IMG/VR virus record: IMGVR_UViG_3300049792_000048 | Coordinates: 64,001 to 128,000 of that record | From: a virus | Lineage: Duplodnaviria > Caudoviricetes | Direction: 5' to 3' (one strand) | DNA: 64,000 nucleotides | In this document: positions 1 through 64,000 of the stretch, one piece after another | How the letters are laid out: the number at the start of each line of letters is the position of its first letter | Position numbering within the stretch: position 1 is the first letter of the stretch | The notes under the pieces: generated by a model | What the model saw: only the letters and a program-made list of their open reading frames with translations | Databases searched by the model: none | Told to the model about the DNA's origin: nothing | Program-made: the position numbers and the translations under genes

Positions 1-527
1 AGCCCCTGGACCATCGTGCGGCCGGATACACCAACGAGCTCACCGTACAGGTTGCGAAGGGGGAAGGTCACACGAGCCATCGTGTGGTCGACCCCGACCT
101 CGAAGTGCCGGAGCGTACGCTCCTTGAAGCCGGCTCGGTAGAGGGTTTCAGGCCTCAGACGCCACCCATCCAGAATCTCGTCGTCCAGGACGAACTTGCC
201 TCGAAACGGGTTCGCTCCTGTGAAGATGGAGTGGGCGCTCTTGCCATCTCCGTACTCGCTGTAGTCGTAGCTGATCTTCTCCACCACCGACTTCGCGATG
301 TCGGTGGGAGCTCCTACCTGACGTAGGAACTTGCTGATGTGCCCGGCGACGCTGCAACCGTGGCAGAAGAATACCGGCTTCACCCGGGACACAGAGCACG
401 ACGGAGTACGCTCAAGACCGCCGCCGTGGAACGGGCAGCGGACCATCACGTAGTTGGTCGAGAGGACTGCACCTGCGAGAGACTGCGGAGCTAGCTCCCG
501 CAGGACGTCTTCAATGCTCTGCGGCAT
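1..527 (-). CDS. DNA primase, DnaG-like (N-terminal part, runs off window; not in ORF track)
   Basis: Manual translation from ATG 527: MPQSIEDVL...VRCPFHGGG..TPSCSV..FFCHGC (CHC2 zinc finger) ...RVTFPLRNLYGELVGVSGR (DnaG catalytic N-terminal motif). Overlaps the helicase stop. Confidence 0.88.
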   Translation of the reverse strand, partial: MPQSIEDVLRELAPQSLAGAVLSTNYVMVRCPFHGGGLERTPSCSVSRVKPVFFCHGCSVAGHISKFLRQVGAPTDIAKSVVEKISYDYSEYGDGKSAHSIFTGANPFRGKFVLDDEILDGWRLRPETLYRAGFKERTLRHFEVGVDHTMARVTFPLRNLYGELVGVSGRTMVQG

Positions 528-2058
528 CTACTTCCTCTTCCTCACCATTGCCTCCCAGCGCTTCGGGACGGATGAGCTTGACTGACGGGAGGCCTGGGTT
601 CGCATCGGCCAACTTCTTCTTCATCCCGCTGTTCGCACGGTTCCCGAAGTTCTTCGGCTGTCCCCGCTTCGCTGCTTCAGCATCGGAGGCCTCTTTCTCG
701 GCCGTTGCTTCTGCATCCTCTTCCGAAGCGAGCATCGACAACAACTTCTTCTTGGTTCCTGGGAGGATCGGCTCGATCTCCCCGAAGTTGTTGCAGGGCT
801 CGTTGTGGATGATGACGCCCTCACATTCGGTCTCACGACCGCCGAGGACGTACAGAGCGGAGCGATCTCCACTCTTTCGCTTCGCTGTGATGACGCGGAG
901 AGCCATGTCGCAGTCCTGCGCGATGGCATCCGAGTATCCGAGGTTGGCCAGCGTTCCGACCTTCTCTTCCGCGTCACGGTTGAGCTGGTGCGTTCCGATG
1001 AGCGCAACTTCATGCTCCATCGCCATGTCCTTCAACAGTCGGCTGACGGAGGTCAACGCTTTCCAGTCCGAGTCGTACTTTTGCCCGCCCGTCACACCGA
1101 GGCGGTAGAACGAGTCGACAATGACGACGTGAGGGCGGTGCTCCTTGATCTTCGCCTCGATGAACGTCACCGGTTGTCCGGTGGCCTTCGTGACGATGAA
1201 CGCGCCCTGGCTGCCCGGTGCCTGGATCGCAGAAGCTTCATCCGTGTAGGACGTGAAGTCGGGATCGAGCGAGCCCTGAAGCTCGTCGAGGAACATGCCG
1301 ATGATGTCGAAGAGCTGCTGCTCCTCGAACTCGTCGAGCTCGCCCTTCTTGAACTGGCTGTAGTGGACCTCCGCGAGGAAGGCCATGAACCGCAACATGA
1401 TCTGTCGCGGAGGCATCTCAGGCGAGATGAACAGGATGCGCAGCTTGTGGTAACGCATCATGTACGCTGCGATGTAGAGGGCGACGAAGGTCTTCCTCGA
1501 CTTCGGGCGTCCCGAGATGATGTAGAACTCTCCGGCGTGCAGGCCTTGGGTGGAGTCGTTCAACCCCTTCCATGGCCATGGGAGGCCTTGCTTGAGGATC
1601 GTCTTGTTGCTGTAGTCCTCCAAGATCTCGAAAGCGGACTCGTGGAAGTCCATGTCGCGGCTCGACCCCGCGTCCTTCATGATCTCGTCGAACTCGGCTC
1701 GGACGATGCGGAGTTCACCAATGGGGTCGATGGCATCCATGGCCGCGACCATCTTCTCGGTGAGGGCTTGGATGCTCAGCTTTGTCCGGTACGACCTGGC
1801 CTCGTACACGAGAGCAGGTAGGTCGATGGTTTCTGCGGTCTCCGGCAGGTTGATGTGCTGGAAACGTTCCTTGATGACGGACATCGCCGGAACGTGTCCC
1901 TGGCCATCGGTGATCTGTCGGTAATGCGAGAGGAAGTCGAACAGCGACTCCGAGCCCGCGTCTGTGCAGTGCTCCTTGCGGAACTCTCCGCGGTGAATCG
2001 GACCGATGTCACCGACCTTGATCATGGCGGCGATGAGCTCAAGAGCGATCGTTGACAC
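511..2058 (-). CDS. Replicative DNA helicase, DnaB/SF4 family
   Basis: Walker A SGRPKSRKT, SPEM, Walker B VVIVDS, HQLNR, YSDAIAQDCD; adjacent to primase. Confidence 0.9.
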   Translation of the reverse strand: MSTIALELIAAMIKVGDIGPIHRGEFRKEHCTDAGSESLFDFLSHYRQITDGQGHVPAMSVIKERFQHINLPETAETIDLPALVYEARSYRTKLSIQALTEKMVAAMDAIDPIGELRIVRAEFDEIMKDAGSSRDMDFHESAFEILEDYSNKTILKQGLPWPWKGLNDSTQGLHAGEFYIISGRPKSRKTFVALYIAAYMMRYHKLRILFISPEMPPRQIMLRFMAFLAEVHYSQFKKGELDEFEEQQLFDIIGMFLDELQGSLDPDFTSYTDEASAIQAPGSQGAFIVTKATGQPVTFIEAKIKEHRPHVVIVDSFYRLGVTGGQKYDSDWKALTSVSRLLKDMAMEHEVALIGTHQLNRDAEEKVGTLANLGYSDAIAQDCDMALRVITAKRKSGDRSALYVLGGRETECEGVIIHNEPCNNFGEIEPILPGTKKKLLSMLASEEDAEATAEKEASDAEAAKRGQPKNFGNRANSGMKKKLADANPGLPSVKLIRPEALGGNGEEEEVDAAEH

Positions 2059-2085
2059 TCACGGGCCTCCGTTTTTGGGGAAGGG

Positions 2086-2099
2086 CATCTTGTTGATCG
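2086..2099 (-). promoter_or_regulatory. Variant of phage early/middle promoter motif (CGATCAACAAGATG)
   Basis: Resembles the CTATCA..AGATG motif; sits just upstream of the GGAGG RBS of the helicase. Confidence 0.4.
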
Positions 2100-2178
2100 T
2101 CCCCGCCAACCGCAAGGCCTTCGTGAGCACCACCACCCGTAGTGATGGTCACGTCACGCATGGCACAGGCGGCAGCGG

Positions 2179-3216
2179 CTAGAAGACGAGGCGGTAGAGG
2201 ACGGCGCCGGCGATGGCTCCGACCTCATAACTCTCGTCTCGGTTGGTATACGAGGCGCAGGCCTCGGTGATTGTCTCGAAGATGTCGAGCGCGGTGTGTG
2301 ACCGGTTTTGGGACCGGTAGGTGTCTCGGCACAGGTCGATGAAGTCCTTCCTGGACAGACACGACGCGAGGAGGCGCTCCATGGAGGCCACAGCATCGTC
2401 ATCATTCAAGTAGGACTTCGAGGCGAGCATCGGGATCTTCGTTGCCATATCGGTCCAGGAGGCAGCGCACTTCTCGAACGCTTCCTTGAACTTGGCAGGG
2501 AGGTCGACCTTGCCACGGTGGATTCTCCGCAGCACGGCTTGGCTCTCGATGACGACGGGCACCCCGTACGCTCGAACGATGAGCGAGGGGATCACCCACA
2601 ACGAGGTGTACCCGACCTCACTGTTCTTCACGACAGCACCCGGGTACGCGAAGAACTTCGTGTTGGGGATCGTGATTGGGGTCGGGGAAACGATGTATGC
2701 ATAGAACGCCCGGTCGGTGATGCCACTGGCATACCGCAGAGCCATCGAGGTGTCGGGGATGGTTTCGACCACCGCCTTCATGATCTCGGTGTTGGGGATG
2801 TCTGCATACTCTCGGCTCACCAAGCCACGGATGAGCTTCGCAGGGAAGACATCGTCAGCCGCGCTTTGGGTGCGGAAGTTGTAGTTGCTCAGCCCATGGA
2901 GACGAGCGTTGAGCTCATCGGCTTGGCGTTCGAGCCCGACGAGACTGAACCACTTCTCTTTCGTTCCCAATAGGGAAAGAAGTTGCGAGCGGCTCCAGCG
3001 CGTGAAGATGTACTTGTCCTCCCGCTTGGTGTCGGTATCCCGATCGCGCTCGATTGCAGCCCCGACCACGTCCTGCTCTTCCTCGCCAAGAAGCGTGGAG
3101 AGCAGGATCGGCTCGAAGCGCAGGCTGTGACTTTCACTGCTGACGTCGTAGATGAGGTCGGGAAGATGAAGAGCAGCGTCGGCGTCGACGTTACCCTTGA
3201 GTTCCGTCAGGCTCAT
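2179..3216 (-). CDS. Hypothetical protein, DUF932-like (start moved to ATG 3216)
   Basis: IRGLVSREYADIPN and G..VKNSEVGYTSL resemble DUF932/TIGR03299 phage proteins; start overlaps the upstream ORF end. Confidence 0.55.
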   Translation of the reverse strand: MSLTELKGNVDADAALHLPDLIYDVSSESHSLRFEPILLSTLLGEEEQDVVGAAIERDRDTDTKREDKYIFTRWSRSQLLSLLGTKEKWFSLVGLERQADELNARLHGLSNYNFRTQSAADDVFPAKLIRGLVSREYADIPNTEIMKAVVETIPDTSMALRYASGITDRAFYAYIVSPTPITIPNTKFFAYPGAVVKNSEVGYTSLWVIPSLIVRAYGVPVVIESQAVLRRIHRGKVDLPAKFKEAFEKCAASWTDMATKIPMLASKSYLNDDDAVASMERLLASCLSRKDFIDLCRDTYRSQNRSHTALDIFETITEACASYTNRDESYEVGAIAGAVLYRLVF

Positions 3217-3517
3217 CAGACGTCTGGCCGGTATTTCCCAGGGACTCGCCGATTCCACGCGGTCCTCCGATCGCTGAGGGTAGAGCGCCGTCCGTGGGCG
3301 ACGCGAAGTGCATACCCTCCGCACGCTTGCGGAGGATATCCAAGAGCTCGTTGGCCTTGAGGCTGATCTCGGATTCGTTGTCGAGCGGAACGCCGTGCCG
3401 CATGATGCCGTGCACAACTCCATCTTCGTCGACGAACTGAATCTCGTAGGTCAGTGAGGTGTTCTCGATGGTGGCCTTCGTGACTCCGACGCGAGACCCT
3501 TTGTATCCGGAGTTCAT
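3191..3517 (-). CDS. Hypothetical protein
   Basis: ATGA overlap with the upstream gene; phage-like codon usage. Confidence 0.6.
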   Translation of the reverse strand: MNSGYKGSRVGVTKATIENTSLTYEIQFVDEDGVVHGIMRHGVPLDNESEISLKANELLDILRKRAEGMHFASPTDGALPSAIGGPRGIGESLGNTGQTSDEPDGTQG

Positions 3518-3885
3518 TCCTCTCGAAGCCCCAAGGTCTTGCGGTGCGCCTTCAGGCCCTCGAAAGCTTTCAGGATCGCTTCCTCGTTGAGGATGGTACA
3601 CTCGGCCATCGTCGCGTCGGCGGCGGACTTGATGGAGAGCTCGTGCTGGTCGCAGGCAACTTCGATGCTGGTCGAGACCTGGATCGAGCTGTAGCCGGGA
3701 CCCCCGATCTTCTCGGAGATCTCACGACGAACACGAGCGAGCTTGTTGCCTGCGGTCAGCGAGGCGAACTTGTCGGTGGACATGTACAGGTCTTTCTCGG
3801 TCAAGTAGGACTTCGAGCAGAGCTCCTCGATGGGCTCTCCCTCGACATCCCACACTTCGACCAACTGGATGATCTCGTAGCTCAC
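3514..3885 (-). CDS. Hypothetical protein
   Basis: Coupled by 4-bp overlaps on both sides within the operon. Confidence 0.6.
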   Translation of the reverse strand: MSYEIIQLVEVWDVEGEPIEELCSKSYLTEKDLYMSTDKFASLTAGNKLARVRREISEKIGGPGYSSIQVSTSIEVACDQHELSIKSAADATMAECTILNEEAILKAFEGLKAHRKTLGLREE

Positions 3886-4301
3886 CGCTGGAAGATCGAC
3901 GGCGGCTTCGGGCCACCGGAAATGCGGGGAGTGCCAGAACCGACGACGGCCTCTTCGACCGAGCGATCGATCAGGCCCTTCTCGACGGCTTCCTCGAACC
4001 TCTTGCTGTCGACGCTCTCGACGGTCTTCACGAACGGGTCGGCCTTCTTGCCGAGGCTCTTGCGAAGGGCTTCCACGTCGTAGATGCGTGGCACCGAGAT
4101 CGTGAACGAGCTGAACTTCTTGCCGACCGTGGCGGCGTTGTCACGCAGCTCGTTCTTCAGAACTTCGAGTGACTCGGACAGGCTGACGGCGAGATGGTCG
4201 TGCTCGTCGAGGACGTCCGTGTGCTGCAAGCGGAACGCCTCGTACGTGGCGAGTGAGCTTTCGTATGCCGCCTGAGCGGCGTACAGGGACTGTCGGGACA
4301 T
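3882..4301 (-). CDS. Hypothetical protein (start ATG 4301, MSRQSLY)
   Basis: TGATG coupling to the UDG stop; helical N-terminus. Confidence 0.6.
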   Translation of the reverse strand: MSRQSLYAAQAAYESSLATYEAFRLQHTDVLDEHDHLAVSLSESLEVLKNELRDNAATVGKKFSSFTISVPRIYDVEALRKSLGKKADPFVKTVESVDSKRFEEAVEKGLIDRSVEEAVVGSGTPRISGGPKPPSIFQR

Positions 4302-5026
4302 CAGGAACCTCTCATCGTGGCGTGCTCGTTCTGCAAGACGAACTCCGCGGTGTCGTGAGCACGGCGCAGGGTTCGGATCGCAACGTTGTGCGGACCGTGT
4401 GCAGCTGTGCTCGGGTTGTTGATGATGGCGAACATGTCGGGGATCGCGAACACCGGGTACGTCAGGTCGTGGTAACGACCCTTTCCCCGAATGTTCCCGT
4501 CGGTGTGGTCTTCCGCAGTGGCTGCCGGAAGCATCGACATGAACTGCTTGCCGACGACCTCCGAGAACTTGGGGAGTCGACCGCGGACCATGGACTTCGT
4601 GGCAACCTCTCCGAGAGTGATGATTGCGCGTGGGTCGACCTGGTAGAGGATTTCGTAGAGCCGGGGACGGCATGCCACGACTTCATCTTTGCCAGGAGCT
4701 CGACCCTCGACACGTTCATCTTCGGTATCCGTCGCCGGGATGAAGACCTTCGGACGACACGCCACGGTGTACGTGAAGTGGCAATCCGCCAAGGAGATGC
4801 CGACCTCCTTCATCAACGCGAAGAGGAGGTCACCTTCATCACCAGAAAAGAGACCGTTGAAGATCTCGTCGCTGTCCGTCGGCACTGAGCCGACGATGAG
4901 GTACTTCGCGGGAGTCGTTCCGTGGCTGAAGAAGATGCCGGGCCCGTTGCGCGTTGTATGGAGCCCGCAGCGAGTGCACCCGTGCCACTCTGCTGCGAGC
5001 ACCTTCAGGCGATGACTCGGAGTCAT
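4301..5026 (-). CDS. Uracil-DNA glycosylase family 4-like protein with degenerate active site
   Basis: CTRCGL, TVACRP and VACRPRL (Fe-S cysteines), IITLGEVA. The GE-x-PG motif reads GSVPT and the C-terminal HP motif is absent. Confidence 0.8.
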   Translation of the reverse strand: MTPSHRLKVLAAEWHGCTRCGLHTTRNGPGIFFSHGTTPAKYLIVGSVPTDSDEIFNGLFSGDEGDLLFALMKEVGISLADCHFTYTVACRPKVFIPATDTEDERVEGRAPGKDEVVACRPRLYEILYQVDPRAIITLGEVATKSMVRGRLPKFSEVVGKQFMSMLPAATAEDHTDGNIRGKGRYHDLTYPVFAIPDMFAIINNPSTAAHGPHNVAIRTLRRAHDTAEFVLQNEHATMRGS

Positions 5027-5487
5027 CCGGGAATCACGAGCTGCGGCGTCGCGACCTTCACCTTCGGCGGCGCGATGATCTGCATGAGGAGGGCCGCCAT
5101 CAGCTTCTGGAACGGCTCGGCCTGCTCACGCACGAAGATCCACGAAGGACACTGCGCACCGACATGGATGTCGAGCGGCGTGATCATGTCGTAGGGGAGC
5201 ACGAGCTTCGGCCCCTGGAGAACACGGGTCTGACCAGAAGCATCCGGCTTGTCGAAGCCGACGGACCCGATGTAGCTGAACGTCCCGAAGAGCATGAACG
5301 GCTTGACGTTGATGTCCTTCTCCGCATCGGGATGGATGAACCCGATCATGCGTGATGGCGTTGTCCAGGGGAGAAAGAGAAGGTGTTTCATCCAGCTCAG
5401 CTCACGGTCGAGCGGGTCGAACTTGAGGACGATCTCGGTGGATTCGGGGTGGGTGAGCGTGACTGAGGGGGAATCGTCGTTGTCCAT
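5023..5487 (-). CDS. Hypothetical protein (start ATG 5487)
   Basis: Starts 2 nt after the helicase stop and overlaps the UDG start. Confidence 0.6.
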   Translation of the reverse strand: MDNDDSPSVTLTHPESTEIVLKFDPLDRELSWMKHLLFLPWTTPSRMIGFIHPDAEKDINVKPFMLFGTFSYIGSVGFDKPDASGQTRVLQGPKLVLPYDMITPLDIHVGAQCPSWIFVREQAEPFQKLMAALLMQIIAPPKVKVATPQLVIPG

Positions 5488-5489
5488 GT

Positions 5490-6884
5490 TCACTTGTCCT
5501 TGAAACGTATGCGCCCGCCTTTGTGGGCGGGCCAGTTGCTCAAGCGGCGGCGGATGGCCCGACACAACTTGAACATCGCCTCGATGAGCGAGTCCTCGTA
5601 GAACACCACGACTGGCTCCTTCTTGCCAACGTAGATGCGCAAGATGCGCCCCATCGTCTGCTGAAGGATTGCGTCCTTGCGGAAGGGCTCGCAGACGTAG
5701 AGCGTATCGAGGCTCGGTTTGTTCAGCGCCTGCTTTCCGAGGCGCATGATCGCAATCACAGGATTCATTGTCTTGATACGGCGAAGGCGTTCCTTTTCCC
5801 CAACGCCTCCATGACACACGCCAGCCGTAGGGAGTTTCGCGTGTAGGGCGTCGCACATCGCACGGCTGTGCGTGAGGATGAGGATCTGTCGACCCTCCTT
5901 CATCGCTGCCTTCACGTCCTCTGCGATCTTGCTGACACGCGCATCGATCGTCGAGAAGTAGTCGTAGAGCCGACCGAAGTGCAGAGCTCGCGTCGAGTCG
6001 TGCGTCTTCTGAACGATATCTTCGTCGCTGAGGTCGAGCGTTGTCGGCAACTTCCTGAAGTACACGAAGGGCATGAGAGCCGGCTTCAGGTACCGGTACA
6101 CGACGTTGCCGAATGTGTAGCTGAGCAGAGAGTCGAACCCGTCCTCGCGGGAAGGAGTCGCGCTCAAGCCGATGCGACGGCCATGAAACGGAGGGACCGC
6201 CAAGTTGAAGAAGGGGGCGGCCATGAGGTGCGCTTCATCGCAGATGATTGTCCCGAAGTAGTGCGTCATCTCAGGAGGAAGCGTTCCGTCCTGCACCCGT
6301 AGAGCGATCGTGTTCACGATTGCGATCGTGATCTTCGTGTTCTTCCACACGAATGGGGAACGGTCACCGCCGATGCGTCCGATCTCCTTCTCCGGGATGC
6401 CGAGGAACTGTTCGATCTCGTCCACCCACTGCTTGGCGAGACCCTTGTCCTGCACGATGACGAGGATGGGGTGCTGGAAGGCCGCAGCAACATGAAGTGC
6501 CACGACAGTCTTACCTGCCCCACACCGCAGCGTGAGGATGCCATCGTAGGTCTGGAAGAGAGCAGCCGCAGCTTCGCGCTGGAAGGTCTGCGTGGAATCT
6601 TGGAAGTCGAGCACGACGTTGCTGTTGAACGTGACACGCGGGAAGTTGGTGAAGCGCGCGTCGTACACCTTGTATGGGAGCTTGGTGAACGCTCCCCAGG
6701 ACAAAAAGTTACGAGGCACCTTGAAGTGGCTCGGCATCTCGACGTACGTCTCGATCAACTCACCAGTCCTGGGGATGAAGTACTGGAGCGCCGCCTTGAG
6801 TTGGGCGTCGCTCCAGTACTTCTTCGGGAGCCAGAGGTGCGTGTCGAGGTACGCGGCCTCGGGGTCGCGAAGAAGAAACTCCAT
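5490..6884 (-). CDS. Superfamily 2 DEAH helicase (XPB/UvsW-like)
   Basis: CGAGKT, DEAH, LSATP and QTMGRILR motifs. Confidence 0.9.
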   Translation of the reverse strand: MEFLLRDPEAAYLDTHLWLPKKYWSDAQLKAALQYFIPRTGELIETYVEMPSHFKVPRNFLSWGAFTKLPYKVYDARFTNFPRVTFNSNVVLDFQDSTQTFQREAAAALFQTYDGILTLRCGAGKTVVALHVAAAFQHPILVIVQDKGLAKQWVDEIEQFLGIPEKEIGRIGGDRSPFVWKNTKITIAIVNTIALRVQDGTLPPEMTHYFGTIICDEAHLMAAPFFNLAVPPFHGRRIGLSATPSREDGFDSLLSYTFGNVVYRYLKPALMPFVYFRKLPTTLDLSDEDIVQKTHDSTRALHFGRLYDYFSTIDARVSKIAEDVKAAMKEGRQILILTHSRAMCDALHAKLPTAGVCHGGVGEKERLRRIKTMNPVIAIMRLGKQALNKPSLDTLYVCEPFRKDAILQQTMGRILRIYVGKKEPVVVFYEDSLIEAMFKLCRAIRRRLSNWPAHKGGRIRFKDK

Positions 6885-7471
6885 CAGTCCTCGTCATCCT
6901 TGTGAGGGAAGATATCCACGTGCTGCGTGAAGTCGTGGGTGTGCCATCCGAATGCGTTCAACGCACCCTGGAGCACGTTCTTGCCGAGACGCAGAAGCCA
7001 GTTCTCGTTCTTCTTCGGCAGGAATGTCGGTGAGTGCATGCCAGGACGCGTCGGTGTCAGGACTCGCGGCGTGTTGAGGTGCGGGTTCGTGCTCTCGGGC
7101 GTGATGATTGTCGCAGGTCCGCCCAGAGGCTTCTGCGGCAAGCTGGTCGGAGCTCCGAGAGAGGTCATCGGGCGAGGTCCGCCGACGAAGTTGACGCTCG
7201 ACCGCGGCATCATCGGGAGATGCGTCGTCTGCGTTGCTCGCTGGCGAGCATCACTGAGGACGCGTTCGTTCTTCGCCTTTCGACACTCCTCTTTCGATGG
7301 GCACGGTGCCCACAGTCGGCCTTCGCCATCGTCTCCTGTGACGATGCCTCCGCTGCACAGTGCTGCGGTCTCGGAAGTGCCGGGCGCCTCGTAGGTGCCC
7401 CAGCTATTGCAGTTCATCGGCTTGCCTGCCGGACTCTCGTCTCCACCTACCAGACCTTCTACGTTCGACAT
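6884..7471 (-). CDS. Hypothetical protein, Cys-containing N-terminus, Pro-rich
   Basis: Strong AAGGAGG RBS; first gene of the replication operon. Confidence 0.65.
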   Translation of the reverse strand: MSNVEGLVGGDESPAGKPMNCNSWGTYEAPGTSETAALCSGGIVTGDDGEGRLWAPCPSKEECRKAKNERVLSDARQRATQTTHLPMMPRSSVNFVGGPRPMTSLGAPTSLPQKPLGGPATIITPESTNPHLNTPRVLTPTRPGMHSPTFLPKKNENWLLRLGKNVLQGALNAFGWHTHDFTQHVDIFPHKDDED

Positions 7472-7486
7472 AAACCTCCTTCTTCT

Positions 7487-7501
7487 TCATCTTCCTGATA
7501 G
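7487..7501 (-). promoter_or_regulatory. Putative phage early/middle promoter CTATCAGGAAGATGA
   Basis: Exact 15-bp copy at 34296-34310 (upstream of gyrB); related motifs head the other - strand units. Confidence 0.65.
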
Positions 7502-7505
7502 CGGA

Positions 7506-7535
7506 TTGACCGCCCCACCTTTGCCGCCGTACTCT
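7506..7535 (+). promoter_or_regulatory. sigma70-like promoter, leaderless
   Basis: TTGACC-N18-TACTCT, ATG 7 nt downstream, no SD. Confidence 0.65.
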
Positions 7536-7542
7536 TGACCCC

Positions 7543-8847
7543 ATGCACCTGTCTGATGTGGTCCTCGACATCTACGATGATCCGACGGCAATGGTCCTGC
7601 GGGCCAAGCTCGCCGGGCAGGAGCTCCCTCCGGTGCTCAGCGACTCGACGCTGCTCGATCCGGCCGATCTCGCCGTGCTTCCGGACCGTCTCTTCGCCCT
7701 CGTCGCCACGAACGGCGACGGAGTCGTTCGCAAGTACGCGATGCACGATGGCGCTCACGTCACGACGTCGATCGTCTACTTCCTGGAGAAGGGTCACCTC
7801 CTCCCCGAGACGATGCAGAAGAGTGCCGCCCGCAATCTCATCGCGGCGTGTCAGTGGTACGACCTCCAACCGCCCGACGAGCTCGTGAAGCGTGCCAGCG
7901 TGATCGATGCCGCCTTCGGAGCTCTCGACGTGAAGAGTCGCATGGAGGGCGCGCACGCCCAATCGAAGGCGAACATGGACGGCTTCCGGGCGGCGCAGGC
8001 TGGGATGTCCTCAGACATGCAGAAGCGTGCAGACCTGAACGGCACCGAGATGATGCCGATGTCAGGTTCGATCTCGACACTGCCAGCTCCTCGAAGTACG
8101 GCGAAGGGGAGCTCCAGCTCTTCGAGCTCGAAGCAGGGAGCCTGGGAGCACGCCGGGGACCTCACCTCGCATCGCCCGGTCGACAAGACCGCACAGCCCG
8201 TGTCGAAGTACGCGATGCCGTCCACGCATCGCTACCCCATCGACTCGTATGGAGATGTGAAGACCGCGGCGGCATACTTCGATGAGAACTGGGAGAAGTT
8301 CGAGCTCGACGACCGTCGCGAGTTCGCCGTCCACGTCTCGAATCGCCTGGAGGAGCTCGGTCTTCCGGTCGACGGCTTCATCGCGAAGTACGCCGGCCAC
8401 GAGTACGGCCCGAACATCGACGTCGAGCTCATGGCCCGCGTCCACAACTTCGAGGGTACCGGCCACGAGGCCGTCTACCAGGTCATGCTGGAGAAGCGGG
8501 CTTCCACGCCTGCCCACGTGATGGTCGAGATGCTGTACGAAGCAGACCTCGCCACCGGGGCCTCGGCGAAGTACGATGCCTCCCTCGGATTCCGTGATCC
8601 TTTCCAAGCCGTCTTCGGAAAGGTCGCGGAGAACAAGACGATGTGGTCCTGGTCGGAGGGCAACGAGTACGTCAACGACACGATGTTGACGGACCTCGCG
8701 GTCAACCGGTACCAGAGCCTCGATCGAGCTTTCGGAATGGACGTCCGGAAGAGCTTCCAAAAAGACCCCATCGGGACCTTCGTCTCGATGCCGGACCCGC
8801 AGAAAATCGTCATCGCGCGTCTCGCCGCGGACGATTCCAAGAGCTGA
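7543..8847 (+). CDS. Virion head-associated protein with two DUF6582-like repeats and KxA sites
   Basis: LPDRLFAL..RKYAMHDGAHV and RYPIDSYGDVKTAAAYF repeats; KRA, KTA and KVA motifs in linkers. Confidence 0.6.
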   Translation: MHLSDVVLDIYDDPTAMVLRAKLAGQELPPVLSDSTLLDPADLAVLPDRLFALVATNGDGVVRKYAMHDGAHVTTSIVYFLEKGHLLPETMQKSAARNLIAACQWYDLQPPDELVKRASVIDAAFGALDVKSRMEGAHAQSKANMDGFRAAQAGMSSDMQKRADLNGTEMMPMSGSISTLPAPRSTAKGSSSSSSSKQGAWEHAGDLTSHRPVDKTAQPVSKYAMPSTHRYPIDSYGDVKTAAAYFDENWEKFELDDRREFAVHVSNRLEELGLPVDGFIAKYAGHEYGPNIDVELMARVHNFEGTGHEAVYQVMLEKRASTPAHVMVEMLYEADLATGASAKYDASLGFRDPFQAVFGKVAENKTMWSWSEGNEYVNDTMLTDLAVNRYQSLDRAFGMDVRKSFQKDPIGTFVSMPDPQKIVIARLAADDSKS

Positions 8848-8868
8848 GCGAGTCGAGGAGAGAGCACC

Positions 8869-9951
8869 ATGAGTTTGGCATTCAGCAGGGGTCCGCGGGT
8901 CGAGCACATCGTTCGCGGTCAGAGTGGCGTTTCTGGCGAGGTCTCCAAGCTTCGCAAGGACGTTTCGGACGCCTTCGACGTCATCGAAGTCGGCAGCATC
9001 CACATGATGAAGTTCACGGGGCCCTCGTCTGGCCTCGCGCTCACGGCCGGCATCAAGGCGGCGTTCGCTTCGGCGGCGACCCCGGTCACCCTCACGGGTA
9101 CCGACTTCGATGGTGTCCTCGCGCCCGGCACCGGCGCGGCCATCATCAACACCCCGAAGAAGGTGACGCTCATCGTCGCCGGCTCGGGTACGCCGGCCGA
9201 CTGGCTCGGTGGCACGGTCGAGTTCACCGGCACAGACTCGGACGGCAACGTCCTGGTCGAGGACGTCGTGTCGGCTGCGGGTGCGGGCACCACGACGACC
9301 ACGCACTACTTCGCGTCCATCACGCAGGTCGCTCTGCCGGTCGCGACGTCGACGGGCGCGTCGCTCACGCTCGGCGTGGCGGCGGACACGGCCTCGATCG
9401 CGACGTTCACTTCGGACACGGTGGCTCAAGTCATCGATGGCACCGACAACACGAAGTTCAACCGGACCCGCAAGGGCAACCGTGCGCTTCGCTACGCGCG
9501 TCGCATCTCGTTCATCTTCAACAGCCACGCGGACTGGGATGCGACCACGATCGTGGTTCGTGGACGCGATGTCCGTGGCAACCAGATCAGCTCGAACATT
9601 CTCGTCGCGAATGGCGGCGGGACGACGGTGACGACCGACAAGTTCTTCAAGTCGATCGAGCGCGTCACGATCCCGGCTCAGTCGGGCACGAACGGCACGG
9701 TCGCAGTCGCTCCGTTCGAGACCTCGCTCGGACTCGACCTCGACGCGATCAGCGACGTCGAGGCGGTGGCGGTGGTCCGTGAGGCGAGCCGGGCGGACAG
9801 CGCGAGTGCGTGGTCGGTCCCGACGGCCGGTGCGGTCGATGACTCGTCGGTCGCGAACGCGCTCCCGTACGGCGCGTACACGCCGCACAGCTCGGTCCCG
9901 ATGAACGGCGTGCGCGAGTACGTGCTCACGTACATCCCCAAGGCGGCGTGA
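8869..9951 (+). CDS. Virion structural/decoration protein with tandem beta-rich duplication
   Basis: Two repeats ADW..T....G.D..GN......V....G.T..T...F.SI..V..P; Thr/Ala/Gly rich; strongly biased codons. Confidence 0.6.
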   Translation: MSLAFSRGPRVEHIVRGQSGVSGEVSKLRKDVSDAFDVIEVGSIHMMKFTGPSSGLALTAGIKAAFASAATPVTLTGTDFDGVLAPGTGAAIINTPKKVTLIVAGSGTPADWLGGTVEFTGTDSDGNVLVEDVVSAAGAGTTTTTHYFASITQVALPVATSTGASLTLGVAADTASIATFTSDTVAQVIDGTDNTKFNRTRKGNRALRYARRISFIFNSHADWDATTIVVRGRDVRGNQISSNILVANGGGTTVTTDKFFKSIERVTIPAQSGTNGTVAVAPFETSLGLDLDAISDVEAVAVVREASRADSASAWSVPTAGAVDDSSVANALPYGAYTPHSSVPMNGVREYVLTYIPKAA

Positions 9952-9957
9952 TCGTAG

Positions 9958-10923
9958 ATGTCCCTGGAGCACACGAGCATGATGCGATGGCCGCATCCGA
10001 CGGCCGTCGCTGACCCGCAGCTCGGGGACATCGAGAAGCGCGCGGAGATCAGCTACGAGGACCACACCCCGGAGGAACTCCTTCAGGGTGTGGTCGCGGA
10101 GCTTCCCGAGATGCAGGCTGACCTCCCGCCAGGCATCTCGAAGTTCGCCGCTGCTCGGCTAGGAACGGAAGAAGCCCTCCCATCGGTGACGGAGAAGAAC
10201 ATCTGGCGCCATCCCAATGCGCACCCGATGATCCTCACGCTCATGCTCGTGGACCGGTATGGCACCGAGTACGCGACGTGGGAGCCCGAGACTCTGCGCG
10301 GCATGCTGAAGCGCGACAACATCCTCATCTCGGACTCGGTCTGGACGAAGGTGCTTGCCTCTCGCGTCGTGCTGATGAGTCCAGCTCCGTGGCGTCAGTG
10401 GGAACAGTTTCACTGGGTGGTGACTGGCCTGGCAGGTCGTCCTCCGAGCTTCGTGTACATGGAACGCCCCGAGATCGGATTCATCATGTCCGGGGTCGAC
10501 ACCATGAAGATGATGGACCGCAAGCGTCCATTCGCCGAAGACATCGACAAGTTCACTGCGGCCGTGCTGCGGGACCGTGGCATCGCGTACGCCCCTCCGC
10601 CGATCCAGTTCGCCCAGGAGGAGCTCGACGACCGGCACATTCTCTGTGGCAACTGCGGCACGAGAGACAAGGACGACCACGACATCAAGTGCATCGCTTG
10701 CGGGTCGAAGGACTTGAAGCGTCTGCCAGGGGTGTTTGAGTCGTTGAGGGACCAAACCTCGAAGCTCTTCAACGAGCGCCGTCGACTTCCGCTCGAACAA
10801 GCAGTGGATGGTCTCAGCACTGACGCCTCTGGTGAGGCCGCTTACAAGCTCCTCACGCACAACGAGTATCGCAACCAGGTGCGGGCTCAGCTTCTCGAAC
10901 AGCTCCACATGCTGAAGGGCTGA
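9958..10923 (+). CDS. Hypothetical virion-region protein with zinc ribbon
   Basis: CGNC..CIAC; N-terminal KRA/KFA motifs. Confidence 0.65.
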   Translation: MSLEHTSMMRWPHPTAVADPQLGDIEKRAEISYEDHTPEELLQGVVAELPEMQADLPPGISKFAAARLGTEEALPSVTEKNIWRHPNAHPMILTLMLVDRYGTEYATWEPETLRGMLKRDNILISDSVWTKVLASRVVLMSPAPWRQWEQFHWVVTGLAGRPPSFVYMERPEIGFIMSGVDTMKMMDRKRPFAEDIDKFTAAVLRDRGIAYAPPPIQFAQEELDDRHILCGNCGTRDKDDHDIKCIACGSKDLKRLPGVFESLRDQTSKLFNERRRLPLEQAVDGLSTDASGEAAYKLLTHNEYRNQVRAQLLEQLHMLKG

Positions 10924-10963
10924 TCCTCACGGATGGGCCGTGGCGTGGTACAAGAGGCACACG

Positions 10964-11917
10964 ATGCTGAAGGTTTCCATGCCCAGTCTGGCGAGCGTCG
11001 GTCGTCTCATCGCCAAGAATCCCGGTGCAACCGCCGGCGTTGGTGCAGGCATCGGAGCCGCAGTCGGTGCCGGACGTGAAGCGCTGAAGGGCGAAGGTGA
11101 TCGCGACTACCTCGGGGGAGCTCTTCGTGGAGCTGCTGTTGGTGGTGCAGTCGGTGGTGTCGGTGGCGGTATCGCACACGCAGCACGAGATACGATGCTT
11201 CTGCATCCCCGGCTCCAGGGGATGGATGTTGCGAAGAAGACCGTCTCCCGTGCCGGTGAAGGTCTGTCGAACTTCGCGGAGCGTCAGGTTCATGGTCTGA
11301 CGGGGCGTGGTGCCGATGACTCGGCGTACCTCGACCGCATCGGCATCGCCGGCTCTGGCCCCTCTTCACGTCAAGCCCGTCTGCTGAATCTGCGAGCTCA
11401 GGACGACCTCCAGCATCTTCCACAGGGTGCATCGATGAAGGACTTCGTTGCTCGGCAGAAGGGCACCGAAGCCATCCACAACGAGCTCCATCAGCAGGTG
11501 CGCGGTCTGGCTGCGGAGGGTGCCGTCGGTGACCGCTTCCGAGAGCTCGGGATGACGCACGCTCCTGGTGCCGTGAAGGCGATGGTCACGAACCCGCGTG
11601 AAGCCTCGAAGGCGATCTGGAACCAGGTTCGTGCAGGAGGACGCACAAGCGTCGCTCTCGGTCTCGGTGTTCCCGTAGCTGCCACAGCAGCTTCTCTCGC
11701 CAAGGGTGACGAGCGTGCGACCGGTGGTGCCTCGATGCAGGAGAAAGCAGTCCGTGGAGCCGCGAACATCGGCAGCGGTCTCGTCTTCGGTGGGCTCCCC
11801 ATCGCTGCCGGCAATGTTGTCGGTGGCTTGACGGACTTCGCTGCAAGTCGTCTTGGCCGCATCGGTCAGAAGCCGATCGCAAACGCAACAGCGGGATCGG
11901 GTAGGATCGTGCCATGA
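10964..11917 (+). CDS. Gly/Ala-rich membrane-type virion protein (start ATG 10964, MLKVS)
   Basis: GAGG RBS; glycine-zipper hydrophobic segments GAGIGAAVGAG and GAAVGGAVGGVGGG. Confidence 0.6.
   Translation: MLKVSMPSLASVGRLIAKNPGATAGVGAGIGAAVGAGREALKGEGDRDYLGGALRGAAVGGAVGGVGGGIAHAARDTMLLHPRLQGMDVAKKTVSRAGEGLSNFAERQVHGLTGRGADDSAYLDRIGIAGSGPSSRQARLLNLRAQDDLQHLPQGASMKDFVARQKGTEAIHNELHQQVRGLAAEGAVGDRFRELGMTHAPGAVKAMVTNPREASKAIWNQVRAGGRTSVALGLGVPVAATAASLAKGDERATGGASMQEKAVRGAANIGSGLVFGGLPIAAGNVVGGLTDFAASRLGRIGQKPIANATAGSGRIVP
11902..11907 (+). promoter_or_regulatory. -10 element (TAGGAT), leaderless portal transcript
   Basis: TAGGAT 6 nt before ATG 11914; same geometry at 26346 and 62568. Confidence 0.5.
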
Positions 11918-13872
11918 CGTTCTTCGGCGGACCCATGGGGATGGCGGAGAATCGCGGAGCCTCCCTCGGCGGTTCCTTCAACCGCACCAACATCCTCGGG
12001 CGGCAGTACCAGTCGTTTGCAAACCCGTTCTTCGATCAGGCGTCGACATACACGCCGCAGACGGTTCGCAGTCTCTTCGGCTTCTGCCGGTACTACTTCC
12101 TCACGCACGGTGTCATCAACGCCATCTGCACGAAGGCAGCCGAGTACCCGATCACCGACATCATCTTCACGCACAAGGACCGCGGTGTCGTCGATCGCTG
12201 GCGGAACCTGATGCTGGGCGACCTCAACTACCGCATGCACCAGTTTGAGGTGAACCTCGACTACTACGTGTACGGCAATGCGCTGGTCTCGCCCTCGTTC
12301 CCGTTCCGCAAGATGATCATCTGCGGGCCCTGTAACGCCCGCATCGATGCGATCAACTTCCGCCGGCACTGGCGGTACACCGATCACCGCTTCTACTTGA
12401 CGTGTCCGAAGTGCGGTCAGAGCGACTTCGCACAGGCCACTGACGACTATCAGCCGAAGCCCAGCGAGATCAACATGGTCCGCTGGAACCCGGAGAACGT
12501 CTCCATCTTCCACAATGAGACGACTGGGCGGATGGATTACGCCCTCGACCTCTCGGGGAAGTTCCGCAGCCTCGTGGCCATGGGTCGCAAGGACATCATT
12601 GCCACGACCCCGCAGCTCTTTCTCCAAGCCGTCAAGGAGAAGCGCTCGCTCGTGTTCGACAAGCGCGAGGTGTTCCACATGCGCCGTCCGGCCCTGTCCA
12701 GCATGGACCAGGGCTGGGGTGTTCCGCTCCTCATGCCGGTCATGAAGGACGCCTTCTACATGCAGTTGATGAAGAAGTCTCAGGAGACCGTGCTGCTCAC
12801 GCACATGGTCCCGCAGATCTTCTTGTACCCGCAACCAGCAACCAGTGGCGCCGACCCGTTCAGCACGATCAACCTTGCTGATTGGCGTGGGCACATCCAG
12901 CGCGAGCTCGCTCGTCAGCGCGTCGACCCGAGCTACTACGGCATCCTGCCGTTCCCGCTTGGTCACCAGATCATCGGAGAGAACGGCAAGGCTCTTTTGC
13001 TGATGCAGGAGATCCGCATGATTGCGGAGCTCATTGCGATCGGCATGGGGTTCCCGTCTGACCTCGTCTTCGGCCAGGGCACGTACGCCGGTACGTCGGT
13101 CTCGATGCGCATGGTCGAGAACTTCTTCTTGTCGAACGTCCAGAACCACTACCGGCTCATCCACTGGTTCATGGGCCGCACCAGCCACTACTTGAACTGG
13201 AGCGTCCCGACGGCACGCTTCAAGCCGTTCAAGATGGCCGATGACCTTCAGCGTATGGCCCTCGCAGCTTCGCTGAACCAGCAGTCGAAGATCAGCGACA
13301 CGTCGTTGCTCGCGATGATGGACTTCAACGTCGAGGACGAGTCCAGTCTCCAGGTGAAGGAGACGCAGATCCGTGCCGAGGCTCTGAAGAAGCAGCAGCT
13401 CATCCAGGCGGAGATCCAGGGCGAGGCGATGGTTGTGCAGGCGCGCTACCAGGCTCAGGCCCAGGAGATCATGGCGGAAGCTCAGTTGAAGTTGCAGCAG
13501 AAGGGCTTGCTGCCTCTGCCCATGGACCCGAACAACCCAGGCGCAGCAGCCGGTGCAGCCGGCGGTGGGATGGGCACGGCACCCTCGACCCCGTTCACGG
13601 ACGAGATGGGCTCTGGTCTCGCTGCGGCTCCTACAGGCATCCCACTCGACCAGGTCGCAGCCGGGCTGGCGAATCAGATCTCGGCCCAACCTCGCGAGAT
13701 GCAGTCGCAGTCGATCGATCACCTTGCACAGACTCAGCCCGAGCTCGCCGAGCTCGTGAAGCAGCATATCGTCGGTCAGTCTGCGGCCCCCGATACCGGT
13801 GGTGTCGACATGCGGCCGATGCCGAACCAGAAGCCGCCCCGTCGTCTCTCGCTCGGCGGAGCGGGTGGGTAA
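11914..13872 (+). CDS. Portal protein (with zinc-ribbon insertion)
   Basis: INAICTK..YPIT, DYYVYGNA, VFHMRR...GWGVPLL, IAIGMGFP and G.Y....VS pattern typical of HK97-like portals; CGPC..CPKC insert; Gln-rich C-terminus. Confidence 0.78.
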   Translation: MTFFGGPMGMAENRGASLGGSFNRTNILGRQYQSFANPFFDQASTYTPQTVRSLFGFCRYYFLTHGVINAICTKAAEYPITDIIFTHKDRGVVDRWRNLMLGDLNYRMHQFEVNLDYYVYGNALVSPSFPFRKMIICGPCNARIDAINFRRHWRYTDHRFYLTCPKCGQSDFAQATDDYQPKPSEINMVRWNPENVSIFHNETTGRMDYALDLSGKFRSLVAMGRKDIIATTPQLFLQAVKEKRSLVFDKREVFHMRRPALSSMDQGWGVPLLMPVMKDAFYMQLMKKSQETVLLTHMVPQIFLYPQPATSGADPFSTINLADWRGHIQRELARQRVDPSYYGILPFPLGHQIIGENGKALLLMQEIRMIAELIAIGMGFPSDLVFGQGTYAGTSVSMRMVENFFLSNVQNHYRLIHWFMGRTSHYLNWSVPTARFKPFKMADDLQRMALAASLNQQSKISDTSLLAMMDFNVEDESSLQVKETQIRAEALKKQQLIQAEIQGEAMVVQARYQAQAQEIMAEAQLKLQQKGLLPLPMDPNNPGAAAGAAGGGMGTAPSTPFTDEMGSGLAAAPTGIPLDQVAAGLANQISAQPREMQSQSIDHLAQTQPELAELVKQHIVGQSAAPDTGGVDMRPMPNQKPPRRLSLGGAGG

Positions 13873-13897
13873 AAGAAGAGGGGGTTCACCCCTCTTC
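13870..13897 (-). terminator. Intrinsic terminator between convergent genes
   Basis: AGAAGAGGGG-TTCA-CCCCTCTTCT 10-bp stem with T-run on the - strand. Confidence 0.75.
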
Positions 13898-15313
13898 TCA
13901 AAGAGTCCCCTCGTTCTTGTAGAACTCGGGCATCTTCTGGAATGCCTCTTCGATGAGGCTGATGCTGTGGTGGGATCGCAGCACGCTGGTGATCGCTGGT
14001 CGTGGTACCGGATCTGTTGGCTGTGAGGCCCACAACATCAACGCGAGGAAGATGACCGCGGGCTCTCCGAGTTCGATGATGTGGTGTCTCCAGTCCCGGG
14101 CCCGGATGTAGTCCTCGATCAAGGGCTTCATCTGTGCATCCCAGGTCTCACGAGGCGTCTTGCTGGAAGAGTCGAAGGCTTCCACGTTCCCTTCTGGAGT
14201 GTCGGGATGCCATGCCTTCGCACGCCCGGCATGCGGCGACATCGAGTTCATCACCATCGGCAAGTCATTCTTGCCAGTGAGGGTGAAGAACAACGCACCC
14301 AGCTCTTCGCTGTGATGCTCGATGAGCGACCGAACGACCTCGTAGTTCACCGAATAGAGAGTCAGCAATGCAGTCTTCGGGGTGAGGGCACGGAAGTCCT
14401 CGATCGTCAGAGCCCGCCCGATGAGTGTGTAGTAGTCGTCGTTCCTGGCTGACCCCACGATTGCCTTGAGTCCCGAAGCCATCGTTTCGACCGAAGCATC
14501 GTGACGAACGATGCGAAGCCCCTCTCGGACTCCGGTGAGCCTGCGGAAGTAGTCCTCCGCATTACCTGCCGGCAAGTTTCGTATGTACCTCGCTGCACCG
14601 CTCGCTCGGTCGTGCTTCGTTGGGCCATACAACATCTTGTATGAAGCACTGCCCACCATGTCCGTCCACTGTCCGAACTGTGTGTTGAGACGGCAGAGGT
14701 GTCCGTACCACAGCGGAACTTCAACTTGGTGAAGCATCTTCTTCAAGTACTCCTTGGGGAACCAGGCAGCACTTCCCAGCGAGTCGAGCGGGATCGGCCG
14801 CTGCTCGTGATCCAGTAGAAGCTCGATCGGATACGGCTGAAGCCCGAAGCGGGTTGGAGCGTAGGGGTTGCTGGTCACAGCGCTGACGAACTGCTGTGCG
14901 CTGTGGTTCTTGTAGAACTTTCGCAAGAACTCGAACTGTAGGATCTCCTCTGCCTCTAGCTCTTCGATCACGGTGCCATGCTCCATGAGTCCCGTGGCTA
15001 TCTGGATCGGCGTGTGCAGGGAGGTGTAGCCGCGAACGGCTTCGATCTGCATCACCTCCTTCAACGGGATGCCAAGGCGCAGAGTCCTGTCGATCGTGTA
15101 TGTCGGGAAGTTATACGGGGCTGGCCTGTTCGGTACAGCAGGCAACCCCATCTGAGCTGGCAGCTCGCTGAGCTTCTCGCCGTACGCAGCCAGCAGCCAC
15201 CTCCACATCTTCGTGCTGAAGCCGTAGAGGGTGTTGCTGAAGCTTGTGCCCGTGAAGAGTCCTCGACCGTGCTCGTTGAGAAGGGCGTGGGCGAGGGACT
15301 CGTAGACTGTCAT
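13898..15313 (-). CDS. Hypothetical protein, third gene of the AAA/VWA operon
   Basis: TGATG coupling to the VWA gene; long ORF with no motif recognised. Confidence 0.65.
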   Translation of the reverse strand: MTVYESLAHALLNEHGRGLFTGTSFSNTLYGFSTKMWRWLLAAYGEKLSELPAQMGLPAVPNRPAPYNFPTYTIDRTLRLGIPLKEVMQIEAVRGYTSLHTPIQIATGLMEHGTVIEELEAEEILQFEFLRKFYKNHSAQQFVSAVTSNPYAPTRFGLQPYPIELLLDHEQRPIPLDSLGSAAWFPKEYLKKMLHQVEVPLWYGHLCRLNTQFGQWTDMVGSASYKMLYGPTKHDRASGAARYIRNLPAGNAEDYFRRLTGVREGLRIVRHDASVETMASGLKAIVGSARNDDYYTLIGRALTIEDFRALTPKTALLTLYSVNYEVVRSLIEHHSEELGALFFTLTGKNDLPMVMNSMSPHAGRAKAWHPDTPEGNVEAFDSSSKTPRETWDAQMKPLIEDYIRARDWRHHIIELGEPAVIFLALMLWASQPTDPVPRPAITSVLRSHHSISLIEEAFQKMPEFYKNEGTL

Positions 15314-16554
15314 CACCAGGGATGCTCCATGACGTATGTCGTCCCCCATGGAGGCTTCAGGCCTCCGGTTGGGATCACGAACGTCGTCTTCTTGACCGGC
15401 TTATCCGGCAACTTGATGTGGCCATCAGTCAGGATGCAGATCGCGCTCGGCTTTTCCTTTGCTGCGATCTCGAACAACTCGATGGCTGATGTGTACGAGT
15501 GTTCTCCGCTCTTAAACTTGACGTGGTCGAAGATGTGGCGAGGCTGGGTGGTCGTGTACTGCTCGCGAACCACAGCATCGAAGGTGACAACGATTACCTT
15601 CGTGGCTCGATGCGCTGCCGCCTGTACGTTCGTGATGAAGATGCGGATGAGGGCATCGGTGACGCTTGTGCTGACGTCAATGCCGAGGAGGAGGATGCGC
15701 TCCTTCACAACTCGCGTCTGCGGCAAGATGATCGGGTAGTACTTCATCTTGGGTGGCGCATACGTAGCTTCATCCCACCCGAGGTCTGAGCTGAGCCCGC
15801 CCCGAATGAGGGAGCCCCACGGAAGAGTCGGTCGCAAAACCTTCTCCATCCGCTCTCGTACGACGTTGGGGAGCGCCTTGTGCATCGAACTCGTCTCCGA
15901 CAACGCCTTGGCGTGCGCGATATCTTGACGAAAGGCTTCTTGGAAGTCCTTGTTGGCTTGTTGCGGTCCGGTGTCTACGCCGTCCTCTACCTTTCCCGGG
16001 GCGGCGGGGGGTTCTCGCATGTCAGTACCATTGCCGACCTCGTCGTCTTGTCCCTTCTCCGGGAGGTACTTGCTGGTCGATCCAGCCTTGGCCTCTTCCT
16101 CCTTCTTCAAGATGACGTAGATCTCCTCGACCGTCTTTCCATCAGCCCACGACTGGTATTGAATGAAACGTGGAGGAACCGGCCAGCGGATGAGCTGGGA
16201 CCTCGAATCGAGGGTACCGAGCAGTTCTCCGCACTGCCCGTTGACGAAGATGTCGGCCGCGATGTTCCACAGCTTCGGGTCGCGGGTCTCTCGACGCCCA
16301 TGGTGGTTGAAGTAGATGTGGAGCAGCTCATGAAGTAGCCCAAACATCACGATCTCGAAGTCTTCGGCGATCACGAACTTCCTGCCGCAGAAAATCCCGA
16401 CACCATCAGTCTCCATCGTATTGCAGCTGTCGGCGTGCACCTTCACGGAGCTGCCGAACAGCAGATACCCGAAAAAAGGAAACCGGATGACTAGTGACGT
16501 AACCGCCTTCGTCATCCGTTTGTTGTACGTGGGATCTGCGTCGCTGAAGATCAC
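15313..16554 (-). CDS. DUF2201-type metallopeptidase-like + VWA domain protein
   Basis: TMETDG, HELLH (HExxH), WNIAADIFVN, MIDAS DVSTS and LTDG. Confidence 0.85.
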   Translation of the reverse strand: MIFSDADPTYNKRMTKAVTSLVIRFPFFGYLLFGSSVKVHADSCNTMETDGVGIFCGRKFVIAEDFEIVMFGLLHELLHIYFNHHGRRETRDPKLWNIAADIFVNGQCGELLGTLDSRSQLIRWPVPPRFIQYQSWADGKTVEEIYVILKKEEEAKAGSTSKYLPEKGQDDEVGNGTDMREPPAAPGKVEDGVDTGPQQANKDFQEAFRQDIAHAKALSETSSMHKALPNVVRERMEKVLRPTLPWGSLIRGGLSSDLGWDEATYAPPKMKYYPIILPQTRVVKERILLLGIDVSTSVTDALIRIFITNVQAAAHRATKVIVVTFDAVVREQYTTTQPRHIFDHVKFKSGEHSYTSAIELFEIAAKEKPSAICILTDGHIKLPDKPVKKTTFVIPTGGLKPPWGTTYVMEHPW

Positions 16555-17675
16555 GACGAAGAATCCTTGATGATGGTGCCCATGATCTTGCCCGAGGACT
16601 TCGGATAGAAGTTCTTGAACTCGCGCTTCACAGTCTCGCGAAGCTGAAGAAGGAAGGCGACACGAAGTTCGGGAGACAAGCTCTCGATGAAGAGGTCCAG
16701 CCCCTTGTGCTTCGACGACATCTTCTTGTTGAGGCGATCCGTGACCGCGAAGACTCCCGCGAACTCCGCCATTTTCTGCACGACCTCCACGGGTACCTTC
16801 GGGTCGGTGCTCTTGATGGGCTCCTTGAAGGTTCCGTGTTCGAGGATGTGATCGACATCAACCTTCGAGAGGATGCTGTACCAAGCCCAGAAGTCATTTG
16901 CTGCCCCCTGGCCGATTTTGCGCGTCAGGGTACGAAGCCACAGCTTTGGGTCTGTGAACTCCTGCATGTGCAGCGATGCCTCCCGATAGCCACGTGGTGT
17001 CGGGAAGCGGATGACGTTCTCCTCGTGTTTGTGTAGGAGCTCGGGCTTGCTGTTGAGGAACCCGAGGATGACGGGCACGATGCGCGAGGGCTTCCCGTCC
17101 TCCACGTTGTTCGCCCATTCGACGAAGTCGTTGAAGTCAGCGTCCACTTCGATGGCTGTGACACGGGTCTTGAGGGACTCCGACATCGCGTTGGCGTGGA
17201 TGTCGTCGGTGGTGCGGTTGCCGGCACACATCATCAAGGACTTCGGGTGCAGAGCGAAGTCCTTGAACCGGCGATGCACGAAGAGGTGCAGCAGCGAGTT
17301 CGTGACGATTGGAGTGGCTTTGTCGATGTCGTCGAAGAGCAGCATCGTCGGGCGATGGCAGGCGTCGAACGCCGCACGATTCAACGCCCACAGGACTCGG
17401 AAGTCTTTCTTGGAGAGGTCCGAGGTCTCGACCGGAATGACCCATGGGATGCCCGCAGTGTCGGTCGGATCGGAGGCCTCACCCGTGGGGATGGCCTCGA
17501 AGACGAGAGCGTCCTCGATGACCTTCTCGCCCATCTCGATTGCGAGCTCGGCGGCCATCTCGGTTTTCCCGATGCCCACACCTCCGAGCAGACAGGGGAT
17601 GCTGAGGTATCGGTGCTTGTACTGGACGGTCAGCTCCTGAAGAGCTTCCTGTCGAGCTTCTGAGAACTTCGGCAT
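16551..17675 (-). CDS. MoxR-like AAA+ ATPase
   Basis: GGVGIGKT, LLFDDID, AGN and PTPR motifs; paired with the VWA gene. Confidence 0.85.
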   Translation of the reverse strand: MPKFSEARQEALQELTVQYKHRYLSIPCLLGGVGIGKTEMAAELAIEMGEKVIEDALVFEAIPTGEASDPTDTAGIPWVIPVETSDLSKKDFRVLWALNRAAFDACHRPTMLLFDDIDKATPIVTNSLLHLFVHRRFKDFALHPKSLMMCAGNRTTDDIHANAMSESLKTRVTAIEVDADFNDFVEWANNVEDGKPSRIVPVILGFLNSKPELLHKHEENVIRFPTPRGYREASLHMQEFTDPKLWLRTLTRKIGQGAANDFWAWYSILSKVDVDHILEHGTFKEPIKSTDPKVPVEVVQKMAEFAGVFAVTDRLNKKMSSKHKGLDLFIESLSPELRVAFLLQLRETVKREFKNFYPKSSGKIMGTIIKDSSS

Positions 17676-18154
17676 CAGTCTCTCCTCACGATCATGTTGT
17701 CATCCTTGTCCCACTCGACACCTTCGAGGTCGCGATCGAAATCGCGCTCCATGGCATCGTGCATCTCCTGGCTCATCTCATCGAGATGGTCGTCCGGAGG
17801 GAGCACCTCTTCGTCGTCATCGTCATCGATTGAGAGCTCGTCGGTGACACATTCGGCGTGCGCTGGCACGATGGGCTCAGGGGACGGTGTGTTGATCACC
17901 AGGGCGTACTGAGGCTGGCCGGGCCCAAGGGCGTCAGGCAGCTCGATGAACTGGAGCTTCGTGTCCGGATCGAGCACGAACATGGAGTAGCCCTCGTTCT
18001 TCATGTAGAAGAACTGACCACGAAGCATGAGCATCGCATCGGTGTGCTCTCCGACGTGCTCGCTACAGATCGCACAAAGCGGCGTCTCGCCGTCGTTCTC
18101 ACTCACATAGGCCTCCACGATCGTTCTGGAGTGGTAGATGGGCTTGTTCCTCAT
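17675..18154 (-). CDS. Hypothetical protein (CxxC..HxxC, acidic C-terminus)
   Basis: Coupled to the AAA gene; CAIC and HAEC. Confidence 0.65.
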   Translation of the reverse strand: MRNKPIYHSRTIVEAYVSENDGETPLCAICSEHVGEHTDAMLMLRGQFFYMKNEGYSMFVLDPDTKLQFIELPDALGPGQPQYALVINTPSPEPIVPAHAECVTDELSIDDDDDEEVLPPDDHLDEMSQEMHDAMERDFDRDLEGVEWDKDDNMIVRRD

Positions 18155-18261
18155 GCGGGCACCGCTGCCTGGGCTTGCGCTCGCATGAGAAGTATCGTCA
18201 GGTAGGCGTTGAGGCCGAGAACAAGACCAGTCGCCACGCTAAGCAGCAGCAGGCTCCACAT
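18151..18261 (-). CDS. 36-aa single-pass membrane peptide (not in ORF track)
   Basis: MWSLLLLSVATGLVLGLNAYLTILLMRAQAQAAVPA; GAGGAG upstream; ATGA overlap with the next gene. Confidence 0.5.
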   Translation of the reverse strand: MWSLLLLSVATGLVLGLNAYLTILLMRAQAQAAVPA

Positions 18262-18361
18262 TCTTGTCGGTCTCCTCGATGGATTCTGTGATGGCGCCCT
18301 GAACGAACTCTTCGTACTGCGTCAGGGTGTCCCTCAGATCGTCGTCTTCTTCGTTGGGCAT
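18239..18361 (-). CDS. 40-aa highly acidic peptide (not in ORF track)
   Basis: MPNEEDDDLRDTLTQYEEFVQGAITESIEETDKNVEPAAA; GGAG RBS directly after the promoter motif. Confidence 0.5.
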   Translation of the reverse strand: MPNEEDDDLRDTLTQYEEFVQGAITESIEETDKNVEPAAA

Positions 18362-18370
18362 GGGCTTCTC

Positions 18371-18384
18371 CATCATGTTGATAG
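18371..18384 (-). promoter_or_regulatory. Putative phage early/middle promoter CTATCAACATGATG
   Basis: Matches the motif family; heads the AAA/VWA operon. Confidence 0.6.
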
Positions 18385-18415
18385 GTCTGTGTAGAGGCTA
18401 TTTCCGTGGGGTTCG

Positions 18416-18445
18416 TTGACCCACCGTGATGCGTGCGCGTAGACT
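18416..18445 (+). promoter_or_regulatory. sigma70-like leaderless promoter of the RNAP gene
   Basis: TTGACC-N18-TAGACT; GTG start 6 nt downstream. Confidence 0.7.
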
Positions 18446-18451
18446 TCGACG

Positions 18452-21400
18452 GTGCTGAACACCGATCCGAACCGGCAGTACGAGGACCTGAAGCATCGGT
18501 TCCTCGCGGAAATCCAGGCCACGTTCCCGGTCTCGGACCCGAAAACGGGGATCGAAGTCCGGGTGAAGAACTTGGAGGTGTCGGACTCCACGCTCGGGAC
18601 AGACGACATCAAGGGCCAGATGCAGGCCCGGCTCACCGGACGTTCATACACGGCACCTGTCATCGCTGATGTCGAAGTCGTTGATCGTGCCGGCAAGCCG
18701 TTGGTCGGTCGTCGGATGAAGATCGCGGACATCCCGAAGCTGACGCGGCACTACACCTTCATCCACGGCGGGCAAGAGAAGTCGGTCACGAACCAGTGGC
18801 GTCTTCGTCCTGGCGCCTACGTGAAGGCGACCGAGAAGGCTGGCGAGTTCGAGGCACAGTTCCAGCTTGCGAAGGGGCGCCCCTTCGATGTGCAGATGGA
18901 ACCGGGCAGCGGCTACCTCTTCGTGAAGACTGGAGCTCGGAAGATCCCGCTCTACTCAGTCCTCAAGGCCACCGGCGTCACCGATGACGAGATGAAGAAG
19001 GCCTGGGGCGACAAGAACTTCGATGCGAACTTGAAAAAGGCCCGCTACGCACAGGACCTCAACTCGTTCTACACAGCGATGAAGGATGCGAACGTTCCGA
19101 CGGGTACCGACCTTCCGGCAGCGATCGTGAAGTACTTCAGCGAGACGAAAATGGACCCGGCCGTTACGAAGACGACGCTGGGAAAGGGCTTCGATCAGGT
19201 CTCGGGAGAAGCTCTCCTTCGAGCCAGTGGCAAGCTCATCGACGTCAGCGCGGAACGGGTTCGTCCTGATCCCATCGACTCGCTGGAGTTCAAGGAACTG
19301 TGGACTCCGGCCGATCACTTCATCGAACGTCTGCGTGCCTCGAAGAATGACATCCACGGGCGAGTGCTGAAGTCCCTCGGCAAGAAGTCGACACAGGAAG
19401 CGTTGTCGACTGGCTCGACGTCGATCCTCCGTGACATCGTCATGCCCGATTTGATCCAGAAGCCGATCAATCACGTCTTCGGCATCACGGGTCTGACCTC
19501 GACCCCCAAGCAGACGAACCCCGTGTCGATGTTGGCGGACCGTAGCCAGACAACGATCATGGGTCCTGGAGGCATCAAATCGGAGCACCAGGTCACGCTG
19601 TCGAATACAAGCGTCGATCCCTCGCAGCTCGGCTTCGTCGATCCTGTCTTCACTCCCGAAGGTTCTCCGGGAACGACCACCCACCTCACGTCCGGAATCG
19701 TGGTGCGTGACCGCAAGCCGTACACGAAGCTGTACAACTTGAAGACCGGGAAGATCGAGGAGCTCACGCCGGCGGAAGCGGCAAAGGCGATTGTAGTCCT
19801 CCCCGATCAGATCACGTGGCATGGGGGTGTGCCTCGTGCGATCAACGAGAAGGTTCGTGTCTCGAATCAGCATGGCGATATCGAGGAGCGCCCGCTGAAG
19901 GATGCTCACTACGCCCTCATCTCTTCGACACAGGTGTTCTCCACGGAGACCAACCTCGTCCCGTTCATGCAGAACGATGCTGCCGGCCGCACGACCATGT
20001 CGGCGCGACACATGGCACAGGCTCTTTCGCTGACGGGCCGGGAAGCTCCGCTTGTTCAGGTGCAGGCTGCTCCTGGCGCATCGTTTGAGAAGCGGATCGG
20101 TGAGACCTTCCTCTCGCACAAGGCTCCAGCAGCCGGCTTCGTGACGAAGGTATTGGCGGACGAGATCGTGGTGAAGGATCCGGCAGGGCGTGAGCACTCC
20201 GTCCACATCTACGATCACTACCCGCTCAACGAAAAGAAGACGATGTTGCACTCGACGCCCCTCGTGAAGGTGGGTGATCGGGTGCACACCGGGCAGGTCT
20301 TGGCCGATCATTCCTTCACGAAGAACGGGACACTTGCTCTCGGAACAAACGTCCGCGTCGCGTACCTGGCGAACGGTGCGAACCACGAGGATGGCATCGC
20401 CCTCTCCGAGTCGGCGGCGAAGAAGATGGGGACCGAGCATCTCCTGAAGCCGTCATTCTACGTCACCGACGACCATGTTATCGACAAGGGCCGCTTCGTC
20501 GCTCACAAGGGCACGGCCTTCCAACCCACGCAGTACAACCACATCGGCGATGATGGTGTCGTGAAGGAGGGGGCCACGGTCCATCCTGGTGACCCGCTCG
20601 TTCTGGCTCTTCGTGAAGAGAAGAACCCCGACACGATCGACGCGAAGATGCTCGACCGGCTCACCAAGAAGGGCCGCCTCGACTACACGAACGCGGCTCT
20701 GACGTGGGACCACGAACATACCGGAGAGGTTGTTCGTGTGGTCCGCTCCGGCAAGAACATCACTGTTCACGTCAAGACGAAGGAGCCGATGATCGTCGGG
20801 TCCAAGGTCTCGACGCGTCACAGTGCGAAGGGCATCGTCACGCAGATCCTGCCCGACAACGAGATGCCGTACTACATGAAGAATGGCAAGCACGAGCACG
20901 TCGAGATGCTGATCAACCCGGTCTCCGTGCCGGGACGCATGAATCCGGGTCAGATCTTGGAGACTGCCGCAGGCAAGATCGCCGAGAAGACTGGGCAGCC
21001 CTACATCGTCAAGAACTTCGACGGACAGACCGACTACCTGAAAAAGATCCAGAACGAGCTGAAGCATCACGGCCTCAAGGAGACCGAGCTCCTCGTCGAC
21101 CCCAAGACCGATCGCAAGCTCGGCGAGGTGACAGTCGGTCCGCACTACGTGTTCCAGCTCGAACATCAGATCGACAAGAAGACGCACGTCCGACACGGCG
21201 GCGCCTACATCAAGTCGACTGGGATGCCGCACATCCAGTACGACACCAATCTCGTTCCTCGGGGTGGTGGTGAGAGCGGAGCTCAGAGCTTGGGCTCTCT
21301 CGGCATCTACGGCGCTCTTGCTGCTGGTCTCCGTCAGAACCTCGGTGAGATGCAGACCCTCAAGTCCGATCGTCCGCAGGCCGAAGCTCTGTGGGCTGCT

Positions 21401-24400
21401 CTCGCGAACGGCCGGATGATCCCGCCTCCGCAGGTCCCCTACGTCTACAGCAAGTTCGGAGCTCTGCTTCAGGCCACGGGCTTGAACCTGGAGAAGAAGG
21501 GCAGCCTGCTCAGCCTCGTTCCGCAGACCGATGCAGAGACGCTGAAGTGGGCCGGAGGCAAGAGCGGCAAGGTCACCGAGCCATCCCTCACCGTGGCAGC
21601 CAAGAACATGAAGCCGAAGAGCGGAGGCATCTTCGACCCGCACATCTTCGGCCCGGACAAGCAGCGTTGGGGCTACATCGAGCTCGCAGCGCCGATGCCG
21701 AACCCGATCTTCGCTGACTCGATTTCCTCGCTGCTGGGCATCCAGAAGCAGGACATCCAGAAGATTATCTCTGGTGAGATGAAGTTGAACGGCAAGATCG
21801 GGGGCGAGGCGATCCGCGAGGGTCTCGCCAAGATCAACGTCGATCAGAAGCTGAAGCACTACAAGGCGATGATCGACGATCCGAAGGTGAAGAGCAGCGA
21901 GCTCAACAACGCCATCTTCGCGTACAAGTCGCTGCGTGCGCTGAAGGAGCACGGCAAGACGCCTTCCGAGGCGTACACGATGAAGTTGCTCCCGGTGCTT
22001 CCTCCGATCTACCGTCCCTTCCAGGAGAGTGCGGAGGGCACCGACCGCATCGATCCGCTGAACCAGCTTTACCGCCGACTCGGTATGGTGAACTCGTCGT
22101 TGGAGGCCTCGAAGAAGGAAGGCATCCCCGACCGCCGTCTCCTTCAGGCGCAGGGTGATCTCTACCAGGAGATGCAGAACCTTTTTGGCACGACCCCGAA
22201 GGGGAAGAAGGCGCTCGACATCGACTTCCAGGGCAACCCTGTGCGAGGTCGTTTCCTGCCCGGCATCTTGCACACCATCGCGGGTGACTCGCCGAAGGAT
22301 GGCTTCTTCCAGGACAAGGTCATCGGCAAGAAGCAGGACTACACAGCACGAGCCACGATCGTCGCTGACCCAGGTCTCGGTGCCGATGAGATTGGCGTGC
22401 CGAAGAAGATCGCCTTCGAGCTCTTCCGGCCTGTGGTGGGGCATCGCCTCGTGCAGATGGGCTACAACCCGATCCAGGCGCAGCAGGAGATCTCGAAGCG
22501 CTCCGCGGTGGCCGAGGCTGCTCTCCAGCGAGAGATCGAAGAGCGTCCGGTCTTGATGAAGCGTGACCCCGTGCTCCACCAGTACGGCATCATCGGTCAG
22601 AAGGTGAAGCTGACGGATTCGCGAGCCATCAAGGTGAGCCCGCTCGTTCTCCCTCCGATCGGTGGAGACATCGATGGCGATACGGTGGCGCTGTTGCTCC
22701 CCATCCAACACGCCGCAGTCCAGGAAGCGTACAAGCTCCTCCCGTCGAACCGGTCCATCTCGGCAAGTACGGGAGAGGTCCTGTTCACTCCGACGAACGA
22801 GGCGATGCTGGCCCTCTACCGCATGTCCCTCAAGAAGCGGGAGACGAACCAGACGTTCGCATCGTCGAAGGAGGCAGAGGCCGCCTTCGTCAACAACAAG
22901 GTGAACCTCGACGACGTCATCACAGTCGGTGGGCACCGCACCACGCTCGGTCGTGTGCGTATCTCCCACGTCGTACCCGAGCAGTACAAGACGAAGGTCC
23001 TCACTGACATCGACACCCCCATCTCGAAGAAGTTCGTCACGGACATGCTGCGTCAGACGGCGCAGCACTCGCCGGCGACCTTCGAGCCGTTCACGCGCAA
23101 CCTCACCCAGCTCGGCTTCAAGATGGCGTTCGAGAGCGGGCACACTGTGCGGCTGTCGGACTTGGAGCCGATGCGGGTCGAGCGCGCAAAGATCATCGCA
23201 GCTGCGAAGGGACGTGCCGAAGGCAAGCCCGACGCAGAGCGGACGCAGATCTGGATCGACGCCACCAAGAAGCTGCACGAGACGTACGACGAGCACTTCA
23301 AGAAGCACCCCACCAACATCTCGGACATGCGGGCCTCGGGCATCAAGGCCAAGAAGGAGCAGTTCCAGGGCTTGGTGATTGCTCCGATGCTTGTGGAGAA
23401 CCACCTCGGGCATGCCTCGAAGGTGCCGATCACTCGCTCGTTCTCAGAAGGCATCGACGTCGGCGGCTACTTCCTCCAGGCAGCAGGAGCTCGGAAGGGC
23501 ACCATTCAGAAGGTCGACGCTGTCCGTGATCCCGGCGTGCTGACGAAGGAGCTCATCCAGTCCAACATCGACTCGCCCATCACGGCGATGGACTGCGGAA
23601 CCCACTCGGGCATCAGCCTCGGCGTCAACGACCGCGACCTCGTCGACCGCTACCTCGCTTCTCCCGTCACAGCCGGTGGCAAGACGATCCCTGCTGGCAC
23701 CGTCATCACCCCCGGGCTTCAGCAGACCTTCTCGAAGTCGGGTGTCACGAACCTGTTCGTGCGGTCTCCGCTGAAGTGCCGCATGCCGCACGGTATTTGT
23801 TCGACCTGCATGGGCAAGCACCCCTCCGGAGTCAACTACGACTTGGGTGACAACGTCGGCATCATGGCGGCTCAGGCCATCGGTGAGCGTGCTGCACAGC
23901 TCATGCTGAAGCAGACGCACAACCAGGGCATCGTCCCGACGCAGCGTGGTGCCGTCGACGAGTTCAGCACAGTCGAGCGGGTGTTCGGGGTGGCGAAGCG
24001 CTCGCCAGTTGATGCGATCATCGCTCCGCGTGCAGGCCTCATCACCCGTGTCGAGGCTCAGCCGCAGGGTGGCCACAAGATTCGCTTCGCGGAGAGCAAG
24101 GTCGATCTCTACTCTCGGCAGCCGCTTCTTCCGCACGTGAAGGCCGGCTACAGGTTCCAGCGCGGTGAGCAGCTCTCAGAGGGCGACCCGAACCTCAACA
24201 TGCTGCTCAAGACCCGTGGTCTCGAAGCGACACAGGACCACATGGTCGATCGCATCGGGAAGATCTACGAGAAGGAGGACGTCCTTCGTCGTCACGTCGA
24301 GCTTACGGTCCGCAATGCAACCAGCACGGTTGAGGTGTCGGACCCGGGCGACCACCCGACCATCCTCCGTGGGGACCATATGCAGTTCCCCATGATCGAG

Positions 24401-24649
24401 GAAATCAATCGAACCGTGCTCAAGGGCCGGAAGCCGATCGAAGTGCGCCCGGTACTGAAGGCCACGGAGACCACGACCGCGCTGAAGCAGCACGACTGGA
24501 TGGCACGACTTCAGTCGAATCGCCTCCAGGAGCACATCATGACGGCGGCGGCTCTCAACGAGAAGTCCGACGTCCACGGCTTGCACCCAATCCCGGGCTT
24601 GGCGATGGGCAGCGAGTTCGGTAAAGGTCGTGGTGTAGCCAAGTACTGA
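18452..24649 (+). CDS. rpoBC: DNA-directed RNA polymerase, fused beta + beta' subunits
   Basis: beta motifs GPGG, TPEG, LVPFMQND, NHED, GSKVSTRHSAKG, PGRMNPGQ, EHQIDKK.H.R, TLKSD. beta' motifs IFGP, LPVLPP..RP, GKKQDY, RDPVLH, GGDIDGD, GARKG, RSPLKC..CSTC, AAQAIGE. Confidence 0.95.
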   Translation: MLNTDPNRQYEDLKHRFLAEIQATFPVSDPKTGIEVRVKNLEVSDSTLGTDDIKGQMQARLTGRSYTAPVIADVEVVDRAGKPLVGRRMKIADIPKLTRHYTFIHGGQEKSVTNQWRLRPGAYVKATEKAGEFEAQFQLAKGRPFDVQMEPGSGYLFVKTGARKIPLYSVLKATGVTDDEMKKAWGDKNFDANLKKARYAQDLNSFYTAMKDANVPTGTDLPAAIVKYFSETKMDPAVTKTTLGKGFDQVSGEALLRASGKLIDVSAERVRPDPIDSLEFKELWTPADHFIERLRASKNDIHGRVLKSLGKKSTQEALSTGSTSILRDIVMPDLIQKPINHVFGITGLTSTPKQTNPVSMLADRSQTTIMGPGGIKSEHQVTLSNTSVDPSQLGFVDPVFTPEGSPGTTTHLTSGIVVRDRKPYTKLYNLKTGKIEELTPAEAAKAIVVLPDQITWHGGVPRAINEKVRVSNQHGDIEERPLKDAHYALISSTQVFSTETNLVPFMQNDAAGRTTMSARHMAQALSLTGREAPLVQVQAAPGASFEKRIGETFLSHKAPAAGFVTKVLADEIVVKDPAGREHSVHIYDHYPLNEKKTMLHSTPLVKVGDRVHTGQVLADHSFTKNGTLALGTNVRVAYLANGANHEDGIALSESAAKKMGTEHLLKPSFYVTDDHVIDKGRFVAHKGTAFQPTQYNHIGDDGVVKEGATVHPGDPLVLALREEKNPDTIDAKMLDRLTKKGRLDYTNAALTWDHEHTGEVVRVVRSGKNITVHVKTKEPMIVGSKVSTRHSAKGIVTQILPDNEMPYYMKNGKHEHVEMLINPVSVPGRMNPGQILETAAGKIAEKTGQPYIVKNFDGQTDYLKKIQNELKHHGLKETELLVDPKTDRKLGEVTVGPHYVFQLEHQIDKKTHVRHGGAYIKSTGMPHIQYDTNLVPRGGGESGAQSLGSLGIYGALAAGLRQNLGEMQTLKSDRPQAEALWAALANGRMIPPPQVPYVYSKFGALLQATGLNLEKKGSLLSLVPQTDAETLKWAGGKSGKVTEPSLTVAAKNMKPKSGGIFDPHIFGPDKQRWGYIELAAPMPNPIFADSISSLLGIQKQDIQKIISGEMKLNGKIGGEAIREGLAKINVDQKLKHYKAMIDDPKVKSSELNNAIFAYKSLRALKEHGKTPSEAYTMKLLPVLPPIYRPFQESAEGTDRIDPLNQLYRRLGMVNSSLEASKKEGIPDRRLLQAQGDLYQEMQNLFGTTPKGKKALDIDFQGNPVRGRFLPGILHTIAGDSPKDGFFQDKVIGKKQDYTARATIVADPGLGADEIGVPKKIAFELFRPVVGHRLVQMGYNPIQAQQEISKRSAVAEAALQREIEERPVLMKRDPVLHQYGIIGQKVKLTDSRAIKVSPLVLPPIGGDIDGDTVALLLPIQHAAVQEAYKLLPSNRSISASTGEVLFTPTNEAMLALYRMSLKKRETNQTFASSKEAEAAFVNNKVNLDDVITVGGHRTTLGRVRISHVVPEQYKTKVLTDIDTPISKKFVTDMLRQTAQHSPATFEPFTRNLTQLGFKMAFESGHTVRLSDLEPMRVERAKIIAAAKGRAEGKPDAERTQIWIDATKKLHETYDEHFKKHPTNISDMRASGIKAKKEQFQGLVIAPMLVENHLGHASKVPITRSFSEGIDVGGYFLQAAGARKGTIQKVDAVRDPGVLTKELIQSNIDSPITAMDCGTHSGISLGVNDRDLVDRYLASPVTAGGKTIPAGTVITPGLQQTFSKSGVTNLFVRSPLKCRMPHGICSTCMGKHPSGVNYDLGDNVGIMAAQAIGERAAQLMLKQTHNQGIVPTQRGAVDEFSTVERVFGVAKRSPVDAIIAPRAGLITRVEAQPQGGHKIRFAESKVDLYSRQPLLPHVKAGYRFQRGEQLSEGDPNLNMLLKTRGLEATQDHMVDRIGKIYEKEDVLRRHVELTVRNATSTVEVSDPGDHPTILRGDHMQFPMIEEINRTVLKGRKPIEVRPVLKATETTTALKQHDWMARLQSNRLQEHIMTAAALNEKSDVHGLHPIPGLAMGSEFGKGRGVAKY

Positions 24650-25215
24650 TGGCGAATCACCGTCGAGATGTTACTGGCCAGGAACTTGGCCACCTCACGG
24701 CGTTACACCCGACGGGGAAGACCACGCGCTACGGGGTGGTGTGGCTGATTCAGTGTCGATGCGGCAAGAAGATCAAGATGTCGTTGTCGGAGTTCGTACG
24801 GGGACACAACAAACACTACCCGCGAACCTGCGGGTGCGTGCGCAAGAGGATGCGTAGCTCGAAATACAAGGGCATCGGAGACCTCTCACACACACGTTGG
24901 AGGAACATCACGAAGACTGCTGACCGACGTGGGTATGAGATCGGCATCACGATATCTGGTGCCTGGAAGCTTTTCGAGAAGCAAAAAGGTCTATGTGCTC
25001 TGACCGGTCTTCCGATTCAGCTTGCACCGACCACGATGAAGGCCGGAACCTCTACTGCATCGCTAGATCGCATCGACAGCAAGAAGGGCTATATCAAGGG
25101 CAACGTGCAGTGGGTTCACCGCGACATCAACTTCATGAAGCAGGCATTCCCGCAAGATGTCTTCGTGGAGTGGTGCGTCCGTGTCGCTCGACATAGCCAT
25201 AGGGGACGTCGATGA
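24649..25215 (+). CDS. HNH-like homing endonuclease
   Basis: N-terminal G.LT...W...C.CG DNA-binding module; CALTG..SLDRIDSKKGYIKGNVQWV..N. Confidence 0.8.
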   Translation: MANHRRDVTGQELGHLTALHPTGKTTRYGVVWLIQCRCGKKIKMSLSEFVRGHNKHYPRTCGCVRKRMRSSKYKGIGDLSHTRWRNITKTADRRGYEIGITISGAWKLFEKQKGLCALTGLPIQLAPTTMKAGTSTASLDRIDSKKGYIKGNVQWVHRDINFMKQAFPQDVFVEWCVRVARHSHRGRR

Positions 25216-26312
25216 GCGACGGGCACTACAGCGCTAGCGGTCCCTCGACGGACGCCTTCTTCCCCGCCGTCATCGAGGAAGCGATGGTGACGAACGTCAA
25301 CAAGGCGAACTTCACTGTCAGCGTCGTCACACGTCACACCCAGAAGCCGTTTCAAGACCTTCAGTGCGCTCTGCCATACTTCCACAACGAGAACGGTGAG
25401 GGCATCTACTTCCTCCCCGAGGTTGGGGCTCGCTGCCAGATCTTCCGAGGCAACGACACTACGCCGCCGTTCATCCTCGGCTTCATCGCAATCCCGTCGG
25501 TCATCGAGAGCGACGACGGTACCCCTACCCGAAGCACGTCCGCGGGTGGGAGCACGACCGATGTCTCGTTCCGTGGGCGGCGGCTCGACATCCAGCCCGG
25601 AGACATCTTCATGACGACGCGAGATGAGAACTTCATCTTGCTTCGTCGTGGTGGTGTTCTTCAGCTCGGCTCTACGGAGCTTGCGCAGCGCATCTACATC
25701 CCGATCAACAACTACGTCCGCGACTTCGCGGAGAACTACACGATGGACACCTTTGGCGGGAACATCCGCTGGACGGTGGAACGCCAAGAGAACGATCCGG
25801 GAGGTGATGCTCCCGCGTCGTATGTCTTCCACATGAACGAACATGCGCAGGACGAGAAGGCCTCGTTCCGCATCCGACACTTCCCGCTCCGAGGTCCCGC
25901 AGGAGGCGATGCCCAGGTCTGGGAGATCATGGTTGCATCGCAGGGCATCAATACGGAGACGGGCGAGGTCACGAGCGCCACGTACAGCATGCTCTTGAAA
26001 ATGGACGGCACGAAGACCGAGATGATTGGGGCGAACTACTCGCTTCGTGTGAAGGGCAACTACGACGTTCAAGTAGATGGTGATCTCACCATGAAGGCCA
26101 ACGGCAAGGCACGTGTCGAAGGCGGCTCCGAGGCTCGGGTGAAGGCCACTCAGGTCATCCTCGACGGTGATGTCGTCGCTGGCGGAGCTGGGGCCACTGA
26201 ACCGGGCGTGCTGGGCACCCAGCTCATGACGTACCTGACCACTCTCGGTAGTGCCGCAGGCGTGGGACCGCCCCCTCCCACGATCTTGGCGCAGAAGTTC
26301 AAGCTTCTCTGA
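25212..26312 (+). CDS. Baseplate central spike (gpV/gp5-like)
   Basis: OB-fold LPEVGARC...PFILGF; C-terminal beta-helix repeats (VKGNYDVQVDGDLTMKANG). Confidence 0.75.
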   Translation: MSDGHYSASGPSTDAFFPAVIEEAMVTNVNKANFTVSVVTRHTQKPFQDLQCALPYFHNENGEGIYFLPEVGARCQIFRGNDTTPPFILGFIAIPSVIESDDGTPTRSTSAGGSTTDVSFRGRRLDIQPGDIFMTTRDENFILLRRGGVLQLGSTELAQRIYIPINNYVRDFAENYTMDTFGGNIRWTVERQENDPGGDAPASYVFHMNEHAQDEKASFRIRHFPLRGPAGGDAQVWEIMVASQGINTETGEVTSATYSMLLKMDGTKTEMIGANYSLRVKGNYDVQVDGDLTMKANGKARVEGGSEARVKATQVILDGDVVAGGAGATEPGVLGTQLMTYLTTLGSAAGVGPPPPTILAQKFKLL

Positions 26313-26345
26313 AGGCAGCTCTCCTCCTGAACACGTTTTCGATGT

Positions 26346-26351
26346 TAGGAT
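26346..26351 (+). promoter_or_regulatory. -10 element (TAGGAT), leaderless
   Basis: TAGGAT 7 nt before ATG 26359. Confidence 0.5.
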
Positions 26352-26358
26352 GCACACC

Positions 26359-28437
26359 ATGGACCTCTTCACGAACGTCGCCCCCATCTTCCAGGACAAG
26401 GTCGCTGCCGTCCCGCTCGACGAGGATGCGGCGAAGTGGGGGCCGCAGATCCTCCAGGAGCTCTTCCGCCAGGTCCCCGAGGCCTCGGAGTACAACCCGC
26501 AGGTCGTGATGCTCCGGCAGGACGATGAGCAGGGCTTCGCTCTCGGAGTCATCGTCATCTCGGGACAGACGGACTCCGCCCTCTCGATGGCCGGCAACGA
26601 GCAGCCGACGTCGAAGAAGGCGTTGATTCCCGTGATCATCAAGAATACCGAGCTGTGTCCGCTCGATATCGTGATGACGCAGGACAAGCGCGTGTACCCG
26701 CTCAACGGCATCCGTCTCCGCGAAGCGTTGTTCCGCCCGAACACCTTCGACATGATGACGGACGACTCGGGCGACCAGAGTCTCTACTCGATGTTCTATC
26801 CGCCGGGACGCTCCTCGAACTCCCCCGGCTCGGGCTTCAGTGGCGGCGCAGGTGACAGCGTCAACTACGTCATGGGTCCGGGCATGAAGTCAGCCTCGAA
26901 GGTCGCCGCGGCCGTCGAGGAGTCGCTGCTGCATCGCATCGCGCCGACGCTGTCACAGGCCGACCTCGACATGCTCGGTGAGAAGATCTCGTCGCTGGGT
27001 CTGGAATCGCAGCTCAAGGAGAACCCGGCCTTCCTCGCGGTCGTGTCGCACCTGGCCAACTTCGATGGCCGTCTCCTCACGGAGGGGGATGCCGATCTTC
27101 TCATCGACAAGGCCGCCAGCTACGCCCCGATCGAGGTCGCTCAGTTCGGCTGGGACGAGGCACGCAGCACGTACTGGATGAAGACGGCGTCGCGCTCGAT
27201 CTTCGGCCTCAGCCGCGACGACATCGATCGTGGGCAGATGCTGAAGTTCGCGGGCCCCGAGCTCACGAAGAAGGTCGACACCGAAGGCACCGTCACCGTC
27301 TCCGAGCCGGCGAAGGACACTGCTCCTCTCGACACGACGAACGACCGCTGGGAGGTCATCGAGAAGCCGGGCGTCTATCGCGTCCGCGACATCAACGGGC
27401 AGGAGATGATGGGTTGGGTTCTCCCCTCGCTCGTCGACTTCGATGGCACCCGCGTTCCGATGGCCGTGTTCACGAACGGTGCGACGGCTGCGGTCCAGGG
27501 CTCGATCATCGGCGCGAAGATCTCGGACGCCTCGATGGGCCTTCCCGAGGACAAGCCGACGGGTTCGGGTCTCTTCTACGTGGTGACCCCCAGTGGCATC
27601 GAGGCGACCGTGCCGTTCAAGATCGAGGGCCGTGAGGCTTCGATGGATGGTGGCGACCTCGTCCACGTCACCACGCTCACCGGGCAGCCTCACACGGTCC
27701 GTCTCGTCCCGGGGCTTCAGCACATGATGCCCGGGGAGCAGGAGTGCTCGCTGCCTGCCTCGGCACGCTTCCTCGCACTGAACAAGGAGACGGCGGTGCC
27801 CCTCGTCGATGACCTCGAAGCGGCCAAGACCTCGGCTCTCAGCCAGCCGTTCATCGCCCTTCGTCACGGTGGCGACGTCATCGACCTCACCTTTCACAAG
27901 CTGCCGGGGTTCGAGGCTACGGTCCCGAAGCTCGCCTCGATCGAGGACACCATCTTCGTGCTCTGTGCTGCTGGCATGACTCCGCTGAAGGCGCACGAGA
28001 TCATCAAGCATGCCTCGCACACGATGCGCACCGAGCACGTGATCGGCGTGCACGACGTCCGCACGGTCGAGACGTTCATGCAGGACATCGAGAAGACGGC
28101 GTCCGAGAAGGTCGCGCAGGTCCGTGCTCTCCGGCAGGACCTCATCAAGGAAGCTTCGGTGCTGCCCGACATCCAGACCGTCGACAGCGTCCTCTCGCTC
28201 AACTTCCTGAATCCCGAGAATCTGCGGGTGTACGTCGGCAAGCTGCCGTACCTCGATCGAGCGCTCAACACCGTCTGCGAGCTCACGCTGTTCTCTCGCC
28301 TCGGTATGACCGAGGTTCCGGAGACGGCTGCGGCTCGTGCGGCTCGTGCGCTCGACGAGGTCATCCAGGGCCTCAAGGGCCTCGCGATGCGCACCGCAGA
28401 TGCCGACGGGACGCCGTCGGCTGCTGCCGCATCGTGA
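26359..28437 (+). CDS. Large KxA-rich virion (inner head/core?) protein
   Basis: KVA, KSA-KVA, KAA, KTA, KHA, KTA-KVA and KEA motifs; start inferred from the leaderless promoter. Confidence 0.6.
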   Translation: MDLFTNVAPIFQDKVAAVPLDEDAAKWGPQILQELFRQVPEASEYNPQVVMLRQDDEQGFALGVIVISGQTDSALSMAGNEQPTSKKALIPVIIKNTELCPLDIVMTQDKRVYPLNGIRLREALFRPNTFDMMTDDSGDQSLYSMFYPPGRSSNSPGSGFSGGAGDSVNYVMGPGMKSASKVAAAVEESLLHRIAPTLSQADLDMLGEKISSLGLESQLKENPAFLAVVSHLANFDGRLLTEGDADLLIDKAASYAPIEVAQFGWDEARSTYWMKTASRSIFGLSRDDIDRGQMLKFAGPELTKKVDTEGTVTVSEPAKDTAPLDTTNDRWEVIEKPGVYRVRDINGQEMMGWVLPSLVDFDGTRVPMAVFTNGATAAVQGSIIGAKISDASMGLPEDKPTGSGLFYVVTPSGIEATVPFKIEGREASMDGGDLVHVTTLTGQPHTVRLVPGLQHMMPGEQECSLPASARFLALNKETAVPLVDDLEAAKTSALSQPFIALRHGGDVIDLTFHKLPGFEATVPKLASIEDTIFVLCAAGMTPLKAHEIIKHASHTMRTEHVIGVHDVRTVETFMQDIEKTASEKVAQVRALRQDLIKEASVLPDIQTVDSVLSLNFLNPENLRVYVGKLPYLDRALNTVCELTLFSRLGMTEVPETAAARAARALDEVIQGLKGLAMRTADADGTPSAAAAS

Positions 28438-28440
28438 AAC

Positions 28441-29340
28441 ATGAACATCAACATCGAACACCCAGCCCGCAACTACATCGCCTTCCTCCTCTCGCAACGC
28501 CGCTTCAAGGTCAATGAGCTGGTCGCCCAGCTCATGCGCCAGAACATGCCGGTGCCACGGGAGGAGAAGGTGCTCAGCGCCTTCATGGAGATCCTCCAGC
28601 TTGCGCAGCGTGGTCTTCAGTTCCCGGCGGGCTACGACCCCACCAACCTGAAGCACCAGCCGACGTCGCTGTTCCTGCACGCCCACCGCATCTATGACCT
28701 GTGGGCACGGGAACCCCACGTCATGTTTGCAATCGACATCCTGGACCAGCCTTCAGTTCGTCGAGAGCTGGAGATCATGCTGCTCGGTCCGCTCAACTAC
28801 CGCGACATCGCCAAGCGCCTCGCGATCGGACATGGTCTCGACCCCGAGGTGATGAACATCTCGACCGTCCGCTACTACGCTCACTACTTCTGGAACATCG
28901 AAGCAGTGCCGATGACGAAGTGGCCGATCCTGTTGGAGGGCATGCCCAACTCCATCGACTACTCGACGGTGTTCCTCGCTCCCCGCAGCCAGGTCGGTGC
29001 TGCGCTGAGTGTGTTCATCGCGTCACGTGGTGCCGGTGGCGTCCCCAAGGAATCGATCATGTTCCGGTACGTCCGGGACACCTCCTTCATGGAGTTCATC
29101 AAGCTGACGGCCACCCGCTATCCCGGCATGCAGAAGGCGACTGCGATGCAGGCGCTGGTGAACAGCCTCATCGCTGCTCAAGAGCAGGTCGACATGCGTC
29201 GTGGTGGTAGCGCCGAGCTCCTCGATGAGCTCCGGAAGATGGACACCAAGTTCGATCCCAAGCGCCTGACAAGCGTCGAGGAACTGCCCCTCTACAACAT
29301 GTTGGAGGCGCAAAACACAGAAAAGGGAAATGCGTCATGA
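28441..29340 (+). CDS. Hypothetical protein, possible terminase small subunit
   Basis: Helical, HTH-like NYRDIAKRL; close upstream of the large terminase. Function inferred from position only. Confidence 0.45.
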   Translation: MNINIEHPARNYIAFLLSQRRFKVNELVAQLMRQNMPVPREEKVLSAFMEILQLAQRGLQFPAGYDPTNLKHQPTSLFLHAHRIYDLWAREPHVMFAIDILDQPSVRRELEIMLLGPLNYRDIAKRLAIGHGLDPEVMNISTVRYYAHYFWNIEAVPMTKWPILLEGMPNSIDYSTVFLAPRSQVGAALSVFIASRGAGGVPKESIMFRYVRDTSFMEFIKLTATRYPGMQKATAMQALVNSLIAAQEQVDMRRGGSAELLDELRKMDTKFDPKRLTSVEELPLYNMLEAQNTEKGNAS

Positions 29341-29729
29341 CGAACCCCGCAACCGACGAGATCAAGAATATCGCGCAGCTCAGCGAGGAGGAGCGCATCC
29401 GCCCCGACCTCCCGGAGATGCAGGCGATCGCCCGGCCCCGCTACACCATGGAGTGGGGCGTCCGGGAGCGTGACAACGCGTTGGTCATCCACATCTTCCC
29501 GCAGATCGAAGGCGACAACGTCGCCGACAAGTGGGACGAGACGTACGCGATGGACAAGCGGCTCGACTACGCCATCCCGCAGATGTTCGAGGTCCCCAAC
29601 GTCCACGCCGGGTTCGAGGCCGAGTTCAACTCGTTCTTCATCATCGTCCAGGGCGTGATCGCGCCGGACCTGCGTCTGCTCGTCCAGCGGTTCCTGGAGC
29701 AGATCGAGGGGGCTCCGGTCTCTCACTGA
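29337..29729 (+). CDS. Hypothetical protein
   Basis: ATGA overlap; strong codon bias. Confidence 0.65.
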   Translation: MTNPATDEIKNIAQLSEEERIRPDLPEMQAIARPRYTMEWGVRERDNALVIHIFPQIEGDNVADKWDETYAMDKRLDYAIPQMFEVPNVHAGFEAEFNSFFIIVQGVIAPDLRLLVQRFLEQIEGAPVSH

Positions 29730-29911
29730 GTCGAAGCACGAACGGCTTCGGGAAATGAATCTCGAAGCGGGTGTGGTGGTACTTGTTGTTCTGCTTTACG
29801 TAGTTCCGGAGAGCATCCTTGAGCTCCGGAGAATGTGAGCGGGACGTACGGTGCCACACACCTTCTGTAGTCGTGGCAGACTGAACGACGAGGGCATCGA
29901 GTGCCTTCAGG

Positions 29912-31756
29912 ATGGTTCCAGAGATGGCGGTCAGGGTTGGCTTCGACGAAGATGAAGATCGTGACATGGCCGTTGAGTACGGTGTACGTGTTAGCGACCT
30001 GGAGTACAAGCTGGCCCAGGCGAAACAGGCCAAGACCGGGAGGATCCAGCTCCTGACATCCGAGTGGGTCACCGCCTTCATCCGCATCAAGGATGGCGAC
30101 ACCGGCGCCGCAGTCCCTCTCGTGTTTGACGAGCGCAAGTACCTCAAGCGCATCTACGACACTCCCGCCCGCAAGGTGCTGCTCTTCACGAGCCGTCAGA
30201 CCGAGAAGTCGACGACGATCGGCAACCGCATCTTCGGCCGTGCCGGCATGCGCCCCGGGCACACGTCGCTGTTCGTGTCTCCCTCGGCGATGCAGACGGC
30301 CGTCTTCTCGAAGACACGCCTGAACGAGATCATCGACATCAGCCCGCTCATCAAGGCGCAGACCCACGAGGCGCTCACGAACAACCTGTTCGAGAAGCAC
30401 TTCGCGAATGGCTCGAAGATCTACCTCCGGTACGCCTTCCTCACTGCCGACCGTATCCGTGGTCTGTCCGTGAACGATCTCTTCCTCGACGAGATTCAGG
30501 ACTTGGTCTCGACGACCATGCCCGTCATTGAAGAGACGACGTCCCACCACCAGGACACCTTGTTCGTGTACTCGGGAACTCCCAAGAGCATGGACAACAA
30601 CATCCACCACTACTGGGCGGACAACTCGACCGCCAGTGAGTGGTGCATTCCGTGTGAGCACCATGGTCTGCCGAACATGCCGGCGACCTGGCACTGGAAC
30701 ATCCTCAGTGAGAAGAACCTGGGCAAGGATGGCCCCATCTGTGACCGCTGCGGGCACGCCATCAATCCCGAGCACCCGTACGCTCGCTGGGTGGAGATGC
30801 AGAAGCTCGACAACGAGCGCATCACCTTCGAGGGCTACCGCGTCTGTCGTCTGATGGTGCCCTGGTTCTGGAAGTCGCCCAAGAAGTGGAAGGAGATCCT
30901 CGCCGCCCGAGAGCGCTACCCCACGGCGCAGTTCATGAACGAGGTCCTTGCGATCTCCTACGACTCCGCCTCGAAGCCGATCTCCAAGCTGGAGCTCATC
31001 CAGACCTGCGAGCCGAAGATCGAGAACAATCTGGAGACGGCGTACAAAATCGCCCAGAACAACACCACGTTCTTCGGCATCGATTGGGGCAGTGGCGAGC
31101 GAGCCTTCACCGTGCTCACGATGGGTGCCTACTGTCGGGACGACGCCGCTTTCCAGATCTTCTTCATGATGCGTTTCGTCGGCCCGCTGACGGACCCGAT
31201 CGCACAGATGGATGAGATAGAGTCCCTCGTCACACGCTTCCGTCCAAAGTATGTAGGCACCGACTTCGGCTTCGGCTTCTACCAGAACAAGCGTCTGCTC
31301 TCGAAGTTCGGCATGCAGCGGATCTTCCCGTTCGAGTATGCGGCCCGCTTGAACATGAAGCTGAAGTATGTCCCGAAGCTTCACCGCACCGTTGCGTTCC
31401 GTACCCCACTCATGTCGGACATGTTCGTGGCGCTGAAGCGTCGTAAGGTGCGTCTACCGAAGTGGTCCACGATCGAGCGGCCGTACGGTGACGACTTCTT
31501 GAACATCCATGCCGAGGACTCCGACAACCTTCGGATGATCAAGTACGACAAGCCGAAGGGGAAGACTGACGACTCCTTTCACGCCTCCCTGTACTGTTTG
31601 CTCGCGTCCATGTTGGAGCACAAGCGTCCCGACATCATCGCTCCCTTCAAGGAAGAGGAAGAGTCGCGGCTCGCTGGCTATGTCAGTGACGATGCTTACG
31701 ACGGGGAGATCCCCTACTCGTACGGCGACCCAGGCGACGGCTTCAACAACACCTAG
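29912..31756 (+). CDS. Terminase large subunit
   Basis: SRQTEKST (Walker A variant), LFLDEIQD, SGTP, RNase H-like GIDWG..D.G and DDSFHA; CEHH..CDRC insert. Exact start uncertain. Confidence 0.9.
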   Translation: MVPEMAVRVGFDEDEDRDMAVEYGVRVSDLEYKLAQAKQAKTGRIQLLTSEWVTAFIRIKDGDTGAAVPLVFDERKYLKRIYDTPARKVLLFTSRQTEKSTTIGNRIFGRAGMRPGHTSLFVSPSAMQTAVFSKTRLNEIIDISPLIKAQTHEALTNNLFEKHFANGSKIYLRYAFLTADRIRGLSVNDLFLDEIQDLVSTTMPVIEETTSHHQDTLFVYSGTPKSMDNNIHHYWADNSTASEWCIPCEHHGLPNMPATWHWNILSEKNLGKDGPICDRCGHAINPEHPYARWVEMQKLDNERITFEGYRVCRLMVPWFWKSPKKWKEILAARERYPTAQFMNEVLAISYDSASKPISKLELIQTCEPKIENNLETAYKIAQNNTTFFGIDWGSGERAFTVLTMGAYCRDDAAFQIFFMMRFVGPLTDPIAQMDEIESLVTRFRPKYVGTDFGFGFYQNKRLLSKFGMQRIFPFEYAARLNMKLKYVPKLHRTVAFRTPLMSDMFVALKRRKVRLPKWSTIERPYGDDFLNIHAEDSDNLRMIKYDKPKGKTDDSFHASLYCLLASMLEHKRPDIIAPFKEEEESRLAGYVSDDAYDGEIPYSYGDPGDGFNNT

Positions 31757-31758
31757 GC

Positions 31759-31796
31759 AAAAGAAAAGGGACAGTGCTTTCGCACCATCCCTCTTC
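31759..31796 (-). terminator. Intrinsic terminator between convergent genes
   Basis: GAAAAGGGA-CAGTGC-TTTC-GCACCA-TCCCTCTTC hairpin with T-run on the - strand. Confidence 0.6.
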
Positions 31797-31800
31797 AGAC

Positions 31801-32226
31801 CTACTGCGGGCTCTTCCGCGTCGGGTGCGCCGCCGCGTTCATCGCCGCCTCGCGCCGCGCGAGGTAGCCACGCACGCTCTGCACGCCCTGGTAGCCACCG
31901 TAGCCGACCGCCACGAGGGCGCCCGTCACGCGCACGGCCGGGAGCGCACGCTTCAGCAGGGTGTCCGCCTGCACGATGAGCTTGCCGAACGTCGACACCG
32001 GCTCCGGCGGGACGACCGTGTCGAAGATGGCCTTCAGCGTCGCTTCGCTCTCGACCGCGTTGCGAGCCATGCCCGAGGCGATCTCCTCGACGCTGGTGAG
32101 GAGCTGCTTGTGGCGTTCCACATCGCGGCTCTCCTTCTCGTGGCTCATGCGGGCCGCCCACGCACGGTCCCCCTGCTCGTTGCCACCGTGGGTACGCTCG
32201 TGCTCGTTCGTCTGCGTCTGATCCAT
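31801..32226 (-). CDS. Hypothetical protein with C-terminal hydrophobic segment
   Basis: Own promoter motif, GGAG RBS and terminator (moron-like unit). Confidence 0.6.
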   Translation of the reverse strand: MDQTQTNEHERTHGGNEQGDRAWAARMSHEKESRDVERHKQLLTSVEEIASGMARNAVESEATLKAIFDTVVPPEPVSTFGKLIVQADTLLKRALPAVRVTGALVAVGYGGYQGVQSVRGYLARREAAMNAAAHPTRKSPQ

Positions 32227-32290
32227 GTTCTTGTTCTCCCTGTCTCTAGTTCAATGCCTGGGCCCAGTCTGAACGGCGGCATCTTCTCGT

Positions 32291-32305
32291 TCATCTTACT
32301 TATAG
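32291..32305 (-). promoter_or_regulatory. Putative phage early/middle promoter CTATAAGTAAGATGA
   Basis: 13/15 match to the 7487/34296 motif; intergenic. Confidence 0.6.
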
Positions 32306-32329
32306 GGGGTTCTGAACCGTTTTCCCGAT

Positions 32330-34751
<2,422 letters not shown>

Positions 34752-34831
34752 GTGGGTTTCCTTCCCTACTGATGCAATCCTGAGCTATCCTAGGCACTGA
34801 CCTGGCCCCTGCATCAGACAGGAGCACGAAG

Positions 34832-35635
34832 ATGAACCTCGAAGCAAACACCTGGCACACGACTTCGGCTGAGCAGCTCACGCAGCTCGGCAAGACGGCA
34901 GCGCAGACTGCGGAGACGTCGGGCATGTCCCTGACGGATGCCGCAGTTCGCTCGATCGGCATGACGAAGCTCAACGAGCAGCAGATTCGTCGCGTCGTCG
35001 AAGCGGCAAATCACGAGGCCTTCCACCGGAAGTTCGCTTCCATGGATCCGTCCATGCGAGTGGTCGAGCTCGATGGTGGTCCCGCCGACGCGAGTGCGGT
35101 GATCGAGCGGCTCAAGGCTGCCTCGGCACCGGCACGTCCGCGGAGCATGTCGGAGTACTCGATGGAGCCCACCCGCAAGACGGCAGCCGTTTCGCAGTCG
35201 GGTGTCCACGACGTCTCCGAGAAGCGGGCTGCCCTCGCCGACATCAGTGAGCTGCGTGAGCAGCTCCAGGCCACGCACATCGACCTCGCCGAACGAGTCA
35301 GCGTGAGCAGCTACTACATCACCGAGGACGTTCAGAAGCTGGCGGCCATGGTGAAGAGTGCTTGCCTCGATGGAGCGTTCTTCGAGGACTTCGAGCGGGC
35401 CTGGGGAAGCATCAGCCCCAAGCACGCCACCGAGCTCCTCTCGGCGCTCAACCCCACCCGTGCACCCCACGGCGTGAAGACGGCAAGCCGGGTGATCTCG
35501 GAAGGTCACCCGATCCGCTCGACGTTCGATGCGTTCGTGAAGCATGCTCACGACTACGAGGTCGCCTGTGAGGCCCTTCGTGAGGTCGAGGGTGAGCTCG
35601 TCCGCGTTTCGGACTTCCTGCGGAGCAATCGATGA
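34832..35635 (+). CDS. KxA-saturated head assembly/core protein
   Basis: 10 of 11 lysines are in K-x-A; AGGAG RBS; first gene of the head operon. Confidence 0.65.
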   Translation: MNLEANTWHTTSAEQLTQLGKTAAQTAETSGMSLTDAAVRSIGMTKLNEQQIRRVVEAANHEAFHRKFASMDPSMRVVELDGGPADASAVIERLKAASAPARPRSMSEYSMEPTRKTAAVSQSGVHDVSEKRAALADISELREQLQATHIDLAERVSVSSYYITEDVQKLAAMVKSACLDGAFFEDFERAWGSISPKHATELLSALNPTRAPHGVKTASRVISEGHPIRSTFDAFVKHAHDYEVACEALREVEGELVRVSDFLRSNR

Positions 35636-35970
35636 ACCCCATCACGCTTCTGAAGCTGGCAGGTCTTGCTGAGGCTGCGAAGACCGTCGGCAAAGCCACG
35701 GGCAAGGTCTTCCAGGCTTCAGGAAGCGTGGGCGGGGCCATCGGGCGAAACCTCGGCTCGGAGGCGATCGGCAAGACGGTGGGCTATGCAGCTCCCGTTC
35801 TGATCGCCAACCATGCTGCCAACCAGTACGCTCCCACACGTCGTGGTAAGGCGTGGCTCGGACAGCAGATGGGTGCGGCAGGCAATGCCGTCGGATCTGC
35901 CCTCGTCCCAAGGGACTTTGGGGCTCGGCCGGGTGACTTCGGCGGTGGCGGTGGAGGAGGGTATTACTGA
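35632..35970 (+). CDS. Small Gly-rich virion protein with N-terminal KLA leader
   Basis: MNPITLLKLA then Gly/Ala-rich; coupled overlaps. Confidence 0.6.
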   Translation: MNPITLLKLAGLAEAAKTVGKATGKVFQASGSVGGAIGRNLGSEAIGKTVGYAAPVLIANHAANQYAPTRRGKAWLGQQMGAAGNAVGSALVPRDFGARPGDFGGGGGGGYY

Positions 35971-36587
35971 TGTTGATCTCCAAGCATGCGGTCGCACGTG
36001 AGTACGTCGGTGTCGTCGCGAAGACGGCCTCTCTCATGGGTCCTGGTGACCTTCATGCGTTGAAGGGCCTGGGGCACACGATGATGGAGGTCGCTCCGAT
36101 CGCCGTTCCGCTCGCCGCGCTCGCAGCTCAAGGCATCGGCGCCGTCATCTCGAAGATGACCGAGGCTTCACGCAAGGCGGGGGCCTACAAGACGATGATG
36201 GACCAGAACCCGCACCTCGCGGACAAGCCGTCCGAGGACGTGCAGCGGTACTTCAACACGCTCCATCGCCTGAACCCGGAGCTCGCGGGGGACCCCACGG
36301 TCGCGGCGAGCTTCGTGAACAACATGGTTCAGATGAACAACCCGATGAACCCGCACGCCGCGCTGTTCGAGCAGGCTCGTCAACTCAGCGCCCTCAAGCG
36401 CCCCGAGCCGGGTCACTTCGGCAAGGATCTCAGCGACGTCGTCCTTCGCATGGGCGATGCCTCCAAGAAGGACAAGTCGGAAGGCCTGCGCCACGACCTA
36501 GGCGTCCAGCAGCGGTACAACCGCATGCTCAAGAGCCACGTCCAGAAGATGCGTCGTGGCGCTGCCCACGCTCCCGAAACGACCTGA
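35970..36587 (+). CDS. Virion protein with KxA leader and hydrophobic segment
   Basis: KHA, KTA, then APIAVPLAALAAQGIGAVI. Confidence 0.6.
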   Translation: MLISKHAVAREYVGVVAKTASLMGPGDLHALKGLGHTMMEVAPIAVPLAALAAQGIGAVISKMTEASRKAGAYKTMMDQNPHLADKPSEDVQRYFNTLHRLNPELAGDPTVAASFVNNMVQMNNPMNPHAALFEQARQLSALKRPEPGHFGKDLSDVVLRMGDASKKDKSEGLRHDLGVQQRYNRMLKSHVQKMRRGAAHAPETT

Positions 36588-36590
36588 CCC

Positions 36591-38396
36591 ATGATGCTGA
36601 AGCGTGCGTTCTCGTCGGCTGAAGGCGAGCCGCCGGTTCATCTCATCGAGGCCGGGCACATGACGAAAGTCGCCGGCGCGCTTCCGCTCGTCGAGGACTT
36701 CATCTCGCGTCTGCGTCCAGACCCCAAGTACATGTTCACTCACGTGAACGCCATGGGGTACTCGGAGTACTACGGGCCGAACTCGAACGTCGACTACTAC
36801 GGGTACAACCCACACCTCGACTTCAACGGTCTGCTGCACGCTCCCGAGACGTGTCATCTGCACGGCGAATACGAGAACTGGGAGACCGATCCCGTCGTAC
36901 AGGCTCGCATCGCGAAGAGCTGGCCATTCGGTTACCCCAGCTACTACGGCGCGACGGTCTACGCCCACCACAAGAACTCGGACCCCACCTCGTTGGGCTT
37001 CGGGGATGTCGTGTTCGTCGCCCGCAACGAGGCACAGAAGCGCATCGAGCTCGTGATGCGAGTCGATGTCGACCTCGCCATGCAACGTGGTCACTCTGCG
37101 ATTCTTGATAGGATCGGACGAGGCGATCGAGTCGATGTCTCGATGGGCTGCAAGGTCCCCTTCGACTTCTGCTCGATCTGCACCGACTGGGAGGCCGTAA
37201 AGAAGGCCCAGAAGGGCTACGACCCCAAGCGCCACGCCAGCCCAGGTGTCGCCATCCTGGTGTATCACCGGACCGTGAAGCCCATCCGTGGGCTCGCCAT
37301 TACGAAGGCTGACTACTGCGACCACATGGTCAAGCAGCGTGGGCAGGTACTGGACGATGGCCAGAAGGTCTTCGTCTACAACGACTATCCACGCTTCTTC
37401 GACATCAGCTTCGTGTGGATCGGAGCTGACCGCACCGCACGCGTGATGTTCTTCATGGGTGCGAATGGCAGCCGGCCCGGGGAACGTCAGCGTCCTCAGA
37501 GTATCGGTGAGCTCGTGAAGGGGGCTTCGGACATGTCGAAGACAGCCAGTGAGAAGGCGGAACCTGGAACCCTTCTCACCCGAGACCGCCTCCGGAAAAT
37601 GAAGAAGATGGCAATGGAGAAGGAGATCCCTGGAGGCATCACACGCAAGGTCGAGCTCTGCGCCAACTCCGAGATGGATATCCCGTTCGGAGAGCTGGCC
37701 TCCTTCTCGAAGGAGGTGGGGGCAAAGACCCTGCTCTCTACGCTCGCTGGTCTGGGCATAATGCTCAAGCCGAACGAGTTCCATGGCGTCGTCGGCACCG
37801 AGCACCCGCTTCACGCGAAGGTCGCCGCGATGGCTGCCGAGCACAACATGACGTTCAGGACATCGCTGCCTGGATACGAGACTGGCTATGCCGTGGACCC
37901 CGCCCTCTTCTCGCCCAAGTTGGCGGAGAAGCTCATGCCTTACGTCGAGCACCGCTCTTCGTTTGCCCCGCATCTTCACTACCGGCTCGGCACGATGGCG
38001 AAGACGGCTTCGGCCCCTCTTCCACAGCTACTTGATGCCGTGTTCGTTCATGATGTCGCGGCTCTTTACAATGGGTATCGGGCCTCGCTCCTGAAGCAGG
38101 CTGAGCACCTGATGCCGAAGTACCACGAGGTGTCTCCACCCGACTTCGAGCAGTTGACGAAGACAGCCTCGCTGGCGGGTCTTCTCCTGTCTTCATCCAC
38201 CGTGGTACATTGGATTTCGGCTCACCTCGAAAAGGTGGCAGAGGTCGAAGAGGAACTTGGTGCTGCTGTGAAGTACGTGATGACAAGCCCCAACTACCGT
38301 AAGCTCAGTGCTCTCGGTGACGAGGTTTGCGCCACGATGAATCGGAGCACCAACTTCATCTCCGGGCTCCGGAACGCGGTGCAGATCGCACTGTAA
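36591..38396 (+). CDS. Prohead (maturation) protease, HK97/assemblin-like, with Zn-ribbon insert and KxA-rich C-terminal extension
   Basis: VYAHH (His), DVSMG (Ser) and FFDISFVWIGAD follow the HK97-type H...S-x-G...E/D-I-S-x-V-x-x-P/G-A pattern; CSIC..CDH insert; upstream of scaffold and MCP. Confidence 0.75.
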   Translation: MMLKRAFSSAEGEPPVHLIEAGHMTKVAGALPLVEDFISRLRPDPKYMFTHVNAMGYSEYYGPNSNVDYYGYNPHLDFNGLLHAPETCHLHGEYENWETDPVVQARIAKSWPFGYPSYYGATVYAHHKNSDPTSLGFGDVVFVARNEAQKRIELVMRVDVDLAMQRGHSAILDRIGRGDRVDVSMGCKVPFDFCSICTDWEAVKKAQKGYDPKRHASPGVAILVYHRTVKPIRGLAITKADYCDHMVKQRGQVLDDGQKVFVYNDYPRFFDISFVWIGADRTARVMFFMGANGSRPGERQRPQSIGELVKGASDMSKTASEKAEPGTLLTRDRLRKMKKMAMEKEIPGGITRKVELCANSEMDIPFGELASFSKEVGAKTLLSTLAGLGIMLKPNEFHGVVGTEHPLHAKVAAMAAEHNMTFRTSLPGYETGYAVDPALFSPKLAEKLMPYVEHRSSFAPHLHYRLGTMAKTASAPLPQLLDAVFVHDVAALYNGYRASLLKQAEHLMPKYHEVSPPDFEQLTKTASLAGLLLSSSTVVHWISAHLEKVAEVEEELGAAVKYVMTSPNYRKLSALGDEVCATMNRSTNFISGLRNAVQIAL

Positions 38397-38464
38397 CTCC
38401 CCTTCCGAGGCTGCTTCGCGCGGCCACCGACGATCGGGCAACGACGAACGACGAGGTAGACATC

Positions 38465-39319
38465 ATGATGGACTTCGAGACGAAGATCGCAGCGGCGGGT
38501 GATGCTCTGATGAAGCTGGCGGCGGACCGCGGCCTCACTCTGAACGACTTCACGGAACAGGAGTCGATGGACCTCCTGGAGATGCTCATGGGCGAGCAGA
38601 ACAAGACCGCAGGAGAGGTCACGCCTGCGGCAGCGGCTCCGGCAGCCGTGACTCCTCCGGCGCAGGGCGCGGAGCCGACGGACAAGACGGCGAACGAGCA
38701 GCCGCAGCTCGACTACGGCATGGTGATGGCCGAGGTCGTGAAGGTCGCCGCGGCGAACAAGTTCGACCTGACGACGGCATCGCCCGCGGAGCTCAACGAC
38801 GCCGTCCAGAAGATGGCGGCGCTCATGAGCGACCCCACCTACGCGACGAAGCAGGCCGCGTTCCAGGAGAAGCTTGCAGAGGCCGACGCGATCGGCCGCG
38901 TGATGGCTCACTCCTACGTCGACGAGCTCTCGAAGATCGCCGAGTCGAACAAGGTCGCCAGCAAGACCGAGGACGAGAAGCGCGAGGAAGAGAAGAACGA
39001 GAAGAAGGCCGCGTTCGTTCGCGAGCTCCGCGCGAAGACCGCGGGCGAGATGCCCGAGGCCTTCAAGAAGCACATGAAGGGCAAGGGCAACGAGGACGAC
39101 AAGGGTGGCAAGGGCGACGAGAAGAGCGAAGACGACAAGAAGAAGGAAGAGGCCGAGAAGAAGGCTTCCTTCGCCAAGATCGCCGAGCTCCGTGCCGCGC
39201 AGATCCTCATCGAGAACGGTGTCAACCCGGCCACGAGCGAGAAGTTCGCTTCCGCCGACGAGCAGGTCGACGCTGCGGCTCTCAACCTCCTCGCGCAGAA
39301 GGGCTACAAGGTCGGCTGA
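38465..39319 (+). CDS. Scaffold-like protein with about 15 KxA motifs (start ATG 38465)
   Basis: GAGGT RBS; charged helical protein lying between protease and MCP. Confidence 0.7.
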   Translation: MMDFETKIAAAGDALMKLAADRGLTLNDFTEQESMDLLEMLMGEQNKTAGEVTPAAAAPAAVTPPAQGAEPTDKTANEQPQLDYGMVMAEVVKVAAANKFDLTTASPAELNDAVQKMAALMSDPTYATKQAAFQEKLAEADAIGRVMAHSYVDELSKIAESNKVASKTEDEKREEEKNEKKAAFVRELRAKTAGEMPEAFKKHMKGKGNEDDKGGKGDEKSEDDKKKEEAEKKASFAKIAELRAAQILIENGVNPATSEKFASADEQVDAAALNLLAQKGYKVG

Positions 39320-39337
39320 GCCGGCACCTGAGCACAC

Positions 39338-39574
39338 GTGATGAGCACCCACCCCAACTTGATGTTCGACAGCTTCCTGAAGACGGCGTCCACCGCCTCT
39401 GTCAGGCCAGCTTCGTCGTACGCCTCGTCGGGGATGGGTGACGCATCACAGAAGCTCAAGGTGACGAATGCGCCCAGCAAGTCGCAGTGGTCGTCACCGA
39501 ACCCGTCTCAGGCAACCCCCAACCAAAGCCCGTTCGCGGCTCAGAAGAACGCACCGCCTCCGCCGGTGCAGTGA
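39338..39574 (+). CDS. Small protein with FDSFLKTA leader
   Basis: Fills the gap in the head operon; Ser/Pro-rich after the KTA. Confidence 0.5.
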   Translation: MMSTHPNLMFDSFLKTASTASVRPASSYASSGMGDASQKLKVTNAPSKSQWSSPNPSQATPNQSPFAAQKNAPPPPVQ

Positions 39575-39584
39575 GGAAGACGTC

Positions 39585-40487
39585 ATGCGAAAGCTCAGTG
39601 CACTGGTGAATACCGCACTCGAATCCGCGAGCGAGAAGATCGCCTCGACGGTCGATGCGAGCGCAGCGGAAGCCGTGAAGGCTGCCGAGGCCGAGAAGCG
39701 TGCCGCGGCGGCTGCTGCCGTTCCGGTCCGCACGAAGGAGGCCGAGAAGCGCGCAAGCGTGATCACCACGGCAGCCGAGGCCGTCAAGGTCGCCGAGGTG
39801 CTGGAGCATCTCGCGGTCGTGATGCCCAAGCTCGCCGAGATGGGCACGAACCGCGGTGGTGGCAGCACGAACGTGCAGGACCGCACCGGCCCCGAGATCC
39901 TCACGTCGCCCGACAAGGGCGTGACGAAGGACACGATGACGTCGGCCTCGTCGATCCCGGCGCAGCGTGCGCATTCGGGCGGTGGCCCCGGCCACGGCAT
40001 GCACATCGAGACGAACAAGAACGACGCGCCCTGGAGCAAGTCCAAGAGCGCGGCCGAGGAGATCCTCACGGCGAAGATCGCACAGAGCAATGCTCTGCTC
40101 GCGGTCGGTCGTGCGAAGGAGGCCACGGAGCTCGCGAACACGGCTCGCACCGAGTTCGAGACCGCCAAGAAGGCGTACGAGGAGGAGGATGCCTCCACCA
40201 AGACGCCGCACGGCAACCCGAAGTCGCTGGCGACGAACCGCAACCAGGGCGACCTCCCGGTCCCCACGGGTCCGGTCCGTGACAACGCGGGCATGATCTC
40301 GATGACCAAGCGCGACGCCAAGACGAAGGACGTCCGCGCCGAGGCAGGCAAGCACGTCTCGGAGACCGCTCTCTCGGCGAAGACCGACAAGGGTCTCTCC
40401 GACAACCTCGACCACATCGAGGGGGCGAAGATCGCTTCCATCCTCGACACCGCGGCAGCGCGAAAGGCGGCGGCCACGGCCGCCTGA
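39585..40487 (+). CDS. KxA-rich scaffold/core protein (start ATG 39585)
   Basis: KIA, KAA, KRA x2, KVA, KLA, KSA, KIA x2; GAGGA RBS. Confidence 0.65.
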   Translation: MRKLSALVNTALESASEKIASTVDASAAEAVKAAEAEKRAAAAAAVPVRTKEAEKRASVITTAAEAVKVAEVLEHLAVVMPKLAEMGTNRGGGSTNVQDRTGPEILTSPDKGVTKDTMTSASSIPAQRAHSGGGPGHGMHIETNKNDAPWSKSKSAAEEILTAKIAQSNALLAVGRAKEATELANTARTEFETAKKAYEEEDASTKTPHGNPKSLATNRNQGDLPVPTGPVRDNAGMISMTKRDAKTKDVRAEAGKHVSETALSAKTDKGLSDNLDHIEGAKIASILDTAAARKAAATAA

Positions 40488-40499
40488 AGGGAGACGAAC

Positions 40500-40904
40500 A
40501 TGGACCTCATCAAGCTCGCTTCGGATTCGCCTGCCGTCCTTCTCGAAGGCGCCAAGACGATCCGCAAGCTCGCGTCGGACAACGTGGAGCTCCAGGCCGA
40601 CAAGATGGCTGCGCTCCACCAGCTCCACATCCACAAGCTCGCGATGCTGATGCACGAGCGCGGCCTGGAGCCCGCTCTGTCGCTGTCGGAGAAGGTCGCG
40701 CATCTGAGTTCGGTCGAGCCCTCGAAGCTCGATGCGATCGAAGCCGCCGTCGAGATGAGCGCGGGCGGCTTCAAGCTGGCGACGCTTCGCACCGACGAGG
40801 AGACCTCGTCTTCGCACGGTGCGGGGCCGACGACGTTGTCCGGGGAGCTCGGTTCCTCGGCGAACTACGACCGACTGGACGCGCTCGTCCAGGCGATCGG
40901 CTGA
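40500..40904 (+). CDS. Small KxA-rich scaffold-like protein
   Basis: 6 of 8 lysines in K-x-A; C-terminal YDRLDALVQAIG helix. Confidence 0.65.
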   Translation: MDLIKLASDSPAVLLEGAKTIRKLASDNVELQADKMAALHQLHIHKLAMLMHERGLEPALSLSEKVAHLSSVEPSKLDAIEAAVEMSAGGFKLATLRTDEETSSSHGAGPTTLSGELGSSANYDRLDALVQAIG

Positions 40905-40931
40905 TCCACACCGAGGAACCAGACAGGAGAG

Positions 40932-41414
40932 ATGATCATGAGCACGAACGATCGGAAGTTCGAGGTGGTGTTCCCCACGTCGTGGGATCGCCTGATGCGC
41001 CCCGCGATGGAGGTCGCCGACAAGGACCTCCTCAACCCCAACATCTCGGGCAAGGTCCCGCTGATGGATGGTGAGTTCGTCACGGAGGACAGCTCGTACA
41101 AGCTCGTCCGCGCGACGGACCAGACGGCCCTCGTCCCCGCCTACGCCTTCCTGGAGTGGCGTGGTGACTACGGCATGCAGGCGGCGGGCAAGGCCGCCAT
41201 CCTCAAGGGCGGCACGTACGAGGCGGACACGATCGTGTACGACGCGACGTCGCTCGTTCTCCACAGCCCGCTCATGACGGGCGCGGCAACGGTCGGTGGC
41301 CAGACGCGGTCGGGTCTCATCCTCCGCACCGGGTCGAACCTCATCATCGGCTACGTGACGCGGCTGGCAATCACCAACGGTGGTCGTCTCCGCTTCCTTC
41401 AGACGGCGGTCTGA
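40932..41414 (+). CDS. Probable capsid decoration/stabilising protein
   Basis: 160-aa beta-rich protein immediately before the MCP; AGGAG RBS. Confidence 0.55.
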   Translation: MIMSTNDRKFEVVFPTSWDRLMRPAMEVADKDLLNPNISGKVPLMDGEFVTEDSSYKLVRATDQTALVPAYAFLEWRGDYGMQAAGKAAILKGGTYEADTIVYDATSLVLHSPLMTGAATVGGQTRSGLILRTGSNLIIGYVTRLAITNGGRLRFLQTAV

Positions 41415-41459
41415 TCCGGTAGTCGGACGGACGGACACAAAAGGAGACAGGAGAACATC

Positions 41460-42572
41460 ATGCTGCACGATGCAAAGGAGCTGACCCTTCAGCACCTCTC
41501 GAACCCCGACGCGAAGACCAAGCTCGCGGCGGAGGTCGGGGGCTACATCCGAGACCGGCTGCGCGAGGCGTCGTTCCTGGAGCGGGTCCTCCCGCCCCAG
41601 ACCGTCACGCGCAGCGACTGCCAGATCTCGGTCAACCACGACTCGCTCGTGAAGATCGAGCACCTGGAGCCGCGTTCGCGCGCCATGGTGGTCACCTTCC
41701 GTGGCGAGCCGTCCGCCCGTCTCCTCCGCGGTGAGCGCGTCGAGGTGCCGTTCATCACCATCATGAGCGAGATGTACCAGAAGCCGGAGCAGGAGTTCCT
41801 GGCCTACCCGTACCCGCTCGGGAAGGTCGTCGAGCAGAACTCGATCCGCGACATCGGCGAGATCCAGGACCGTCAGTTCCTGATCTACTCCGAGGCCGCG
41901 GTGCAGGCCCTCCAGACCGAGGCGAACGGCACGACGACGTCGCTCAATGCGACGGCGCTCCAGAGCTCCACGCCCCCGGTGGAGTTCTCGGTCATCAAGG
42001 GCGAGCTCGCGCGTGCGGTCTCGACGAACGACGCGATCGTTCGTCCGATCCAGCGCCCGGACATCGTCAACCTGATGAAGCTCCTCGATGGCAACCGCCT
42101 CGAATGCGAGCTCATCCTCATCACGAGCAAGGATCTCGACGACGTCCTCCAGTGGACGATCGAGGACCAGGGCTCGAAGGTGCAGAGCGAGACCACCGTC
42201 CAGGGCTGGCAGTTCAACACCCTCCTCGGCAAGAAGCTGATCCGGACCATCAAGACGGACATCCTCCGTCCGGGCAACGTGTATGCGTACACGTCGCCGG
42301 AGTTCCTGGGTCGCTTCTACATCCTGAACAACGTCAAGTTCTACATCGACAAGGTGATCAACCTGATCAAGTTCGTCGCGTGGAAGGACGTCGGGATGAG
42401 CATCGTCAACGTCGCGTCGGTGCGCAAGCTGGAGCTCTACTCCGGCGACGCGACGTCGCTGAACGCCGACTCGGTTCTCGCGTCGGTCTCGCCGAAGGTC
42501 GAGGAAGATCTCGGGGCGCCGAACAACCGCGCCGCGGATCGCACGTTCTTCCCGGGCGTCGTCTCCTTCTGA
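41460..42572 (+). CDS. Major capsid protein (HK97 fold likely)
   Basis: Position after protease and scaffolds, double RBS, very strong codon bias, IRDRLRE..F.ERVLPP, GE.....RGERVEVP and EIQDRQFL features; followed by hairpins. Confidence 0.8.
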   Translation: MLHDAKELTLQHLSNPDAKTKLAAEVGGYIRDRLREASFLERVLPPQTVTRSDCQISVNHDSLVKIEHLEPRSRAMVVTFRGEPSARLLRGERVEVPFITIMSEMYQKPEQEFLAYPYPLGKVVEQNSIRDIGEIQDRQFLIYSEAAVQALQTEANGTTTSLNATALQSSTPPVEFSVIKGELARAVSTNDAIVRPIQRPDIVNLMKLLDGNRLECELILITSKDLDDVLQWTIEDQGSKVQSETTVQGWQFNTLLGKKLIRTIKTDILRPGNVYAYTSPEFLGRFYILNNVKFYIDKVINLIKFVAWKDVGMSIVNVASVRKLELYSGDATSLNADSVLASVSPKVEEDLGAPNNRAADRTFFPGVVSF

Positions 42573-42580
42573 TAGAGGAG

Positions 42581-42648
42581 CCCAGCTCGGGCTGGGACCA
42601 GCTACGATGGGCCGGTTGGCTGGAGACGGCCTTCCGGCCCATTGTGTT
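42581..42648 (+). terminator. Tandem hairpins after the MCP (terminator/processing site)
   Basis: CCCAGC-TCGG-GCTGGG, then ATGGGCCGG...GAGA loop...CCGGCCCAT followed by TGTGTT. Confidence 0.55.
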
Positions 42649-42676
42649 GATGAACCTGAAAACGAACGAGGAAGAC

Positions 42677-43711
42677 ATGGACAAGATCGTGTATCTGTAT
42701 GGCTCGGGTCGCGACGCGGAAACGCGTGTGCTCCGTCATGCCACCAAGCCCCGCCAGATGGTGATTCGCCTCGGCCCGTGGACCGTACGTCCCGCCCGTC
42801 GCATCGCCGTCGAGTTCCCTCGGCTCGCTCCTCACAAGGACGAGCTGCTCCACAAGATCTCGCAGGGGATCCTCCAGCTCCAGAGTGGCGACGGCGTCGT
42901 CTACTCGATCGTGGAGCTCAACGCGGCGTTCGCGGAGCTCGTCGGTACACCCGACGCTCCCAACTACGAGACGATGCCGTACGCCCAGCTCATGGGGCTG
43001 ATGCGCACGGAGAAGCCGACGCAGGAAGCGTGGGAAGCCTTCGTCTCTCGCTCCATCGCAGACTCCCTCACGGAGTCCGATCCGGAGATGCCGAGCACCA
43101 TCACGCGGATTCGGGGACTCATGTCCTACTCGCCGCGTGTCGCTGAGCTCGGGGTCGACATCACGGCAACGGACATCGTCCTCGCGAGCGCCCTCGCCAA
43201 GGCGGAGGCCAGCAAGGAGGCCGAGCAAGCAGAAGCCGACGCAGCTCGTGCTGAAGAGGCACGTGTCGCGGACGAGGCTGCTCGCATCGCTGCGGCCCAG
43301 GAAGCTGCCCGTGTCGAGGAAGCTGCTCGTGTCGAGAAGGAGAAGGTCGATACGCTTCTTCCGCCGAGCGACGCTCAGGCCGACGAGCCCACGCACGACG
43401 ATGGTGCGCCTCCGCCGTCGGATGCGGATGCTCCCCACGACGAGATCGGCACCCCGTCCGAGGTGAGTCCGGAGCAGATGGACTTCTCGGCCGAGGAGAC
43501 CAACACGGAGCCCGTCGTCGAAGAGACGAAGAGTGAAGAGGTCGTGGTCGAGAAGTCGGCCGATTCGCAGCGCACCCTCCCCGAGGGCTGGCGCGGCGCC
43601 ACCAACAAGGACCTGAAGGATCTCATCGCCAAGACGGGCGCCAAGATGCCCGAGCAGGTCAGCAAGGCGAACCTCATCTCGGCTCTGGAGGAGTGGTTGG
43701 GAGGTAACTGA
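42677..43711 (+). CDS. Hypothetical protein with acidic linker and C-terminal HeH/LEM-like motif (start ATG 42677)
   Basis: GAGGA RBS; EEAAR repeats; TNKDLKDLIAKTG..SKANLISAL. Confidence 0.6.
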   Translation: MDKIVYLYGSGRDAETRVLRHATKPRQMVIRLGPWTVRPARRIAVEFPRLAPHKDELLHKISQGILQLQSGDGVVYSIVELNAAFAELVGTPDAPNYETMPYAQLMGLMRTEKPTQEAWEAFVSRSIADSLTESDPEMPSTITRIRGLMSYSPRVAELGVDITATDIVLASALAKAEASKEAEQAEADAARAEEARVADEAARIAAAQEAARVEEAARVEKEKVDTLLPPSDAQADEPTHDDGAPPPSDADAPHDEIGTPSEVSPEQMDFSAEETNTEPVVEETKSEEVVVEKSADSQRTLPEGWRGATNKDLKDLIAKTGAKMPEQVSKANLISALEEWLGGN

Positions 43712-44220
43712 TGCCGTTCGTTCAGGGACTCGGGCAGCCGTTCGATCCGAGGGCTGTACTCCGAGGGCACATCGAAGCAGTGCGCATGTTCATGCGTGAC
43801 TTCGGCGAGCTCAACCTCCTCATCCGTGGGGAGGAGAGCTCCGACCGAATGATCATCTGGGCGACGCAGGACTTCTTGTCCGACTTCAATGGGACGCCAC
43901 CCTTCACGGGGTACGCCCTGAACGAGCTCGCATCACGAGGACTCCAGAACCTGTCGGTCCGTGGAACGGTCATCACGCTGCTTCAGAGTGTGATGATCCT
44001 CCATGCCCGCAACTACCTGCCGTTCTCGGATGGTGGCTTGTCAGTGGCGATCAACGACAAGGCGCCTCTCATCCAGTCCATGCTTCAGCTCTTCCAGTCA
44101 GCGTACGAACAGCAGAAGCGCCAGGTCAAAACGGCGCTGAACATCGAACAACTCCTCGATCTTGGTCCGAGCGGGGTGCACTCGGATTATTTCGGGCTCG
44201 CGGCTCTTGGTTTCTGGTGA
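43711..44220 (+). CDS. Probable head-tail adaptor (neck) protein
   Basis: VRMFMRD N-terminus, FSDGGLSV loop, helical; post-capsid position. Confidence 0.6.
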   Translation: MPFVQGLGQPFDPRAVLRGHIEAVRMFMRDFGELNLLIRGEESSDRMIIWATQDFLSDFNGTPPFTGYALNELASRGLQNLSVRGTVITLLQSVMILHARNYLPFSDGGLSVAINDKAPLIQSMLQLFQSAYEQQKRQVKTALNIEQLLDLGPSGVHSDYFGLAALGFW

Positions 44221-44225
44221 ACTAG

Positions 44226-44711
44226 ATGTTGCCCGCACTACAGCTCATCGTGACCTGTACGAAGTGTCTTCGTGGGCTTCCTCGTACGCGGGAGTTCTTC
44301 CCTTCCCACAGCACAGCCAAAGATCGGATGGGGTCGTGGTGCTTGGTGTGTGCGAAAGAAGCAGGCCGTTCATGGAGAAGGAGACGCACCTGGGAGCAAA
44401 GATTGCTCAAAGCAGTGTTTGACCGACAGGTTCAGCGGTGGCCGGAAGAGGTGTTCGACCTGTCCATCCAAGTGCTCTCACAGATGCATGAGCATCAGAA
44501 TGGGCTCTGCCACTGGTATGGGGTTCCGTTCACCTACGAGACCAAATCTGGGCCCACCTTGATCTCAGTGGATCGCCTCGACAACAGTCGTGGCTACACG
44601 AAAGACAATGTGGTCCTTGCCTGCGACGCGGCGAACCGTGGTCGAAAGGACTACAGCCCCGAACAGTTCTCGCACTTCGTTGCCCAACTTCGGGCATCAA
44701 TGAGAGGATGA
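44226..44711 (+). CDS. HNH-like homing endonuclease
   Basis: CTKC..CLVC; QNGLCHW..SVDRLDNSRGYTKDNVVL..AN. Confidence 0.8.
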   Translation: MLPALQLIVTCTKCLRGLPRTREFFPSHSTAKDRMGSWCLVCAKEAGRSWRRRRTWEQRLLKAVFDRQVQRWPEEVFDLSIQVLSQMHEHQNGLCHWYGVPFTYETKSGPTLISVDRLDNSRGYTKDNVVLACDAANRGRKDYSPEQFSHFVAQLRASMRG

Positions 44712-44715
44712 CCTC

Positions 44716-45195
44716 ATGACGATCTCTTTCATCAAGGCCAAGGACCCGGAGCAGCTTTCCCGGCTCTTGAACGGCCTCGTGCTCAGCAAGAAGAACCTGT
44801 CGCTGGGTCGTGATCTGGGCCCGCGTGCCATGCCGGGTGACCTCTACAAGCACCCAGTCGCTGGCCTCACCCTGATCTTCACGACGCCCGGGTTCACGGT
44901 GACGTTCTCGGCCAACCTCGACCTCAAGCACATCGTTGCAGAGATCAACACGGCTGCCGGCAAGGACATCGCTCACCTCATCCACTTCGATGACAATGGT
45001 GGTCAGGTGCTCGCCATCTGGGACGACACCACCCCGGTCGTCATGCTCAGCACGGGTACGGCCAACACGTACTTCGGATTTTCGACCACCGTGGCTGACC
45101 CACACCTCACGCAGACGGCGACCGACCCCGACAACATCGTCGCGATCGTCGTCGAGATTCTCAGCCGTCAGTACGTCGCCTTCATCAAGGGGTGA
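44716..45195 (+). CDS. Structural protein, stand-alone paralogue of the fibre N-terminal domain
   Basis: Shares LNGLV, LYKHPVAGLTL, LDLK.IVA.IN, WDD.TPV and GTAN.YFGFSTT with the 57458 protein. Confidence 0.7.
   Translation: MTISFIKAKDPEQLSRLLNGLVLSKKNLSLGRDLGPRAMPGDLYKHPVAGLTLIFTTPGFTVTFSANLDLKHIVAEINTAAGKDIAHLIHFDDNGGQVLAIWDDTTPVVMLSTGTANTYFGFSTTVADPHLTQTATDPDNIVAIVVEILSRQYVAFIKG
44842..44870 (+). repeat. 29-bp exact direct repeat, copy 1
   Basis: CTCTACAAGCACCCAGTCGCTGGCCTCAC also at 57575-57603. Confidence 0.85.
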
Positions 45196-47693
45196 GCATC
45201 ATGAGCCACGACCTCGACAAGACCTTGCTCTCGACCTTCAAGCCGACGAACCCCATCGGGTTCATCGACGGCTCATTCTTCATCGCGGGGATGAAGAAGA
45301 TGGCGGAGGGCGAGATGCCCGAAGCCGGTGCAGCCGAGGGCCCTTTCCTCGTGCCTCTCCCGCAGGCCGTCGAACTCATCGCACAGATGGTCTCGAACGA
45401 GTTCAAGACGCAGACGTACTACGTCTACTACGCGAACATGCTTCGTGGCCTCTCTCACGAGGGGATCGCGGAGGAGTTCATGGAGCATGCGGGGCACGAG
45501 CTCGAACATGCCGACTACCTGCTGCGGCGCATGAGTGTGCTGTCGCCGGGCGGCGTCTCGATCCCGCCCTACCCGCCGCCCGAGCCGCTGCACGACCCGA
45601 ATGAGATCGTGCAAGCGATGATCGTCGTCGAACAGATGGGCCTCACGCTGTGGAAGCAGCTCCACAGCATCTGTGGCGAGAACCCGATGAAGTTCACCAT
45701 CGAGCAGTTCCTCCAGCGCGAGGAGGAGCACCAGGATGAGCTCTGGCAGCTCGTCGAGCCCGCGGGCTTGCCTGCCATGCCCGTGGCTGAAGCTCCGGCT
45801 CCGACTGAGCAGTCCGCCGAAGGTCAGCCGGCATCGACGAAGGTGCAGGTCGAAACGACTCCGTCCGAGCCGAAGCAGGCAGCGGTCGCCACGTACGACG
45901 AGCTTCGTCGTGCAGGCCTCGATCCCAGCAAGAGCAAGAAGGCCGCCGACCTCACCGCTGGTGCCCGGTCCGAGATCAAAGACGACAACTTCGTGTTCCC
46001 TGCGGAACGCAAGTACCCCATCCACGACAAGGACCACGCCCTTGCCGCTCTTGGGATGGTCGGCATGCACGGCACGTCCGATGAGAAGTCGAAGGTGCGT
46101 GCAGCCGTCGAGAAGAAGTTCCCCGGCATCCACGAGCACGAGAAGAAGGCGGCGATGAAGGGCTTCCTCCAGAAGCGTATCGCCGACCTCAACAAGGACA
46201 TGGATGCAATCCACCACAAGGACCAGGTCCGTGTGGAGTTCGTGCCGCAGTCGCCCGCCGCACTTCGTGCACAGAAGCCGGACGTTCAGAAGAAGACCGA
46301 CAACGCGAAGTCGCCGAAGGACGTCTCGATCAAGCCGGTAGGTGCTCCGATCTCGCTGGTCGACCTCATCGAGAAGGGGAAGTCCGCTGCATATGTCGGC
46401 GGTGCGGTGCTCCCGAACAGCACCGACTTCTTCAAGAAGCACAAGGAGAACGAGAAGAAGTCGGACATGGTGATGCCCGATGCCGATTCTCCCGAAGCGT
46501 ACATCGAGCGTGAACAGCAGCTCGGTGCGCAGCAGGCGATGGCCGAAGCCTCGCACGCCAAGACCGTCGCGATGCAGGCCTCACAGGCGGCTCAGCAGGC
46601 GCAGGCAGAAGCTCAGGCTGCTCAGCAACAGCTCATGCAGGCCCAGCAGCAGGTCGAGCAGCTCACGCAGCAGTCCCAGATGGACTCGCAGCAGGCAATG
46701 ATGGCGACGCAGCAGGCTTCGGAAGCGGAAGGCCGTGCTGCCGATCACTCGATCCAGAAGATGCAGCTCGGCATGCGCGTCAACCAGATGCGGCAGGAGC
46801 TCGCCAACTTCGTGATGCAGGACCCGGTCGCCGAGTCCGCAGCCACGGTCAGTGACCTCGCCGCTCAGGGCATGCCGGCCACTCCCCAGCAGCAGGCGGA
46901 GGCCGAGGTTGCCGCACAGACCGGGGTCGCTCCTGGTCAAGAAGGAGCCCCCGGGCAAGATTCCCAGGATTCTGCGCCAGGGGGTCAGGAACAGGCCGCA
47001 GGAGGCCAGGAACAGCCCTCCGGTGGTGAGGCCAAGGGCGACGACAAGGGCGGCAAGCCTGGTACTCACGTCACCGTGAAGACTTCGGTCGACGTCGCGA
47101 CGATCGTGGGCAAGCGTGGTATCCGCGGTGCCGTCGGCGCTGCTGCGGCTCCCGCGGCTGGGGGTCTTGGTGCCCTCATCCAGAAGGCTCGTCCGTATCT
47201 GCCCGCAGCAGGTGCAGCGGCTGGTGGTCTCGCTCTCGCGGGTGGGGCCATGGCGAGCCGTGACAAGAGCGCGGGGGTCGTCGACTCCGTGGGTCGTGCG
47301 ACCGGACGCAGCATCGCTCACGGTATGGGTGAGGCGGCGACCGAGGCGTTCGCGAAGCACGCACCCAATGCAGGTGCGGCTGCTCTCGCCGGCGGAGGCA
47401 TCCTCGCTGCTCACAGCATGCATGCTCGCTCTCAGCGCAAGTCCGACATGGCGGACTCGGTCGCCGAGGGGATCCGTCGTGCGAAGACGGGTTCTCATGG
47501 TGACACCGCTGAGCGTGCGGTGAACGCTGCCATCAACCACGGTGTCGGATCCGCCCAGCGCGGTGTCCACGCCCTCGGTCCGCATCTTCGTGACCACATG
47601 CCCGCGTTCGTCGCTGGCCTCGGCACCGGCATCCTCGGCACGAAGGTGCTGTCGTCGCCTCCTCCCATCGACCCGTCGCAACAGCAGTACTGA
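45192..47693 (+). CDS. Modular virion polyprotein: ferritin-like domain, DUF6582-like domain, Gln-rich coiled coil, Gly-rich membrane modules
   Basis: Di-iron pattern NEFK..Y..ELEH..EQ..EEEH; FVFPAERKYPIHDKDHA; modules bounded by KMA, KQA, KAA, KSA, KKS, KTS, KSA and KTG. Confidence 0.75.
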   Translation: MSIMSHDLDKTLLSTFKPTNPIGFIDGSFFIAGMKKMAEGEMPEAGAAEGPFLVPLPQAVELIAQMVSNEFKTQTYYVYYANMLRGLSHEGIAEEFMEHAGHELEHADYLLRRMSVLSPGGVSIPPYPPPEPLHDPNEIVQAMIVVEQMGLTLWKQLHSICGENPMKFTIEQFLQREEEHQDELWQLVEPAGLPAMPVAEAPAPTEQSAEGQPASTKVQVETTPSEPKQAAVATYDELRRAGLDPSKSKKAADLTAGARSEIKDDNFVFPAERKYPIHDKDHALAALGMVGMHGTSDEKSKVRAAVEKKFPGIHEHEKKAAMKGFLQKRIADLNKDMDAIHHKDQVRVEFVPQSPAALRAQKPDVQKKTDNAKSPKDVSIKPVGAPISLVDLIEKGKSAAYVGGAVLPNSTDFFKKHKENEKKSDMVMPDADSPEAYIEREQQLGAQQAMAEASHAKTVAMQASQAAQQAQAEAQAAQQQLMQAQQQVEQLTQQSQMDSQQAMMATQQASEAEGRAADHSIQKMQLGMRVNQMRQELANFVMQDPVAESAATVSDLAAQGMPATPQQQAEAEVAAQTGVAPGQEGAPGQDSQDSAPGGQEQAAGGQEQPSGGEAKGDDKGGKPGTHVTVKTSVDVATIVGKRGIRGAVGAAAAPAAGGLGALIQKARPYLPAAGAAAGGLALAGGAMASRDKSAGVVDSVGRATGRSIAHGMGEAATEAFAKHAPNAGAAALAGGGILAAHSMHARSQRKSDMADSVAEGIRRAKTGSHGDTAERAVNAAINHGVGSAQRGVHALGPHLRDHMPAFVAGLGTGILGTKVLSSPPPIDPSQQQY

Positions 47694-47702
47694 GGAGCAA
47701 AC

Positions 47703-48635
47703 ATGGATCAGCTCAACAAGTTCTTGATCGACACATTCGGCGGCACCAAGTTGGCCTCGGCCACTCCGATCGAGGCAGTCGAGCCGAACGAGTACGATCG
47801 CATCGCGTTCAAGCGTGCCTTCCTGGACGGCTGCGTCGACGAAAAGTTCCTCGCATCGTTCGAGGGGACTCCTCTCGCTCCGCAGGCGATCGCTCTGTGT
47901 GAGCAGGAGCTCGCAATGGAGCAGGCTCAGCTCCAGGCTCGCATGGCTCGTGACGCGCAGAACGCCGCCTTCGACTACACGAAGGAGTGCAACGAACGCG
48001 AGGGCATGAGGCTCCAGAAGCTTCAGCTCACCATCCAGCTTCACAAGATGAAGACGATGGGCGTCGGCGCTCCGACTCCTCCGGGCCAGGCCGTGATTGG
48101 TACGCCCGATCCTGCGGCTGCTGCGATGGCTGCTCCGCCCGAGCTGGGTGGGGGTGCCGAAGGTGGGGCTCCGGTGCAGGAGCCCGCTGGTGGCAAGCTC
48201 GCCGCTCTCATGACGAAGGTCGCCGAGAAGAAGAACAAGGCGAAGGACGAGATGATCAGTCGAGGCCGTCGTGCCAGCACGGGCGCGACCATCGGCAACG
48301 TCCTGGGCTCCCCAGTCTTCAGCCAGGAGTTCACTCCCGGCTCGATGATCGGCTCCGTGATCGGTGGCGGCATCGGTGGCGCTGTGGCTGACGGTGGCCG
48401 TGGCGCCCTCATGGGAGCGGCGGGTGCGGGCGGTGGCGCAGCGATGGGGGCCCTCGCCGGGCATGGTGTCGCGAAGGCTCTCAAGCTCCGTGACCCCGGC
48501 CTCGCTCGTGGACTCGGCTCCCTGATGGGTGCGACATATGGAGCTCCGATCGCCGTCGAAGGCGGACGTGCAATCGCCGAGGCGCAGAAGCGCGCCAGTC
48601 TCTCCGAGCTCATCCAGTTCTCGCTGGGGAAGTGA
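47703..48635 (+). CDS. Virion protein: KLA leader, coiled coil, Gly-zipper membrane module
   Basis: KLA, KLA-KVA and KRA motifs; GSVIGGGIGGAV and GAAMGALAG. Confidence 0.6.
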   Translation: MDQLNKFLIDTFGGTKLASATPIEAVEPNEYDRIAFKRAFLDGCVDEKFLASFEGTPLAPQAIALCEQELAMEQAQLQARMARDAQNAAFDYTKECNEREGMRLQKLQLTIQLHKMKTMGVGAPTPPGQAVIGTPDPAAAAMAAPPELGGGAEGGAPVQEPAGGKLAALMTKVAEKKNKAKDEMISRGRRASTGATIGNVLGSPVFSQEFTPGSMIGSVIGGGIGGAVADGGRGALMGAAGAGGGAAMGALAGHGVAKALKLRDPGLARGLGSLMGATYGAPIAVEGGRAIAEAQKRASLSELIQFSLGK

Positions 48636-49384
48636 TGTTCGACCTCGACCTCATCGTGAAGGCAGCAGCGGTGGCCGTACGTCCTCATGTACGGCGTGCG
48701 CCGGGGACTGTCGTCGGCAAGGTCAAGAAGTCAGGACTAATGAGCACCATCGGTCTCGAAGCAGGTCAGGTCGGCAAGCATGTCAACCAGGCCGCCCGCA
48801 TCGCACAGCAAGGTGCAGATCCTGTTCGTCGTGCAGCGGTGGCTGAGCTCGCCGGCTACTACAAGAACTTGGGCACCTCCGCAGGAACGCAAGCAGCTCA
48901 GCACTCCATGACGATGGCTGCGCAGAAGGCGCAGACGGCTGTCCCGCAGATGGCGAATGTGGTCGCCAAGAAGACGCCCACGATGGCCTTCTCACAGGGG
49001 TCCGTTCTTCAGCACGCCGCTCAGCAGCTCGGTCCCCAGAAGGTGATCGCTGGCGCTGTGCAGCATGGAGCTCCCGTCATCGGAAGCGCCAGTGTGCTGG
49101 ATCATCTTTCGCAGATGCCCTTCGGCAAGTTGGCTCATGCCCTCGAACGCGGGTACGCACCGTCGCTCCCGAAGGGAGTTGATGTCTCGATGGGCCGGAT
49201 GAAGAACCAGCCCCAGTCCGAAGCCGGCTACGGCACTCCCGATACGCTCAGCGCGGCCAACCCGAAGAAGCCGAAGCCGAAGCGCACACGTGACGGCATC
49301 ACTGTCGCGGAGCTCCTCGATCAGCTTGCTCAGCAGGCAGGACTGTTCCCCAAGCCGAACAAGACCACGGGATCTTCTCACTGA
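48632..49384 (+). CDS. Hypothetical virion protein with KAA leader
   Basis: MFDLDLIVKAA; KLA; coupled overlaps. Confidence 0.55.
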   Translation: MMFDLDLIVKAAAVAVRPHVRRAPGTVVGKVKKSGLMSTIGLEAGQVGKHVNQAARIAQQGADPVRRAAVAELAGYYKNLGTSAGTQAAQHSMTMAAQKAQTAVPQMANVVAKKTPTMAFSQGSVLQHAAQQLGPQKVIAGAVQHGAPVIGSASVLDHLSQMPFGKLAHALERGYAPSLPKGVDVSMGRMKNQPQSEAGYGTPDTLSAANPKKPKPKRTRDGITVAELLDQLAQQAGLFPKPNKTTGSSH

Positions 49385-50295
49385 TGCCTGTCGCTCTGAA
49401 GATCGAGCGCCTTCGAGTGCGGTCTTTGGACGTCGCGCTCATGGAAGTGACGTGGGAAACGAGTGTCACTGACGTCGAGGTACTGGACTACACCTTCCAG
49501 GTGTTCCGCTCCGAGAGTGGTGAGGGCCCCTTCGATCCGATCAGCGAAGAGTTCGAGGACCGTTTCATCTTCGTCGACCGTCGAGTTCCCACGGCCTACA
49601 AGTTCCGTCAGTTCTGGTACCAACTTCGTGTTCGTCACAAGGCGAGTGACGAGACTGCAATCTTCGGTCCGATCATCCAGGAGGCAGAGCCTGATCTCAT
49701 TGCACAGGCGATTCGCCGGCTGGAACAGACAGCCTTCACGCAGGTCATCGGCCGCATGTGCTGGCTGTTCCCGCGGCGCACCTTCGGGATGCGCTGCAAG
49801 AACTGCTGGGACCCCAAGCTCTCGGCAAAGAAGCGTTCAAACTGCATCTCTTGTTACGACACCAGCTTCGTCAGGGGTTATCTCAACCCCATCGAGGTGT
49901 GGGTGCAGATCGATCCGGTGGGTAAGGCCGTCCAGCTCCAGTCGTTGCAGAAGAACCAGGACCAGATGACGACGGCCCGCATGACCTTCTACCCCGTGGT
50001 GAAGGTCGGGGACGTCCTCACCGAGCTGGAGAACCAGCGTTGGCGTGTCGTGAACGTCATGACCTCGGAAAGGCTTCGAGCTCCCATCAAGCAGGAGCTC
50101 ACTCTTCGCGCAATCATGCCGACCGACGTAGAATACAAGTTGCCACTCGATCTTCAGTCGCCACTGAAAGACATCCAAGCAAGTCCGGGTCGGATGTTCA
50201 CGAACCCGCACAACTTCAACAACACGATCGATGAGAAGACACCGAACGTGTTCGCCTACTACGACACCACCCCTATCGACCCGAACGAGAGCTGA
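49384..50295 (+). CDS. Probable neck/head-closure protein (FN3-like N-terminus, zinc ribbon)
   Basis: VTW..Y..QVFRSE..GPF..F.D..FWYQ; CKNC..CISC; YPVVKVGDVL..RWRV. Confidence 0.6.
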   Translation: MPVALKIERLRVRSLDVALMEVTWETSVTDVEVLDYTFQVFRSESGEGPFDPISEEFEDRFIFVDRRVPTAYKFRQFWYQLRVRHKASDETAIFGPIIQEAEPDLIAQAIRRLEQTAFTQVIGRMCWLFPRRTFGMRCKNCWDPKLSAKKRSNCISCYDTSFVRGYLNPIEVWVQIDPVGKAVQLQSLQKNQDQMTTARMTFYPVVKVGDVLTELENQRWRVVNVMTSERLRAPIKQELTLRAIMPTDVEYKLPLDLQSPLKDIQASPGRMFTNPHNFNNTIDEKTPNVFAYYDTTPIDPNES

Positions 50296-50302
50296 GGACA
50301 CG

Positions 50303-50620
50303 ATGAAGAAGCTATCCACTTTCGACGGTGCCGTCCTCGCGGCCATGGGCGACGAGCTCGCCCACATCAAGACCGCCATCAACCTGGCTCCCGTGGGCAA
50401 CATGCTCGGGGCGCTCGGCTCGAAGGCGCTCACCGGGGCGACCACACTCGCCGGTCGGGCGTCGCCGGCGATCGGTCAGGCCGTGAGCGGTGGACTCCTT
50501 CGTGCTGGCCAGGCGGTCGGTGGTGGCGCCAACCTCTCGAAGCTCGTGGGCGGTGGTCTTGCCGGTGCCGGAGCTCTCGCAGCGGGCTCGGCCCTCGGCG
50601 GTGGGCAGCGGAGATACTGA
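50303..50620 (+). CDS. Small Gly-rich membrane-type virion protein with MGDELAHIKTA leader
   Basis: GAGGA RBS; leader followed by glycine zippers. Confidence 0.6.
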   Translation: MKKLSTFDGAVLAAMGDELAHIKTAINLAPVGNMLGALGSKALTGATTLAGRASPAIGQAVSGGLLRAGQAVGGGANLSKLVGGGLAGAGALAAGSALGGGQRRY

Positions 50621-50621
50621 G

Positions 50622-51089
50622 ATGACGACCGCGCTCTCTATGCGTGCAATGCACGCGGAGCTCACGAAGCTCGGCACCGAGGGTCACGGGTCTTCACCGC
50701 ACAACTACGAGGAGATGGACACCGCGAAGTGGAAGCAGGTCTTGAAGGACTTGCCTCTCGCCATCCTCGGTACTGCTGGTGGCTACGCCATCGGACGAAC
50801 CGGTGCGGAGTATCTGGCACCTCACATCTTCAACACACCTGCCTCGCAAGAGGGACTCAAGAAGATGTTGCCTGCGGCCGTCGCAGCTACGGGCGGTCTC
50901 GGTACATACCTGCTGTCGATGCAGCGCAACAAGATGAAGGAGCGTCGTGATGCCGCTTCTCGTGAAGCCAGCGGGACCAAGAACGAACAGGAAACTCCCT
51001 CGAAGTTGAGCGGAGCTCCGACCCCGATGATCCAAGCACGTCGCCAGGACCCCTGGCGTGAGGACACCCGCTACAAGATCTTCCGATGA
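50622..51089 (+). CDS. Two-TM virion protein with MHAELTKLG leader
   Basis: GGAG RBS; two Gly-containing hydrophobic helices. Confidence 0.6.
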   Translation: MTTALSMRAMHAELTKLGTEGHGSSPHNYEEMDTAKWKQVLKDLPLAILGTAGGYAIGRTGAEYLAPHIFNTPASQEGLKKMLPAAVAATGGLGTYLLSMQRNKMKERRDAASREASGTKNEQETPSKLSGAPTPMIQARRQDPWREDTRYKIFR

Positions 51090-51925
51090 CGATTCTGGGT
51101 GCACAGACTCCCGAGGGGCAGCCCTCGGAGGAAACCATCGGCCCGCTGGTAGGCATCCAGCGCGTGGTGGTGGAGTTCGTCCGCGGTCTGTTCGCCCAAT
51201 GCCCTCTCGGCGCCTATCACTGGGAGGCGAGCTCGGGAACCTCACAGGACCAGGAGGGCTCAGACATCTGGATTGGCACGGAGAACCCTGTCGATCCTGA
51301 GATGGTGGCGAACCGTCCTGCCATCACCATCGGTCGTGGTCCGGCAGCCTTCCATGGCGTCGGACTTGGTGATCAGGCGTACATCGATGTGAAGACCGGG
51401 GCTCACGTCAAGATGGACATGATCCCCACGACGGTGAACATCAACATCCTGTCTCGGAACAAGTTCGAGGCGGAGTCTCTTGCCTGGTTCGTCGCCGAGA
51501 ACATCTGGAATCTGCGCAACGAGCTCATGCGCGGGAACACTTTCATTCTGTACATGGGGCAGCGGCCATCGCTGTCTCCTCCTACGCCAGCAGGGGCTCT
51601 GATCTCCGGGCCTGATTCAGAAGAGAACTGGATCGCTGTCACCATCAACATGCCCGTCTACCTTCAGCACATGACGGTAGCGGTTCCGTTGAACAAGCCG
51701 GTGCTTCGTGAAGTGGCCACTGTCGTAACAGCGTCAGGACCTCGTCAGAAGCTTCGCCCCCGTCGAGCCCTGGTGGGCACTACGGTGTTGTCGGAAGAGC
51801 CGGTGAAGGTCCCGTCTCGTCCGGTTTCGCCCGTGCTATCGAAAGAAGCACCCGCGACCCTTCCCCAAAATGGCCTGTCCGAGGCACAATCGTCGGAGCC
51901 TCTGACGGTCCGCTTCAAGACCTGA
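51086..51925 (+). CDS. Probable tail completion/terminator protein
   Basis: RPAITIGRG and NILSRN..EAESLA; directly before the sheath. Confidence 0.55.
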   Translation: MTILGAQTPEGQPSEETIGPLVGIQRVVVEFVRGLFAQCPLGAYHWEASSGTSQDQEGSDIWIGTENPVDPEMVANRPAITIGRGPAAFHGVGLGDQAYIDVKTGAHVKMDMIPTTVNINILSRNKFEAESLAWFVAENIWNLRNELMRGNTFILYMGQRPSLSPPTPAGALISGPDSEENWIAVTINMPVYLQHMTVAVPLNKPVLREVATVVTASGPRQKLRPRRALVGTTVLSEEPVKVPSRPVSPVLSKEAPATLPQNGLSEAQSSEPLTVRFKT

Positions 51926-51941
51926 GAAGGAGATTCTCGCG

Positions 51942-54900
51942 ATGACCACTCCGAACATGCTTCCCCGGCCGGGCGTCAAGGTTTTCACCGAGTTCCGGAA
52001 CGTCAACCCCACGATCTTCAAGCCCCAGATGCCCGCCTGCGTGATGGGCGTGGCGAAGGAGGTCGTGCAGGCTGTCCTGGACGACGGTACGCTGAACAGC
52101 CAAGCGCTGCTCGCGCTGCCGGCTCGGATCGAGTTCCCGTACGTCTCGACGCCGTTTCAGTACGCGACGCTTGGAGGCCTCACCCTCCAGCTCAGCGTGA
52201 ACAACGGCCCCACCCAGACCATCACGTTCCCGGGCTCGCCGGCGAACCCGACGGTCGCGGAGGTGAAGGCGTACATCGACTCGCTCGACATCGTCGGGCT
52301 ACTCGTCGACATCGAGACGAGCGGTGCGCAGCAGCGCATCGTTTTGCGTACGGTCGCCACGGGCCCGTTCGCGACGCTTTCGATCATGGGCGGCACCAGC
52401 CTCACCGTGCTGAACCTGCGCGCTGGCGGGTACACGGAGACGGGTCGCGGCGGCTACAACAACTTCTACTCGGTCGACCTCGGCCTGGGGAACTACCCGA
52501 ACCCGCGCAGCAACCTCGACGAGCTCACGCTCGACTACACGACGGTGCGTGTGTTCGCCGCGATCGGCGGAGGCGCTTTCGTCGAGGTCAGCCGCACGAG
52601 CACGTTCATGCGTGGTGCGACGTCCGCGGTCAGCGTCTTCGATGACGGTGATGGCGACAACCTCTCGCCGTACCTCACGTTCGCCGGCCAGAACTTCACC
52701 GATGGCGCTGCGGTCCTCACCGGCACCGTCGATCTGTCGGGTACGTTCGGAGCCCTGAACGGCACGAGCGCGATCTTCTCGAAGGATGGCGCCGGAGCCA
52801 TCACCACGAACTTCTCGGCTGCGGCCAGCGCTGCGGACATCGTCTCGCAGATCAACGCCGCGTTCGGTTCGACCGTCGCATCGCTCGGCACGAGCAACCA
52901 TCTCGTCCTCACGTCCGGCACGACTGGTCCGGGCTCGTCGTTCGAGCGCACGGGTGGCTCCGCGACATCGGGCAACCTCGGTCTCGCCATCGGCGATTAC
53001 GCCGCGGGTCGCCGCAGTCGTGCTCGTACGCAGGGCAGCGTCGATCTCACGGGCCTCACGTACGGCGCTGGTGGCCCGTTCGCGACGCCTGGCCGCTCGC
53101 TCATCATGAGCGTGGATGGCGAGGCCGAGCAGACGCTCATCATCGGTCCCACGATCGCCAACGCTGCGGCTCTCGTGACGGCCATCAACACGAAGTGGCA
53201 GGTGCCCGCAGGCAATGCCATCGCGTCGCTGAACGGCGGCAACAAGCTCGTGCTTCGCTCGCCCAACACTCAGGGTGGTGAGGAGAGCGTCCTCCGTATC
53301 AACTCGCTCTCGACGGCGATCGCCACGCTCGGTATCACTGCGGGTCGCTACGCTGGCAATGCGTACGCCCCGGCTGTGGGCGATGAAGTCTTCGGCAACG
53401 GCATCCGCCTCGGCCTCATCACGGAGGTCGCTCCCGCTGGCGTGGTGACGCGCCTCCGCCTCGACACGGAGTACCTGCTGACCGCGACGTGGGTCAACTT
53501 CTACATCCGTGCGCTCGACCTCACGGGCCCCCAGACTTCGACTCGCCCGAGTGCTGACCTCCAGGTCGACGCGACCTCGGGCGAGATCATCGTCAAGCAC
53601 GAAACCTTCCGTGCTCCTGATGGCACGCCGACGGCCGCGGTCGACCTGGGGGTCTACCTCGGGTACACGGCGCTTCGTCGCGATGTGTCGGCAGCCGGCA
53701 CCAACAGCAACCTCCTCCGCATCGGTGACCTCACCACGCTGGAGTCGAAGCTGTCGCCCATCAGCCCCGAGAACCCCCTGGGCCTCGGTATGTACTTCGC
53801 GATGCTCAGCGCTCCGGGCCTGGAATCGTTCGGCCTGGGCATCGGCGAGGCGACCACCACGGAGCCGTTCGGCACGCTCGGAGCATGGGCGGAGGCCTAC
53901 ACGTTCATCGAGTCGAAGGACGTGTACGCGATCGCGCAGCTCACCCACGACCTCACGGTCTCGGACCTCGCGGATGCTCACGTCACGGCGATGAGCGATC
54001 CCGAGGTCGGTCTCGAACGTGTCGTGTTCAACAACCCGACGCGTCCGGAGCGCACGGCGAACGAACTCATCGGCTCGGGCTCGCTCGGCAACAGCACGGG
54101 TGGCGTCTCGACGTTCGACACGGGTCTGGCGAACCTGCCGGCTCTGCTCGCTGCGGCTGGCCACCCGGCCCCGCCGTACGACATCGACGACCGCATCGTC
54201 CTCAAGCTGGAGGACGACACCAACAACTACCTCATCACTGGGGTGGCCGGCTCGCTCGTCACAGTCAGCACGGGAGCTCTCGCTGCTGGCACCGACGAGG
54301 ACAACGCCGACGGGTTCTACTTCGACGGCAGCTCGCCGGCGTTCGCCAACCCGATCGTCGACCGCCCCTTCTCGATCTTCATCCGTGGCACCGTGCTCGC
54401 GGACCTGACCGAGGAAGCGATCGCATACGCCGCGATCCCGCAGGGCTACAAGAACCGCCGCATGATCTTCGTCACGCCCGACAAGGCGAAGGCGACCATC
54501 GACGGTCTGGAGCAGGAGATCGAGGGCTTCTATGTCTGCGCCGCGCTCGCGGGCAAGACGGCGTCGAAGCTCCCGGCCGACCCGATGACCAACGTCGGCA
54601 TCAAGGGCTTCACCGGCCTCATCGGTGCGAGCGATCGCTACGGTGAGATCCAGTACCGCATCATGGACGGGGGTGGCCTTTGGAACATGTTCCAGGAGAC
54701 CGCGGGCCAATCCATCCAGACCCGCCACCAGCTCACGTCGGACGTCGACACGATCGAGCAGCGCGAGTTCTCGATCCTGACGGCGCTCGACTTCACGGCG
54801 AAGTTCCTCCGCGGCGGTCTGCGGAACTACATCGGCCGGTTCAACATCACGCAGAACCTCCAGAGCTCGATCAGCACGGCGCTGGACGGCCTCGGGAACT

Positions 54901-55043
54901 TCCTCACCGTCCAGAAGGTGCTGGCGTCCTTCAAGGTCGCTCGCCTCGTGCAGAACCCGGATCAGCCGGACTCGCTGCTCCTCGACCTGAACGTGGGGGT
55001 GTTCTATCCCTGCAATGAAATAAAGGTCACACTTATCGTTTGA
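51942..55043 (+). CDS. Tail sheath protein with large insertion domains
   Basis: RPGVKV N-terminus; C-terminal sheath domain (GFYVCAALAG, DPMTN..IKG, RHQLT, E.SI...D, YIGR, V.YPCN.I). Confidence 0.88.
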   Translation: MTTPNMLPRPGVKVFTEFRNVNPTIFKPQMPACVMGVAKEVVQAVLDDGTLNSQALLALPARIEFPYVSTPFQYATLGGLTLQLSVNNGPTQTITFPGSPANPTVAEVKAYIDSLDIVGLLVDIETSGAQQRIVLRTVATGPFATLSIMGGTSLTVLNLRAGGYTETGRGGYNNFYSVDLGLGNYPNPRSNLDELTLDYTTVRVFAAIGGGAFVEVSRTSTFMRGATSAVSVFDDGDGDNLSPYLTFAGQNFTDGAAVLTGTVDLSGTFGALNGTSAIFSKDGAGAITTNFSAAASAADIVSQINAAFGSTVASLGTSNHLVLTSGTTGPGSSFERTGGSATSGNLGLAIGDYAAGRRSRARTQGSVDLTGLTYGAGGPFATPGRSLIMSVDGEAEQTLIIGPTIANAAALVTAINTKWQVPAGNAIASLNGGNKLVLRSPNTQGGEESVLRINSLSTAIATLGITAGRYAGNAYAPAVGDEVFGNGIRLGLITEVAPAGVVTRLRLDTEYLLTATWVNFYIRALDLTGPQTSTRPSADLQVDATSGEIIVKHETFRAPDGTPTAAVDLGVYLGYTALRRDVSAAGTNSNLLRIGDLTTLESKLSPISPENPLGLGMYFAMLSAPGLESFGLGIGEATTTEPFGTLGAWAEAYTFIESKDVYAIAQLTHDLTVSDLADAHVTAMSDPEVGLERVVFNNPTRPERTANELIGSGSLGNSTGGVSTFDTGLANLPALLAAAGHPAPPYDIDDRIVLKLEDDTNNYLITGVAGSLVTVSTGALAAGTDEDNADGFYFDGSSPAFANPIVDRPFSIFIRGTVLADLTEEAIAYAAIPQGYKNRRMIFVTPDKAKATIDGLEQEIEGFYVCAALAGKTASKLPADPMTNVGIKGFTGLIGASDRYGEIQYRIMDGGGLWNMFQETAGQSIQTRHQLTSDVDTIEQREFSILTALDFTAKFLRGGLRNYIGRFNITQNLQSSISTALDGLGNFLTVQKVLASFKVARLVQNPDQPDSLLLDLNVGVFYPCNEIKVTLIV

Positions 55044-55069
55044 CACCGCAACGAAAGCAGTGTCACTCT
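55040..55069 (+). promoter_or_regulatory. sigma70-like leaderless promoter of an HNH gene
   Basis: TTGACA-N18-CACTCT; ATG 7 nt downstream. Confidence 0.5.
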
Positions 55070-55076
55070 CACCGTC

Positions 55077-55727
55077 ATGAGCAACGTCCTCCCCATCGCT
55101 CGTCTCTGCACTGGTCCGTGTGGCCGGGAACTCCCGGCTACGCGTGAGTACTTCTATGCGGTGAAGACGGGGCAGTATGGTCTTGCAGCAGCCTGCAAGG
55201 AGTGCTCGAAGGCCCGCACACTTCAAGACCAACAGCGACGTCGTCAAGAAGACCCCGAAGGTACCAAGGCAAAGAACAACGCGAAGATGGAGCGCCATCG
55301 TCGCAAGAAGGGTGTCGCCCCCAAGCGCTACCTCACGGATGCGGAGAAGGCTGTTGCATCCCGCAAGTACAACGACGCCTACAACGCCCGCCCTGGCGTG
55401 TGGATGAAGTACTTGTTGACGCACGCCAAGATCCGAAATGACGCCCGTCACCCGGACACCACCTTCGATCTCGACATCACGTGGATCACCGAGCAGTTCA
55501 CGGCCCAGGAGGGCAAGTGCTTCTGGCTCAAGGTTCCGTTGCGCACCTCCCGAAACGCGGGTCCGTGGCAGGTCTCTCTTGATCGACTCGACCTCAAAGT
55601 CGGCTACACCAAGACCAACACCGTCCTGACGTCACGCGCAGCCAACCTGGGACGAAACTCCACCTCGCTCGAAGACTTCGAGCTGTTCCTCAATGACCTC
55701 CAAGCTGCCATGATGAGGACCACATGA
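55077..55727 (+). CDS. HNH-like homing endonuclease
   Basis: CTGPC..CKEC; QEGKCFW..SLDRLDLKVGYTKTNTVL..AN. Confidence 0.8.
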   Translation: MSNVLPIARLCTGPCGRELPATREYFYAVKTGQYGLAAACKECSKARTLQDQQRRRQEDPEGTKAKNNAKMERHRRKKGVAPKRYLTDAEKAVASRKYNDAYNARPGVWMKYLLTHAKIRNDARHPDTTFDLDITWITEQFTAQEGKCFWLKVPLRTSRNAGPWQVSLDRLDLKVGYTKTNTVLTSRAANLGRNSTSLEDFELFLNDLQAAMMRTT

Positions 55728-56113
55728 CCGAACGAGACATCTACAACCCGGGTTCGGAGCTCGACCATCGCCTGGAGAAGGTGATGGAGAGCCACCAGCC
55801 CGCAGCCAAGACGAGCTCGACCCCTGCCGTGGAGCAGGAGTCGGGCCTCCAGGCCTTCGTCCAGCGCGCCTCGATCTCCGAGGAGCTGGCGGCCATCGAC
55901 AGCTCGAAGTTCGCCACCGACCTCAACGTCGTGCGGGCAAGCGAGCACATCGATCACATCATCGAGGAGAAGTCGGAACGCTTCGACTCCTTCCTCGACA
56001 CCCTGAAGACGGCCTCCAGCGAGATCACGGTGGTCGACCCCGTGAAGACTGCTCAGGAGCTCATTCGTCAGGGCGTCGATCCCCGTGAAGCCGCAAGGCG
56101 TGCGCTGGCGTGA
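55724..56113 (+). CDS. Small KxA-containing protein
   Basis: KTS, KFA, FDSFLDTLKTA and KTA. Confidence 0.6.
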   Translation: MTERDIYNPGSELDHRLEKVMESHQPAAKTSSTPAVEQESGLQAFVQRASISEELAAIDSSKFATDLNVVRASEHIDHIIEEKSERFDSFLDTLKTASSEITVVDPVKTAQELIRQGVDPREAARRALA

Positions 56114-56169
56114 TGGGCACCGTCGCACACATCTTCGAGAAGGCTTCTGTCCCCGCTATCAGCGTGGAG

Positions 56170-56670
56170 ATGGAAACCCTTACGAAGAAGTGTTCGCGAT
56201 GTCGTGAACTCAAGTCACTGGATGACTTCCCGAAAGAGAAACGAAACCGGACAGGGCATGGCAACTACTGTAAGTCCTGTAAGTCAGTCCTCACAGGCGC
56301 ATACCACAAAGAGCGCCGAGCAACTGACTGGGCCTTCCGGCTTCTGGGCAATGCGCGGACCTCCACCTCTGGTGGTGGAAACAGGAAGTCTCAGATTCGT
56401 ACTCGACCCGAGTGGGCGAAGATGAACCTCACAGTGGAGTACCTTCGGGAGCTCTACAACATGCAGGATGGGAAGTGTGCGTACTTCAACATCTCGTTGC
56501 TGCTCGACGGAGGAATGGGCCTTCGATCGATCACGCTGGATCGGCTAGACTGTGACCGCGGGTACGTGCAGGGCAATGTTGTCCTCGCGAGTCGCGCAGC
56601 AAACCTGGCACGCGGAAACGCCAGCACGGACGACATGCACGTGCTCGTCGAGATGATCAAGAGGAGCTGA
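56170..56670 (+). CDS. HNH-like homing endonuclease (start ATG 56170)
   Basis: CSRC..CKSC; QDGKCAY..TLDRLDCDRGYVQGNVVL..AN; CTATCAG motif at 56156-56162. Confidence 0.8.
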   Translation: METLTKKCSRCRELKSLDDFPKEKRNRTGHGNYCKSCKSVLTGAYHKERRATDWAFRLLGNARTSTSGGGNRKSQIRTRPEWAKMNLTVEYLRELYNMQDGKCAYFNISLLLDGGMGLRSITLDRLDCDRGYVQGNVVLASRAANLARGNASTDDMHVLVEMIKRS

Positions 56671-56672
56671 AC

Positions 56673-57383
56673 ATGGCCTCGTTTGCGAACTGGAACACCT
56701 ACAAAAACTACGTGCAGTCGGGCGGCGTCGGGCCGGGTATGGTGGACGGTCGCTTCGTCACCGGAGCCTACACCGGCCTCTTCGCTGGTCCTCCGCGCCT
56801 CGCATCGATCGGTGGAGCTCTCAGCCTCGGTGCTGCGATCTCCGCGGCCCCCGATGAGGCGTCGCAGATCGTCTATCCGGTCGGCCTCACGCAGTCGATC
56901 AACATCTCGCACAACCGACAGTTCAACCGCATCTTCGAGCTCGGCTCGGAGCGGTCGTACTTCATCTCGGGTCGCACGATGGGTCAGCTCGCCCTGGCTC
57001 GTGTGCTCTACCACGGCCCCTCGATCCTCCGCGTCCTGTACGCGTACTACCAGGACCTCGTGCCGGACGTCGTGGTCCCCGCGGTGTTCCCGAACGTCGG
57101 TGCGGCCTCGATGCCGAACCCCCACGACGTCGTCATCCCGCCGGGCTTCGAGAACTTCTTCATCAACCTCGCCTCCGATCTCTTCAGCCAGCCCATCGGC
57201 CTGCTGATGGTCGTGCAGGACGTCAACCAGGACGCCTACGGGTCCTGCTACTTCGAGTCGTGCGTCCTTCCGAACCACACATGGGCGACGGATGCGCAGG
57301 GCGTCATCATCCAGGAGTCGGTGGCCCTCCAGTTCGAGATGGCGGTTCCGATCGCGATGGAGAGCATCGAGCTCACGACCTGA
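56673..57383 (+). CDS. Probable tail tube protein
   Basis: VGLTQSINIS.NR....IFELGS..YF..G and YFESC....H.W...A.G..I.E; after the sheath; strong codon bias. Confidence 0.7.
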   Translation: MASFANWNTYKNYVQSGGVGPGMVDGRFVTGAYTGLFAGPPRLASIGGALSLGAAISAAPDEASQIVYPVGLTQSINISHNRQFNRIFELGSERSYFISGRTMGQLALARVLYHGPSILRVLYAYYQDLVPDVVVPAVFPNVGAASMPNPHDVVIPPGFENFFINLASDLFSQPIGLLMVVQDVNQDAYGSCYFESCVLPNHTWATDAQGVIIQESVALQFEMAVPIAMESIELTT

Positions 57384-57389
57384 GTTTCT

Positions 57390-57446
57390 CCTTCTGCGGC
57401 ATAATGCCATTCACCCCAAAGGCGTAGTATGCTTCGCCGCAGAAGG
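57390..57446 (+). promoter_or_regulatory. Long hairpin sequestering the fibre gene RBS
   Basis: CCTTCTGCGGC (57390-57400) pairs perfectly with GCCGCAGAAGG (57436-57446), which holds the SD. Confidence 0.55.
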
Positions 57447-57457
57447 ATGTCCGTCTG

Positions 57458-60400
57458 ATGCTCAAGACCCTCTCAGCCACTTCTGCTGAGACGCTGACCC
57501 GTACCCTGAACGGGTTGGTGCAGGGGAGGCGCAATCTTTCGCAGGGCATCGCCGTTGGTCCTACGGCCTCCGGTCTCTACAAGCACCCAGTCGCTGGCCT
57601 CACGCTGAACTTCAGCACACCGGTCGCGACGGTGACTTTCGTAGGTGACCTCGACCTCAAGCAGATCGTGGCGGCCATCAACTCCCAGGTCGGAGCGGTG
57701 GTTGCTCATCTCTATCAGCTCGAACGCAGCGGGACGTTCGTGTTGGCGTTGTGGGATGACGCCACTCCGGTGACGTTGCTGCACACTGGAACCGCCAACT
57801 CGTACTTCGGGTTCTCGACGACTGCGGATGACGCATCGTTGGTGCAGAGCCCCGTGGACTCTGACAACATCAAGAGCATCCGTGCCGACAACACAGGTGG
57901 CTATACCTGTGTCTTCGATGCGCAGGCCACGCCTTTCCTGGATCTCACGAAGGGGGATTTCTCTCGTCCACTTGCCGCATTCGGCCAGGTGGGCGCCTCG
58001 ACGGATGGCTTGATCGCTTTCCTGCGCCTGTTCGACGTCGACGAGCGCCGCATCGAGGACAGAGGCGATGGGTTCGGCCGCTGCCTCCTCATGGAGAAGG
58101 AGAGCACGAACAGGCTTCTTTTCAGTCGCGACATCACCAACGCCGTGGGCTGGGCACTTCCCGGGGCTGCGGCGGTCACTGGAAACGCAGGCACGTCGCC
58201 AGACGGCACTACCTCGGCGGATAGGGTCGTTGCTACCGGGTCCACCTTCTCACCTGGTCAGTCGTTGACTGGCCTCCTGGCGAACCCGCACACGCTCAGT
58301 GCGTACGGCCGGGCATTCTCAGGGACTACCGATTGGGAAACGAACTACGGGCCGTTCCCCTACACGGCATGGTCGGGCGTCATCACGACGATATGGGTCC
58401 GAAAGCGCGAGACCAAGGCAACGACGGGCGGAAATCTATACGCGGAAGATGGCACCCTAGCGGGAGGGCCGCCCCTGGCGACAGCGGGCGACGTCCTGGT
58501 CGATTTGTGGCAAGCAGAGGATGGCCCCTACGCCACATCTCCCATTCCCACGAATGGCGCGCCCGCTACACGCCCTCCTGATCGCTTCTCTCACGCGGAC
58601 GGCACGTACCCGCCTGGCTTCCTGACCGTTGGCTTCGATAGCCCACTCGTGTTTGGTGCATCGAGCGCGGAGCTGGATGAGAGCGGTGAGACGTGGGTCA
58701 TTGCTGGCAGCGCTTCGGGTGACACGCTCCATGTAATCGGTGTTGGAGGTGGTGCCTGCCAGTTCGTGCTCCGCACGGGCGGTGTAGACGAAGTGGTTGC
58801 TGGGCCATGCACGTGGTCGGCAGCGCAAGCGATCACCGTCATGACGCGCATCGGTGCAGGCGAGATCGAAATCTTGGGGGCCACGACCGGGAACGGCACG
58901 TACACCGGAGGCACAGGCACCGCATGGGCGTCTGGTAATCGCTTCTACGTCGGCGGCGACAGTGCCGGTGCGAACAACGTGGGTGAGCTCCGCTTCATCG
59001 GCGTGAAGATTGTGCAGACCGCAGCAACACCACTCCCCGCCAACAGCGTCGCACCCATCCTCTCTGGTGTCGTGAAGACGGGCAACTCGCTCACCATCAC
59101 ACCCGGTACGTGGACACGTACGCCACGCCTCACGTACGAGCTGCTAATGGGCTCGTCGACGCGGGTCGGGCCTGGAGCGACTCAGGCAGAGGTCGAGGCG
59201 TACGTTCTCGTCGTCGGCGATTCGTACCTGCCGTTCACCCTCATCGAGACGGCAGTCGTGGGCGCGACCTCGGTCACGTCGAATGCGCTCGGCTACCTCT
59301 ACGCAACGCCTACCGGAGTCACGCTCAAGGGCCAGTACGATGGCTCGCACTTCCACCTCACGCTCGCGGGTCGCATCGACAAGTGGCTTGATCAGGGCGG
59401 GCTCGGCAACGAGCTAGAACAGACGGATCCCGGCAACATGCCTGTGCCTGCTCCCGGTGCTGGACCGAACGGGCTGGACGCAATCGACTTCTCGACTTTC
59501 GCGGGTGCAGCGACGTTCGTGCTCAAGGCCAGCCTCGGGCTCGGTCCGCAAGTCACCGTGTTCACGCTCGTACAGACGCCAGGTCCGAATCGCTACGTGC
59601 ACGATGGCAACGTCGTGGACAGCCGAGTTCTGTTCTACTTGGCGGCTGGAAACGCGTACAACATCTACAACGGGCACGTCGTCCTGCCGATTCTGGAAAC
59701 GACAGGCGATTGGGTGGTAGACGCCGCGGTGTTCGACGGTGCTACGTCGAAGCATGCGCTGGATGCTGGACCCATCGGCACCGCCGACGCTGGTGGCAAC
59801 AACGATGCAGGCTTCTCGTACGGACGTGGCGACGGTGGGGCGAGCAACTGCCTCAACTCTCTTGCGTCGATCGCCGTTGTCTACGTTGGGGCCATGAGCG
59901 ACGCCGATCAGATCGACGTTCGCTACTACATGATGGGCCTTGGTCTTCTCCTTGGGGCCGAGCCGCCTCCTGTTGCTGGCTTCACTGTGTGGGCTCCTCC
60001 CGAGGGGATCTCGACCTCTGGCGGTAGCGTCGACAGCATCACGAACTTCGGCACTTCCAAGACTCCGTTCACTGCCACAGGCTCTGCTCGTCCTGGGACG
60101 ACAGTGATCGATGGCAAGACGGTCCCGTTGTATGACGGTGTGGACGATGTGATGGTTGGTCCGCCGACCAGCACGACGATTCAGGCGAACGCGTGGACCA
60201 TGGCGGTTGTGTTCCGGCCAGATGCACTCGGAACCGCCTACGGCTCTTACGAGAACGCGGTGCAGGTCATCTGTGATGACTCCGGTTACTGGGGTCCGTC
60301 GGCGGTAACGACCGACGGTGTTGCATCCGGCTTCTACGCAGGCGCCGACAAGCAGACCGATCCGGCTCCAGTCTCCGCAGGTGATGTCTACATCATGTTC

Positions 60401-61321
60401 TGCGTCTACGATGGCGCAGTGCTCAAGACCACGATCAACGGCGTGACGCATGTGCGAGCTGTTGCAGCATCCGTTGGCTACACCGGCGGGCACACACAGA
60501 TCGGGTACATGGGCCGCACCCTCTATCTCCAGGGTGCAGTCTGCGAGCCGATCGTCTACGACCGTGCTCTCACCAACGCTGAACTGGATGCGACGCAGGC
60601 ATACTTGCTCCAGCGTTGGCCGAGCGCTGTTGTCGCGCGTCCTGTGGCGCCACCAGTTGCAGGCTTCACACTCTGGACACCTCCGGAGGCACTCTCGGTC
60701 GCAGCCGGTGTCGTCGACTTCCAAGGCAACTTGGGGAGCGCAGGGGGCGCGTTCTCTGCACTCGGAGGGTTCTCAACCACCACGATCGACGGACACGTCG
60801 TCTCTCTGCTCGATGGTGTGGATGACACGTTGTCCGGCGGGCCAGCGGCGGTCTACGTCATCGATCCGGCTGGGCTTGCGTGGTCGATGTGGTGGGTCGT
60901 TCGAGCCGACGCGCTCATCGGGGCCGTGGGTCCGATCTACGACGGGGCGCAGATGCTCTCGGACATCGGCGGCAACTTCTCGCCCCTCGTCTTCGACGCG
61001 AATGGCGTGCGCACGGGATTCAATAGTCTCGCAACTGCACCCATCCCGATCTCCACCGGGGTCTTGTACCTCGCTCGCGTGACCTACGATGGTGCGACGC
61101 TATCTCTCACAATCAACGGCGTGACCGAAACGCTCTCCACATCTGCATCTGTATCCGGGCTCGGGTTCGCACTCGCTCAGCGCATGGGCGAGAACTACAA
61201 CGGCTCGGCGTTCTTCACGGGAGTGATCTGCGAGAGCGTCGGCTACCCGACGTATCTCTCGCCACCGAACCAGGCCCTCATCGATGCTTATTTCCGGGCA
61301 AAGTATCCCAGCGTAGTGTGA
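57458..61321 (+). CDS. Fibre/receptor-binding protein (anchor domain, carbohydrate-binding-like, Ig-like and repeated LamG/ConA-like domains)
   Basis: LLME..STNRLLFS, Ig-like PANSVAPILSG..GTW, repeats PPVAGFT.W.PPE..DGVDD..GAVCE.I.Y; weaker codon bias. Confidence 0.75.
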   Translation: MLKTLSATSAETLTRTLNGLVQGRRNLSQGIAVGPTASGLYKHPVAGLTLNFSTPVATVTFVGDLDLKQIVAAINSQVGAVVAHLYQLERSGTFVLALWDDATPVTLLHTGTANSYFGFSTTADDASLVQSPVDSDNIKSIRADNTGGYTCVFDAQATPFLDLTKGDFSRPLAAFGQVGASTDGLIAFLRLFDVDERRIEDRGDGFGRCLLMEKESTNRLLFSRDITNAVGWALPGAAAVTGNAGTSPDGTTSADRVVATGSTFSPGQSLTGLLANPHTLSAYGRAFSGTTDWETNYGPFPYTAWSGVITTIWVRKRETKATTGGNLYAEDGTLAGGPPLATAGDVLVDLWQAEDGPYATSPIPTNGAPATRPPDRFSHADGTYPPGFLTVGFDSPLVFGASSAELDESGETWVIAGSASGDTLHVIGVGGGACQFVLRTGGVDEVVAGPCTWSAAQAITVMTRIGAGEIEILGATTGNGTYTGGTGTAWASGNRFYVGGDSAGANNVGELRFIGVKIVQTAATPLPANSVAPILSGVVKTGNSLTITPGTWTRTPRLTYELLMGSSTRVGPGATQAEVEAYVLVVGDSYLPFTLIETAVVGATSVTSNALGYLYATPTGVTLKGQYDGSHFHLTLAGRIDKWLDQGGLGNELEQTDPGNMPVPAPGAGPNGLDAIDFSTFAGAATFVLKASLGLGPQVTVFTLVQTPGPNRYVHDGNVVDSRVLFYLAAGNAYNIYNGHVVLPILETTGDWVVDAAVFDGATSKHALDAGPIGTADAGGNNDAGFSYGRGDGGASNCLNSLASIAVVYVGAMSDADQIDVRYYMMGLGLLLGAEPPPVAGFTVWAPPEGISTSGGSVDSITNFGTSKTPFTATGSARPGTTVIDGKTVPLYDGVDDVMVGPPTSTTIQANAWTMAVVFRPDALGTAYGSYENAVQVICDDSGYWGPSAVTTDGVASGFYAGADKQTDPAPVSAGDVYIMFCVYDGAVLKTTINGVTHVRAVAASVGYTGGHTQIGYMGRTLYLQGAVCEPIVYDRALTNAELDATQAYLLQRWPSAVVARPVAPPVAGFTLWTPPEALSVAAGVVDFQGNLGSAGGAFSALGGFSTTTIDGHVVSLLDGVDDTLSGGPAAVYVIDPAGLAWSMWWVVRADALIGAVGPIYDGAQMLSDIGGNFSPLVFDANGVRTGFNSLATAPIPISTGVLYLARVTYDGATLSLTINGVTETLSTSASVSGLGFALAQRMGENYNGSAFFTGVICESVGYPTYLSPPNQALIDAYFRAKYPSVV
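57575..57603 (+). repeat. 29-bp exact direct repeat, copy 2
   Basis: Identical to 44842-44870. Confidence 0.85.
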
Positions 61322-61821
61322 TGCTCATCCTGCTCATCGCAGTGCTTCTCGCACTTCCAGCCTTCTTCATGTGGAGTGCTCTGCACGAGCTCTCCCACTA
61401 CCTGATGGCTCGTCGGTATCGGACGATCACGGAGGCCAGCTTCCGTCTCTATCCGCATGTCGAGGGATCGAACTTCGTGTTCGCATCTGTGCTCTGGGAG
61501 CATGACGGCGCACCGTTCACACCAGCTGAAGATGCTGCGATCTCCTTCGCCCCACGCATCCTCGACCTCCTTGCCGTGATCCTCACACCACTCGCCACAC
61601 TGATGCCGGAGCCGTGGCTGGCCACATCCTGGTGTGTCCTCATTGGTGCCGGCCTCGTCGATCTCTCCTATGGCAGCATCGGCTACACCGCGGCATCAGA
61701 TCTCCAGCGGTTCGCTATGGGTGGCGGACATAGCGTGTGGGTGGTGCGCATCATCGGGTGGGCTCTTGCCGTTTCAAGTGCAGCTCTCACCGTCGGCTTG
61801 CTGATCGCCCACTGGGCATAG
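61318..61821 (+). CDS. Membrane-embedded zincin/M50-like metalloprotease
   Basis: Four hydrophobic helices; LHELSH, ISFAP and SD motifs. Confidence 0.6.
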   Translation: MMLILLIAVLLALPAFFMWSALHELSHYLMARRYRTITEASFRLYPHVEGSNFVFASVLWEHDGAPFTPAEDAAISFAPRILDLLAVILTPLATLMPEPWLATSWCVLIGAGLVDLSYGSIGYTAASDLQRFAMGGGHSVWVVRIIGWALAVSSAALTVGLLIAHWA

Positions 61822-61843
61822 CAAAGCAACATCAAGCTCAGAG

Positions 61844-61868
61844 CAAAACAACGGCCCCTTTCGGGGCC
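61844..61868 (-). terminator. Intrinsic terminator
   Basis: GGCCCC-GAAA-GGGGCC followed by GTTGTTTTG on the - strand. Confidence 0.65.
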
Positions 61869-61925
61869 ACTCAATAGATTTCTCCATGCTTTGTGTTTGT
61901 GCGACCAAGAGCAAGGCTCTTTCCC

Positions 61926-61940
61926 CTACGTTTTTGATAG
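61926..61940 (-). promoter_or_regulatory. Putative phage early/middle promoter core CTATCA
   Basis: CCTATCAAAAACGTAG in an AT-rich intergenic region. Confidence 0.4.
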
Positions 61941-61964
61941 GTGATTTCAGGTAAATCTTGGGGG

Positions 61965-61994
61965 CAAAAAGAAGACGAACTGAGTTCATCTTCT
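61965..61994 (-). terminator. Intrinsic terminator
   Basis: AGAAGATGAAC-TCA-GTTCGTCTTCT-TTTT on the - strand after the 62001 gene. Confidence 0.7.
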
Positions 61995-62000
61995 CTCACA

Positions 62001-62528
62001 TCACTTCGCCGTCTCACCCGAGTCGTGCTCGGGTGGAAGCACTCGGACGATGCGATGACCTTCTTCGGAGAAGACCTCACCGAAGCAAGACAACTCCGCC
62101 CATGTCTCGAAACGTTCTGCGATCGTCATCGAGAACGTCCCCGTCGAGTTCTCCTTCATTCGCTCCACCAGATGAGGCCCTTCGAAGATGTGTGCCTCCG
62201 CAGCCACCAAGAAGAACATGTCGCTGAGGTCGATGGCATCCGGTGTCACTCCCTCGATATGCTCGATCTGCTCCTTGTTCCATGGCTGCTTGAGGGGATG
62301 CGAGGGCTTCGTCGTGTAGTAGTCGGACGTCCCCACACTCTTTGCTCGCTCGACTTGTCGCTCACACGCGACGGTGGAGAGTGACGACTCCATGCCCCTC
62401 TGCCGCAGATAGCGGTGTACATCTCCCTCCCTGAGCTCGGCGGTCAGGTAGCTGGTGACGATGGTGCTCCAGACGCGGAAACGGTACTCACCATCGTCGT
62501 CTTTTCGGCAGTGAATGATCTCGCCCAT
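62001..62528 (-). CDS. Hypothetical protein (moron-like unit)
   Basis: AAGGAG RBS, own promoter motif and terminator. Confidence 0.65.
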   Translation of the reverse strand: MGEIIHCRKDDDGEYRFRVWSTIVTSYLTAELREGDVHRYLRQRGMESSLSTVACERQVERAKSVGTSDYYTTKPSHPLKQPWNKEQIEHIEGVTPDAIDLSDMFFLVAAEAHIFEGPHLVERMKENSTGTFSMTIAERFETWAELSCFGEVFSEEGHRIVRVLPPEHDSGETAK

Positions 62529-62540
62529 GATGTGTCTCCT

Positions 62541-62555
62541 TCACTTCGCTGATAG
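62541..62555 (-). promoter_or_regulatory. Putative phage early/middle promoter CTATCAGCGAAGTGA
   Basis: Member of the motif family, directly before the RBS. Confidence 0.55.
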
Positions 62556-62567
62556 GTCGAAATGCGC

Positions 62568-62573
62568 TAGGAT
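62568..62573 (+). promoter_or_regulatory. -10 element (TAGGAT), leaderless
   Basis: 6 nt before ATG 62580. Confidence 0.5.
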
Positions 62574-62579
62574 CGCGAC

Positions 62580-64000
62580 ATGCCCTTCCAGAGCAAGGCA
62601 CAGCAACGCAAGTTCTTCGCGATGGAAGCGGAGGGGAAGCTTCCCAAGGGGACTGCGATCGCTTGGGCTCATGAAACCAAGGACATCAAGGCGCTGCCGG
62701 AGAAGGTCGGCTGTGGAGACATGATCCAGTACTTCCACGACCACCCCGACAAGCTCCGCGAGAAGAAAGAACGGGACCGGAAGAAGGAGTCGAACTTCAA
62801 GTTGCACGGTGAGCGGGAGTTCCGCGGTCTCGACATCGCGATCGAGAACAAGAAGGGGACGAAGCGCTCCTGGTACGATCCGCACGGCAAGGAGAAGGGG
62901 TCAACCTTCATGCACTACGACTATGGTTACATCCGGCTCACTGAGGGCACGGATGGGGACCACGTCGATGTGTATATCGGGCCGTGGGGAGATGCGCCGG
63001 ACGTCTTCATCATCGACCAGATGAAGAAGCCCGATGGGGAGATCAAGAAGGACGGCGTCGCCTGGACGAAGTTCGATGAGCAGAAGGTAATGCTCGGCTT
63101 CAAGGACGAGGCGACGGCAAAGGCTGCATACCTCAAGCAGTACAACGACCCTCGGTTCTTCGGCTCGATCAAGGCCATGAACTTCGAGGAGTTCAAGATG
63201 AAGGTGTTGGACAAGGACAATCACGGTCAGAAGATCGCACTCGCGATCTCACCGACAGCGATCAGCCACCTCGGCCATGCCGGAGTGGGTGCAGGCATCG
63301 GCGCCGTCGCCGGCGGTCTCGGTGGCATGATGCACGCCGATGCAGGCCAGCGTCAGCAGGGAGCCCTCCGTGGAGCTCTTGTTGGAGCTGGGCTTGGTGC
63401 CGCCGGCGGCGCAGGCATCTCTGCGCTCAAGACGCAGGGGGCTCACCAGCTCAACACGCTCCGAGCTCAGGCAGGTTCGGCGGAGCTCGCAGCTCGTGAA
63501 GCCCACCAGGTCGCCGGCAAGACGATCGCAGACCCAGCTCTGGCGGGCACCATGCATGCTGGAGCTCCGGCAGCTCTCGGACGCAGCACAGCCGCGGCTC
63601 GTCCCGGTGTCGCCGGCGGAGCAGGTGGTGGGGGCGGCCTCGCTCTCAACACCCAGCAGAAGCAGGTCATGTCCCCCACGGCCTGGGGTGGCTCCTCTGC
63701 GTCCATGAAGCCCGAGCTCGCTCAGTCGATCGCTGCTTCCCGTGGCGGCCAGGCAGAGGCACTGAGGCGGGCAGCAGGGACCCTCGAACAGCAGCACGCC
63801 GCGATGAACAAGGGGCTGAACCGTGCCGGCCTCGTCGGGGCTGCCGCGGGCACCGGCTTGATGGGGTACATGGCGGTGCCTCACCAGTACGGTGGCGTCA
63901 GTCCGGGCAAGCAGGCCTCGGAAGATCCCCGCACCTCACGCATCGCAGATCGCATCGACGACGTCGGCATCGCGACGCTCGCCTCACCCTATCTCGCTGA
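62580..64000 (+). CDS. Modular virion polyprotein (partial; not in ORF track): MPFxSKAQ module, inorganic pyrophosphatase-like (InPase) domain, Gly-rich membrane modules
   Basis: Manual translation MPFQSKAQQRKFFAM..LPEKVG..KKES-NFKLHG..IENKKGTKR..DYGYI..TEGTDGDHVDVYIG..FDEQKVMLGF..QKIA-LAIS..GAGIGAVAGG..GKQA; open to the window end. Confidence 0.8.
   Translation, partial: MPFQSKAQQRKFFAMEAEGKLPKGTAIAWAHETKDIKALPEKVGCGDMIQYFHDHPDKLREKKERDRKKESNFKLHGEREFRGLDIAIENKKGTKRSWYDPHGKEKGSTFMHYDYGYIRLTEGTDGDHVDVYIGPWGDAPDVFIIDQMKKPDGEIKKDGVAWTKFDEQKVMLGFKDEATAKAAYLKQYNDPRFFGSIKAMNFEEFKMKVLDKDNHGQKIALAISPTAISHLGHAGVGAGIGAVAGGLGGMMHADAGQRQQGALRGALVGAGLGAAGGAGISALKTQGAHQLNTLRAQAGSAELAAREAHQVAGKTIADPALAGTMHAGAPAALGRSTAAARPGVAGGAGGGGGLALNTQQKQVMSPTAWGGSSASMKPELAQSIAASRGGQAEALRRAAGTLEQQHAAMNKGLNRAGLVGAAAGTGLMGYMAVPHQYGGVSPGKQASEDPRTSRIADRIDDVGIATLASPYLA

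Follow-up and report, generated by a model that had tools for sequence, protein, structure and literature searches.

Can one polypeptide supply the entire catalytic core of a bacterial-type RNA polymerase (RNAP) that belongs to a phage and, if so, with which partners and at which promoters would it act? Bacterial-type RNAPs are thought to need an alpha dimer, and usually omega, for assembly. Their NADFDGD catalytic loop is almost invariant, and the zinc ribbon of beta′ is used in the control of initiation and termination. The window (the whole 64,000-nucleotide stretch of phage DNA analyzed here) contains a gene that raises this question, because its product combines both large subunits and departs from the loop and the ribbon.

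The fused polymerase gene and its family

The gene and its two moieties map as follows:

18452..24649, plus strand: fused beta-beta′ RNA polymerase gene, 2065 aa, GTG start, stop included (ORF, Pfam, PDB sequence matches, dN/dS)
18452..21496, plus strand: beta (RpoB-like) moiety, residues 1-1015, SI1 and SI2 missing (alignment)
21497..21570 (~21494-21570), plus strand: beta/beta′ junction, residues ~1016-1040 (dN/dS 0.12)

The open reading frame comprises 2065 codons with no internal stops, and its GTG start is backed by an N-terminus common to the homologues. Pfam profiles identified RNA_pol_Rpb2_6 (E 3e-49) and Rpb2_3 in the N-terminal half and Rpb1_1, Rpb1_2, Rpb1_3 and Rpb1_5 in the C-terminal half, and PDB sequence matches were obtained with bacterial beta′ (E ~1e-84) and bacterial beta (E ~1e-63). 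Residues were mapped by alignment with Salmonella RpoB and RpoC, the numbering of which is the same as that of E. coli (Ec). The protein was alignable with bacterial beta and beta′ over almost its whole length, with none of the E. coli inserts SI1-3: residues 1 to ~1015 correspond to RpoB (ending at about Ec 1339) and residues ~1020-2065 to RpoC, the beta′ homology beginning at about residue 1020-1039 (Ec ~17-36). In this alignment, the C-terminus of beta passes nearly directly into the N-terminus of beta′. A sequence-only reading of the locus had described a single 2065-aa chain with the core beta-beta′ motifs and a junction near 21480-21540; the first statement was upheld by the uninterrupted frame and the Pfam and PDB matches, and the second agrees with the junction as mapped here. 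On this sequence evidence, the gene is confirmed as encoding a phage single-chain beta-beta′ RNAP. Its dN/dS ratio, calculated against an 87%-identical relative, was 0.115, and low values for each half, for the junction and for the catalytic domain (0.10-0.13 and 0.055) likewise indicated purifying selection.

Fused homologues formed more than 150 clusters at 50% identity, on phage contigs of 160-198 kb. The best 150 representatives at this identity were all fused proteins or fragments, and more than 110 fused clusters, on contigs of up to 198 kb, lay at 37-96% identity; the same fused architecture recurred across hundreds of independent contigs. The protein matched two unannotated PHROGs (1e-65 to 1e-91), and the fully fused family matches PHROG 24349 and PHROG 25354 as its halves. 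The hallmarks of this family are a single chain of ~2040-2150 aa, the absence of the zinc ribbon, a neighborhood of portal, MoxR-VWA and terminase genes and a co-occurring 260-aa sigma factor, all of which are met here. Some homologues have intein-sized insertions at the catalytic loop, the trigger loop, GDK and other core motifs, and intein and homing-endonuclease Pfam domains were detected in some of them. Some members have been binned into bacterial MAGs, on contigs (72-190 kb) typical of the phage genomes of the family.

The phylogeny was inferred for beta′ only, by a quick search that included 12 bacterial sequences but neither archaeal nor eukaryotic ones. The fused clade was well supported (96), as were its sister relationship to the enzymes of the cultured Salmonella phage Arash (gp206 and gp216, with sigma gp10) and Vibrio phages D69, D148 and D181 (99) and the separation of the bacteria (96). 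Thus sampled, the fused RNAP did not nest within a bacterial clade, an outcome that would have counted against the sequence-only reading. The Arash/D69 enzymes share with the fused family a beta-beta′ fusion at the same junction, the lack of a zinc ribbon, portal-RNAP linkage and a homologous sigma factor, in genomes of 180-187 kb. They differ in being split at about residue 1493 into beta-beta′N (~1525 aa) and a separate beta′C (~607 aa), encoded several genes downstream, rather than forming one 2065-aa chain, and in having the loop AADYDGD rather than GGDIDGD, at an identity of ~29-31%. As a model for packaging, Arash is distant, its RNAP being only ~30% identical to the fused RNAP and differently divided into subunits. 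Carin-5 and Rhizobium Y65 lay outside the fused clade. The enzymes of Cobetia phage Carin-5, in which the sigma gene adjoins the RNAP gene and the loop reads NLDYDGD, and of the Rhizobium phages (Kleczkowskaviridae) appear to be unfused, like those of the mReC clade.

The literature searched contained no description of a phage RNAP with beta and beta′ fused at full length, although such absence is not proof; as far as that literature shows, the family is very large, diverse and apparently undescribed, in part because the sole systematic survey filtered on NADxDGD and separate subunits. The mReC screen (Weinheimer and Aylward 2020, PMC7481178) required NADxDGD, and membership calls for beta and beta′ in two genes, each of at least 800 aa. 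Across ~70 of the ~105 phage rows of its table, beta (900-1563 aa) is always a protein separate from beta′ (899-1391 aa), and none reaches 2000 aa (PMC7481178). Both sets are phage-encoded cellular-type beta/beta′ proteins branching apart from bacteria. The mReC markers are the major capsid protein (MCP) PF07068 and the large terminase (TerL) PF03237 (PMC7481178), whereas TerL here is of the PF05876 type and PF07068 had no match in the MCP candidate of the source genome. The fused single-gene GGDIDGD RNAP does not, therefore, fit the mReC clade criteria. The deep-branching metagenomic phage RNAPs mentioned in the sequence-only reading have thus indeed been reported, but, judging from the table rows above, they are a different, unfused set (PMC7481178).

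Sigma factor, promoters and packaging

The source genome, that of an uncultured phage, is complete (195,774 bp, with terminal repeats) and has only one RNAP gene set. Profiles for alpha (PF01000 and PF01193) and omega (PF01192), which were positive in 14 of 14 control genomes, matched nothing at E≤10, whether in the window or across all 195,774 bp of the genome. That the fused RNAP borrows alpha or omega from the host cannot be excluded. No sigma gene lies within the window either, and the absence of all three from this stretch, claimed from the letters alone, was borne out. The extension of the search to the rest of the genome, proposed with that claim, yielded no alpha gene but did yield a sigma70-family gene at genome positions 32818-33606 (262 aa), ~30 kb before the window. 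Its product is a homologue of Arash gp10 with a profile match to SigA/RpoD regions 2-4 (E 6e-10). Sigma70_r3 was detected in 10 of 19 sigma homologues, and these homologues co-occur with the fused RNAP on the same contigs. The copy in the genome studied here passed no Pfam threshold alone, gave blank Pfam and PHROG scans, and was identifiable only via the family profile and homologues. A PF04545 (sigma region 4) match at genome position 25699 was rejected as a sigma factor, as it corresponds to the HTH of an HNH endonuclease.

The predicted docking site of sigma lies within the beta′ moiety:

22055..22192, plus strand: beta′ clamp helices, residues 1202-1247 (model and alignment)

A complex model of sigma with beta′ residues 1040-1480 gave an ipSAE of 0.73, versus 0.00 for the best control; in calibration, 58 of 80 solved pairs and 2 of 110 mismatched pairs scored this high. 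The runs agreed in at least 48% of contacts, with a partner pLDDT of at least 66, and the modeled interface was canonical, with clamp helices 1196-1240 against sigma residues 68-85. Sigma and beta′ are a textbook pair, and the passing score may therefore reflect likeness to solved holoenzymes. Docking of the phage sigma on the clamp helices remains a modeled result, without any binding or promoter assay.

The gene is flanked by the following features:

11914..13872, plus strand: portal protein, homologue of Arash gp204 and D69 0259 (E 1e-64)
15313..17675, minus strand: VWA/DUF2201 metallopeptidase-like and MoxR-type AAA ATPase genes, a conserved pair adjoining the RNAP gene down to 37% identity
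18370..18384, minus strand: phage motif CTATCAA-ca-tgatgg (hereafter referred to as class 2), directed toward the MoxR/VWA operon on the minus strand and so away from the RNAP gene
18416..18445, plus strand: sigma70-like promoter TTGACC-18 nt-TAGACT (hereafter referred to as class 1), ending 6 nt before the GTG start
24649..25215, plus strand: HNH endonuclease gene, with a low codon score, inserted precisely where the RNAP gene would meet its next conserved neighbor
29912..31756, plus strand: large terminase (GpA_ATPase type; TerL PF05876)

Portal-RNAP linkage is conserved, and the order portal, RNAP, terminase is kept in relatives; the HNH gene is missing from relatives 96% and 87% identical. 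PHROG and Pfam annotation was blank for most RNAP neighbors and promoter-associated genes. The class 1 promoter lies only 6 nt before the GTG codon, and a leaderless RNAP mRNA is therefore implied. The RNAP gene shares this promoter type (leaderless, TAGrmT) with the portal gene and further virion genes; the type precedes 14 of 222 first starts, versus a background of 0.7%. The full pattern TTGAC-N17-19-TAnnnT was not enriched genome-wide (5 matches versus 3.7 expected), only its position relative to start codons being non-random. A good sigma70-like promoter at the RNAP gene also fits early expression by host RNAP. The class 2 motif occurred at 20 sites, versus 0.3 expected, and precedes the ligase and other non-structural operons.

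The most likely explanation is that the fused RNAP is a sigma-dependent phage enzyme free of alpha and omega. Leaving packaging aside, and with no biochemical data on any fully fused member, we consider it probable that this single-chain enzyme is active and sigma-dependent. One polypeptide would form the entire catalytic core, and the covalent beta-beta′ link would replace the assembly platform of alpha dimer and omega, as inferred from a genome without either. Promoters would most likely be recognized via the phage's own divergent sigma70-family protein, a partnership that is likewise inferred. Enzyme and sigma, injected at infection, would initiate transcription, with the phage-specific CTATMAG...GATGA motif as a possible promoter; host RNAP may instead read the sigma70-like promoters of the virion genes, that of the RNAP gene included, these promoter assignments also being inferences.

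Packaging of the enzyme and sigma is favored because the gene lies between portal and terminase, because it has a virion-gene promoter and because its counterpart is prominent in Arash particles. This support is only indirect, and we put packaging and injection, as inferred from these observations, at slightly better than even. Mass spectrometry of Arash virions detected gp206 with 3516 spectra, the highest count, gp216 with 1210 and sigma gp10 with 467 (PMC10585845). The description of such enzymes as biochemically uncharacterized thus still holds for the fully fused members but not entirely for the sister group, in which virion proteomics detects RNAP and sigma (PMC10585845). In the same preparation, 116 of 272 proteins were classed as "virion", ribonucleotide reductases and ligases among them (PMC10585845), so that abundant proteins of the cytoplasm may plausibly have contaminated it. 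No enrichment was seen in the RNAP for the K-x-A motif, which is a candidate prohead-protease code (11 observed versus 13.1 expected), a count that says nothing for or against its processing or packaging.

The same enzyme may instead not be packaged: host RNAP would transcribe its gene from the sigma70-like leaderless promoter, after which RNAP and sigma would take over the class 2 promoters, a logic like that of T7 or of the non-virion RNAPs of jumbo phages. We consider this possible, if doubtful. The class 1 promoter directly upstream, the single RNAP gene set, the excess of class 2 sites before non-structural operons and the suspicious breadth of the Arash virion list are all compatible with it, whereas the location of the gene in the head-morphogenesis block, its sharing of a promoter type with portal and other virion genes, and the top spectral count of the Arash RNAP among particle proteins, together with the detection of sigma, argue for packaging.

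The active center of the GGDIDGD subclade

The conserved motifs and sites of the enzyme were located by alignment:

19481..19561, plus strand: rifampicin cluster I equivalent, residues 344-370 (Q513S, D516K, H526D, R529Q, S531T)
20798..20806, plus strand: beta GSK (canonical GDK), residues 783-785
21644..21685, plus strand: IFGPDKQRWGYIEL, where the beta′ zinc ribbon has been deleted, residues 1065-1078
22661..22681, plus strand: catalytic loop GGDIDGD (canonical NADFDGD), residues 1404-1410
23897..23920, plus strand: trigger loop QLMLKQTH, residues 1816-1823, no SI3

The motifs read from the letters alone (GGDIDGD, GSK, QLMLKQTH and the missing N-terminal zinc-binding domain of beta′) were all recovered, the catalytic loop at exactly the same coordinates. 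This "non-canonical" loop nevertheless has the full Asp triad: D1406, D1408 and D1410, the counterparts of Ec D460, D462 and D464, do not vary across the phage family. The full NADFDGD consensus is not met, owing to N458G, A459G and F461I, which are fixed in a subclade of eight members, save for one that keeps N; beta D1064S, the change underlying GSK, is also fixed in this subclade. In beta, GDKMAGRHGNKG is replaced by GSKVSTRHSAKG, and the equivalents of K1065, K1073, R678, R1106, H1237, E813 and D814 (barrel lysines and NTP-binding residues) are retained. The F-loop and bridge helix correspond to residues 1642-1706. The trigger loop, GERAAQLMLKQTHNQG, has K for R933 and L for M932, and its H1823, equivalent to H936, is invariant in the family. 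The N-terminal zinc ribbon of beta′ (C70, C72, C85 and C88; Ec C70-C88) was missing in all 24 aligned phage family members, and the second zinc site (C814, C888, C895 and C898) is retained in the fused RNAP. Catalytic competence would be expected, since the bridge helix and the NTP-binding arginines are retained together with the Asp triad, the two beta lysines and the His of the trigger loop.

Mutations in rpoB that confer resistance provide the basis for tying substitutions in rifampicin cluster I to resistance. The pocket is changed at classical resistance positions, and insensitivity is therefore only inferred; from its sequence, the fused RNAP is probably insensitive to rifampicin.

Among the positions without variation in eight aligned bacteria, 151 are also conserved in no fewer than 12 of the 14 other fused phage enzymes; at 10 of these 151, every one of the eight subclade members has a replacement. 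Seven of the ten surround the catalytic loop (beta′ 437-484), and the others are beta D1064S (adjoining K1065), beta K1234Q (near H1237) and beta F812H. The active-center shell, including N458G, A459G, F461I, beta D1064S, beta K1234Q and others, would thus have been retuned in this subclade. The replacement residues are themselves conserved, and the stem branch of the subclade is long (0.88 in the beta′ tree). As judged from the alignments, the GGDIDGD loop is a derived state of this one long-branch subclade, most of the family keeping NADFDGD. A retuned active site matched to hypermodified DNA was considered and brought no gain, as neither a thymidylate-synthase (ThyA)-like gene nor a TGT/DpdA base-modification gene was found.

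N458 contacts the ribose of the incoming NTP in bacterial RNAP, and an enzyme without it might catalyze an altered chemistry instead of ordinary transcription. The 10 replacements, the conservation of the new residues and the long stem branch would suit a subclade functionally shifted toward a different selectivity for the sugar or the initiating nucleotide (with, for example, poorer rNTP/dNTP discrimination, a role in primer synthesis or 5′ ends of a non-canonical type) rather than a plain transcriptase. We nevertheless find this very unlikely: every residue known to do chemistry is retained, NADFDGD sister subclades have the same genome organization and sigma, none of the above genes that might demand an unusual polymerase was found, and the AADYDGD (Arash/D69) and NLDYDGD (Carin-5) sequences show a general relaxation of this loop in phage enzymes. 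A fuller combination, in which the subclade would have a two-gene, rifampicin-insensitive machine free of alpha and omega, with a retuned pocket of altered sugar or initiating-nucleotide selectivity, injected with the DNA and reading a private CTATMAG-N3-GATGA promoter, is unlikely as a whole. Finally, no support was found for a chimeric assembly, contamination with bacterial rpoBC or gene decay (the MAG binning of some members could be misread as cellular origin), and such an artifact is effectively refuted by the complete 195.8-kb phage genome with terminal repeats, the identical architecture in hundreds of independent contigs, the dN/dS of 0.115, the location between portal and terminase and the phage-typical size (72-190 kb) of the MAG contigs.

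Known systems and significance

The natural rpoB-rpoC fusions found in Helicobacter and Wolbachia, like the beta and beta′ of E. coli tethered by engineering, have the same topology as the sigma-dependent phage enzyme favored here and show that fusion is compatible with activity. These enzymes keep the alpha dimer, omega, the zinc ribbon, NADFDGD and lineage inserts, and are the housekeeping RNAPs of the cell. The crAss-like gp66 enzymes and YonO also have both catalytic barrels in one polypeptide, and the crAss-like RNAPs are virion proteins. Both gp66 and YonO have no detectable full-length homology to beta/beta′ (PMC7481178). Jumbo phages of the phiKZ/AR9 type have multisubunit, two-barrel RNAPs without alpha or omega, one set of which is packaged in the virion (PMC7598289, PMC7824862). 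They differ from the fused RNAP in consisting of 4-5 very divergent polypeptides and in having no sigma factor, and the PHROG matches of the fused RNAP to these families were weak (E 1e-7 to 1e-26).

The fused RNAP lacks alpha, omega, NADFDGD and the zinc ribbon, yet is under strong purifying selection and appears to work with a single small sigma factor. It makes testable the questions of what a minimal bacterial-type RNAP is, what alpha, omega and the zinc ribbon are really needed for, and how far the catalytic loop can drift. It would offer a compact two-gene orthogonal transcription system and would be a probable case of host-independent, drug-insensitive phage transcription.

Anatomy and conservation of the fused RNA polymerase gene

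The source record is a complete virus of 195,774 bp with direct terminal repeats; the G+C content of the window is about 61%, and no tRNA genes were found within it. The sequence-only reading had placed the core motifs of a bacterial-type RNA polymerase (RNAP) in one 2065-aa chain, and this is borne out by an uninterrupted ORF carrying the Pfam domains of both subunits: Rpb2_3 and Rpb2_6 (E = 3e-49 for Rpb2_6) at residues 353-921, and Rpb1_1/2/3/5 at residues 1173-1830. Against PDB sequences, the first half matched bacterial beta (E ~1e-63) and the second bacterial beta' (Thermus, E ~1e-84).

Features around the RNAP gene
11914-13872 (+): portal, 652 aa (homologous to gp204 of Salmonella phage Arash and to D69 0259, E = 1e-64)
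15313-17675 (-): MoxR-type AAA ATPase and VWA/DUF2201 metallopeptidase-like pair
18452-24649 (+): fused beta-beta' RNAP gene, 2065 codons, no internal stop
22661-22681 (+): catalytic loop GGDIDGD (for NADFDGD), with D460, D462 and D464 retained
24649-25215 (+): HNH endonuclease, 188 aa, precisely between the RNAP stop codon and the conserved gene that follows
29912-31756: large terminase

Residues were mapped by alignment to Salmonella RpoB/RpoC (E. coli numbering). The beta part ends at about residue 1015 (E. coli 1339) and beta' homology begins at about residues 1020-1039, giving a nearly linkerless junction at nt ~21494-21570, in agreement with the 21480-21540 first proposed. The GGDIDGD loop fell at the same coordinates in the RpoC alignment as in the earlier reading, with its Asp triad intact. 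The remaining departures proposed from the sequence were also correct by alignment: GDK is GSK, the beta' N-terminal zinc-binding domain is deleted (the zinc ribbon C70-C88 is absent, with IFGPDKQRWGYIEL in its place) and the trigger loop is GERAAQLMLKQTHNQG, with H936 retained. The second zinc site and residues R425, K1065, K1073, R678, R1106, H1237, E813 and D814 are also retained, and the E. coli lineage inserts SI1, SI2 and SI3 are missing. Six positions of the rifampicin pocket are changed (Q513S, D516K, H526D, R529Q, S531T and I572T), all of them known resistance positions.

An assembly artefact, which would have refuted this reading, is ruled out by the many fused homologues and by the strength of purifying selection. 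A word-indexed search returned more than 110 clusters of homologues of 2039-2148 aa (37-96% identity, on contigs of up to 198 kb), together with longer versions containing intein domains. When the beta' half was used in an exhaustive HMMER search, 1887 representatives were obtained at E≤1e-30, and the best 150 of these (down to ~30% identity) were all fused proteins or their fragments. Relative to the 87%-identical relative L088, dN/dS was 0.115 overall; by region, it was 0.055 in the catalytic barrel, against 0.10 in beta, 0.13 in beta' and 0.12 at the junction. The single-chain beta-beta' RNAP is thus real, and was read correctly.

Intein-sized insertions (340-530 aa) in relatives occupy about nine recurrent hot spots (residues ~405, ~635, ~785, ~823, ~970, ~1070, ~1408, ~1787 and ~1822-1838 of the window protein), always in core motifs, and coincide with TPEG, the ED motif, GDK, the catalytic loop, the second zinc site and the trigger loop. 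The catalytic-loop hot spot (~1408) is occupied in about 50 representative proteins. No protein has more than 4-5 such insertions (carriers include the homologues P0278, of 4739 aa, P0195 and P0163), and the window copy has none. Intein and homing-endonuclease Pfam domains were detected in some fused homologues. We take insertion at the most conserved motifs as a sign that the RNAP gene is important to these phages.

Relatives with 56% and 37% identity share the gene order, namely portal, the minus-strand VWA/DUF2201 and MoxR pair, RNAP, four to six conserved genes and terminase; Arash and D69 have one small gene between portal and RNAP. In relatives as distant as 37% identity, the MoxR/VWA pair still adjoins the RNAP gene; it may serve as a system for chaperoning or maturation. 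The HNH gene, with overlapping stop and start codons on either side and a poor codon score, is a recent mobile insertion, and probably a free-standing homing endonuclease, because neither the 96%- nor the 87%-identical relative has it.

Several proteins of the head module (ORFs 34832-35635, 7543-8847, 26251-28437, 36591-38396 and 39468-40487) contain 2.6 to 6.4 times as many K-x-A tripeptides as expected, involving 10 of the 11 lysines in ORF 34832, a pattern that would fit a prohead-protease cleavage code. There is no such enrichment in the RNAP (0.84).

Phylogeny and the active-centre subclade

Relatives in culture, as represented in the phage database, were distant only. The phylogeny was inferred from 46 beta' sequences (IQ-TREE, LG+C20 PMSF, quick search, SH-aLRT support); it therefore concerns beta' only, includes few bacterial phyla, leaves out archaea and eukaryotes, and has no bootstrap values. 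All 26 fully fused proteins lay on one side of a branch (support 96), as sister to Arash and D69 (99), and another branch (96) set off the 12 canonical bacterial sequences, so the window protein groups with fused phage enzymes, apart from the sampled bacteria. It belongs to an eight-member subclade (100) with a long stem (0.88), nested among groups keeping NADFDGD, which is the consensus of the loop for the fused family. Loop variants among 121 proteins were GGDIDGD (53), GGDVDGD (21), NGDIDGD (13), NADFDGD (11) and others.

Of the alignment columns, 151 were invariant in eight aligned bacteria and also conserved in 12 or more of 14 other fused enzymes; the subclade members all carry replacements at 10 of these (beta F812H, D1064S and K1234Q; beta' F437Q, P439V, G444S, A459G, F461I, M466V and M484L), seven of which surround the catalytic loop. 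Given this nesting and these shared replacements, we interpret the GGDIDGD-type loop, on alignment and tree alone, not as a primitive trait but as part of an active-centre shell whose retuning is derived and was selected.

Sigma candidate and candidate promoter classes

The absence of alpha, omega and sigma genes from the window had been noted. For alpha (PF01000, PF01193) and omega (PF01192) it extends to the complete genome, in which no homologue was found, the controls being positive in 14 of 14 genomes; for sigma, a candidate of 262 aa (genome 32818-33606) lies about 30 kb upstream of the window. This candidate matches Arash gp10, an annotated sigma detected in virions (28% identity, E = 7e-11). 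Its homologue profile matched SigA/RpoD regions 2-4 in the PDB (E = 6e-10), 10 of its 19 homologues reached Sigma70_r3, and the contigs carrying these homologues are equal in size to those with fused RNAPs. A complex model of the candidate with beta' residues 1040-1480 gave an ipSAE of 0.73 (best of three controls, 0.00), a mark that 58 of 80 solved pairs, but only 2 of 110 mismatched ones, attained in the calibration. Between runs, at least 48% of contacts were shared, with a partner pLDDT of at least 66. The predicted interface, between clamp helices 1196-1240 and sigma residues 68-85, is the canonical region-2 contact. Such a pass shows likeness to solved holoenzymes, for a textbook pair, and does not prove binding.

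Predicted promoter sites in the window
18452 (+): class 1, TTGACC-18-TAGACT upstream of the RNAP gene, ending 6 nt before its GTG
7543, 11914, 62580 (+): other class 1 genes
7501, 18384, 32305, 34310, 62555 (-): examples of class 2 sites

In 14 of 222 genes (background 0.7%), the first start codon is preceded at 6-7 nt by a TAG[AG][AC]T-type hexamer, a distance implying leaderless mRNAs. Elsewhere in the genome the hexamer is threefold depleted; at three sites, TTGACC was found 18 nt upstream of it. These class 1 genes, including portal and other plus-strand genes, partly virion, have no Shine-Dalgarno sequence. A second motif, CTATMAR-NN-RRDTRR (typically CCTATCAGnaaGATGAAG), occurs at 20 mostly intergenic sites genome-wide (0.3 expected), among others upstream of the DNA ligase gene, with all 11 minus-strand sites left of 133 kb and all nine plus-strand sites right of 134 kb. 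Near-matches precede the sigma operon and, at 18370-18384, face the MoxR/VWA operon. This motif is a candidate phage-specific promoter of a second temporal class.

One class 1 gene (62580-64000, +; end at genome 128451) encodes a 623-aa protein whose pyrophosphatase domain (InPase, PF18823) is of a type usual in injected polyvalent phage proteins; a pyrophosphatase (gp23) is also present in Arash virions. One possibility is that the protein assists an injected RNAP.

Relationship to known phage RNAPs and possible packaging

Salmonella phage Arash and Vibrio phages D69, D148 and D181 (~29-31% identity) have a fusion of beta to only the N-terminal ~480 residues of beta', the remainder being a separate ~607-aa protein, whereas the window RNAP is one chain; the Rhizobium Kleczkowskaviridae and Cobetia phage Carin-5 have unfused subunits. 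Deep-branching phage RNAPs from metagenomes, invoked in the sequence-only reading, have indeed been published (PMC7481178). The screen of Weinheimer and Aylward admitted only contigs in which COG0085 and COG0086 were hit separately, each over 800 aa or more, and in which the motif read NADxDGD. In about 70 of the ~105 phage rows of their table, beta and beta' are without exception two proteins (899-1563 aa), and the contigs carry a T4-type MCP (PF07068) and TerL PF03237. The TerL of the window, in contrast, is a GpA_ATPase (PF05876), and its MCP candidate gave no match to PF07068. As far as those rows go, the filter and the different markers indicate that the fused family is a distinct set, which such a screen would miss.

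Other arrangements occur in the relatives L018 (Mailhella MAG), L017, L019 and L024, in which beta (995 aa) and beta'N (492 aa) are encoded by an ORF each, or beta-beta'N fusions measure 1447-1842 aa; splitting and fusion have both recurred in this family. Several bacterial genomes (Fervidobacterium, Jettenia, Nitrospirae and Desulfobacteraceae) contain, in addition to canonical rpoC elsewhere, single ORFs of 1480 to >2300 aa with beta-like and beta'-like barrels including NADFDGD (loci L039 [Fervidobacterium thailandense NZ_CP140110.1 192002-200287], L052, L029, L031, L040, L041 and L043). These form their own long branches near bacteria, and may represent second RNAP paralogues of fused type, perhaps carried by mobile elements.

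We propose that the covalent beta-beta' link would stand in for the alpha2/omega assembly platform, and that this single-chain core would be programmed by the phage sigma, catalytically active and, as inferred from the pocket changes, probably rifampicin-insensitive. Packaging of the enzyme into the virion is the likelier of two options, at little better than an even chance. It is favoured by mass spectrometry of Arash particles, in which gp206 (beta-beta'N) had the highest count of all particle proteins (3516 spectra; 1210 for gp216, the separate beta'C, and 467 for sigma), and by the position of the RNAP gene within the head module under a virion-type promoter. It remains well possible that host RNAP expresses the gene after infection, with no packaging, as the promoter is host-like in appearance and the Arash particle list very broad; the top rank of the Arash RNAP, the detection of its sigma and the head-module setting speak against this.

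The fused family is not described in the jumbo-phage RNAP reviews PMC7598289 and PMC7824862, and other literature searches returned nothing on it. The window RNAP, whether packaged or not, belongs to a retuned subclade within a very large family of fully fused phage RNAPs that is all but undescribed.

Follow-up and report, generated by a model that had tools for sequence, protein, structure and literature searches.

K-x-A enrichment in the head module of an uncultured large phage and its relatives: a candidate recognition code of the prohead protease

Experiments have established the cleavage codes of prohead proteases in very few phage lineages (T4 and phiKZ/SPN3US), all of which cut after Glu (PMC5694885). 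A sequence-only reading of a 64,000-nt stretch of a 196-kb uncultured phage of the Caudoviricetes (hereafter the window; positions 64,001 to 128,000 of IMG/VR record IMGVR_UViG_3300049792_000048) had noticed that the tripeptide K-x-A saturates several head proteins, and had proposed that the phage cuts its scaffolds and major capsid protein (MCP) after K-x-A(/S/G). We found no published description of a K-x-A specificity in the searchable literature. Here, we asked whether the motif is in excess once composition is accounted for, which enzyme might recognize it, and whether cleavage is the reading that best explains its distribution.

K-x-A is enriched in a fixed set of head-module families

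Composition was corrected for by per-protein shuffles of all 256 genes called in the 195,774-bp genome. K-x-A proved to be strongly in excess in exactly seven proteins (z 3.9-7.4), all of them encoded inside the window (ORFs 34832, 38465, 39585, 40500, 36591, 26359 and 7543; Table 1), while the remaining 249 proteins, when pooled, contain ~263 sites against ~264 expected. The excess follows orthologous families (Table 1), compared to 0.68x for the terminase, 1.0x for a decoration-like protein and 1.16x for the MCP. The earlier hand counts were right for the lysines of ORFs 34832 and 40500, for the single MCP site and for the sheath protein (ORF 51942; 2 sites, 21 lysines), and ORF 38465 has 16 sites in its 284 aa where about 15 had been counted. 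The accompanying list of ORFs in which the motif was said to recur stood only in part: ORFs 7543, 26359, 36591 and 39585 carry a genuine excess (z 3.9-5.4), but about half of the listed ORFs are at chance, with z <= 1.3 in 35632, 35970, 45192/45201, 47703, 48632/48635, 50303 and 62580, in some of which only the N-terminal position of the site is notable.

Table 1. Features of the window discussed in the text, with K-x-A counts (observed/expected from shuffles) and family-level observed/expected ratios (O/E)
Feature	Coordinates	Strand	Description	K-x-A obs./exp.	z	Family O/E
ORF 7543	7543..8847	+	434 aa; weak DUF6582-like segment	11/2.75	5.3	
ORF 26359	26359..28437	+	692-aa conserved virion-module protein	12/3.2	5.4	3.3 (P 3e-70)
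ORF 34832	34832..35635	+	267-aa head-module protein; 10/11 Lys in K-x-A	10/1.6	7.4	3.7 (P 2e-84)
ORF 36591	36591..38396	+	601-aa predicted prohead protease precursor	12/3.5	5.0	2.4
K26-V-A28	36666..36674	+	predicted N-terminal autoprocessing site of the protease			
His127 codon	36969..36971	+	candidate catalytic His; invariant alignment column			
Ser184 codon	37140..37142	+	candidate catalytic Ser; invariant block SMGCKVPFD			
ORF 38465	38465..39319	+	284-aa charged scaffold-like protein	16/6.0	4.8	1.9
ORF 39585	39585..40487	+	300-aa Ala-rich head-module protein	13/5.3	3.9	2.0
ORF 40500	40500..40904	+	134 aa; 6/8 Lys in K-x-A	6/1.1	5.1	5.0 (P 3e-28)
MCP	41460..42572	+	370 aa; PHROG 2522 'major head protein', E 1.2e-8			
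MCP K21-L22-A23	41520..41528	+	predicted propeptide cleavage site			
ORF 47703	47703..48635	+	310-aa Gly/Ala-rich protein; N-terminal leader ends with K16-L-A, before S			

The excess survives composition correction among the relatives as well. When all 400 X-x-Y pairs were scanned without bias over 72 related loci (GC 38-67%; protease identity down to 25%), K-x-A came first in ~55 of them, and an X-x-E pair, as would be expected for Glu at P1, in 0/72. In a second set of 142 independent family representatives (<=50% identity), K-x-A was again the top pair (1473 observed versus 679 expected), and 141/142 representatives lay above expectation. Applied to the core proteins of T4 as a positive control, the same scan returned I-x-E and L-x-E, the experimentally known code of gp21 (PMC5694885). 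The head-module gene order, running from TerL (29924) through ORFs 34832, 35632 and 35970, the protease 36591, 38465/39585/40500 and 40938 to the MCP (41460), is syntenic in the cultured relatives Arash, Vibrio phage D181 and Bacillus phage G, whose syntenic genes also contain K-x-A; ORF 38465 comes after the protease gene, like scaffold-like gp223 in Arash. Each of the four Ala codons occurs at the sites, which places the signal at the protein level. K-x-A is thus enriched clade-wide, but only in a fixed set of head-module families and at the N-termini of MCP and protease.

The motif itself is narrow. Pooled enrichment is 3.3x for K-x-A, compared to 0.83x for K-x-S and 0.68x for K-x-G, which removes the degeneracy at the last position that had been proposed; R-x-A (0.75x) and V/L/I-x-A (~0.8x) are not enriched either, so that the residue two before Ala is strictly Lys, with no sign of a hydrophobic P3. 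After K-x only A is enriched, before x-A only K, and only at the i+2 spacing. The full motif reads [L/M/F/I]-[E/V]-K-[T/L/V/I]-A-[S/A], strict at Lys and Ala, with sequence constraints limited to positions -2 to +4. Pro is avoided at +1 (0.1x) and +3 (0.2x), bulky residues are excluded at +3, and the position after Ala prefers S (3.6x) and A (1.6x) and disfavours bulky residues and Pro. A flank PSSM trained on relatives of <70% identity scores sites in the seven proteins at a mean of 1.47 versus -1.44 for K-x-A elsewhere in the genome (p 2e-15). Pooled K-x-x-S and E-K pairs are likewise enriched.

Where sites are conserved, K and A persist in 85-100% of cases, with variable middle residue and flanks; non-conserved sites turn over, and their density is maintained. 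This pattern is seen at K21, K175 and K216 of ORF 34832, where the middle residue varies between conserved K and A; ORF 38465 has conserved sites at K17, K93, K136 and K260, and K275 and K597 of ORF 26359 are near-invariant. The AF2 model of the latter protein has a pTM of 0.39, and a fold search with it gave no significant match; several of its 12 sites lie inside confidently predicted strands or helices and are therefore possibly beyond the reach of a protease. ORF 7543 has 11 sites, and its Pfam DUF6582 match is weak and under the cut-off. N-terminal K-x-A with good flanks occurs in 12/38 virion-module genes versus 6/218 others (Fisher p 2e-7). One example is ORF 47703, with a total K-x-A count at chance and a leader site whose flanks reach a PSSM score of 4.2, which makes its leader a candidate cleaved targeting leader; similar leaders are present in ORFs 39341, 48635 and 35970.

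The predicted protease and the capsid protein

The sequence-only reading had by implication cast ORF 36591 as the protease, and structure prediction sustains this choice. In an exhaustive VIA-align search of 48,161 chains, the AF2 model of residues 1-305 (pLDDT 86, pTM 0.84) matched the VZV protease first (Z 9.1, 122 residues aligned) and T4 gp21 second (5jbl; Z 8.9, rmsd 2.9 over 133 residues), top values that are only just above the stated background of 7-8, followed by the HCMV and KSHV proteases (Z 6.8). All top Foldseek matches were herpesvirus proteases too, with weak E-values (0.06-0.5). As modelled, the N-terminal domain (approximately residues 29-295) has the assemblin/T4-gp21 fold, and it is followed by a C-terminal extension of ~300 aa with 9 K-x-A sites. 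Among 46 homologs, H127 and S184 never vary; His precedes Ser by 57 residues, a spacing near that of T4 gp21, and the fold match makes the two residues candidates for catalysis. D192 is invariant and D271 near-invariant among the homologs.

At the sequence level, ORF 36591 has no Pfam match at E <= 0.1 and a single PHROG match, to an unannotated family (E 0.002); Pfam Peptidase_S78 (PF04586) matches nothing in the whole genome, ORF 36591 included, and a profile of the homolog alignment recovered no solved protease sequence. The 120 listed homologs are all 'hypothetical' and carry no Pfam protease domain. Since no curated family matches it, ORF 36591 is a fold-level relative that belongs to a separate, unannotated sequence family, whose members, from phages of ~160-500 kb, form at least 4,400 clusters at 50% identity. 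Its gene lies in the head-morphogenesis module, upstream of the scaffold-like and MCP genes.

The protease bears the motif at its own termini. Across the 46 homologs (down to 29% identity), K26 is invariant and A28 at least 90% conserved, while the preceding ~25 residues vary. In 138/142 family representatives, K-x-A falls within the first 50 aa, typically as [FL]-E-K-T-A-[SA], and most relatives have K-x-A-[S/N] directly after the last protease-domain strand.

The MCP, which matches the annotated MCP of Arash by tblastn (E 1e-22), has K-x-A at the aligned position in 39/46 distinct relatives, or in ~41/46 when Arash and D181, in which the site is offset by a one-residue gap, are counted. Cleavage after Ala would give a mature N-terminus beginning AEVGG. 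The segment around K21-x-A23 is conserved on both flanks, however, so conservation of the site is by itself no proof of a propeptide, and the site could be a structural feature.

Cleavage and competing explanations

In our view, K-x-A is probably the P3-x-P1 code by which the prohead protease that the phage itself encodes, in the N-terminal domain of ORF 36591, recognizes its substrates; this protease would cut after Ala, fragment the scaffold-like proteins and trim propeptides. That the scissile bond follows Ala and not Lys, like the proposed cleavage steps themselves, is suggested by analogy with characterised proteases of the same fold, which use P3-x-P1 codes, and by the pattern of constraint around the sites. 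Cutting would take place in the assembled prohead, with K as P3, A as P1 and S/A as P1'. The protease would shed its own N-terminal propeptide of ~28 residues and separate from its C-terminal extension. The scaffold-like proteins 34832, 38465, 39585 and 40500 would be reduced to peptides of ~50 aa or less (<=46 aa predicted for 34832), small enough for exit from the shell; 26359 and 7543 would be processed as well, and short N-terminal leaders, including the 23 MCP residues, would be trimmed.

A virion mass spectrometry table for Arash bears on this proposal. It lists high 'coverage' for the motif-rich gp220-gp225, which at face value indicates that uncleaved forms are present and speaks against cleavage; the table is internally odd, with 100% coverage from 2 peptides, and the preparation contained many non-structural enzymes. 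If K-x-A is indeed cut after Ala, standard proteomics would have overlooked such cuts systematically, since trypsin cleaves two residues ahead of that bond. The searches of the phage G mass spectrometry data were fully tryptic.

The motif might instead be read without being cut, as a multivalent K-x-A-[S/A] docking or capsid-targeting signal that attaches scaffold, cargo and protease to the inner MCP shell or to each other, in the manner of encapsulin cargo-loading peptides. It does end the short leaders of otherwise unrelated virion-module proteins, it lies inside predicted folded elements of ORF 26359, and motif-rich Arash homologs were reported from particle preparations. We nevertheless consider docking improbable: 9-12 copies in the protease precursor and the involvement of nearly every Lys of the scaffold-like proteins fit degradation better; the strict i/i+2 pair with a free middle, a small next residue and exclusion of Pro is the substrate grammar of the assemblin fold; and the proven cleavage code of T4 shows up in the statistics in the same way. 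Moreover, targeting and cleavage are compatible, given that the capsid-targeting sequences of T4 end in a cleavage motif (PMC5694885). Similarly unlikely, in our judgement, is a cleavage code in which the bond lies elsewhere (for instance between K and x) or the enzyme is another one, from the host or a further protease of the phage, although Lys is more strongly conserved than Ala at some sites and phage G also encodes ClpP/ClpX (preprint 10.1101/2024.12.16.628780). Constraints that extend 2-3 residues upstream of K and only 1-2 past A suit P5-P2' and a cut after Ala, the small S/A/G at the next position agrees with herpesvirus sites cut between A and S (PMC4498786), co-occurrence of the motif with the protease family across hosts as unlike as Vibrio, Salmonella and a Bacillus-group host, and over GC 38-67%, argues against a host enzyme, and the protease's own termini bear the motif.

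The remaining explanation, that helical Lys/Ala/Glu-rich scaffold composition, coiled-coil periodicity or a DNA-level motif produces K-x-A as a side effect that signals nothing, appears very improbable. The richest proteins are indeed 14-20% Ala and predicted helical, and the enrichment of K-x-x-S and E-K pairs would be in keeping with it. Composition, however, is already removed by the within-protein shuffles, and the enrichment is confined to i+2, to K and not R, and to A and not S/G; the motif also occurs in non-helical leaders and at the protease N-terminus, the flank PSSM sets its sites apart from other K-x-A, K and A are kept at aligned sites while neighbours vary, and the signal employs mixed Ala codons across GC 38-67%.

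Relation to known maturation proteases

If recognition by the protease of ORF 36591 is taken as the reading, a close counterpart of this protease is herpesvirus assemblin/pUL26 (MEROPS S21), one of the two best structural matches of the N-domain. As in UL26, an N-terminal protease is fused to a C-terminal assembly/scaffold region, with self-release known in herpesviruses and predicted here, and the K-x-A-[S/N] following the protease domain in most relatives recalls the R-site. The herpesvirus code (V/L/I)-x-A, cut before S, combines Ala at P1 with a small P1', a combination with which our sequence statistics are compatible; the sites of the PrV protease are YLQA-T and VQA-S (PMC4498786). The two systems differ in P3, strictly Lys here and hydrophobic there, in the number of sites per substrate (many, suggesting fragmentation, versus one or two) and in their hosts, ours being a bacterial virus; sequence similarity of herpesvirus proteases to ORF 36591 is undetectable.

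Among giant phages, phiKZ gp175 and SPN3US gp245 (MEROPS S80) cut many head and ejection proteins after S/A/G-x-E, cleave themselves and have multiple motif copies in propeptides (PMC5694885, PMC10052503). A short P3-x-P1 motif is also what we propose for our phage, but they cut after Glu, and their motif was derived from semi-tryptic mass spectrometry, ours from sequence statistics. The resemblance to the short consensus codes of large phages that had first been pointed out is supported by the P3-x-P1 layout, and the same scan recovers T4 I/L-x-E. T4 gp21 shares with ORF 36591 the fold, the P3-x-P1 grammar and a statistical footprint in an unbiased scan, and presumably also the shredding of scaffold and core and the trimming of N-terminal propeptides and targeting leaders; its substrates are gp22, gp67, gp68, IPs, gp23 and gp24, cut after L/I-x-E. 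It differs in having Glu at P1 and Leu/Ile at P3 instead of Ala and Lys, and in being a stand-alone protein of ~210 aa rather than a 601-aa fusion, with no sequence-level relationship between the two. In HK97, gp4 (Peptidase_S78) is an assemblin-fold protease encoded, as here, between the portal and MCP genes, but of a type that the Pfam S78 model does not detect in our genome. HK97 has an MCP delta domain in place of separate scaffold proteins.

These comparisons permit a wider, tentative proposal: that a Pfam-less protease family of at least 4,400 clusters cuts between Ala and Ser/Ala like herpesvirus assemblin and, like UL26, carries a fused assembly domain; Ala-Ser specificity and the protease-scaffold fusion would then be ancestral to the maturation protease of Duplodnaviria, the Glu specificity of T4 and phiKZ derived, and the strict P3 Lys a new determinant. 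Salmonella phage Arash, Vibrio phage D181 and Bacillus phage G are cultured systems open to direct testing. If confirmed, the K-x-A code would assign a specificity to a very large protease family that lacks annotation, let mature virion proteins, propeptides and packaged cargo be predicted directly from the sequences of thousands of uncultured large phages, and correct the search strategy for virion proteomics of phage G and of Arash-like phages. It would also provide a phage counterpart of the herpesvirus specificity for cutting between A and S, and so bear on a shared origin of both maturation systems.

Enrichment of K-x-A within the virion module

The window covers bases 64,001-128,000 of an IMG/VR viral contig of 195,774 bp, which has a GC content of 60% and direct repeats at its termini. 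Gene calling over the whole contig, using codon usage learned from that contig, gave 256 genes. The K-x-A region lies inside a co-directional virion module, the features of which are collected in the table. The GyrB-like gene and the adjacent small ORF constitute a minus-strand break in this otherwise co-directional morphogenesis module, at the boundary between terminase and head assembly. Searches of the ten head-module proteins against Pfam and PHROGs identified solely the MCP; for ORF 36591, the putative prohead protease, there was no Pfam match and no annotated PHROG match.

Features of the window, with K-x-A counts (observed/expected, per-protein shuffles) for the seven enriched proteins
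Feature	Position	Strand	K-x-A	Match or remark
ORF 7543	7543		11/2.75	
ORF 18452	18452-24649	+		single ORF of 2,065 aa
ORF 26359	26359-28437	+	12/3.2	692 aa
TerL	29924			PHROG 675, E 5e-47
Small ORF	31801-32226	minus		
GyrB-like topoisomerase II large subunit	32330-34282	minus		PHROG 543, E 3e-157
ORF 34832	34832		10/1.6	head module, after topoisomerase gene
ORF 35632	35632			head module
ORF 35970	35970			head module
ORF 36591	36591		12/3.5	head module, putative protease
ORF 38465	38465		16/6.0	head module
ORF 39341	39341			head module
ORF 39585	39585		13/5.3	head module
ORF 40500	40500		6/1.1	head module
ORF 40938	40938			head module, decoration-like
MCP	41460			PHROG 2522, E 1e-8; E 1e-22 vs annotated MCP of Salmonella phage Arash
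ORF 45201	45201-47693	+		830 aa
Sheath	51942			downstream of MCP
ORF 62580	62580-64000	+		gene runs past the window to ~64451

The sequence-only reading had counted K-x-A by hand in several of these proteins and proposed it as a cleavage code. Its counts were correct on recount, and the enrichment survives when composition is removed from the expectation by per-protein shuffles. Exactly 7 of the 256 proteins are enriched, all within the window (z 3.9-7.4), and their sites read K-x-A-[S/A/G]; over the remaining proteins the total equals the expectation, and several further ORFs that had been named as motif carriers have counts at chance. K-x-A with good flanks occurs in the first 40 residues of 12/38 virion-module genes vs 6/218 others (Fisher p 2e-7). 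A DNA-level motif is ruled out by mixed codon usage, since all four Ala codons occur at the sites.

At the end of the window, residues 66-213 of the ORF 62580 product match PHROGs labelled endolysin, minor head protein, virion structural protein and DarB-like antirestriction (E 1e-23 to 1e-14). The segment looks like a virion-associated enzymatic domain.

A conserved signal across related phages

The logo pooled from 1,643 sites reads [L/M/F/I]-[E/V]-K-[T/L/V/I]-A-[S/A]-[A] and, counting from the Lys, carries information from position -2 to position +4 only. After K-x, Ala alone is enriched (3.3x); Ser and Gly, which had been put forward as alternatives to it, are not (K-x-S 0.83x, K-x-G 0.68x). 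Lys is likewise the sole residue enriched two positions ahead of the Ala (R 0.75x). Pro is depleted at +1 (0.1x) and at +3 (0.2x), and the latter position also excludes bulky or charged side chains. A flank PSSM trained exclusively on relatives of <70% identity gave the sites of the seven proteins a mean score of 1.47 vs -1.44 for the remaining K-x-A sites of this genome (Mann-Whitney p 2e-15).

Among cultured phages, tblastn picked out as relatives only Salmonella phage Arash, Vibrio phages D181, D148 and D69, and Bacillus phage G, the gp19 of which was matched by the ORF 36591 N-domain only. Syntenic genes of Arash, a distant relative reported to package RNAP subunits in its particles (PMC10585845), and of D181 bear the same motif (e.g. 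EKTASAR, LKTAAAV, VKEASAG), which is also present at the N-termini of their proteases (TKQAAAA, EKSAAAN) and MCPs (GL[VT]KEAGAAMS). In phage G, gp19 carries 8 K-x-A sites vs 2.45 expected, and gp21 7 vs 2.8. Scanning IMG/VR with ORF 36591 yielded 70 loci of 25-93% identity and 38-67% GC; K-x-A was the most enriched of 400 X-x-Y pairs in ~55/72 loci, with L-x-K or M-x-K often second. As a positive control, the same scan of the T4 core proteins gp67, gp68, gp21 and gp22 returned as its top two pairs I-x-E and L-x-E, the experimentally established gp21 code (PMC5694885).

K-x-A enrichment tracks the orthologous family to which a protein belongs: it is pronounced in the families of ORFs 34832 (3.7x, P 2e-84), 26359 (3.3x, P 3e-70) and 40500 (5.0x) and of the protease (2.4x), and lacking in those of TerL (0.68x), the decoration-like ORF 40938 (1.0x) and the MCP (1.16x). 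At many sites, conservation across aligned orthologs is 85-100% for K and A but 10-40% for the middle residue and 30-40% for the flanks; other sites turn over with site density held. The heptapeptide signal is strict and conserved, and it is borne by a constant set of proteins of the head module as well as by the protease and the MCP at their N-termini.

The ORF 36591 enzyme and its family

In an alignment of 46 N-domains of ORF 36591 homologs, K26, the candidate catalytic residue H127 and the block S184-M-G-C-K-V-P-F-D, which opens with the candidate catalytic Ser, are invariant, and A28 and D271 nearly so. The AF2 model of this domain (pLDDT 86, pTM 0.84) had as its two best matches among 48,161 PDB representatives the VZV protease (Z 9.1) and T4 gp21 (Z 8.9), scores only just above the tool's stated background of 7-8; the HCMV and KSHV proteases came next. 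Every top Foldseek match was likewise a herpesvirus protease, with weak E-values; a profile of the alignment, searched against the sequences of solved structures, returned nanobody noise only and no sequence-level link to any of them. On the modelled structure, ORF 36591 is an assemblin-fold enzyme encoded in the head module.

Its family is very large and unannotated. The homologs form 591 clusters at 90% identity, 'hypothetical' throughout among the matches listed, and at 50% identity there are at least 4,402 clusters with E <= 1e-3, including 1,978 with E <= 1e-30. Across 142 independent representatives of the latter clustering, K-x-A is the top pair (1473 vs 679), exceeds expectation in 141 and lies within the first 50 residues in 138, typically as [FL]-E-K-T-A-[S/A]. 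In the AF2 model, the ~28 residues upstream of the N-terminal site are not part of the fold and are modelled at low pLDDT; in most relatives K-x-A-[S/N] directly follows the last domain strand, and nine further sites are found in the C-terminal extension (300 aa) of ORF 36591. A nested scaffold start of the UL26.5/Nu3 kind within ORF 36591 was considered and rejected, as no internal start has a convincing Shine-Dalgarno. Many homologs reach 900-1,400 aa and carry intein/homing-endonuclease domains (PF14528, PF05203, PF13403), some with two or three insertions; in these the profile match is interrupted around position 175, shortly before the invariant SMGCKVPFD block begins.

K-x-A as a candidate cleavage code

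K-x-A is probably the cleavage code of the head-module assemblin-fold enzyme. We infer cutting at the signal because every characterised enzyme with this fold recognises a P3-x-P1 code, such as L/I-x-E in T4 and S/A/G-x-E in phiKZ/SPN3US (PMC5694885); the herpesvirus code is (V/L/I)-x-A↓S, with the PrV sites YLQA-T and VQA-S (PMC4498786). If the enzyme does cleave there, the scissile bond likely follows the Ala, which would place K at P3, A at P1 and S/A at P1'. This assignment accords with the i/i+2 spacing, with how far the constraint reaches upstream, with the small residue that follows Ala and with the exclusion of Pro; an acidic S3 pocket is predicted for the enzyme. Cutting at every site would reduce ORFs 34832, 38465 and 40500 to small peptides (<=46 aa, as computed) and leave a protease core of ~residues 29-312. 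Such scaffold fragmentation would parallel the shredding of gp22 in T4, and the layout of the 601-aa ORF 36591 product, a putative protease with an extension, resembles that of herpesvirus pUL26.

Among individual candidates, the MCP has a K-x-A (K21-L22-A23) that is aligned in 39/46 distinct relatives, and also in Arash and D181 with a one-residue gap; it is followed by E, A or Q. Cutting after the Ala would give a mature MCP that begins AEVGGYIRD, and Arash gp226 would begin GAAMSAFVR. ORF 26359, some K-x-A sites of which fall within confidently modelled secondary structure, is kept in 32 related loci, is syntenic with Arash gp218 and Vibrio D181 0273, and lies where one might look for a portal gene. 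Searches for a portal identity gave phmmer noise, an AF2 pTM of 0.39 and no significant Foldseek match, with a portal at rank 31 (E 0.06). ORF 45192/45201, which the sequence-only reading had taken for a polyprotein, is not counted as a supported substrate because it has about as many K-x-A as chance predicts (9 vs 8.0 expected) and its flank scores are mostly negative. In this virion-module protein, a ferritin-like domain at residues 58-184 (PF00210, E 1e-11) precedes low-complexity, Gln-rich and Gly/Ala-rich hydrophobic segments. As a ferritin-like protein that an HK97-fold capsid may package, it recalls encapsulin cargo.

The Arash paper contains no protease or cleavage analysis (PMC10585845). 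Its virion MS table lists gp220-gp225 at high 'coverage', in a table that is not self-consistent (e.g. 100% from 2 peptides), and the preparation also contained many non-structural enzymes. In the 2024 phage G preprint, gp19 is termed a head maturation protease and the searches were fully tryptic (10.1101/2024.12.16.628780). As trypsin cuts at the P3 Lys, a fully tryptic search is blind to the predicted neo-N-termini, which may be the reason why the code went unnoticed. The searchable literature holds no description of a K-x-A or P1-alanine specificity for a prohead or capsid-maturation protease. As a kind of system, prohead-protease cleavage codes are well known; new here are the proposed K-x-A specificity, the sequence family of the protease and the scale of that family.

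What the first reader, a model, noticed from the sequence alone, without database searches (positions are those of the whole stretch)
45192..47693. Polyprotein whose domain borders are KxA/S/G sites
Architecture read from the sequence: leader-KMA | ferritin-like | linker-KQA | KAA | DUF6582-like domain | KKAA | low complexity-KSA | KKS | Gln-rich coil | KTS | Gly-TM | KSA | Gly-TM | KTG | Gly-TM. The motifs fall mainly at junctions between unrelated modules. This suggests a viral-polyprotein strategy in a dsDNA phage: one packaged precursor cut into several internal or ejected proteins.
Basis: partly seen in the sequence, partly recalled or inferred. Interest (0 to 1): 0.82.

Follow-up and report, generated by a model that had tools for sequence, protein, structure and literature searches.

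The report
Protease-jointed ferritin head protein of phage
An uncultured 196-kb phage encodes, between its capsid and tail genes, an 830-residue chain of unrelated modules (a real ferritin-type iron domain first) whose joints carry a conserved Lys-x-Ala/Ser/Gly motif that is probably cut by the phage's own head protease, although no cut has been measured.

Summary
The ORF is real; its true start is probably ATG 45201 (830 aa). Their number is at chance level (K-x-[ASG] 15 seen, 15.8 expected), but their placement and conservation are not. None of the 12 Lys inside the three confidently folded modules is in a motif. The motif Lys are invariant or nearly so in otherwise variable linkers. Across homologues, K-x-[ASG] sits directly before the DUF6582-like module in 17 of 18 distinct contexts and before a C-terminal module in 14 of 16. 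Indel ends cluster at the motif; control motifs show nothing. Family-wide, K-x-A is enriched in the leader (182 vs 49) and avoided in the ferritin core (26 vs 67) and coil (0 vs 35). The same genome has head proteins saturated with K-x-A and a candidate assemblin/T4 gp21-fold protease (36591-38396). Best reading: a head-packaged precursor processed at K-x-(A/S/G). Cleavage, packaging and ejection are inferred, not shown. Modules are gained and lost in a fixed order rather than shuffled, and the "Gly-TM" segments are only weakly hydrophobic. The scan noted a ferritin/K-x-A head protein earlier on another phage genome (e1-5618754).

The parts
45201..47693 (+). Gene for the 830-aa multi-module protein (P0002).
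   Evidence: homologues and the database product start at this ATG; SD AAGGGG lies upstream; the upstream gene stops at 45195
45201..45305 (+). N-terminal leader (aa 1-35): two helices, the second amphipathic, ending in K33-M-A35
   Evidence: a leader of type EAAxFFxGLK-x-A occurs in about 140 of 174 family members; K33 and A35 are at least 90% conserved in 51 sequences
45342..45752 (+). Ferritin-like four-helix di-iron domain (aa 48-184); ligands E67, E100-x-x-H103, E144, E174-x-x-H177
   Evidence: PF00210 E 1e-11; pLDDT above 85; best folds are bacterioferritin and DPS-like proteins; ligands invariant
45873..45881 (+). K225-Q-A227 at the end of the Pro/Ala/Glu-rich linker after the ferritin domain
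   Evidence: pLDDT below 50; a P-K-x-A-[AS] site follows the ferritin core within about 50 aa in 163 of 169 family members
45936..45947 (+). K246-K-A-A249 joint directly before the DUF6582-like module
   Evidence: K-x-[ASG] immediately precedes 'ADLT' in 17 of 18 distinct upstream contexts
45957..46118 (+). DUF6582-like small folded module (aa 253-306)
   Evidence: PF20223 18.1 bits (below cut-off); phrog_16160 E 1e-9; pLDDT 74-92; resembles stand-alone 75-109-aa viral proteins
46143..46154 (+). K315-K-A-A318 joint at the N-terminal end of helix 312-341
   Evidence: K315 invariant; K-x-[AS] in 10 of 10
46380..46388 (+). K394-S-A396 at the end of helix 386-396 (less conserved site)
   Evidence: K-x-[ASG] in 4 of 7 aligned homologues
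46455..46463 (+). K419-K-S421, a few residues before the coil module
   Evidence: K-x-[AS] lies 0-6 aa before the 'hhPxP' start of the coil module in 35 of 51 distinct contexts
46491..46814 (+). Gln/Ala-rich single long helix (aa 431-538), most conserved part after the ferritin domain; probable coiled coil
   Evidence: present in 88 family members; no K-x-[ASG] at all in 85 copies (49.8 expected)
47079..47087 (+). K627-T-S629 joint ('VTVKTS')
   Evidence: 9 of 9; homologues lacking the next module join VKTS directly to the following one
47088..47273 (+). Gly/Ala-rich weakly hydrophobic module 1 (aa 630-691), ending in K689-S-A691
   Evidence: pLDDT 30-40; Kyte-Doolittle maximum 1.36; absent as a unit in P0016, P0018 and P0009
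47274..47492 (+). Helical/Gly-rich module 2 (aa 692-764), ending in K762-T-G764
   Evidence: K-x-[ASG] precedes 'GVVD' in 14 of 16 contexts; K762 invariant; the whole module is missing in P0008 between two K-T-A sites
47493..47690 (+). C-terminal module (aa 765-830) with the invariant H-x-P...G-x-G-x-G-x-x-G glycine-zipper-like end
   Evidence: H799, P801, G806, G808, G810 and G813 invariant
36591..38396 (+). Candidate prohead protease: N-terminal domain (to about 37520) fused to a K-x-A-rich C-terminal part. Conserved H126/H127, S184 (codons SMGC at 37140-37151) and H226.
41520..41528 (+). K21-L-A23 in the major capsid protein (gene 41460-42572): the one K-x-A of that protein, near its N-terminus
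   Evidence: conserved in three syntenic phage contigs
47703..49384 (+). Two downstream genes (47703-48635, 48632-49384) whose products begin with short leaders ending K-L-A|S and K-A-A|A and also hold Gly/Ala-rich segments

Best explanation
The gene encodes a precursor that is loaded into the prohead and then cut by the phage's own assemblin-fold head protease. The cuts fall at K-x-(A/S/G) sites placed at the joints between its modules.

Proposed steps:
1. The roughly 35-residue amphipathic leader brings the precursor into the assembling core. This is inferred by analogy with T4's capsid-targeting sequence.
2. The protease (N-terminal domain of ORF 36591-38396) cuts after the small residue, with Lys at P3, Ala/Ser/Gly at P1 and often Ser/Ala/Glu at P1'. 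The cut position is inferred from the P3-x-P1 rule of T4 gp21, phiKZ gp175 and the herpesvirus assemblins.
3. This removes the leader and frees the following pieces:
   - a ferritin-type di-iron module of about 21 kDa;
   - a DUF6582-like mini-domain;
   - a helical piece;
   - a roughly 200-residue Gln-rich coil;
   - three Gly/Ala-rich C-terminal pieces.
4. The pieces stay in the head with the DNA and may leave with it (speculative).

Shown here:
- the module structure;
- an intact ferroxidase ligand set;
- placement, conservation and domain-avoidance of the motif;
- K-x-A saturation of neighbouring head proteins;
- a protease candidate.

Inferred: packaging, cleavage, the exact cut bond and the fate of the pieces.
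For: 1. Position. The sites lie in pLDDT<50 stretches or at helix ends, and 0 of 12 Lys inside the three confident domains are in a motif.

2. Conservation. K33/A35, K315 and K762 are invariant, and K225, K627 and K689 nearly so, in linkers that otherwise vary. Lys outside the motif are conserved only inside folds.

3. Junction rule across different neighbours. K-x-[ASG] sits directly before the DUF6582 module in 17/18 contexts, before module GT2 in 14/16, GT1 5/6, the helical piece 7/8 and the coil 35/51. A site follows the ferritin core within about 50 aa in 163/169 proteins.

4. Indels. Both ends lie within 3 aa of the motif in 92 events against 22.7 expected. Controls R-x-[ASG], E-x-[ASG] and K-x-[LVE] are flat. 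Hand-read cases in alignment A1 (P0004, P0005, P0008, P0016/18) are each flanked by two motifs.

5. Avoidance in 172 family members. Ferritin core: K.A 26 vs 67.2. Coil: 0 vs 34.9. Leader: 182 vs 48.7. R.A and E.A are flat.

6. Same genome. Pooled head-module proteins have K.A 67 vs 18.8 (z 11, top of all X.Y pairs). A control pool of RNAP, terminase, topoisomerase, sheath and tail proteins shows nothing. P1' is S 22, A 13 and E 8 of 67. The signal is in the coding frame only. The MCP's single K-x-A is at residues 21-23 and is conserved.

7. Protease candidate (ORF 36591).
   - Foldseek's top ~40 hits are all herpesvirus proteases (E about 0.05).
   - An independent aligner ranks T4 gp21 first (Z 7.9, rmsd 2.9 over 131 aa) and VZV protease second (Z 7.7).
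   - His...Ser...His are invariant in 36 sequences.
   - Inteins in many homologues sit 2 residues after S184.
   - It matches phage G gp19 (E 7e-9), which PMC12484599 lists as a head maturation protease.

8. The cultured relative Salmonella phage Arash shows the same K.A excess in head genes that its virion proteome detected (39 vs 17.6).
Against: - No protein-level data exist for this phage or any carrier of the ferritin gene.
- The motif count in this ORF is at chance, so the case rests on placement and conservation.
- The homologues are related, so the junction, indel and avoidance counts are not independent events.
- The protease fold matches are of middling strength (Foldseek E>=0.05; Z<8). 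No Pfam or PHROG protease family hit ORF 36591.
- In SPN3US all known head-protease cuts yield N-terminal propeptides, not several mature products.
- No split genes at the joints were found.
- A profile of the family's leader finds no other gene in this genome, so a shared targeting signal is not shown.
- The gene lies between capsid and sheath genes, where neck proteins usually sit.
Confidence: 0.55

Rival explanations
1. Leader-only processing. The protein is packaged and loses only its N-terminal propeptide at K33-M-A35, as in T4 internal proteins and SPN3US head proteins. The internal K-x-(A/S/G) sites are not cut, or are cut only partly, so a large multi-domain internal protein persists.
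For: The leader site is the most widely conserved, found in about 140 of 174 family members. In SPN3US all identified cuts produce N-terminal propeptides. Module order is fixed and no split genes were found.
Against: It does not explain why internal joint Lys are invariant in variable linkers. It does not explain why modules come and go exactly between two motifs, or why the motif is purged from the coil and ferritin core.
Confidence: 0.2
2. K-x-A is a non-proteolytic joint motif. It could be a short docking or flexibility element recognised by a scaffold or chaperone. It could also be a by-product of recombination between short repeated codon strings that creates module indels. In this reading the protein stays intact.
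For: Indels flanked by the same short motif are what repeat-mediated deletion would give. The cut itself is unobserved.
Against: The signal is at protein level only: the AAR-NNN-GC pattern occurs 67 times in frame 1 and once each in frames 2 and 3. A three-residue motif is too short to be a docking site. Proteins with 10 of 11 Lys in K-x-A next to a protease-like gene fit scaffold clearance, as with T4 gp22. The MCP carries its only site near the N-terminus.
Confidence: 0.12
3. Not head cargo. The protein is a neck, collar or fibre component, with the long coil as a shaft, or a cytoplasmic enzyme. Its position in the late operon is incidental and the motif has no bearing on its function.
For: It lies between capsid and sheath genes, where connector and neck genes usually sit. 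It has a 108-residue single helix. No ferritin homologue occurs in any virion proteome examined.
Against: The conserved leader ends in the same motif that saturates the scaffold-like head proteins. The two downstream genes carry similar leaders. Motif avoidance inside the folds has no explanation under this reading.
Confidence: 0.08

Closest known systems
Phage T4 internal proteins (IPI-III, Alt) and core proteins with the capsid-targeting sequence, processed by prohead protease gp21 at (L/I)-x-E (PMC9026906; own knowledge)
   Same: A short N-terminal leader ends in the protease motif. Scaffold-like proteins are riddled with the motif. Cargo is carried in the head.
   Different: The motif is K-x-(A/S/G), not hydrophobic-x-Glu. 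The leader is about 35 aa rather than about 10. The sites recur at every module joint of one long chain. No sequence relationship was found.
Head proteins of giant phages phiKZ, 201phi2-1 and SPN3US cut by gp175/gp245 at (S/A/G)-x-E or A-x-E (PMC10052503, PMC5694885)
   Same: Large myovirus. An assemblin-fold protease processes many head and ejection proteins, with several cuts per protein.
   Different: There, all known cuts remove N-terminal propeptides and P1 is Glu. Here P1 would be a small residue and the pieces between sites are folded modules.
Herpesvirus assemblin cleavage sites (V/L/I)-x-A|S (own knowledge; structures 1at3, 1vzv, 2wpo among the fold hits)
   Same: The candidate protease's best Foldseek hits are assemblins. 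The inferred site has Ala at P1 and often Ser at P1'.
   Different: P3 is Lys rather than an aliphatic residue. The fold match is weak (E about 0.05) and the specificity is not measured.
Encapsulin nanocompartments with ferritin-like cargo (PMC5012862, PMC6668986)
   Same: A ferritin-superfamily di-iron protein is addressed by a terminal peptide to the inside of an HK97-fold shell.
   Different: Here the shell is a real DNA-packaging phage capsid, with terminase, sheath and tail genes. The address is N-terminal and probably cut off. The domain is a full four-helix Bfr/DPSL type, not the two-helix EncFtn. No encapsulin-type C-terminal loading peptide is present.
Polyvalent proteins of phages and conjugative elements (PMC5512222)
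   Same: Many unrelated modules lie in one polypeptide that is thought to travel in the virion and be processed into units.
   Different: None of the hallmark domains (MPTase, ArdC-N, InPase and others) occurs in this protein. Processing would be by the head protease acting in trans, not by a built-in peptidase. Ferritin is not among the domains listed in that survey.
Ferritin-like protein gp346 detected in phage G virions (PMC12484599)
   Same: It is a precedent for a ferritin-superfamily protein found in particle proteomics of a large myovirus. Phage G gp19 also matches the candidate protease here.
   Different: tblastn found no similarity between the ferritin domain here and any GenBank phage record. 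That paper describes no processing or leader.

Membership tests
Ferritin-like superfamily (Pfam PF00210) | Profile score above Pfam's gathering cut-off | tested here: met
   45.3 bits against a 24.5 cut-off, aa 58-184; 43 of 51 homologues also hit
Ferritin-like superfamily (Pfam PF00210) | Four-helix bundle fold | tested here: met
   AF2 pLDDT 86-98 over aa 48-184. Foldseek top hits are bacterioferritins, DPS-like proteins and mini-bacterioferritin, target TM 0.65-0.86. PDB sequence hit to DPS-like protein, E 1e-6.
Ferritin-like superfamily (Pfam PF00210) | Di-iron ligand set E / E-x-x-H / E / E-x-x-H | tested here: met
   E67, E100, H103, E144, E174 and H177 are invariant in alignment A1
Ferritin-like superfamily (Pfam PF00210) | Assembly into a 12- or 24-subunit cage, iron oxidation | not tested
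   No oligomer prediction or assay was done
DUF6582 (Pfam PF20223) | Profile score above the gathering cut-off | tested here: inconclusive
   18.1 bits against a 27.3 cut-off for this protein. One homologue of alignment A2 hits at 7.7e-14. phrog_16160 E 1e-9. The atlas gives look-alike clusters partly carrying PF20223.
Prohead-protease-processed head cargo (T4 IP / phiKZ-SPN3US type) | Gene in the head morphogenesis module of a tailed phage | tested here: met
   2.6 kb downstream of the MCP gene's end and upstream of the sheath gene. Synteny is conserved in three other contigs of about 170-197 kb.
Prohead-protease-processed head cargo (T4 IP / phiKZ-SPN3US type) | N-terminal leader ending in the motif that also marks the phage's scaffold and MCP propeptide | tested here: met
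   K33-M-A35 is at least 90% conserved. K.A is saturated in ORFs 34832, 40500 and 39468. MCP K21-L-A23 is conserved.
Prohead-protease-processed head cargo (T4 IP / phiKZ-SPN3US type) | Physical presence in heads and cleavage at the motif | not testable with these tools
   No proteomic data exist for any carrier. The supplement of the Arash paper holds only gene features, not peptides.
Viral polyprotein | One precursor yields several stable, functional mature proteins | not testable with these tools
   There is only indirect support: folded modules between conserved sites, and the DUF6582-like module resembles stand-alone small viral proteins
Assemblin-fold prohead serine protease (for ORF 36591-38396, the proposed enzyme) | Assemblin / T4 gp21 fold | tested here: inconclusive
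   Foldseek's top ~40 hits are all herpesvirus proteases, but E is 0.05-1. VIA-align ranks T4 gp21 first (Z 7.9, rmsd 2.9, 131 aa) and VZV protease second (Z 7.7), just above MCE-domain rows at Z about 6.
Assemblin-fold prohead serine protease (for ORF 36591-38396, the proposed enzyme) | Conserved His ... Ser ... His in that order | tested here: met
   H126/H127, S184 and H226 are invariant in 36 sequences. The intein insertion point is 2 residues after S184. Their spatial proximity was not checked.
Assemblin-fold prohead serine protease (for ORF 36591-38396, the proposed enzyme) | Match to a curated protease family (Pfam S78/U9/U35 or a PHROG protease) | tested here: not met
   No Pfam or PHROG hit. 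The only sequence link is to phage G gp19 (E 7e-9), which PMC12484599 calls a head maturation protease.
Encapsulin cargo system | Shell gene without a DNA-packaging or tail apparatus; C-terminal cargo-loading peptide | tested here: not met
   The genome has terminase, sheath and tail genes, and the address here is N-terminal. It resembles this system in working principle only.
Polyvalent proteins (Iyer et al. 2017) | Presence of hallmark domains such as MPTase, ArdC-N or InPase | tested here: not met
   Only Ferritin/Rubrerythrin and DUF6582 were found in 51 family members. A different gene of a related contig carries InPase.

The most novel reading that the evidence does not exclude
A whole clade of roughly 180-200-kb phages, including the cultured Salmonella phage Arash and Vibrio phages D69/D148/D181, matures its heads with an undescribed cleavage code: Lys-x-Ala|Ser, which is herpesvirus-like at P1/P1' but has Lys at P3. 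In one large uncultured branch this code is used to load and cut up a true polyprotein. The first product of that polyprotein is a catalytically competent ferritin, making the DNA-filled capsid an encapsulin-like carrier of an iron- or peroxide-handling enzyme that may be delivered to the host with the genome.
Probability: 0.3. Interest if true: 0.8.

Novelty: new variant of a known kind. Interest (0 to 1): 0.66.

Why it matters
Head-protease processing of packaged proteins is known, but only with Glu at P1 in large myoviruses and only as propeptide removal. This case differs in three ways.

1. It would add a new cleavage rule, one that can be read directly from sequence. That would allow prediction of mature virion proteins across a large, almost uncultured phage clade. 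The family has over 1,200 relatives in metagenomes and none in 50,697 GenBank phage records.

2. It would be a case in which a dsDNA phage uses the polyprotein economy of RNA viruses for its internal proteins.

3. It would put a ferritin-type ferroxidase inside a real virus capsid. That bears on the evolutionary link between HK97-fold capsids and encapsulins, and on how phages protect or deliver DNA under oxidative or iron stress.

The cultured relative Arash makes the cleavage rule directly testable.

Tried and rejected
- **Motif enrichment by count in the target.** None was found, so the argument had to move to placement and conservation.

- **DNA-level motif.** Rejected. AAR-NNN-GC occurs almost only in the coding frame.

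- **Shared targeting leader.** A profile of 137 family leaders finds only the target itself among all ORFs of the 196-kb genome. The neighbours' leaders are similar in style only.

- **Split genes at the joints.** A search for shorter proteins with residues 422-830 gave 3 hits. Only one looks like a complete gene, with a leader plus coil and no ferritin. Short stand-alone forms are therefore rare or not found.

- **Other domains.** A Pfam scan of 51 homologues for further domains in the variable C-terminal parts found nothing beyond Ferritin, Rubrerythrin and DUF6582.

- **Cultured relatives of the target.** tblastn with the whole protein and with the ferritin domain alone (E up to 1) against GenBank phages found no match.

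- **Protease by sequence.** Pfam, PHROGs and a profile search of PDB sequences gave nothing useful for ORF 36591. Only fold comparison and a weak link to phage G gp19 point to a protease.

- **Peptide-level evidence from the Arash paper.** The supplement is a feature table without peptides.

- **Literature.** Searches for a K-x-A or 'after alanine' phage protease site, for DUF6582, and for ferritin as phage head cargo found no description.

- **'Gly-TM' as transmembrane helices.** Kyte-Doolittle maxima of 1.2-1.4 and pLDDT of 30-40 do not establish this.

- **Complex prediction.** I did not run a prediction for leader with MCP or scaffold, or for protease with substrate. The partner is unknown and enzyme-substrate pairs are poor subjects for that test.


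Full report
**Context.** The window is bases 64001-128000 of a single 195,774-bp contig with 62% G+C. It carries:
- a fused 2065-aa multisubunit-type RNA polymerase, a large terminase and topoisomerase II;
- a major capsid protein (MCP) at 41460-42572 (phrog_2522);
- a tail sheath at 51942-55043.

It is a large myovirus-type phage. The nearest cultured relatives are remote. The MCP is 26.5% identical to that of Salmonella phage Arash. The candidate protease matches Arash, Vibrio phages D69/D148/D181 and Bacillus phage G.

**The ORF.** 45192-47693 is open on the + strand. The database product (P0002, 830 aa) and all homologues begin at the ATG at 45201. That ATG has AAGGGG 7 nt upstream, and the preceding gene stops at 45195. 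Residue numbers below are for the 830-aa protein.

**Modules.**
- Pfam finds Ferritin (PF00210, 45.3 bits, cut-off 24.5) and a sub-threshold DUF6582. PHROGs finds phrog_16160 over aa 252-313 of the 833-aa translation, which is 249-310 in the numbering used here.
- An AlphaFold2 model built on 51 sequences (mean pLDDT 62) has three confident parts: the ferritin bundle 48-184 (pLDDT 86-98), a small domain 253-306 (74-92) and one long helix 431-538 (about 80).
- Residues 185-231, 361-381, 400-425 and 546-740 are mostly disordered in the model.
- Fold search puts the first domain with bacterioferritins and DPS-like proteins. PDB sequence search agrees (DPS-like protein, E 1e-6).
- The ligand set E67, E100-x-x-H103, E144, E174-x-x-H177 is invariant.
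- The C-terminal Gly/Ala-rich stretches reach only 1.2-1.4 on the Kyte-Doolittle scale. I call them glycine-zipper-like rather than transmembrane.

**Is the motif more than chance?**

By number, no. The ORF has 9 K-x-A against 8.0 expected and 15 K-x-[ASG] against 15.8 expected.

By placement and conservation, yes.
None of the 12 Lys inside the three folded parts is in a motif.
- Among ten homologues of 52-91% identity, K33 and A35, K315 and K762 are invariant. K225, K627 and K689 are nearly so. The residues around them vary. Lys outside the motif are conserved only inside folds.
- K616-G-G, K619-P-G and K638-R-G are poorly conserved. K719-H-A is followed by Pro. I do not count these four as sites.

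**The family.**
- HMMER against 1.84 billion representatives gives 1,204 relatives (117 at E<1e-30). Nearly all are 400-1,340 aa long with the leader and ferritin at the N-terminus and a variable rest.
- None is in 50,697 GenBank phage records.
- About 140 of 174 members have an amphipathic leader of the type EAAxFFxGLK-x-A, 10-25 residues before the ferritin fold.
- After the ferritin core comes a Pro/Ala/Glu-rich linker ending in P-K-x-A-[AS]. This lies within about 50 residues in 163 of 169 proteins.
- Module content varies in a fixed order. The DUF6582-like, helical and Gly-rich modules come and go.
- K-x-[ASG] stands directly before the DUF6582-like module in 17 of 18 distinct upstream contexts, before module GT2 in 14 of 16, before GT1 in 5 of 6, before the helical piece in 7 of 8, and 0-6 residues before the coil in 35 of 51. 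A chance site within 3 residues of a given point is expected about 12% of the time.
- In pairwise alignments of 37 homologues, both ends of insertions of 20 residues or more lie within 3 residues of the motif 92 times against 22.7 expected. R-x-[ASG], E-x-[ASG] and K-x-[LVE] show no excess.
- Clear hand-read cases in alignment A1: P0016/P0018 join VKTS directly to the module that follows K-S-A in the window's protein. P0008 lacks exactly the stretch between two K-T-A sites. P0004 has an insertion flanked by two K-H-A sites.
- Over 172 members, K.A is enriched in the leader (182 vs 48.7) and depleted in the ferritin core (26 vs 67.2). It is absent from 85 copies of the coil (0 vs 34.9). R.A and E.A are unremarkable.
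- All these counts involve related sequences, so they overstate the number of independent events.

**The motif elsewhere in the genome.**
- K-x-A takes 10 of 11 Lys in ORF 34832, 6 of 8 in ORF 40500, 13 of 28 in ORF 39468 and 12 of 36 in ORF 36591. It is also enriched in ORFs 7543 and 26251.
- RNA polymerase, terminase, topoisomerase, sheath and tail proteins are at expectation.
- In an unbiased scan of all X.Y pairs, K.A tops the head pool (67 vs 18.8, z 11). Nothing stands out in the control pool.
- The residue after Ala is Ser in 22, Ala in 13 and Glu in 8 of 67 sites. The pattern exists only in the coding frame.
- The MCP has one K-x-A, at residues 21-23, conserved in three syntenic contigs. 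The two genes downstream of the target start with short leaders ending K-L-A|S and K-A-A|A.
- Arash head genes, which its virion proteome detected, show the same excess. K.A is again the top pair, 39 vs 17.6.

**A protease to match.**
- The N-terminal 300 residues of ORF 36591-38396 are highly conserved, with 591 relatives.
- H126/H127, S184 and H226 are invariant.
- Many relatives carry an intein inserted two residues after S184. That is a typical position for an essential active-site motif.
- For the AF2 model (pLDDT 77), Foldseek returns about 40 herpesvirus proteases as top hits, but at E 0.05-1.
- An independent aligner ranks T4 gp21 first (Z 7.9, rmsd 2.9 over 131 residues) and VZV protease second (Z 7.7).
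- tblastn links the domain to phage G gp19 (E 7e-9), which PMC12484599 lists as a head maturation protease.
- No curated protease family hits it. I rate this assignment likely, not settled.

**Mechanism.**
- The simplest account is that K-x-(A/S/G) is the recognition site of this protease.
- T4 gp21 ((L/I)-x-E), phiKZ gp175 ((S/A/G)-x-E) and the herpesvirus assemblins ((V/L/I)-x-A|S) all read P3-x-P1. This is from my own knowledge, plus for A-x-E in SPN3US. I therefore place the cut after the small residue, with Lys at P3. This position is inferred.
- The K-x-A-saturated proteins would be scaffold or core proteins degraded for clearance, like T4 gp22.
- The target would lose its leader and be divided into a ferritin piece (36-227), a short peptide, the DUF6582-like piece (249-317), a helical piece, the coil piece (422-629) and three Gly-rich pieces.
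- The DUF6582-like module resembles stand-alone small viral proteins (a lead only).
- What the ferritin does is open. The intact ferroxidase ligands argue for catalysis (iron or peroxide handling near the DNA, or in the host) rather than a purely structural role.

**Limits.**
- No cleavage, packaging or ejection has been observed.
- Known giant-phage proteases remove N-terminal propeptides only.
- The leader profile finds no other gene in this genome.
- Split forms are rare.
- Modules are gained and lost rather than shuffled.

**Comparison with what is known, and novelty.**
- The working principle matches T4, phiKZ and SPN3US head cargo processing, and in part the polyvalent-protein idea of PMC5512222.
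- The cleavage rule, the use of sites at every joint of a multi-module chain, and the ferritin cargo are not described in the literature I could search.
- Earlier notes of this scan describe the same theme with Glu-type sites in T4-like phages. One describes a ferritin/K-x-A head protein in another phage of about 185 kb.
- I class the finding as a new variant of a known kind.

Noticed in passing
window 36591-38396 (+): A 601-aa protein whose N-terminal ~300 aa look like an assemblin/T4 gp21-fold prohead protease (invariant H126/H127, S184, H226). It is fused to a C-terminal part carrying nine conserved K-x-A sites. Many metagenomic homologues have an intein inserted between G186 and C187.
   Followed up: partly
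window 34832-35635, 39468-40487, 40500-40904 (+): Scaffold-like head proteins in which most Lys are in K-x-A (10/11, 13/28, 6/8), often followed by Ser. They are probably degraded during maturation.
   Followed up: partly
window 7543-8847 (+) and 26251-28437 (+): Two further proteins outside the core head block with strong K-x-A excess (11 vs 2.8 and 12 vs 3.1). In the 728-aa one, the sites cluster towards both ends around a site-poor middle, as expected for a processed structural protein such as a portal.
   Followed up: no
window 44226-44711 (+) and 55077-55727 (+): Two HNH/endonuclease VII-like genes (phrog_3322, phrog_1035). The first lies between two conserved genes that are adjacent in contigs L001 and L002. 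The second lies just after the sheath gene. They look like mobile homing-endonuclease insertions.
   Followed up: partly
L004 (Salmonella phage Arash OQ632216.1, gp220-gp225): This cultured phage shares the K-x-A excess in head genes that its virion proteome detected. gp221 and gp224 have leader-K-x-A plus Gly/Ala-rich segments like the target's C-terminus. Its published MS data could test the cleavage rule.
   Followed up: partly
window 18452-24649 (+): A single 2065-aa ORF matches phage RNA polymerase beta and beta' families along its length (phrog_25354, phrog_24349 and several beta-subunit phrogs). It appears to be a fused multisubunit-type RNAP.
   Followed up: no
window 42572-43711 (+): The gene between the MCP and the 169-aa gene is hard to call here, because a 535-aa ORF in another frame overlaps the MCP gene. 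Related contigs have a gene of 224-388 aa at this place, so the real start is probably internal, near 42760.
   Followed up: no
L001 21514-22505 (contig of P0005): A 1110-aa protein with DUF5661 and InPase domains, hallmarks of 'polyvalent' virion proteins. It lies after the tail genes in a related phage.
   Followed up: no
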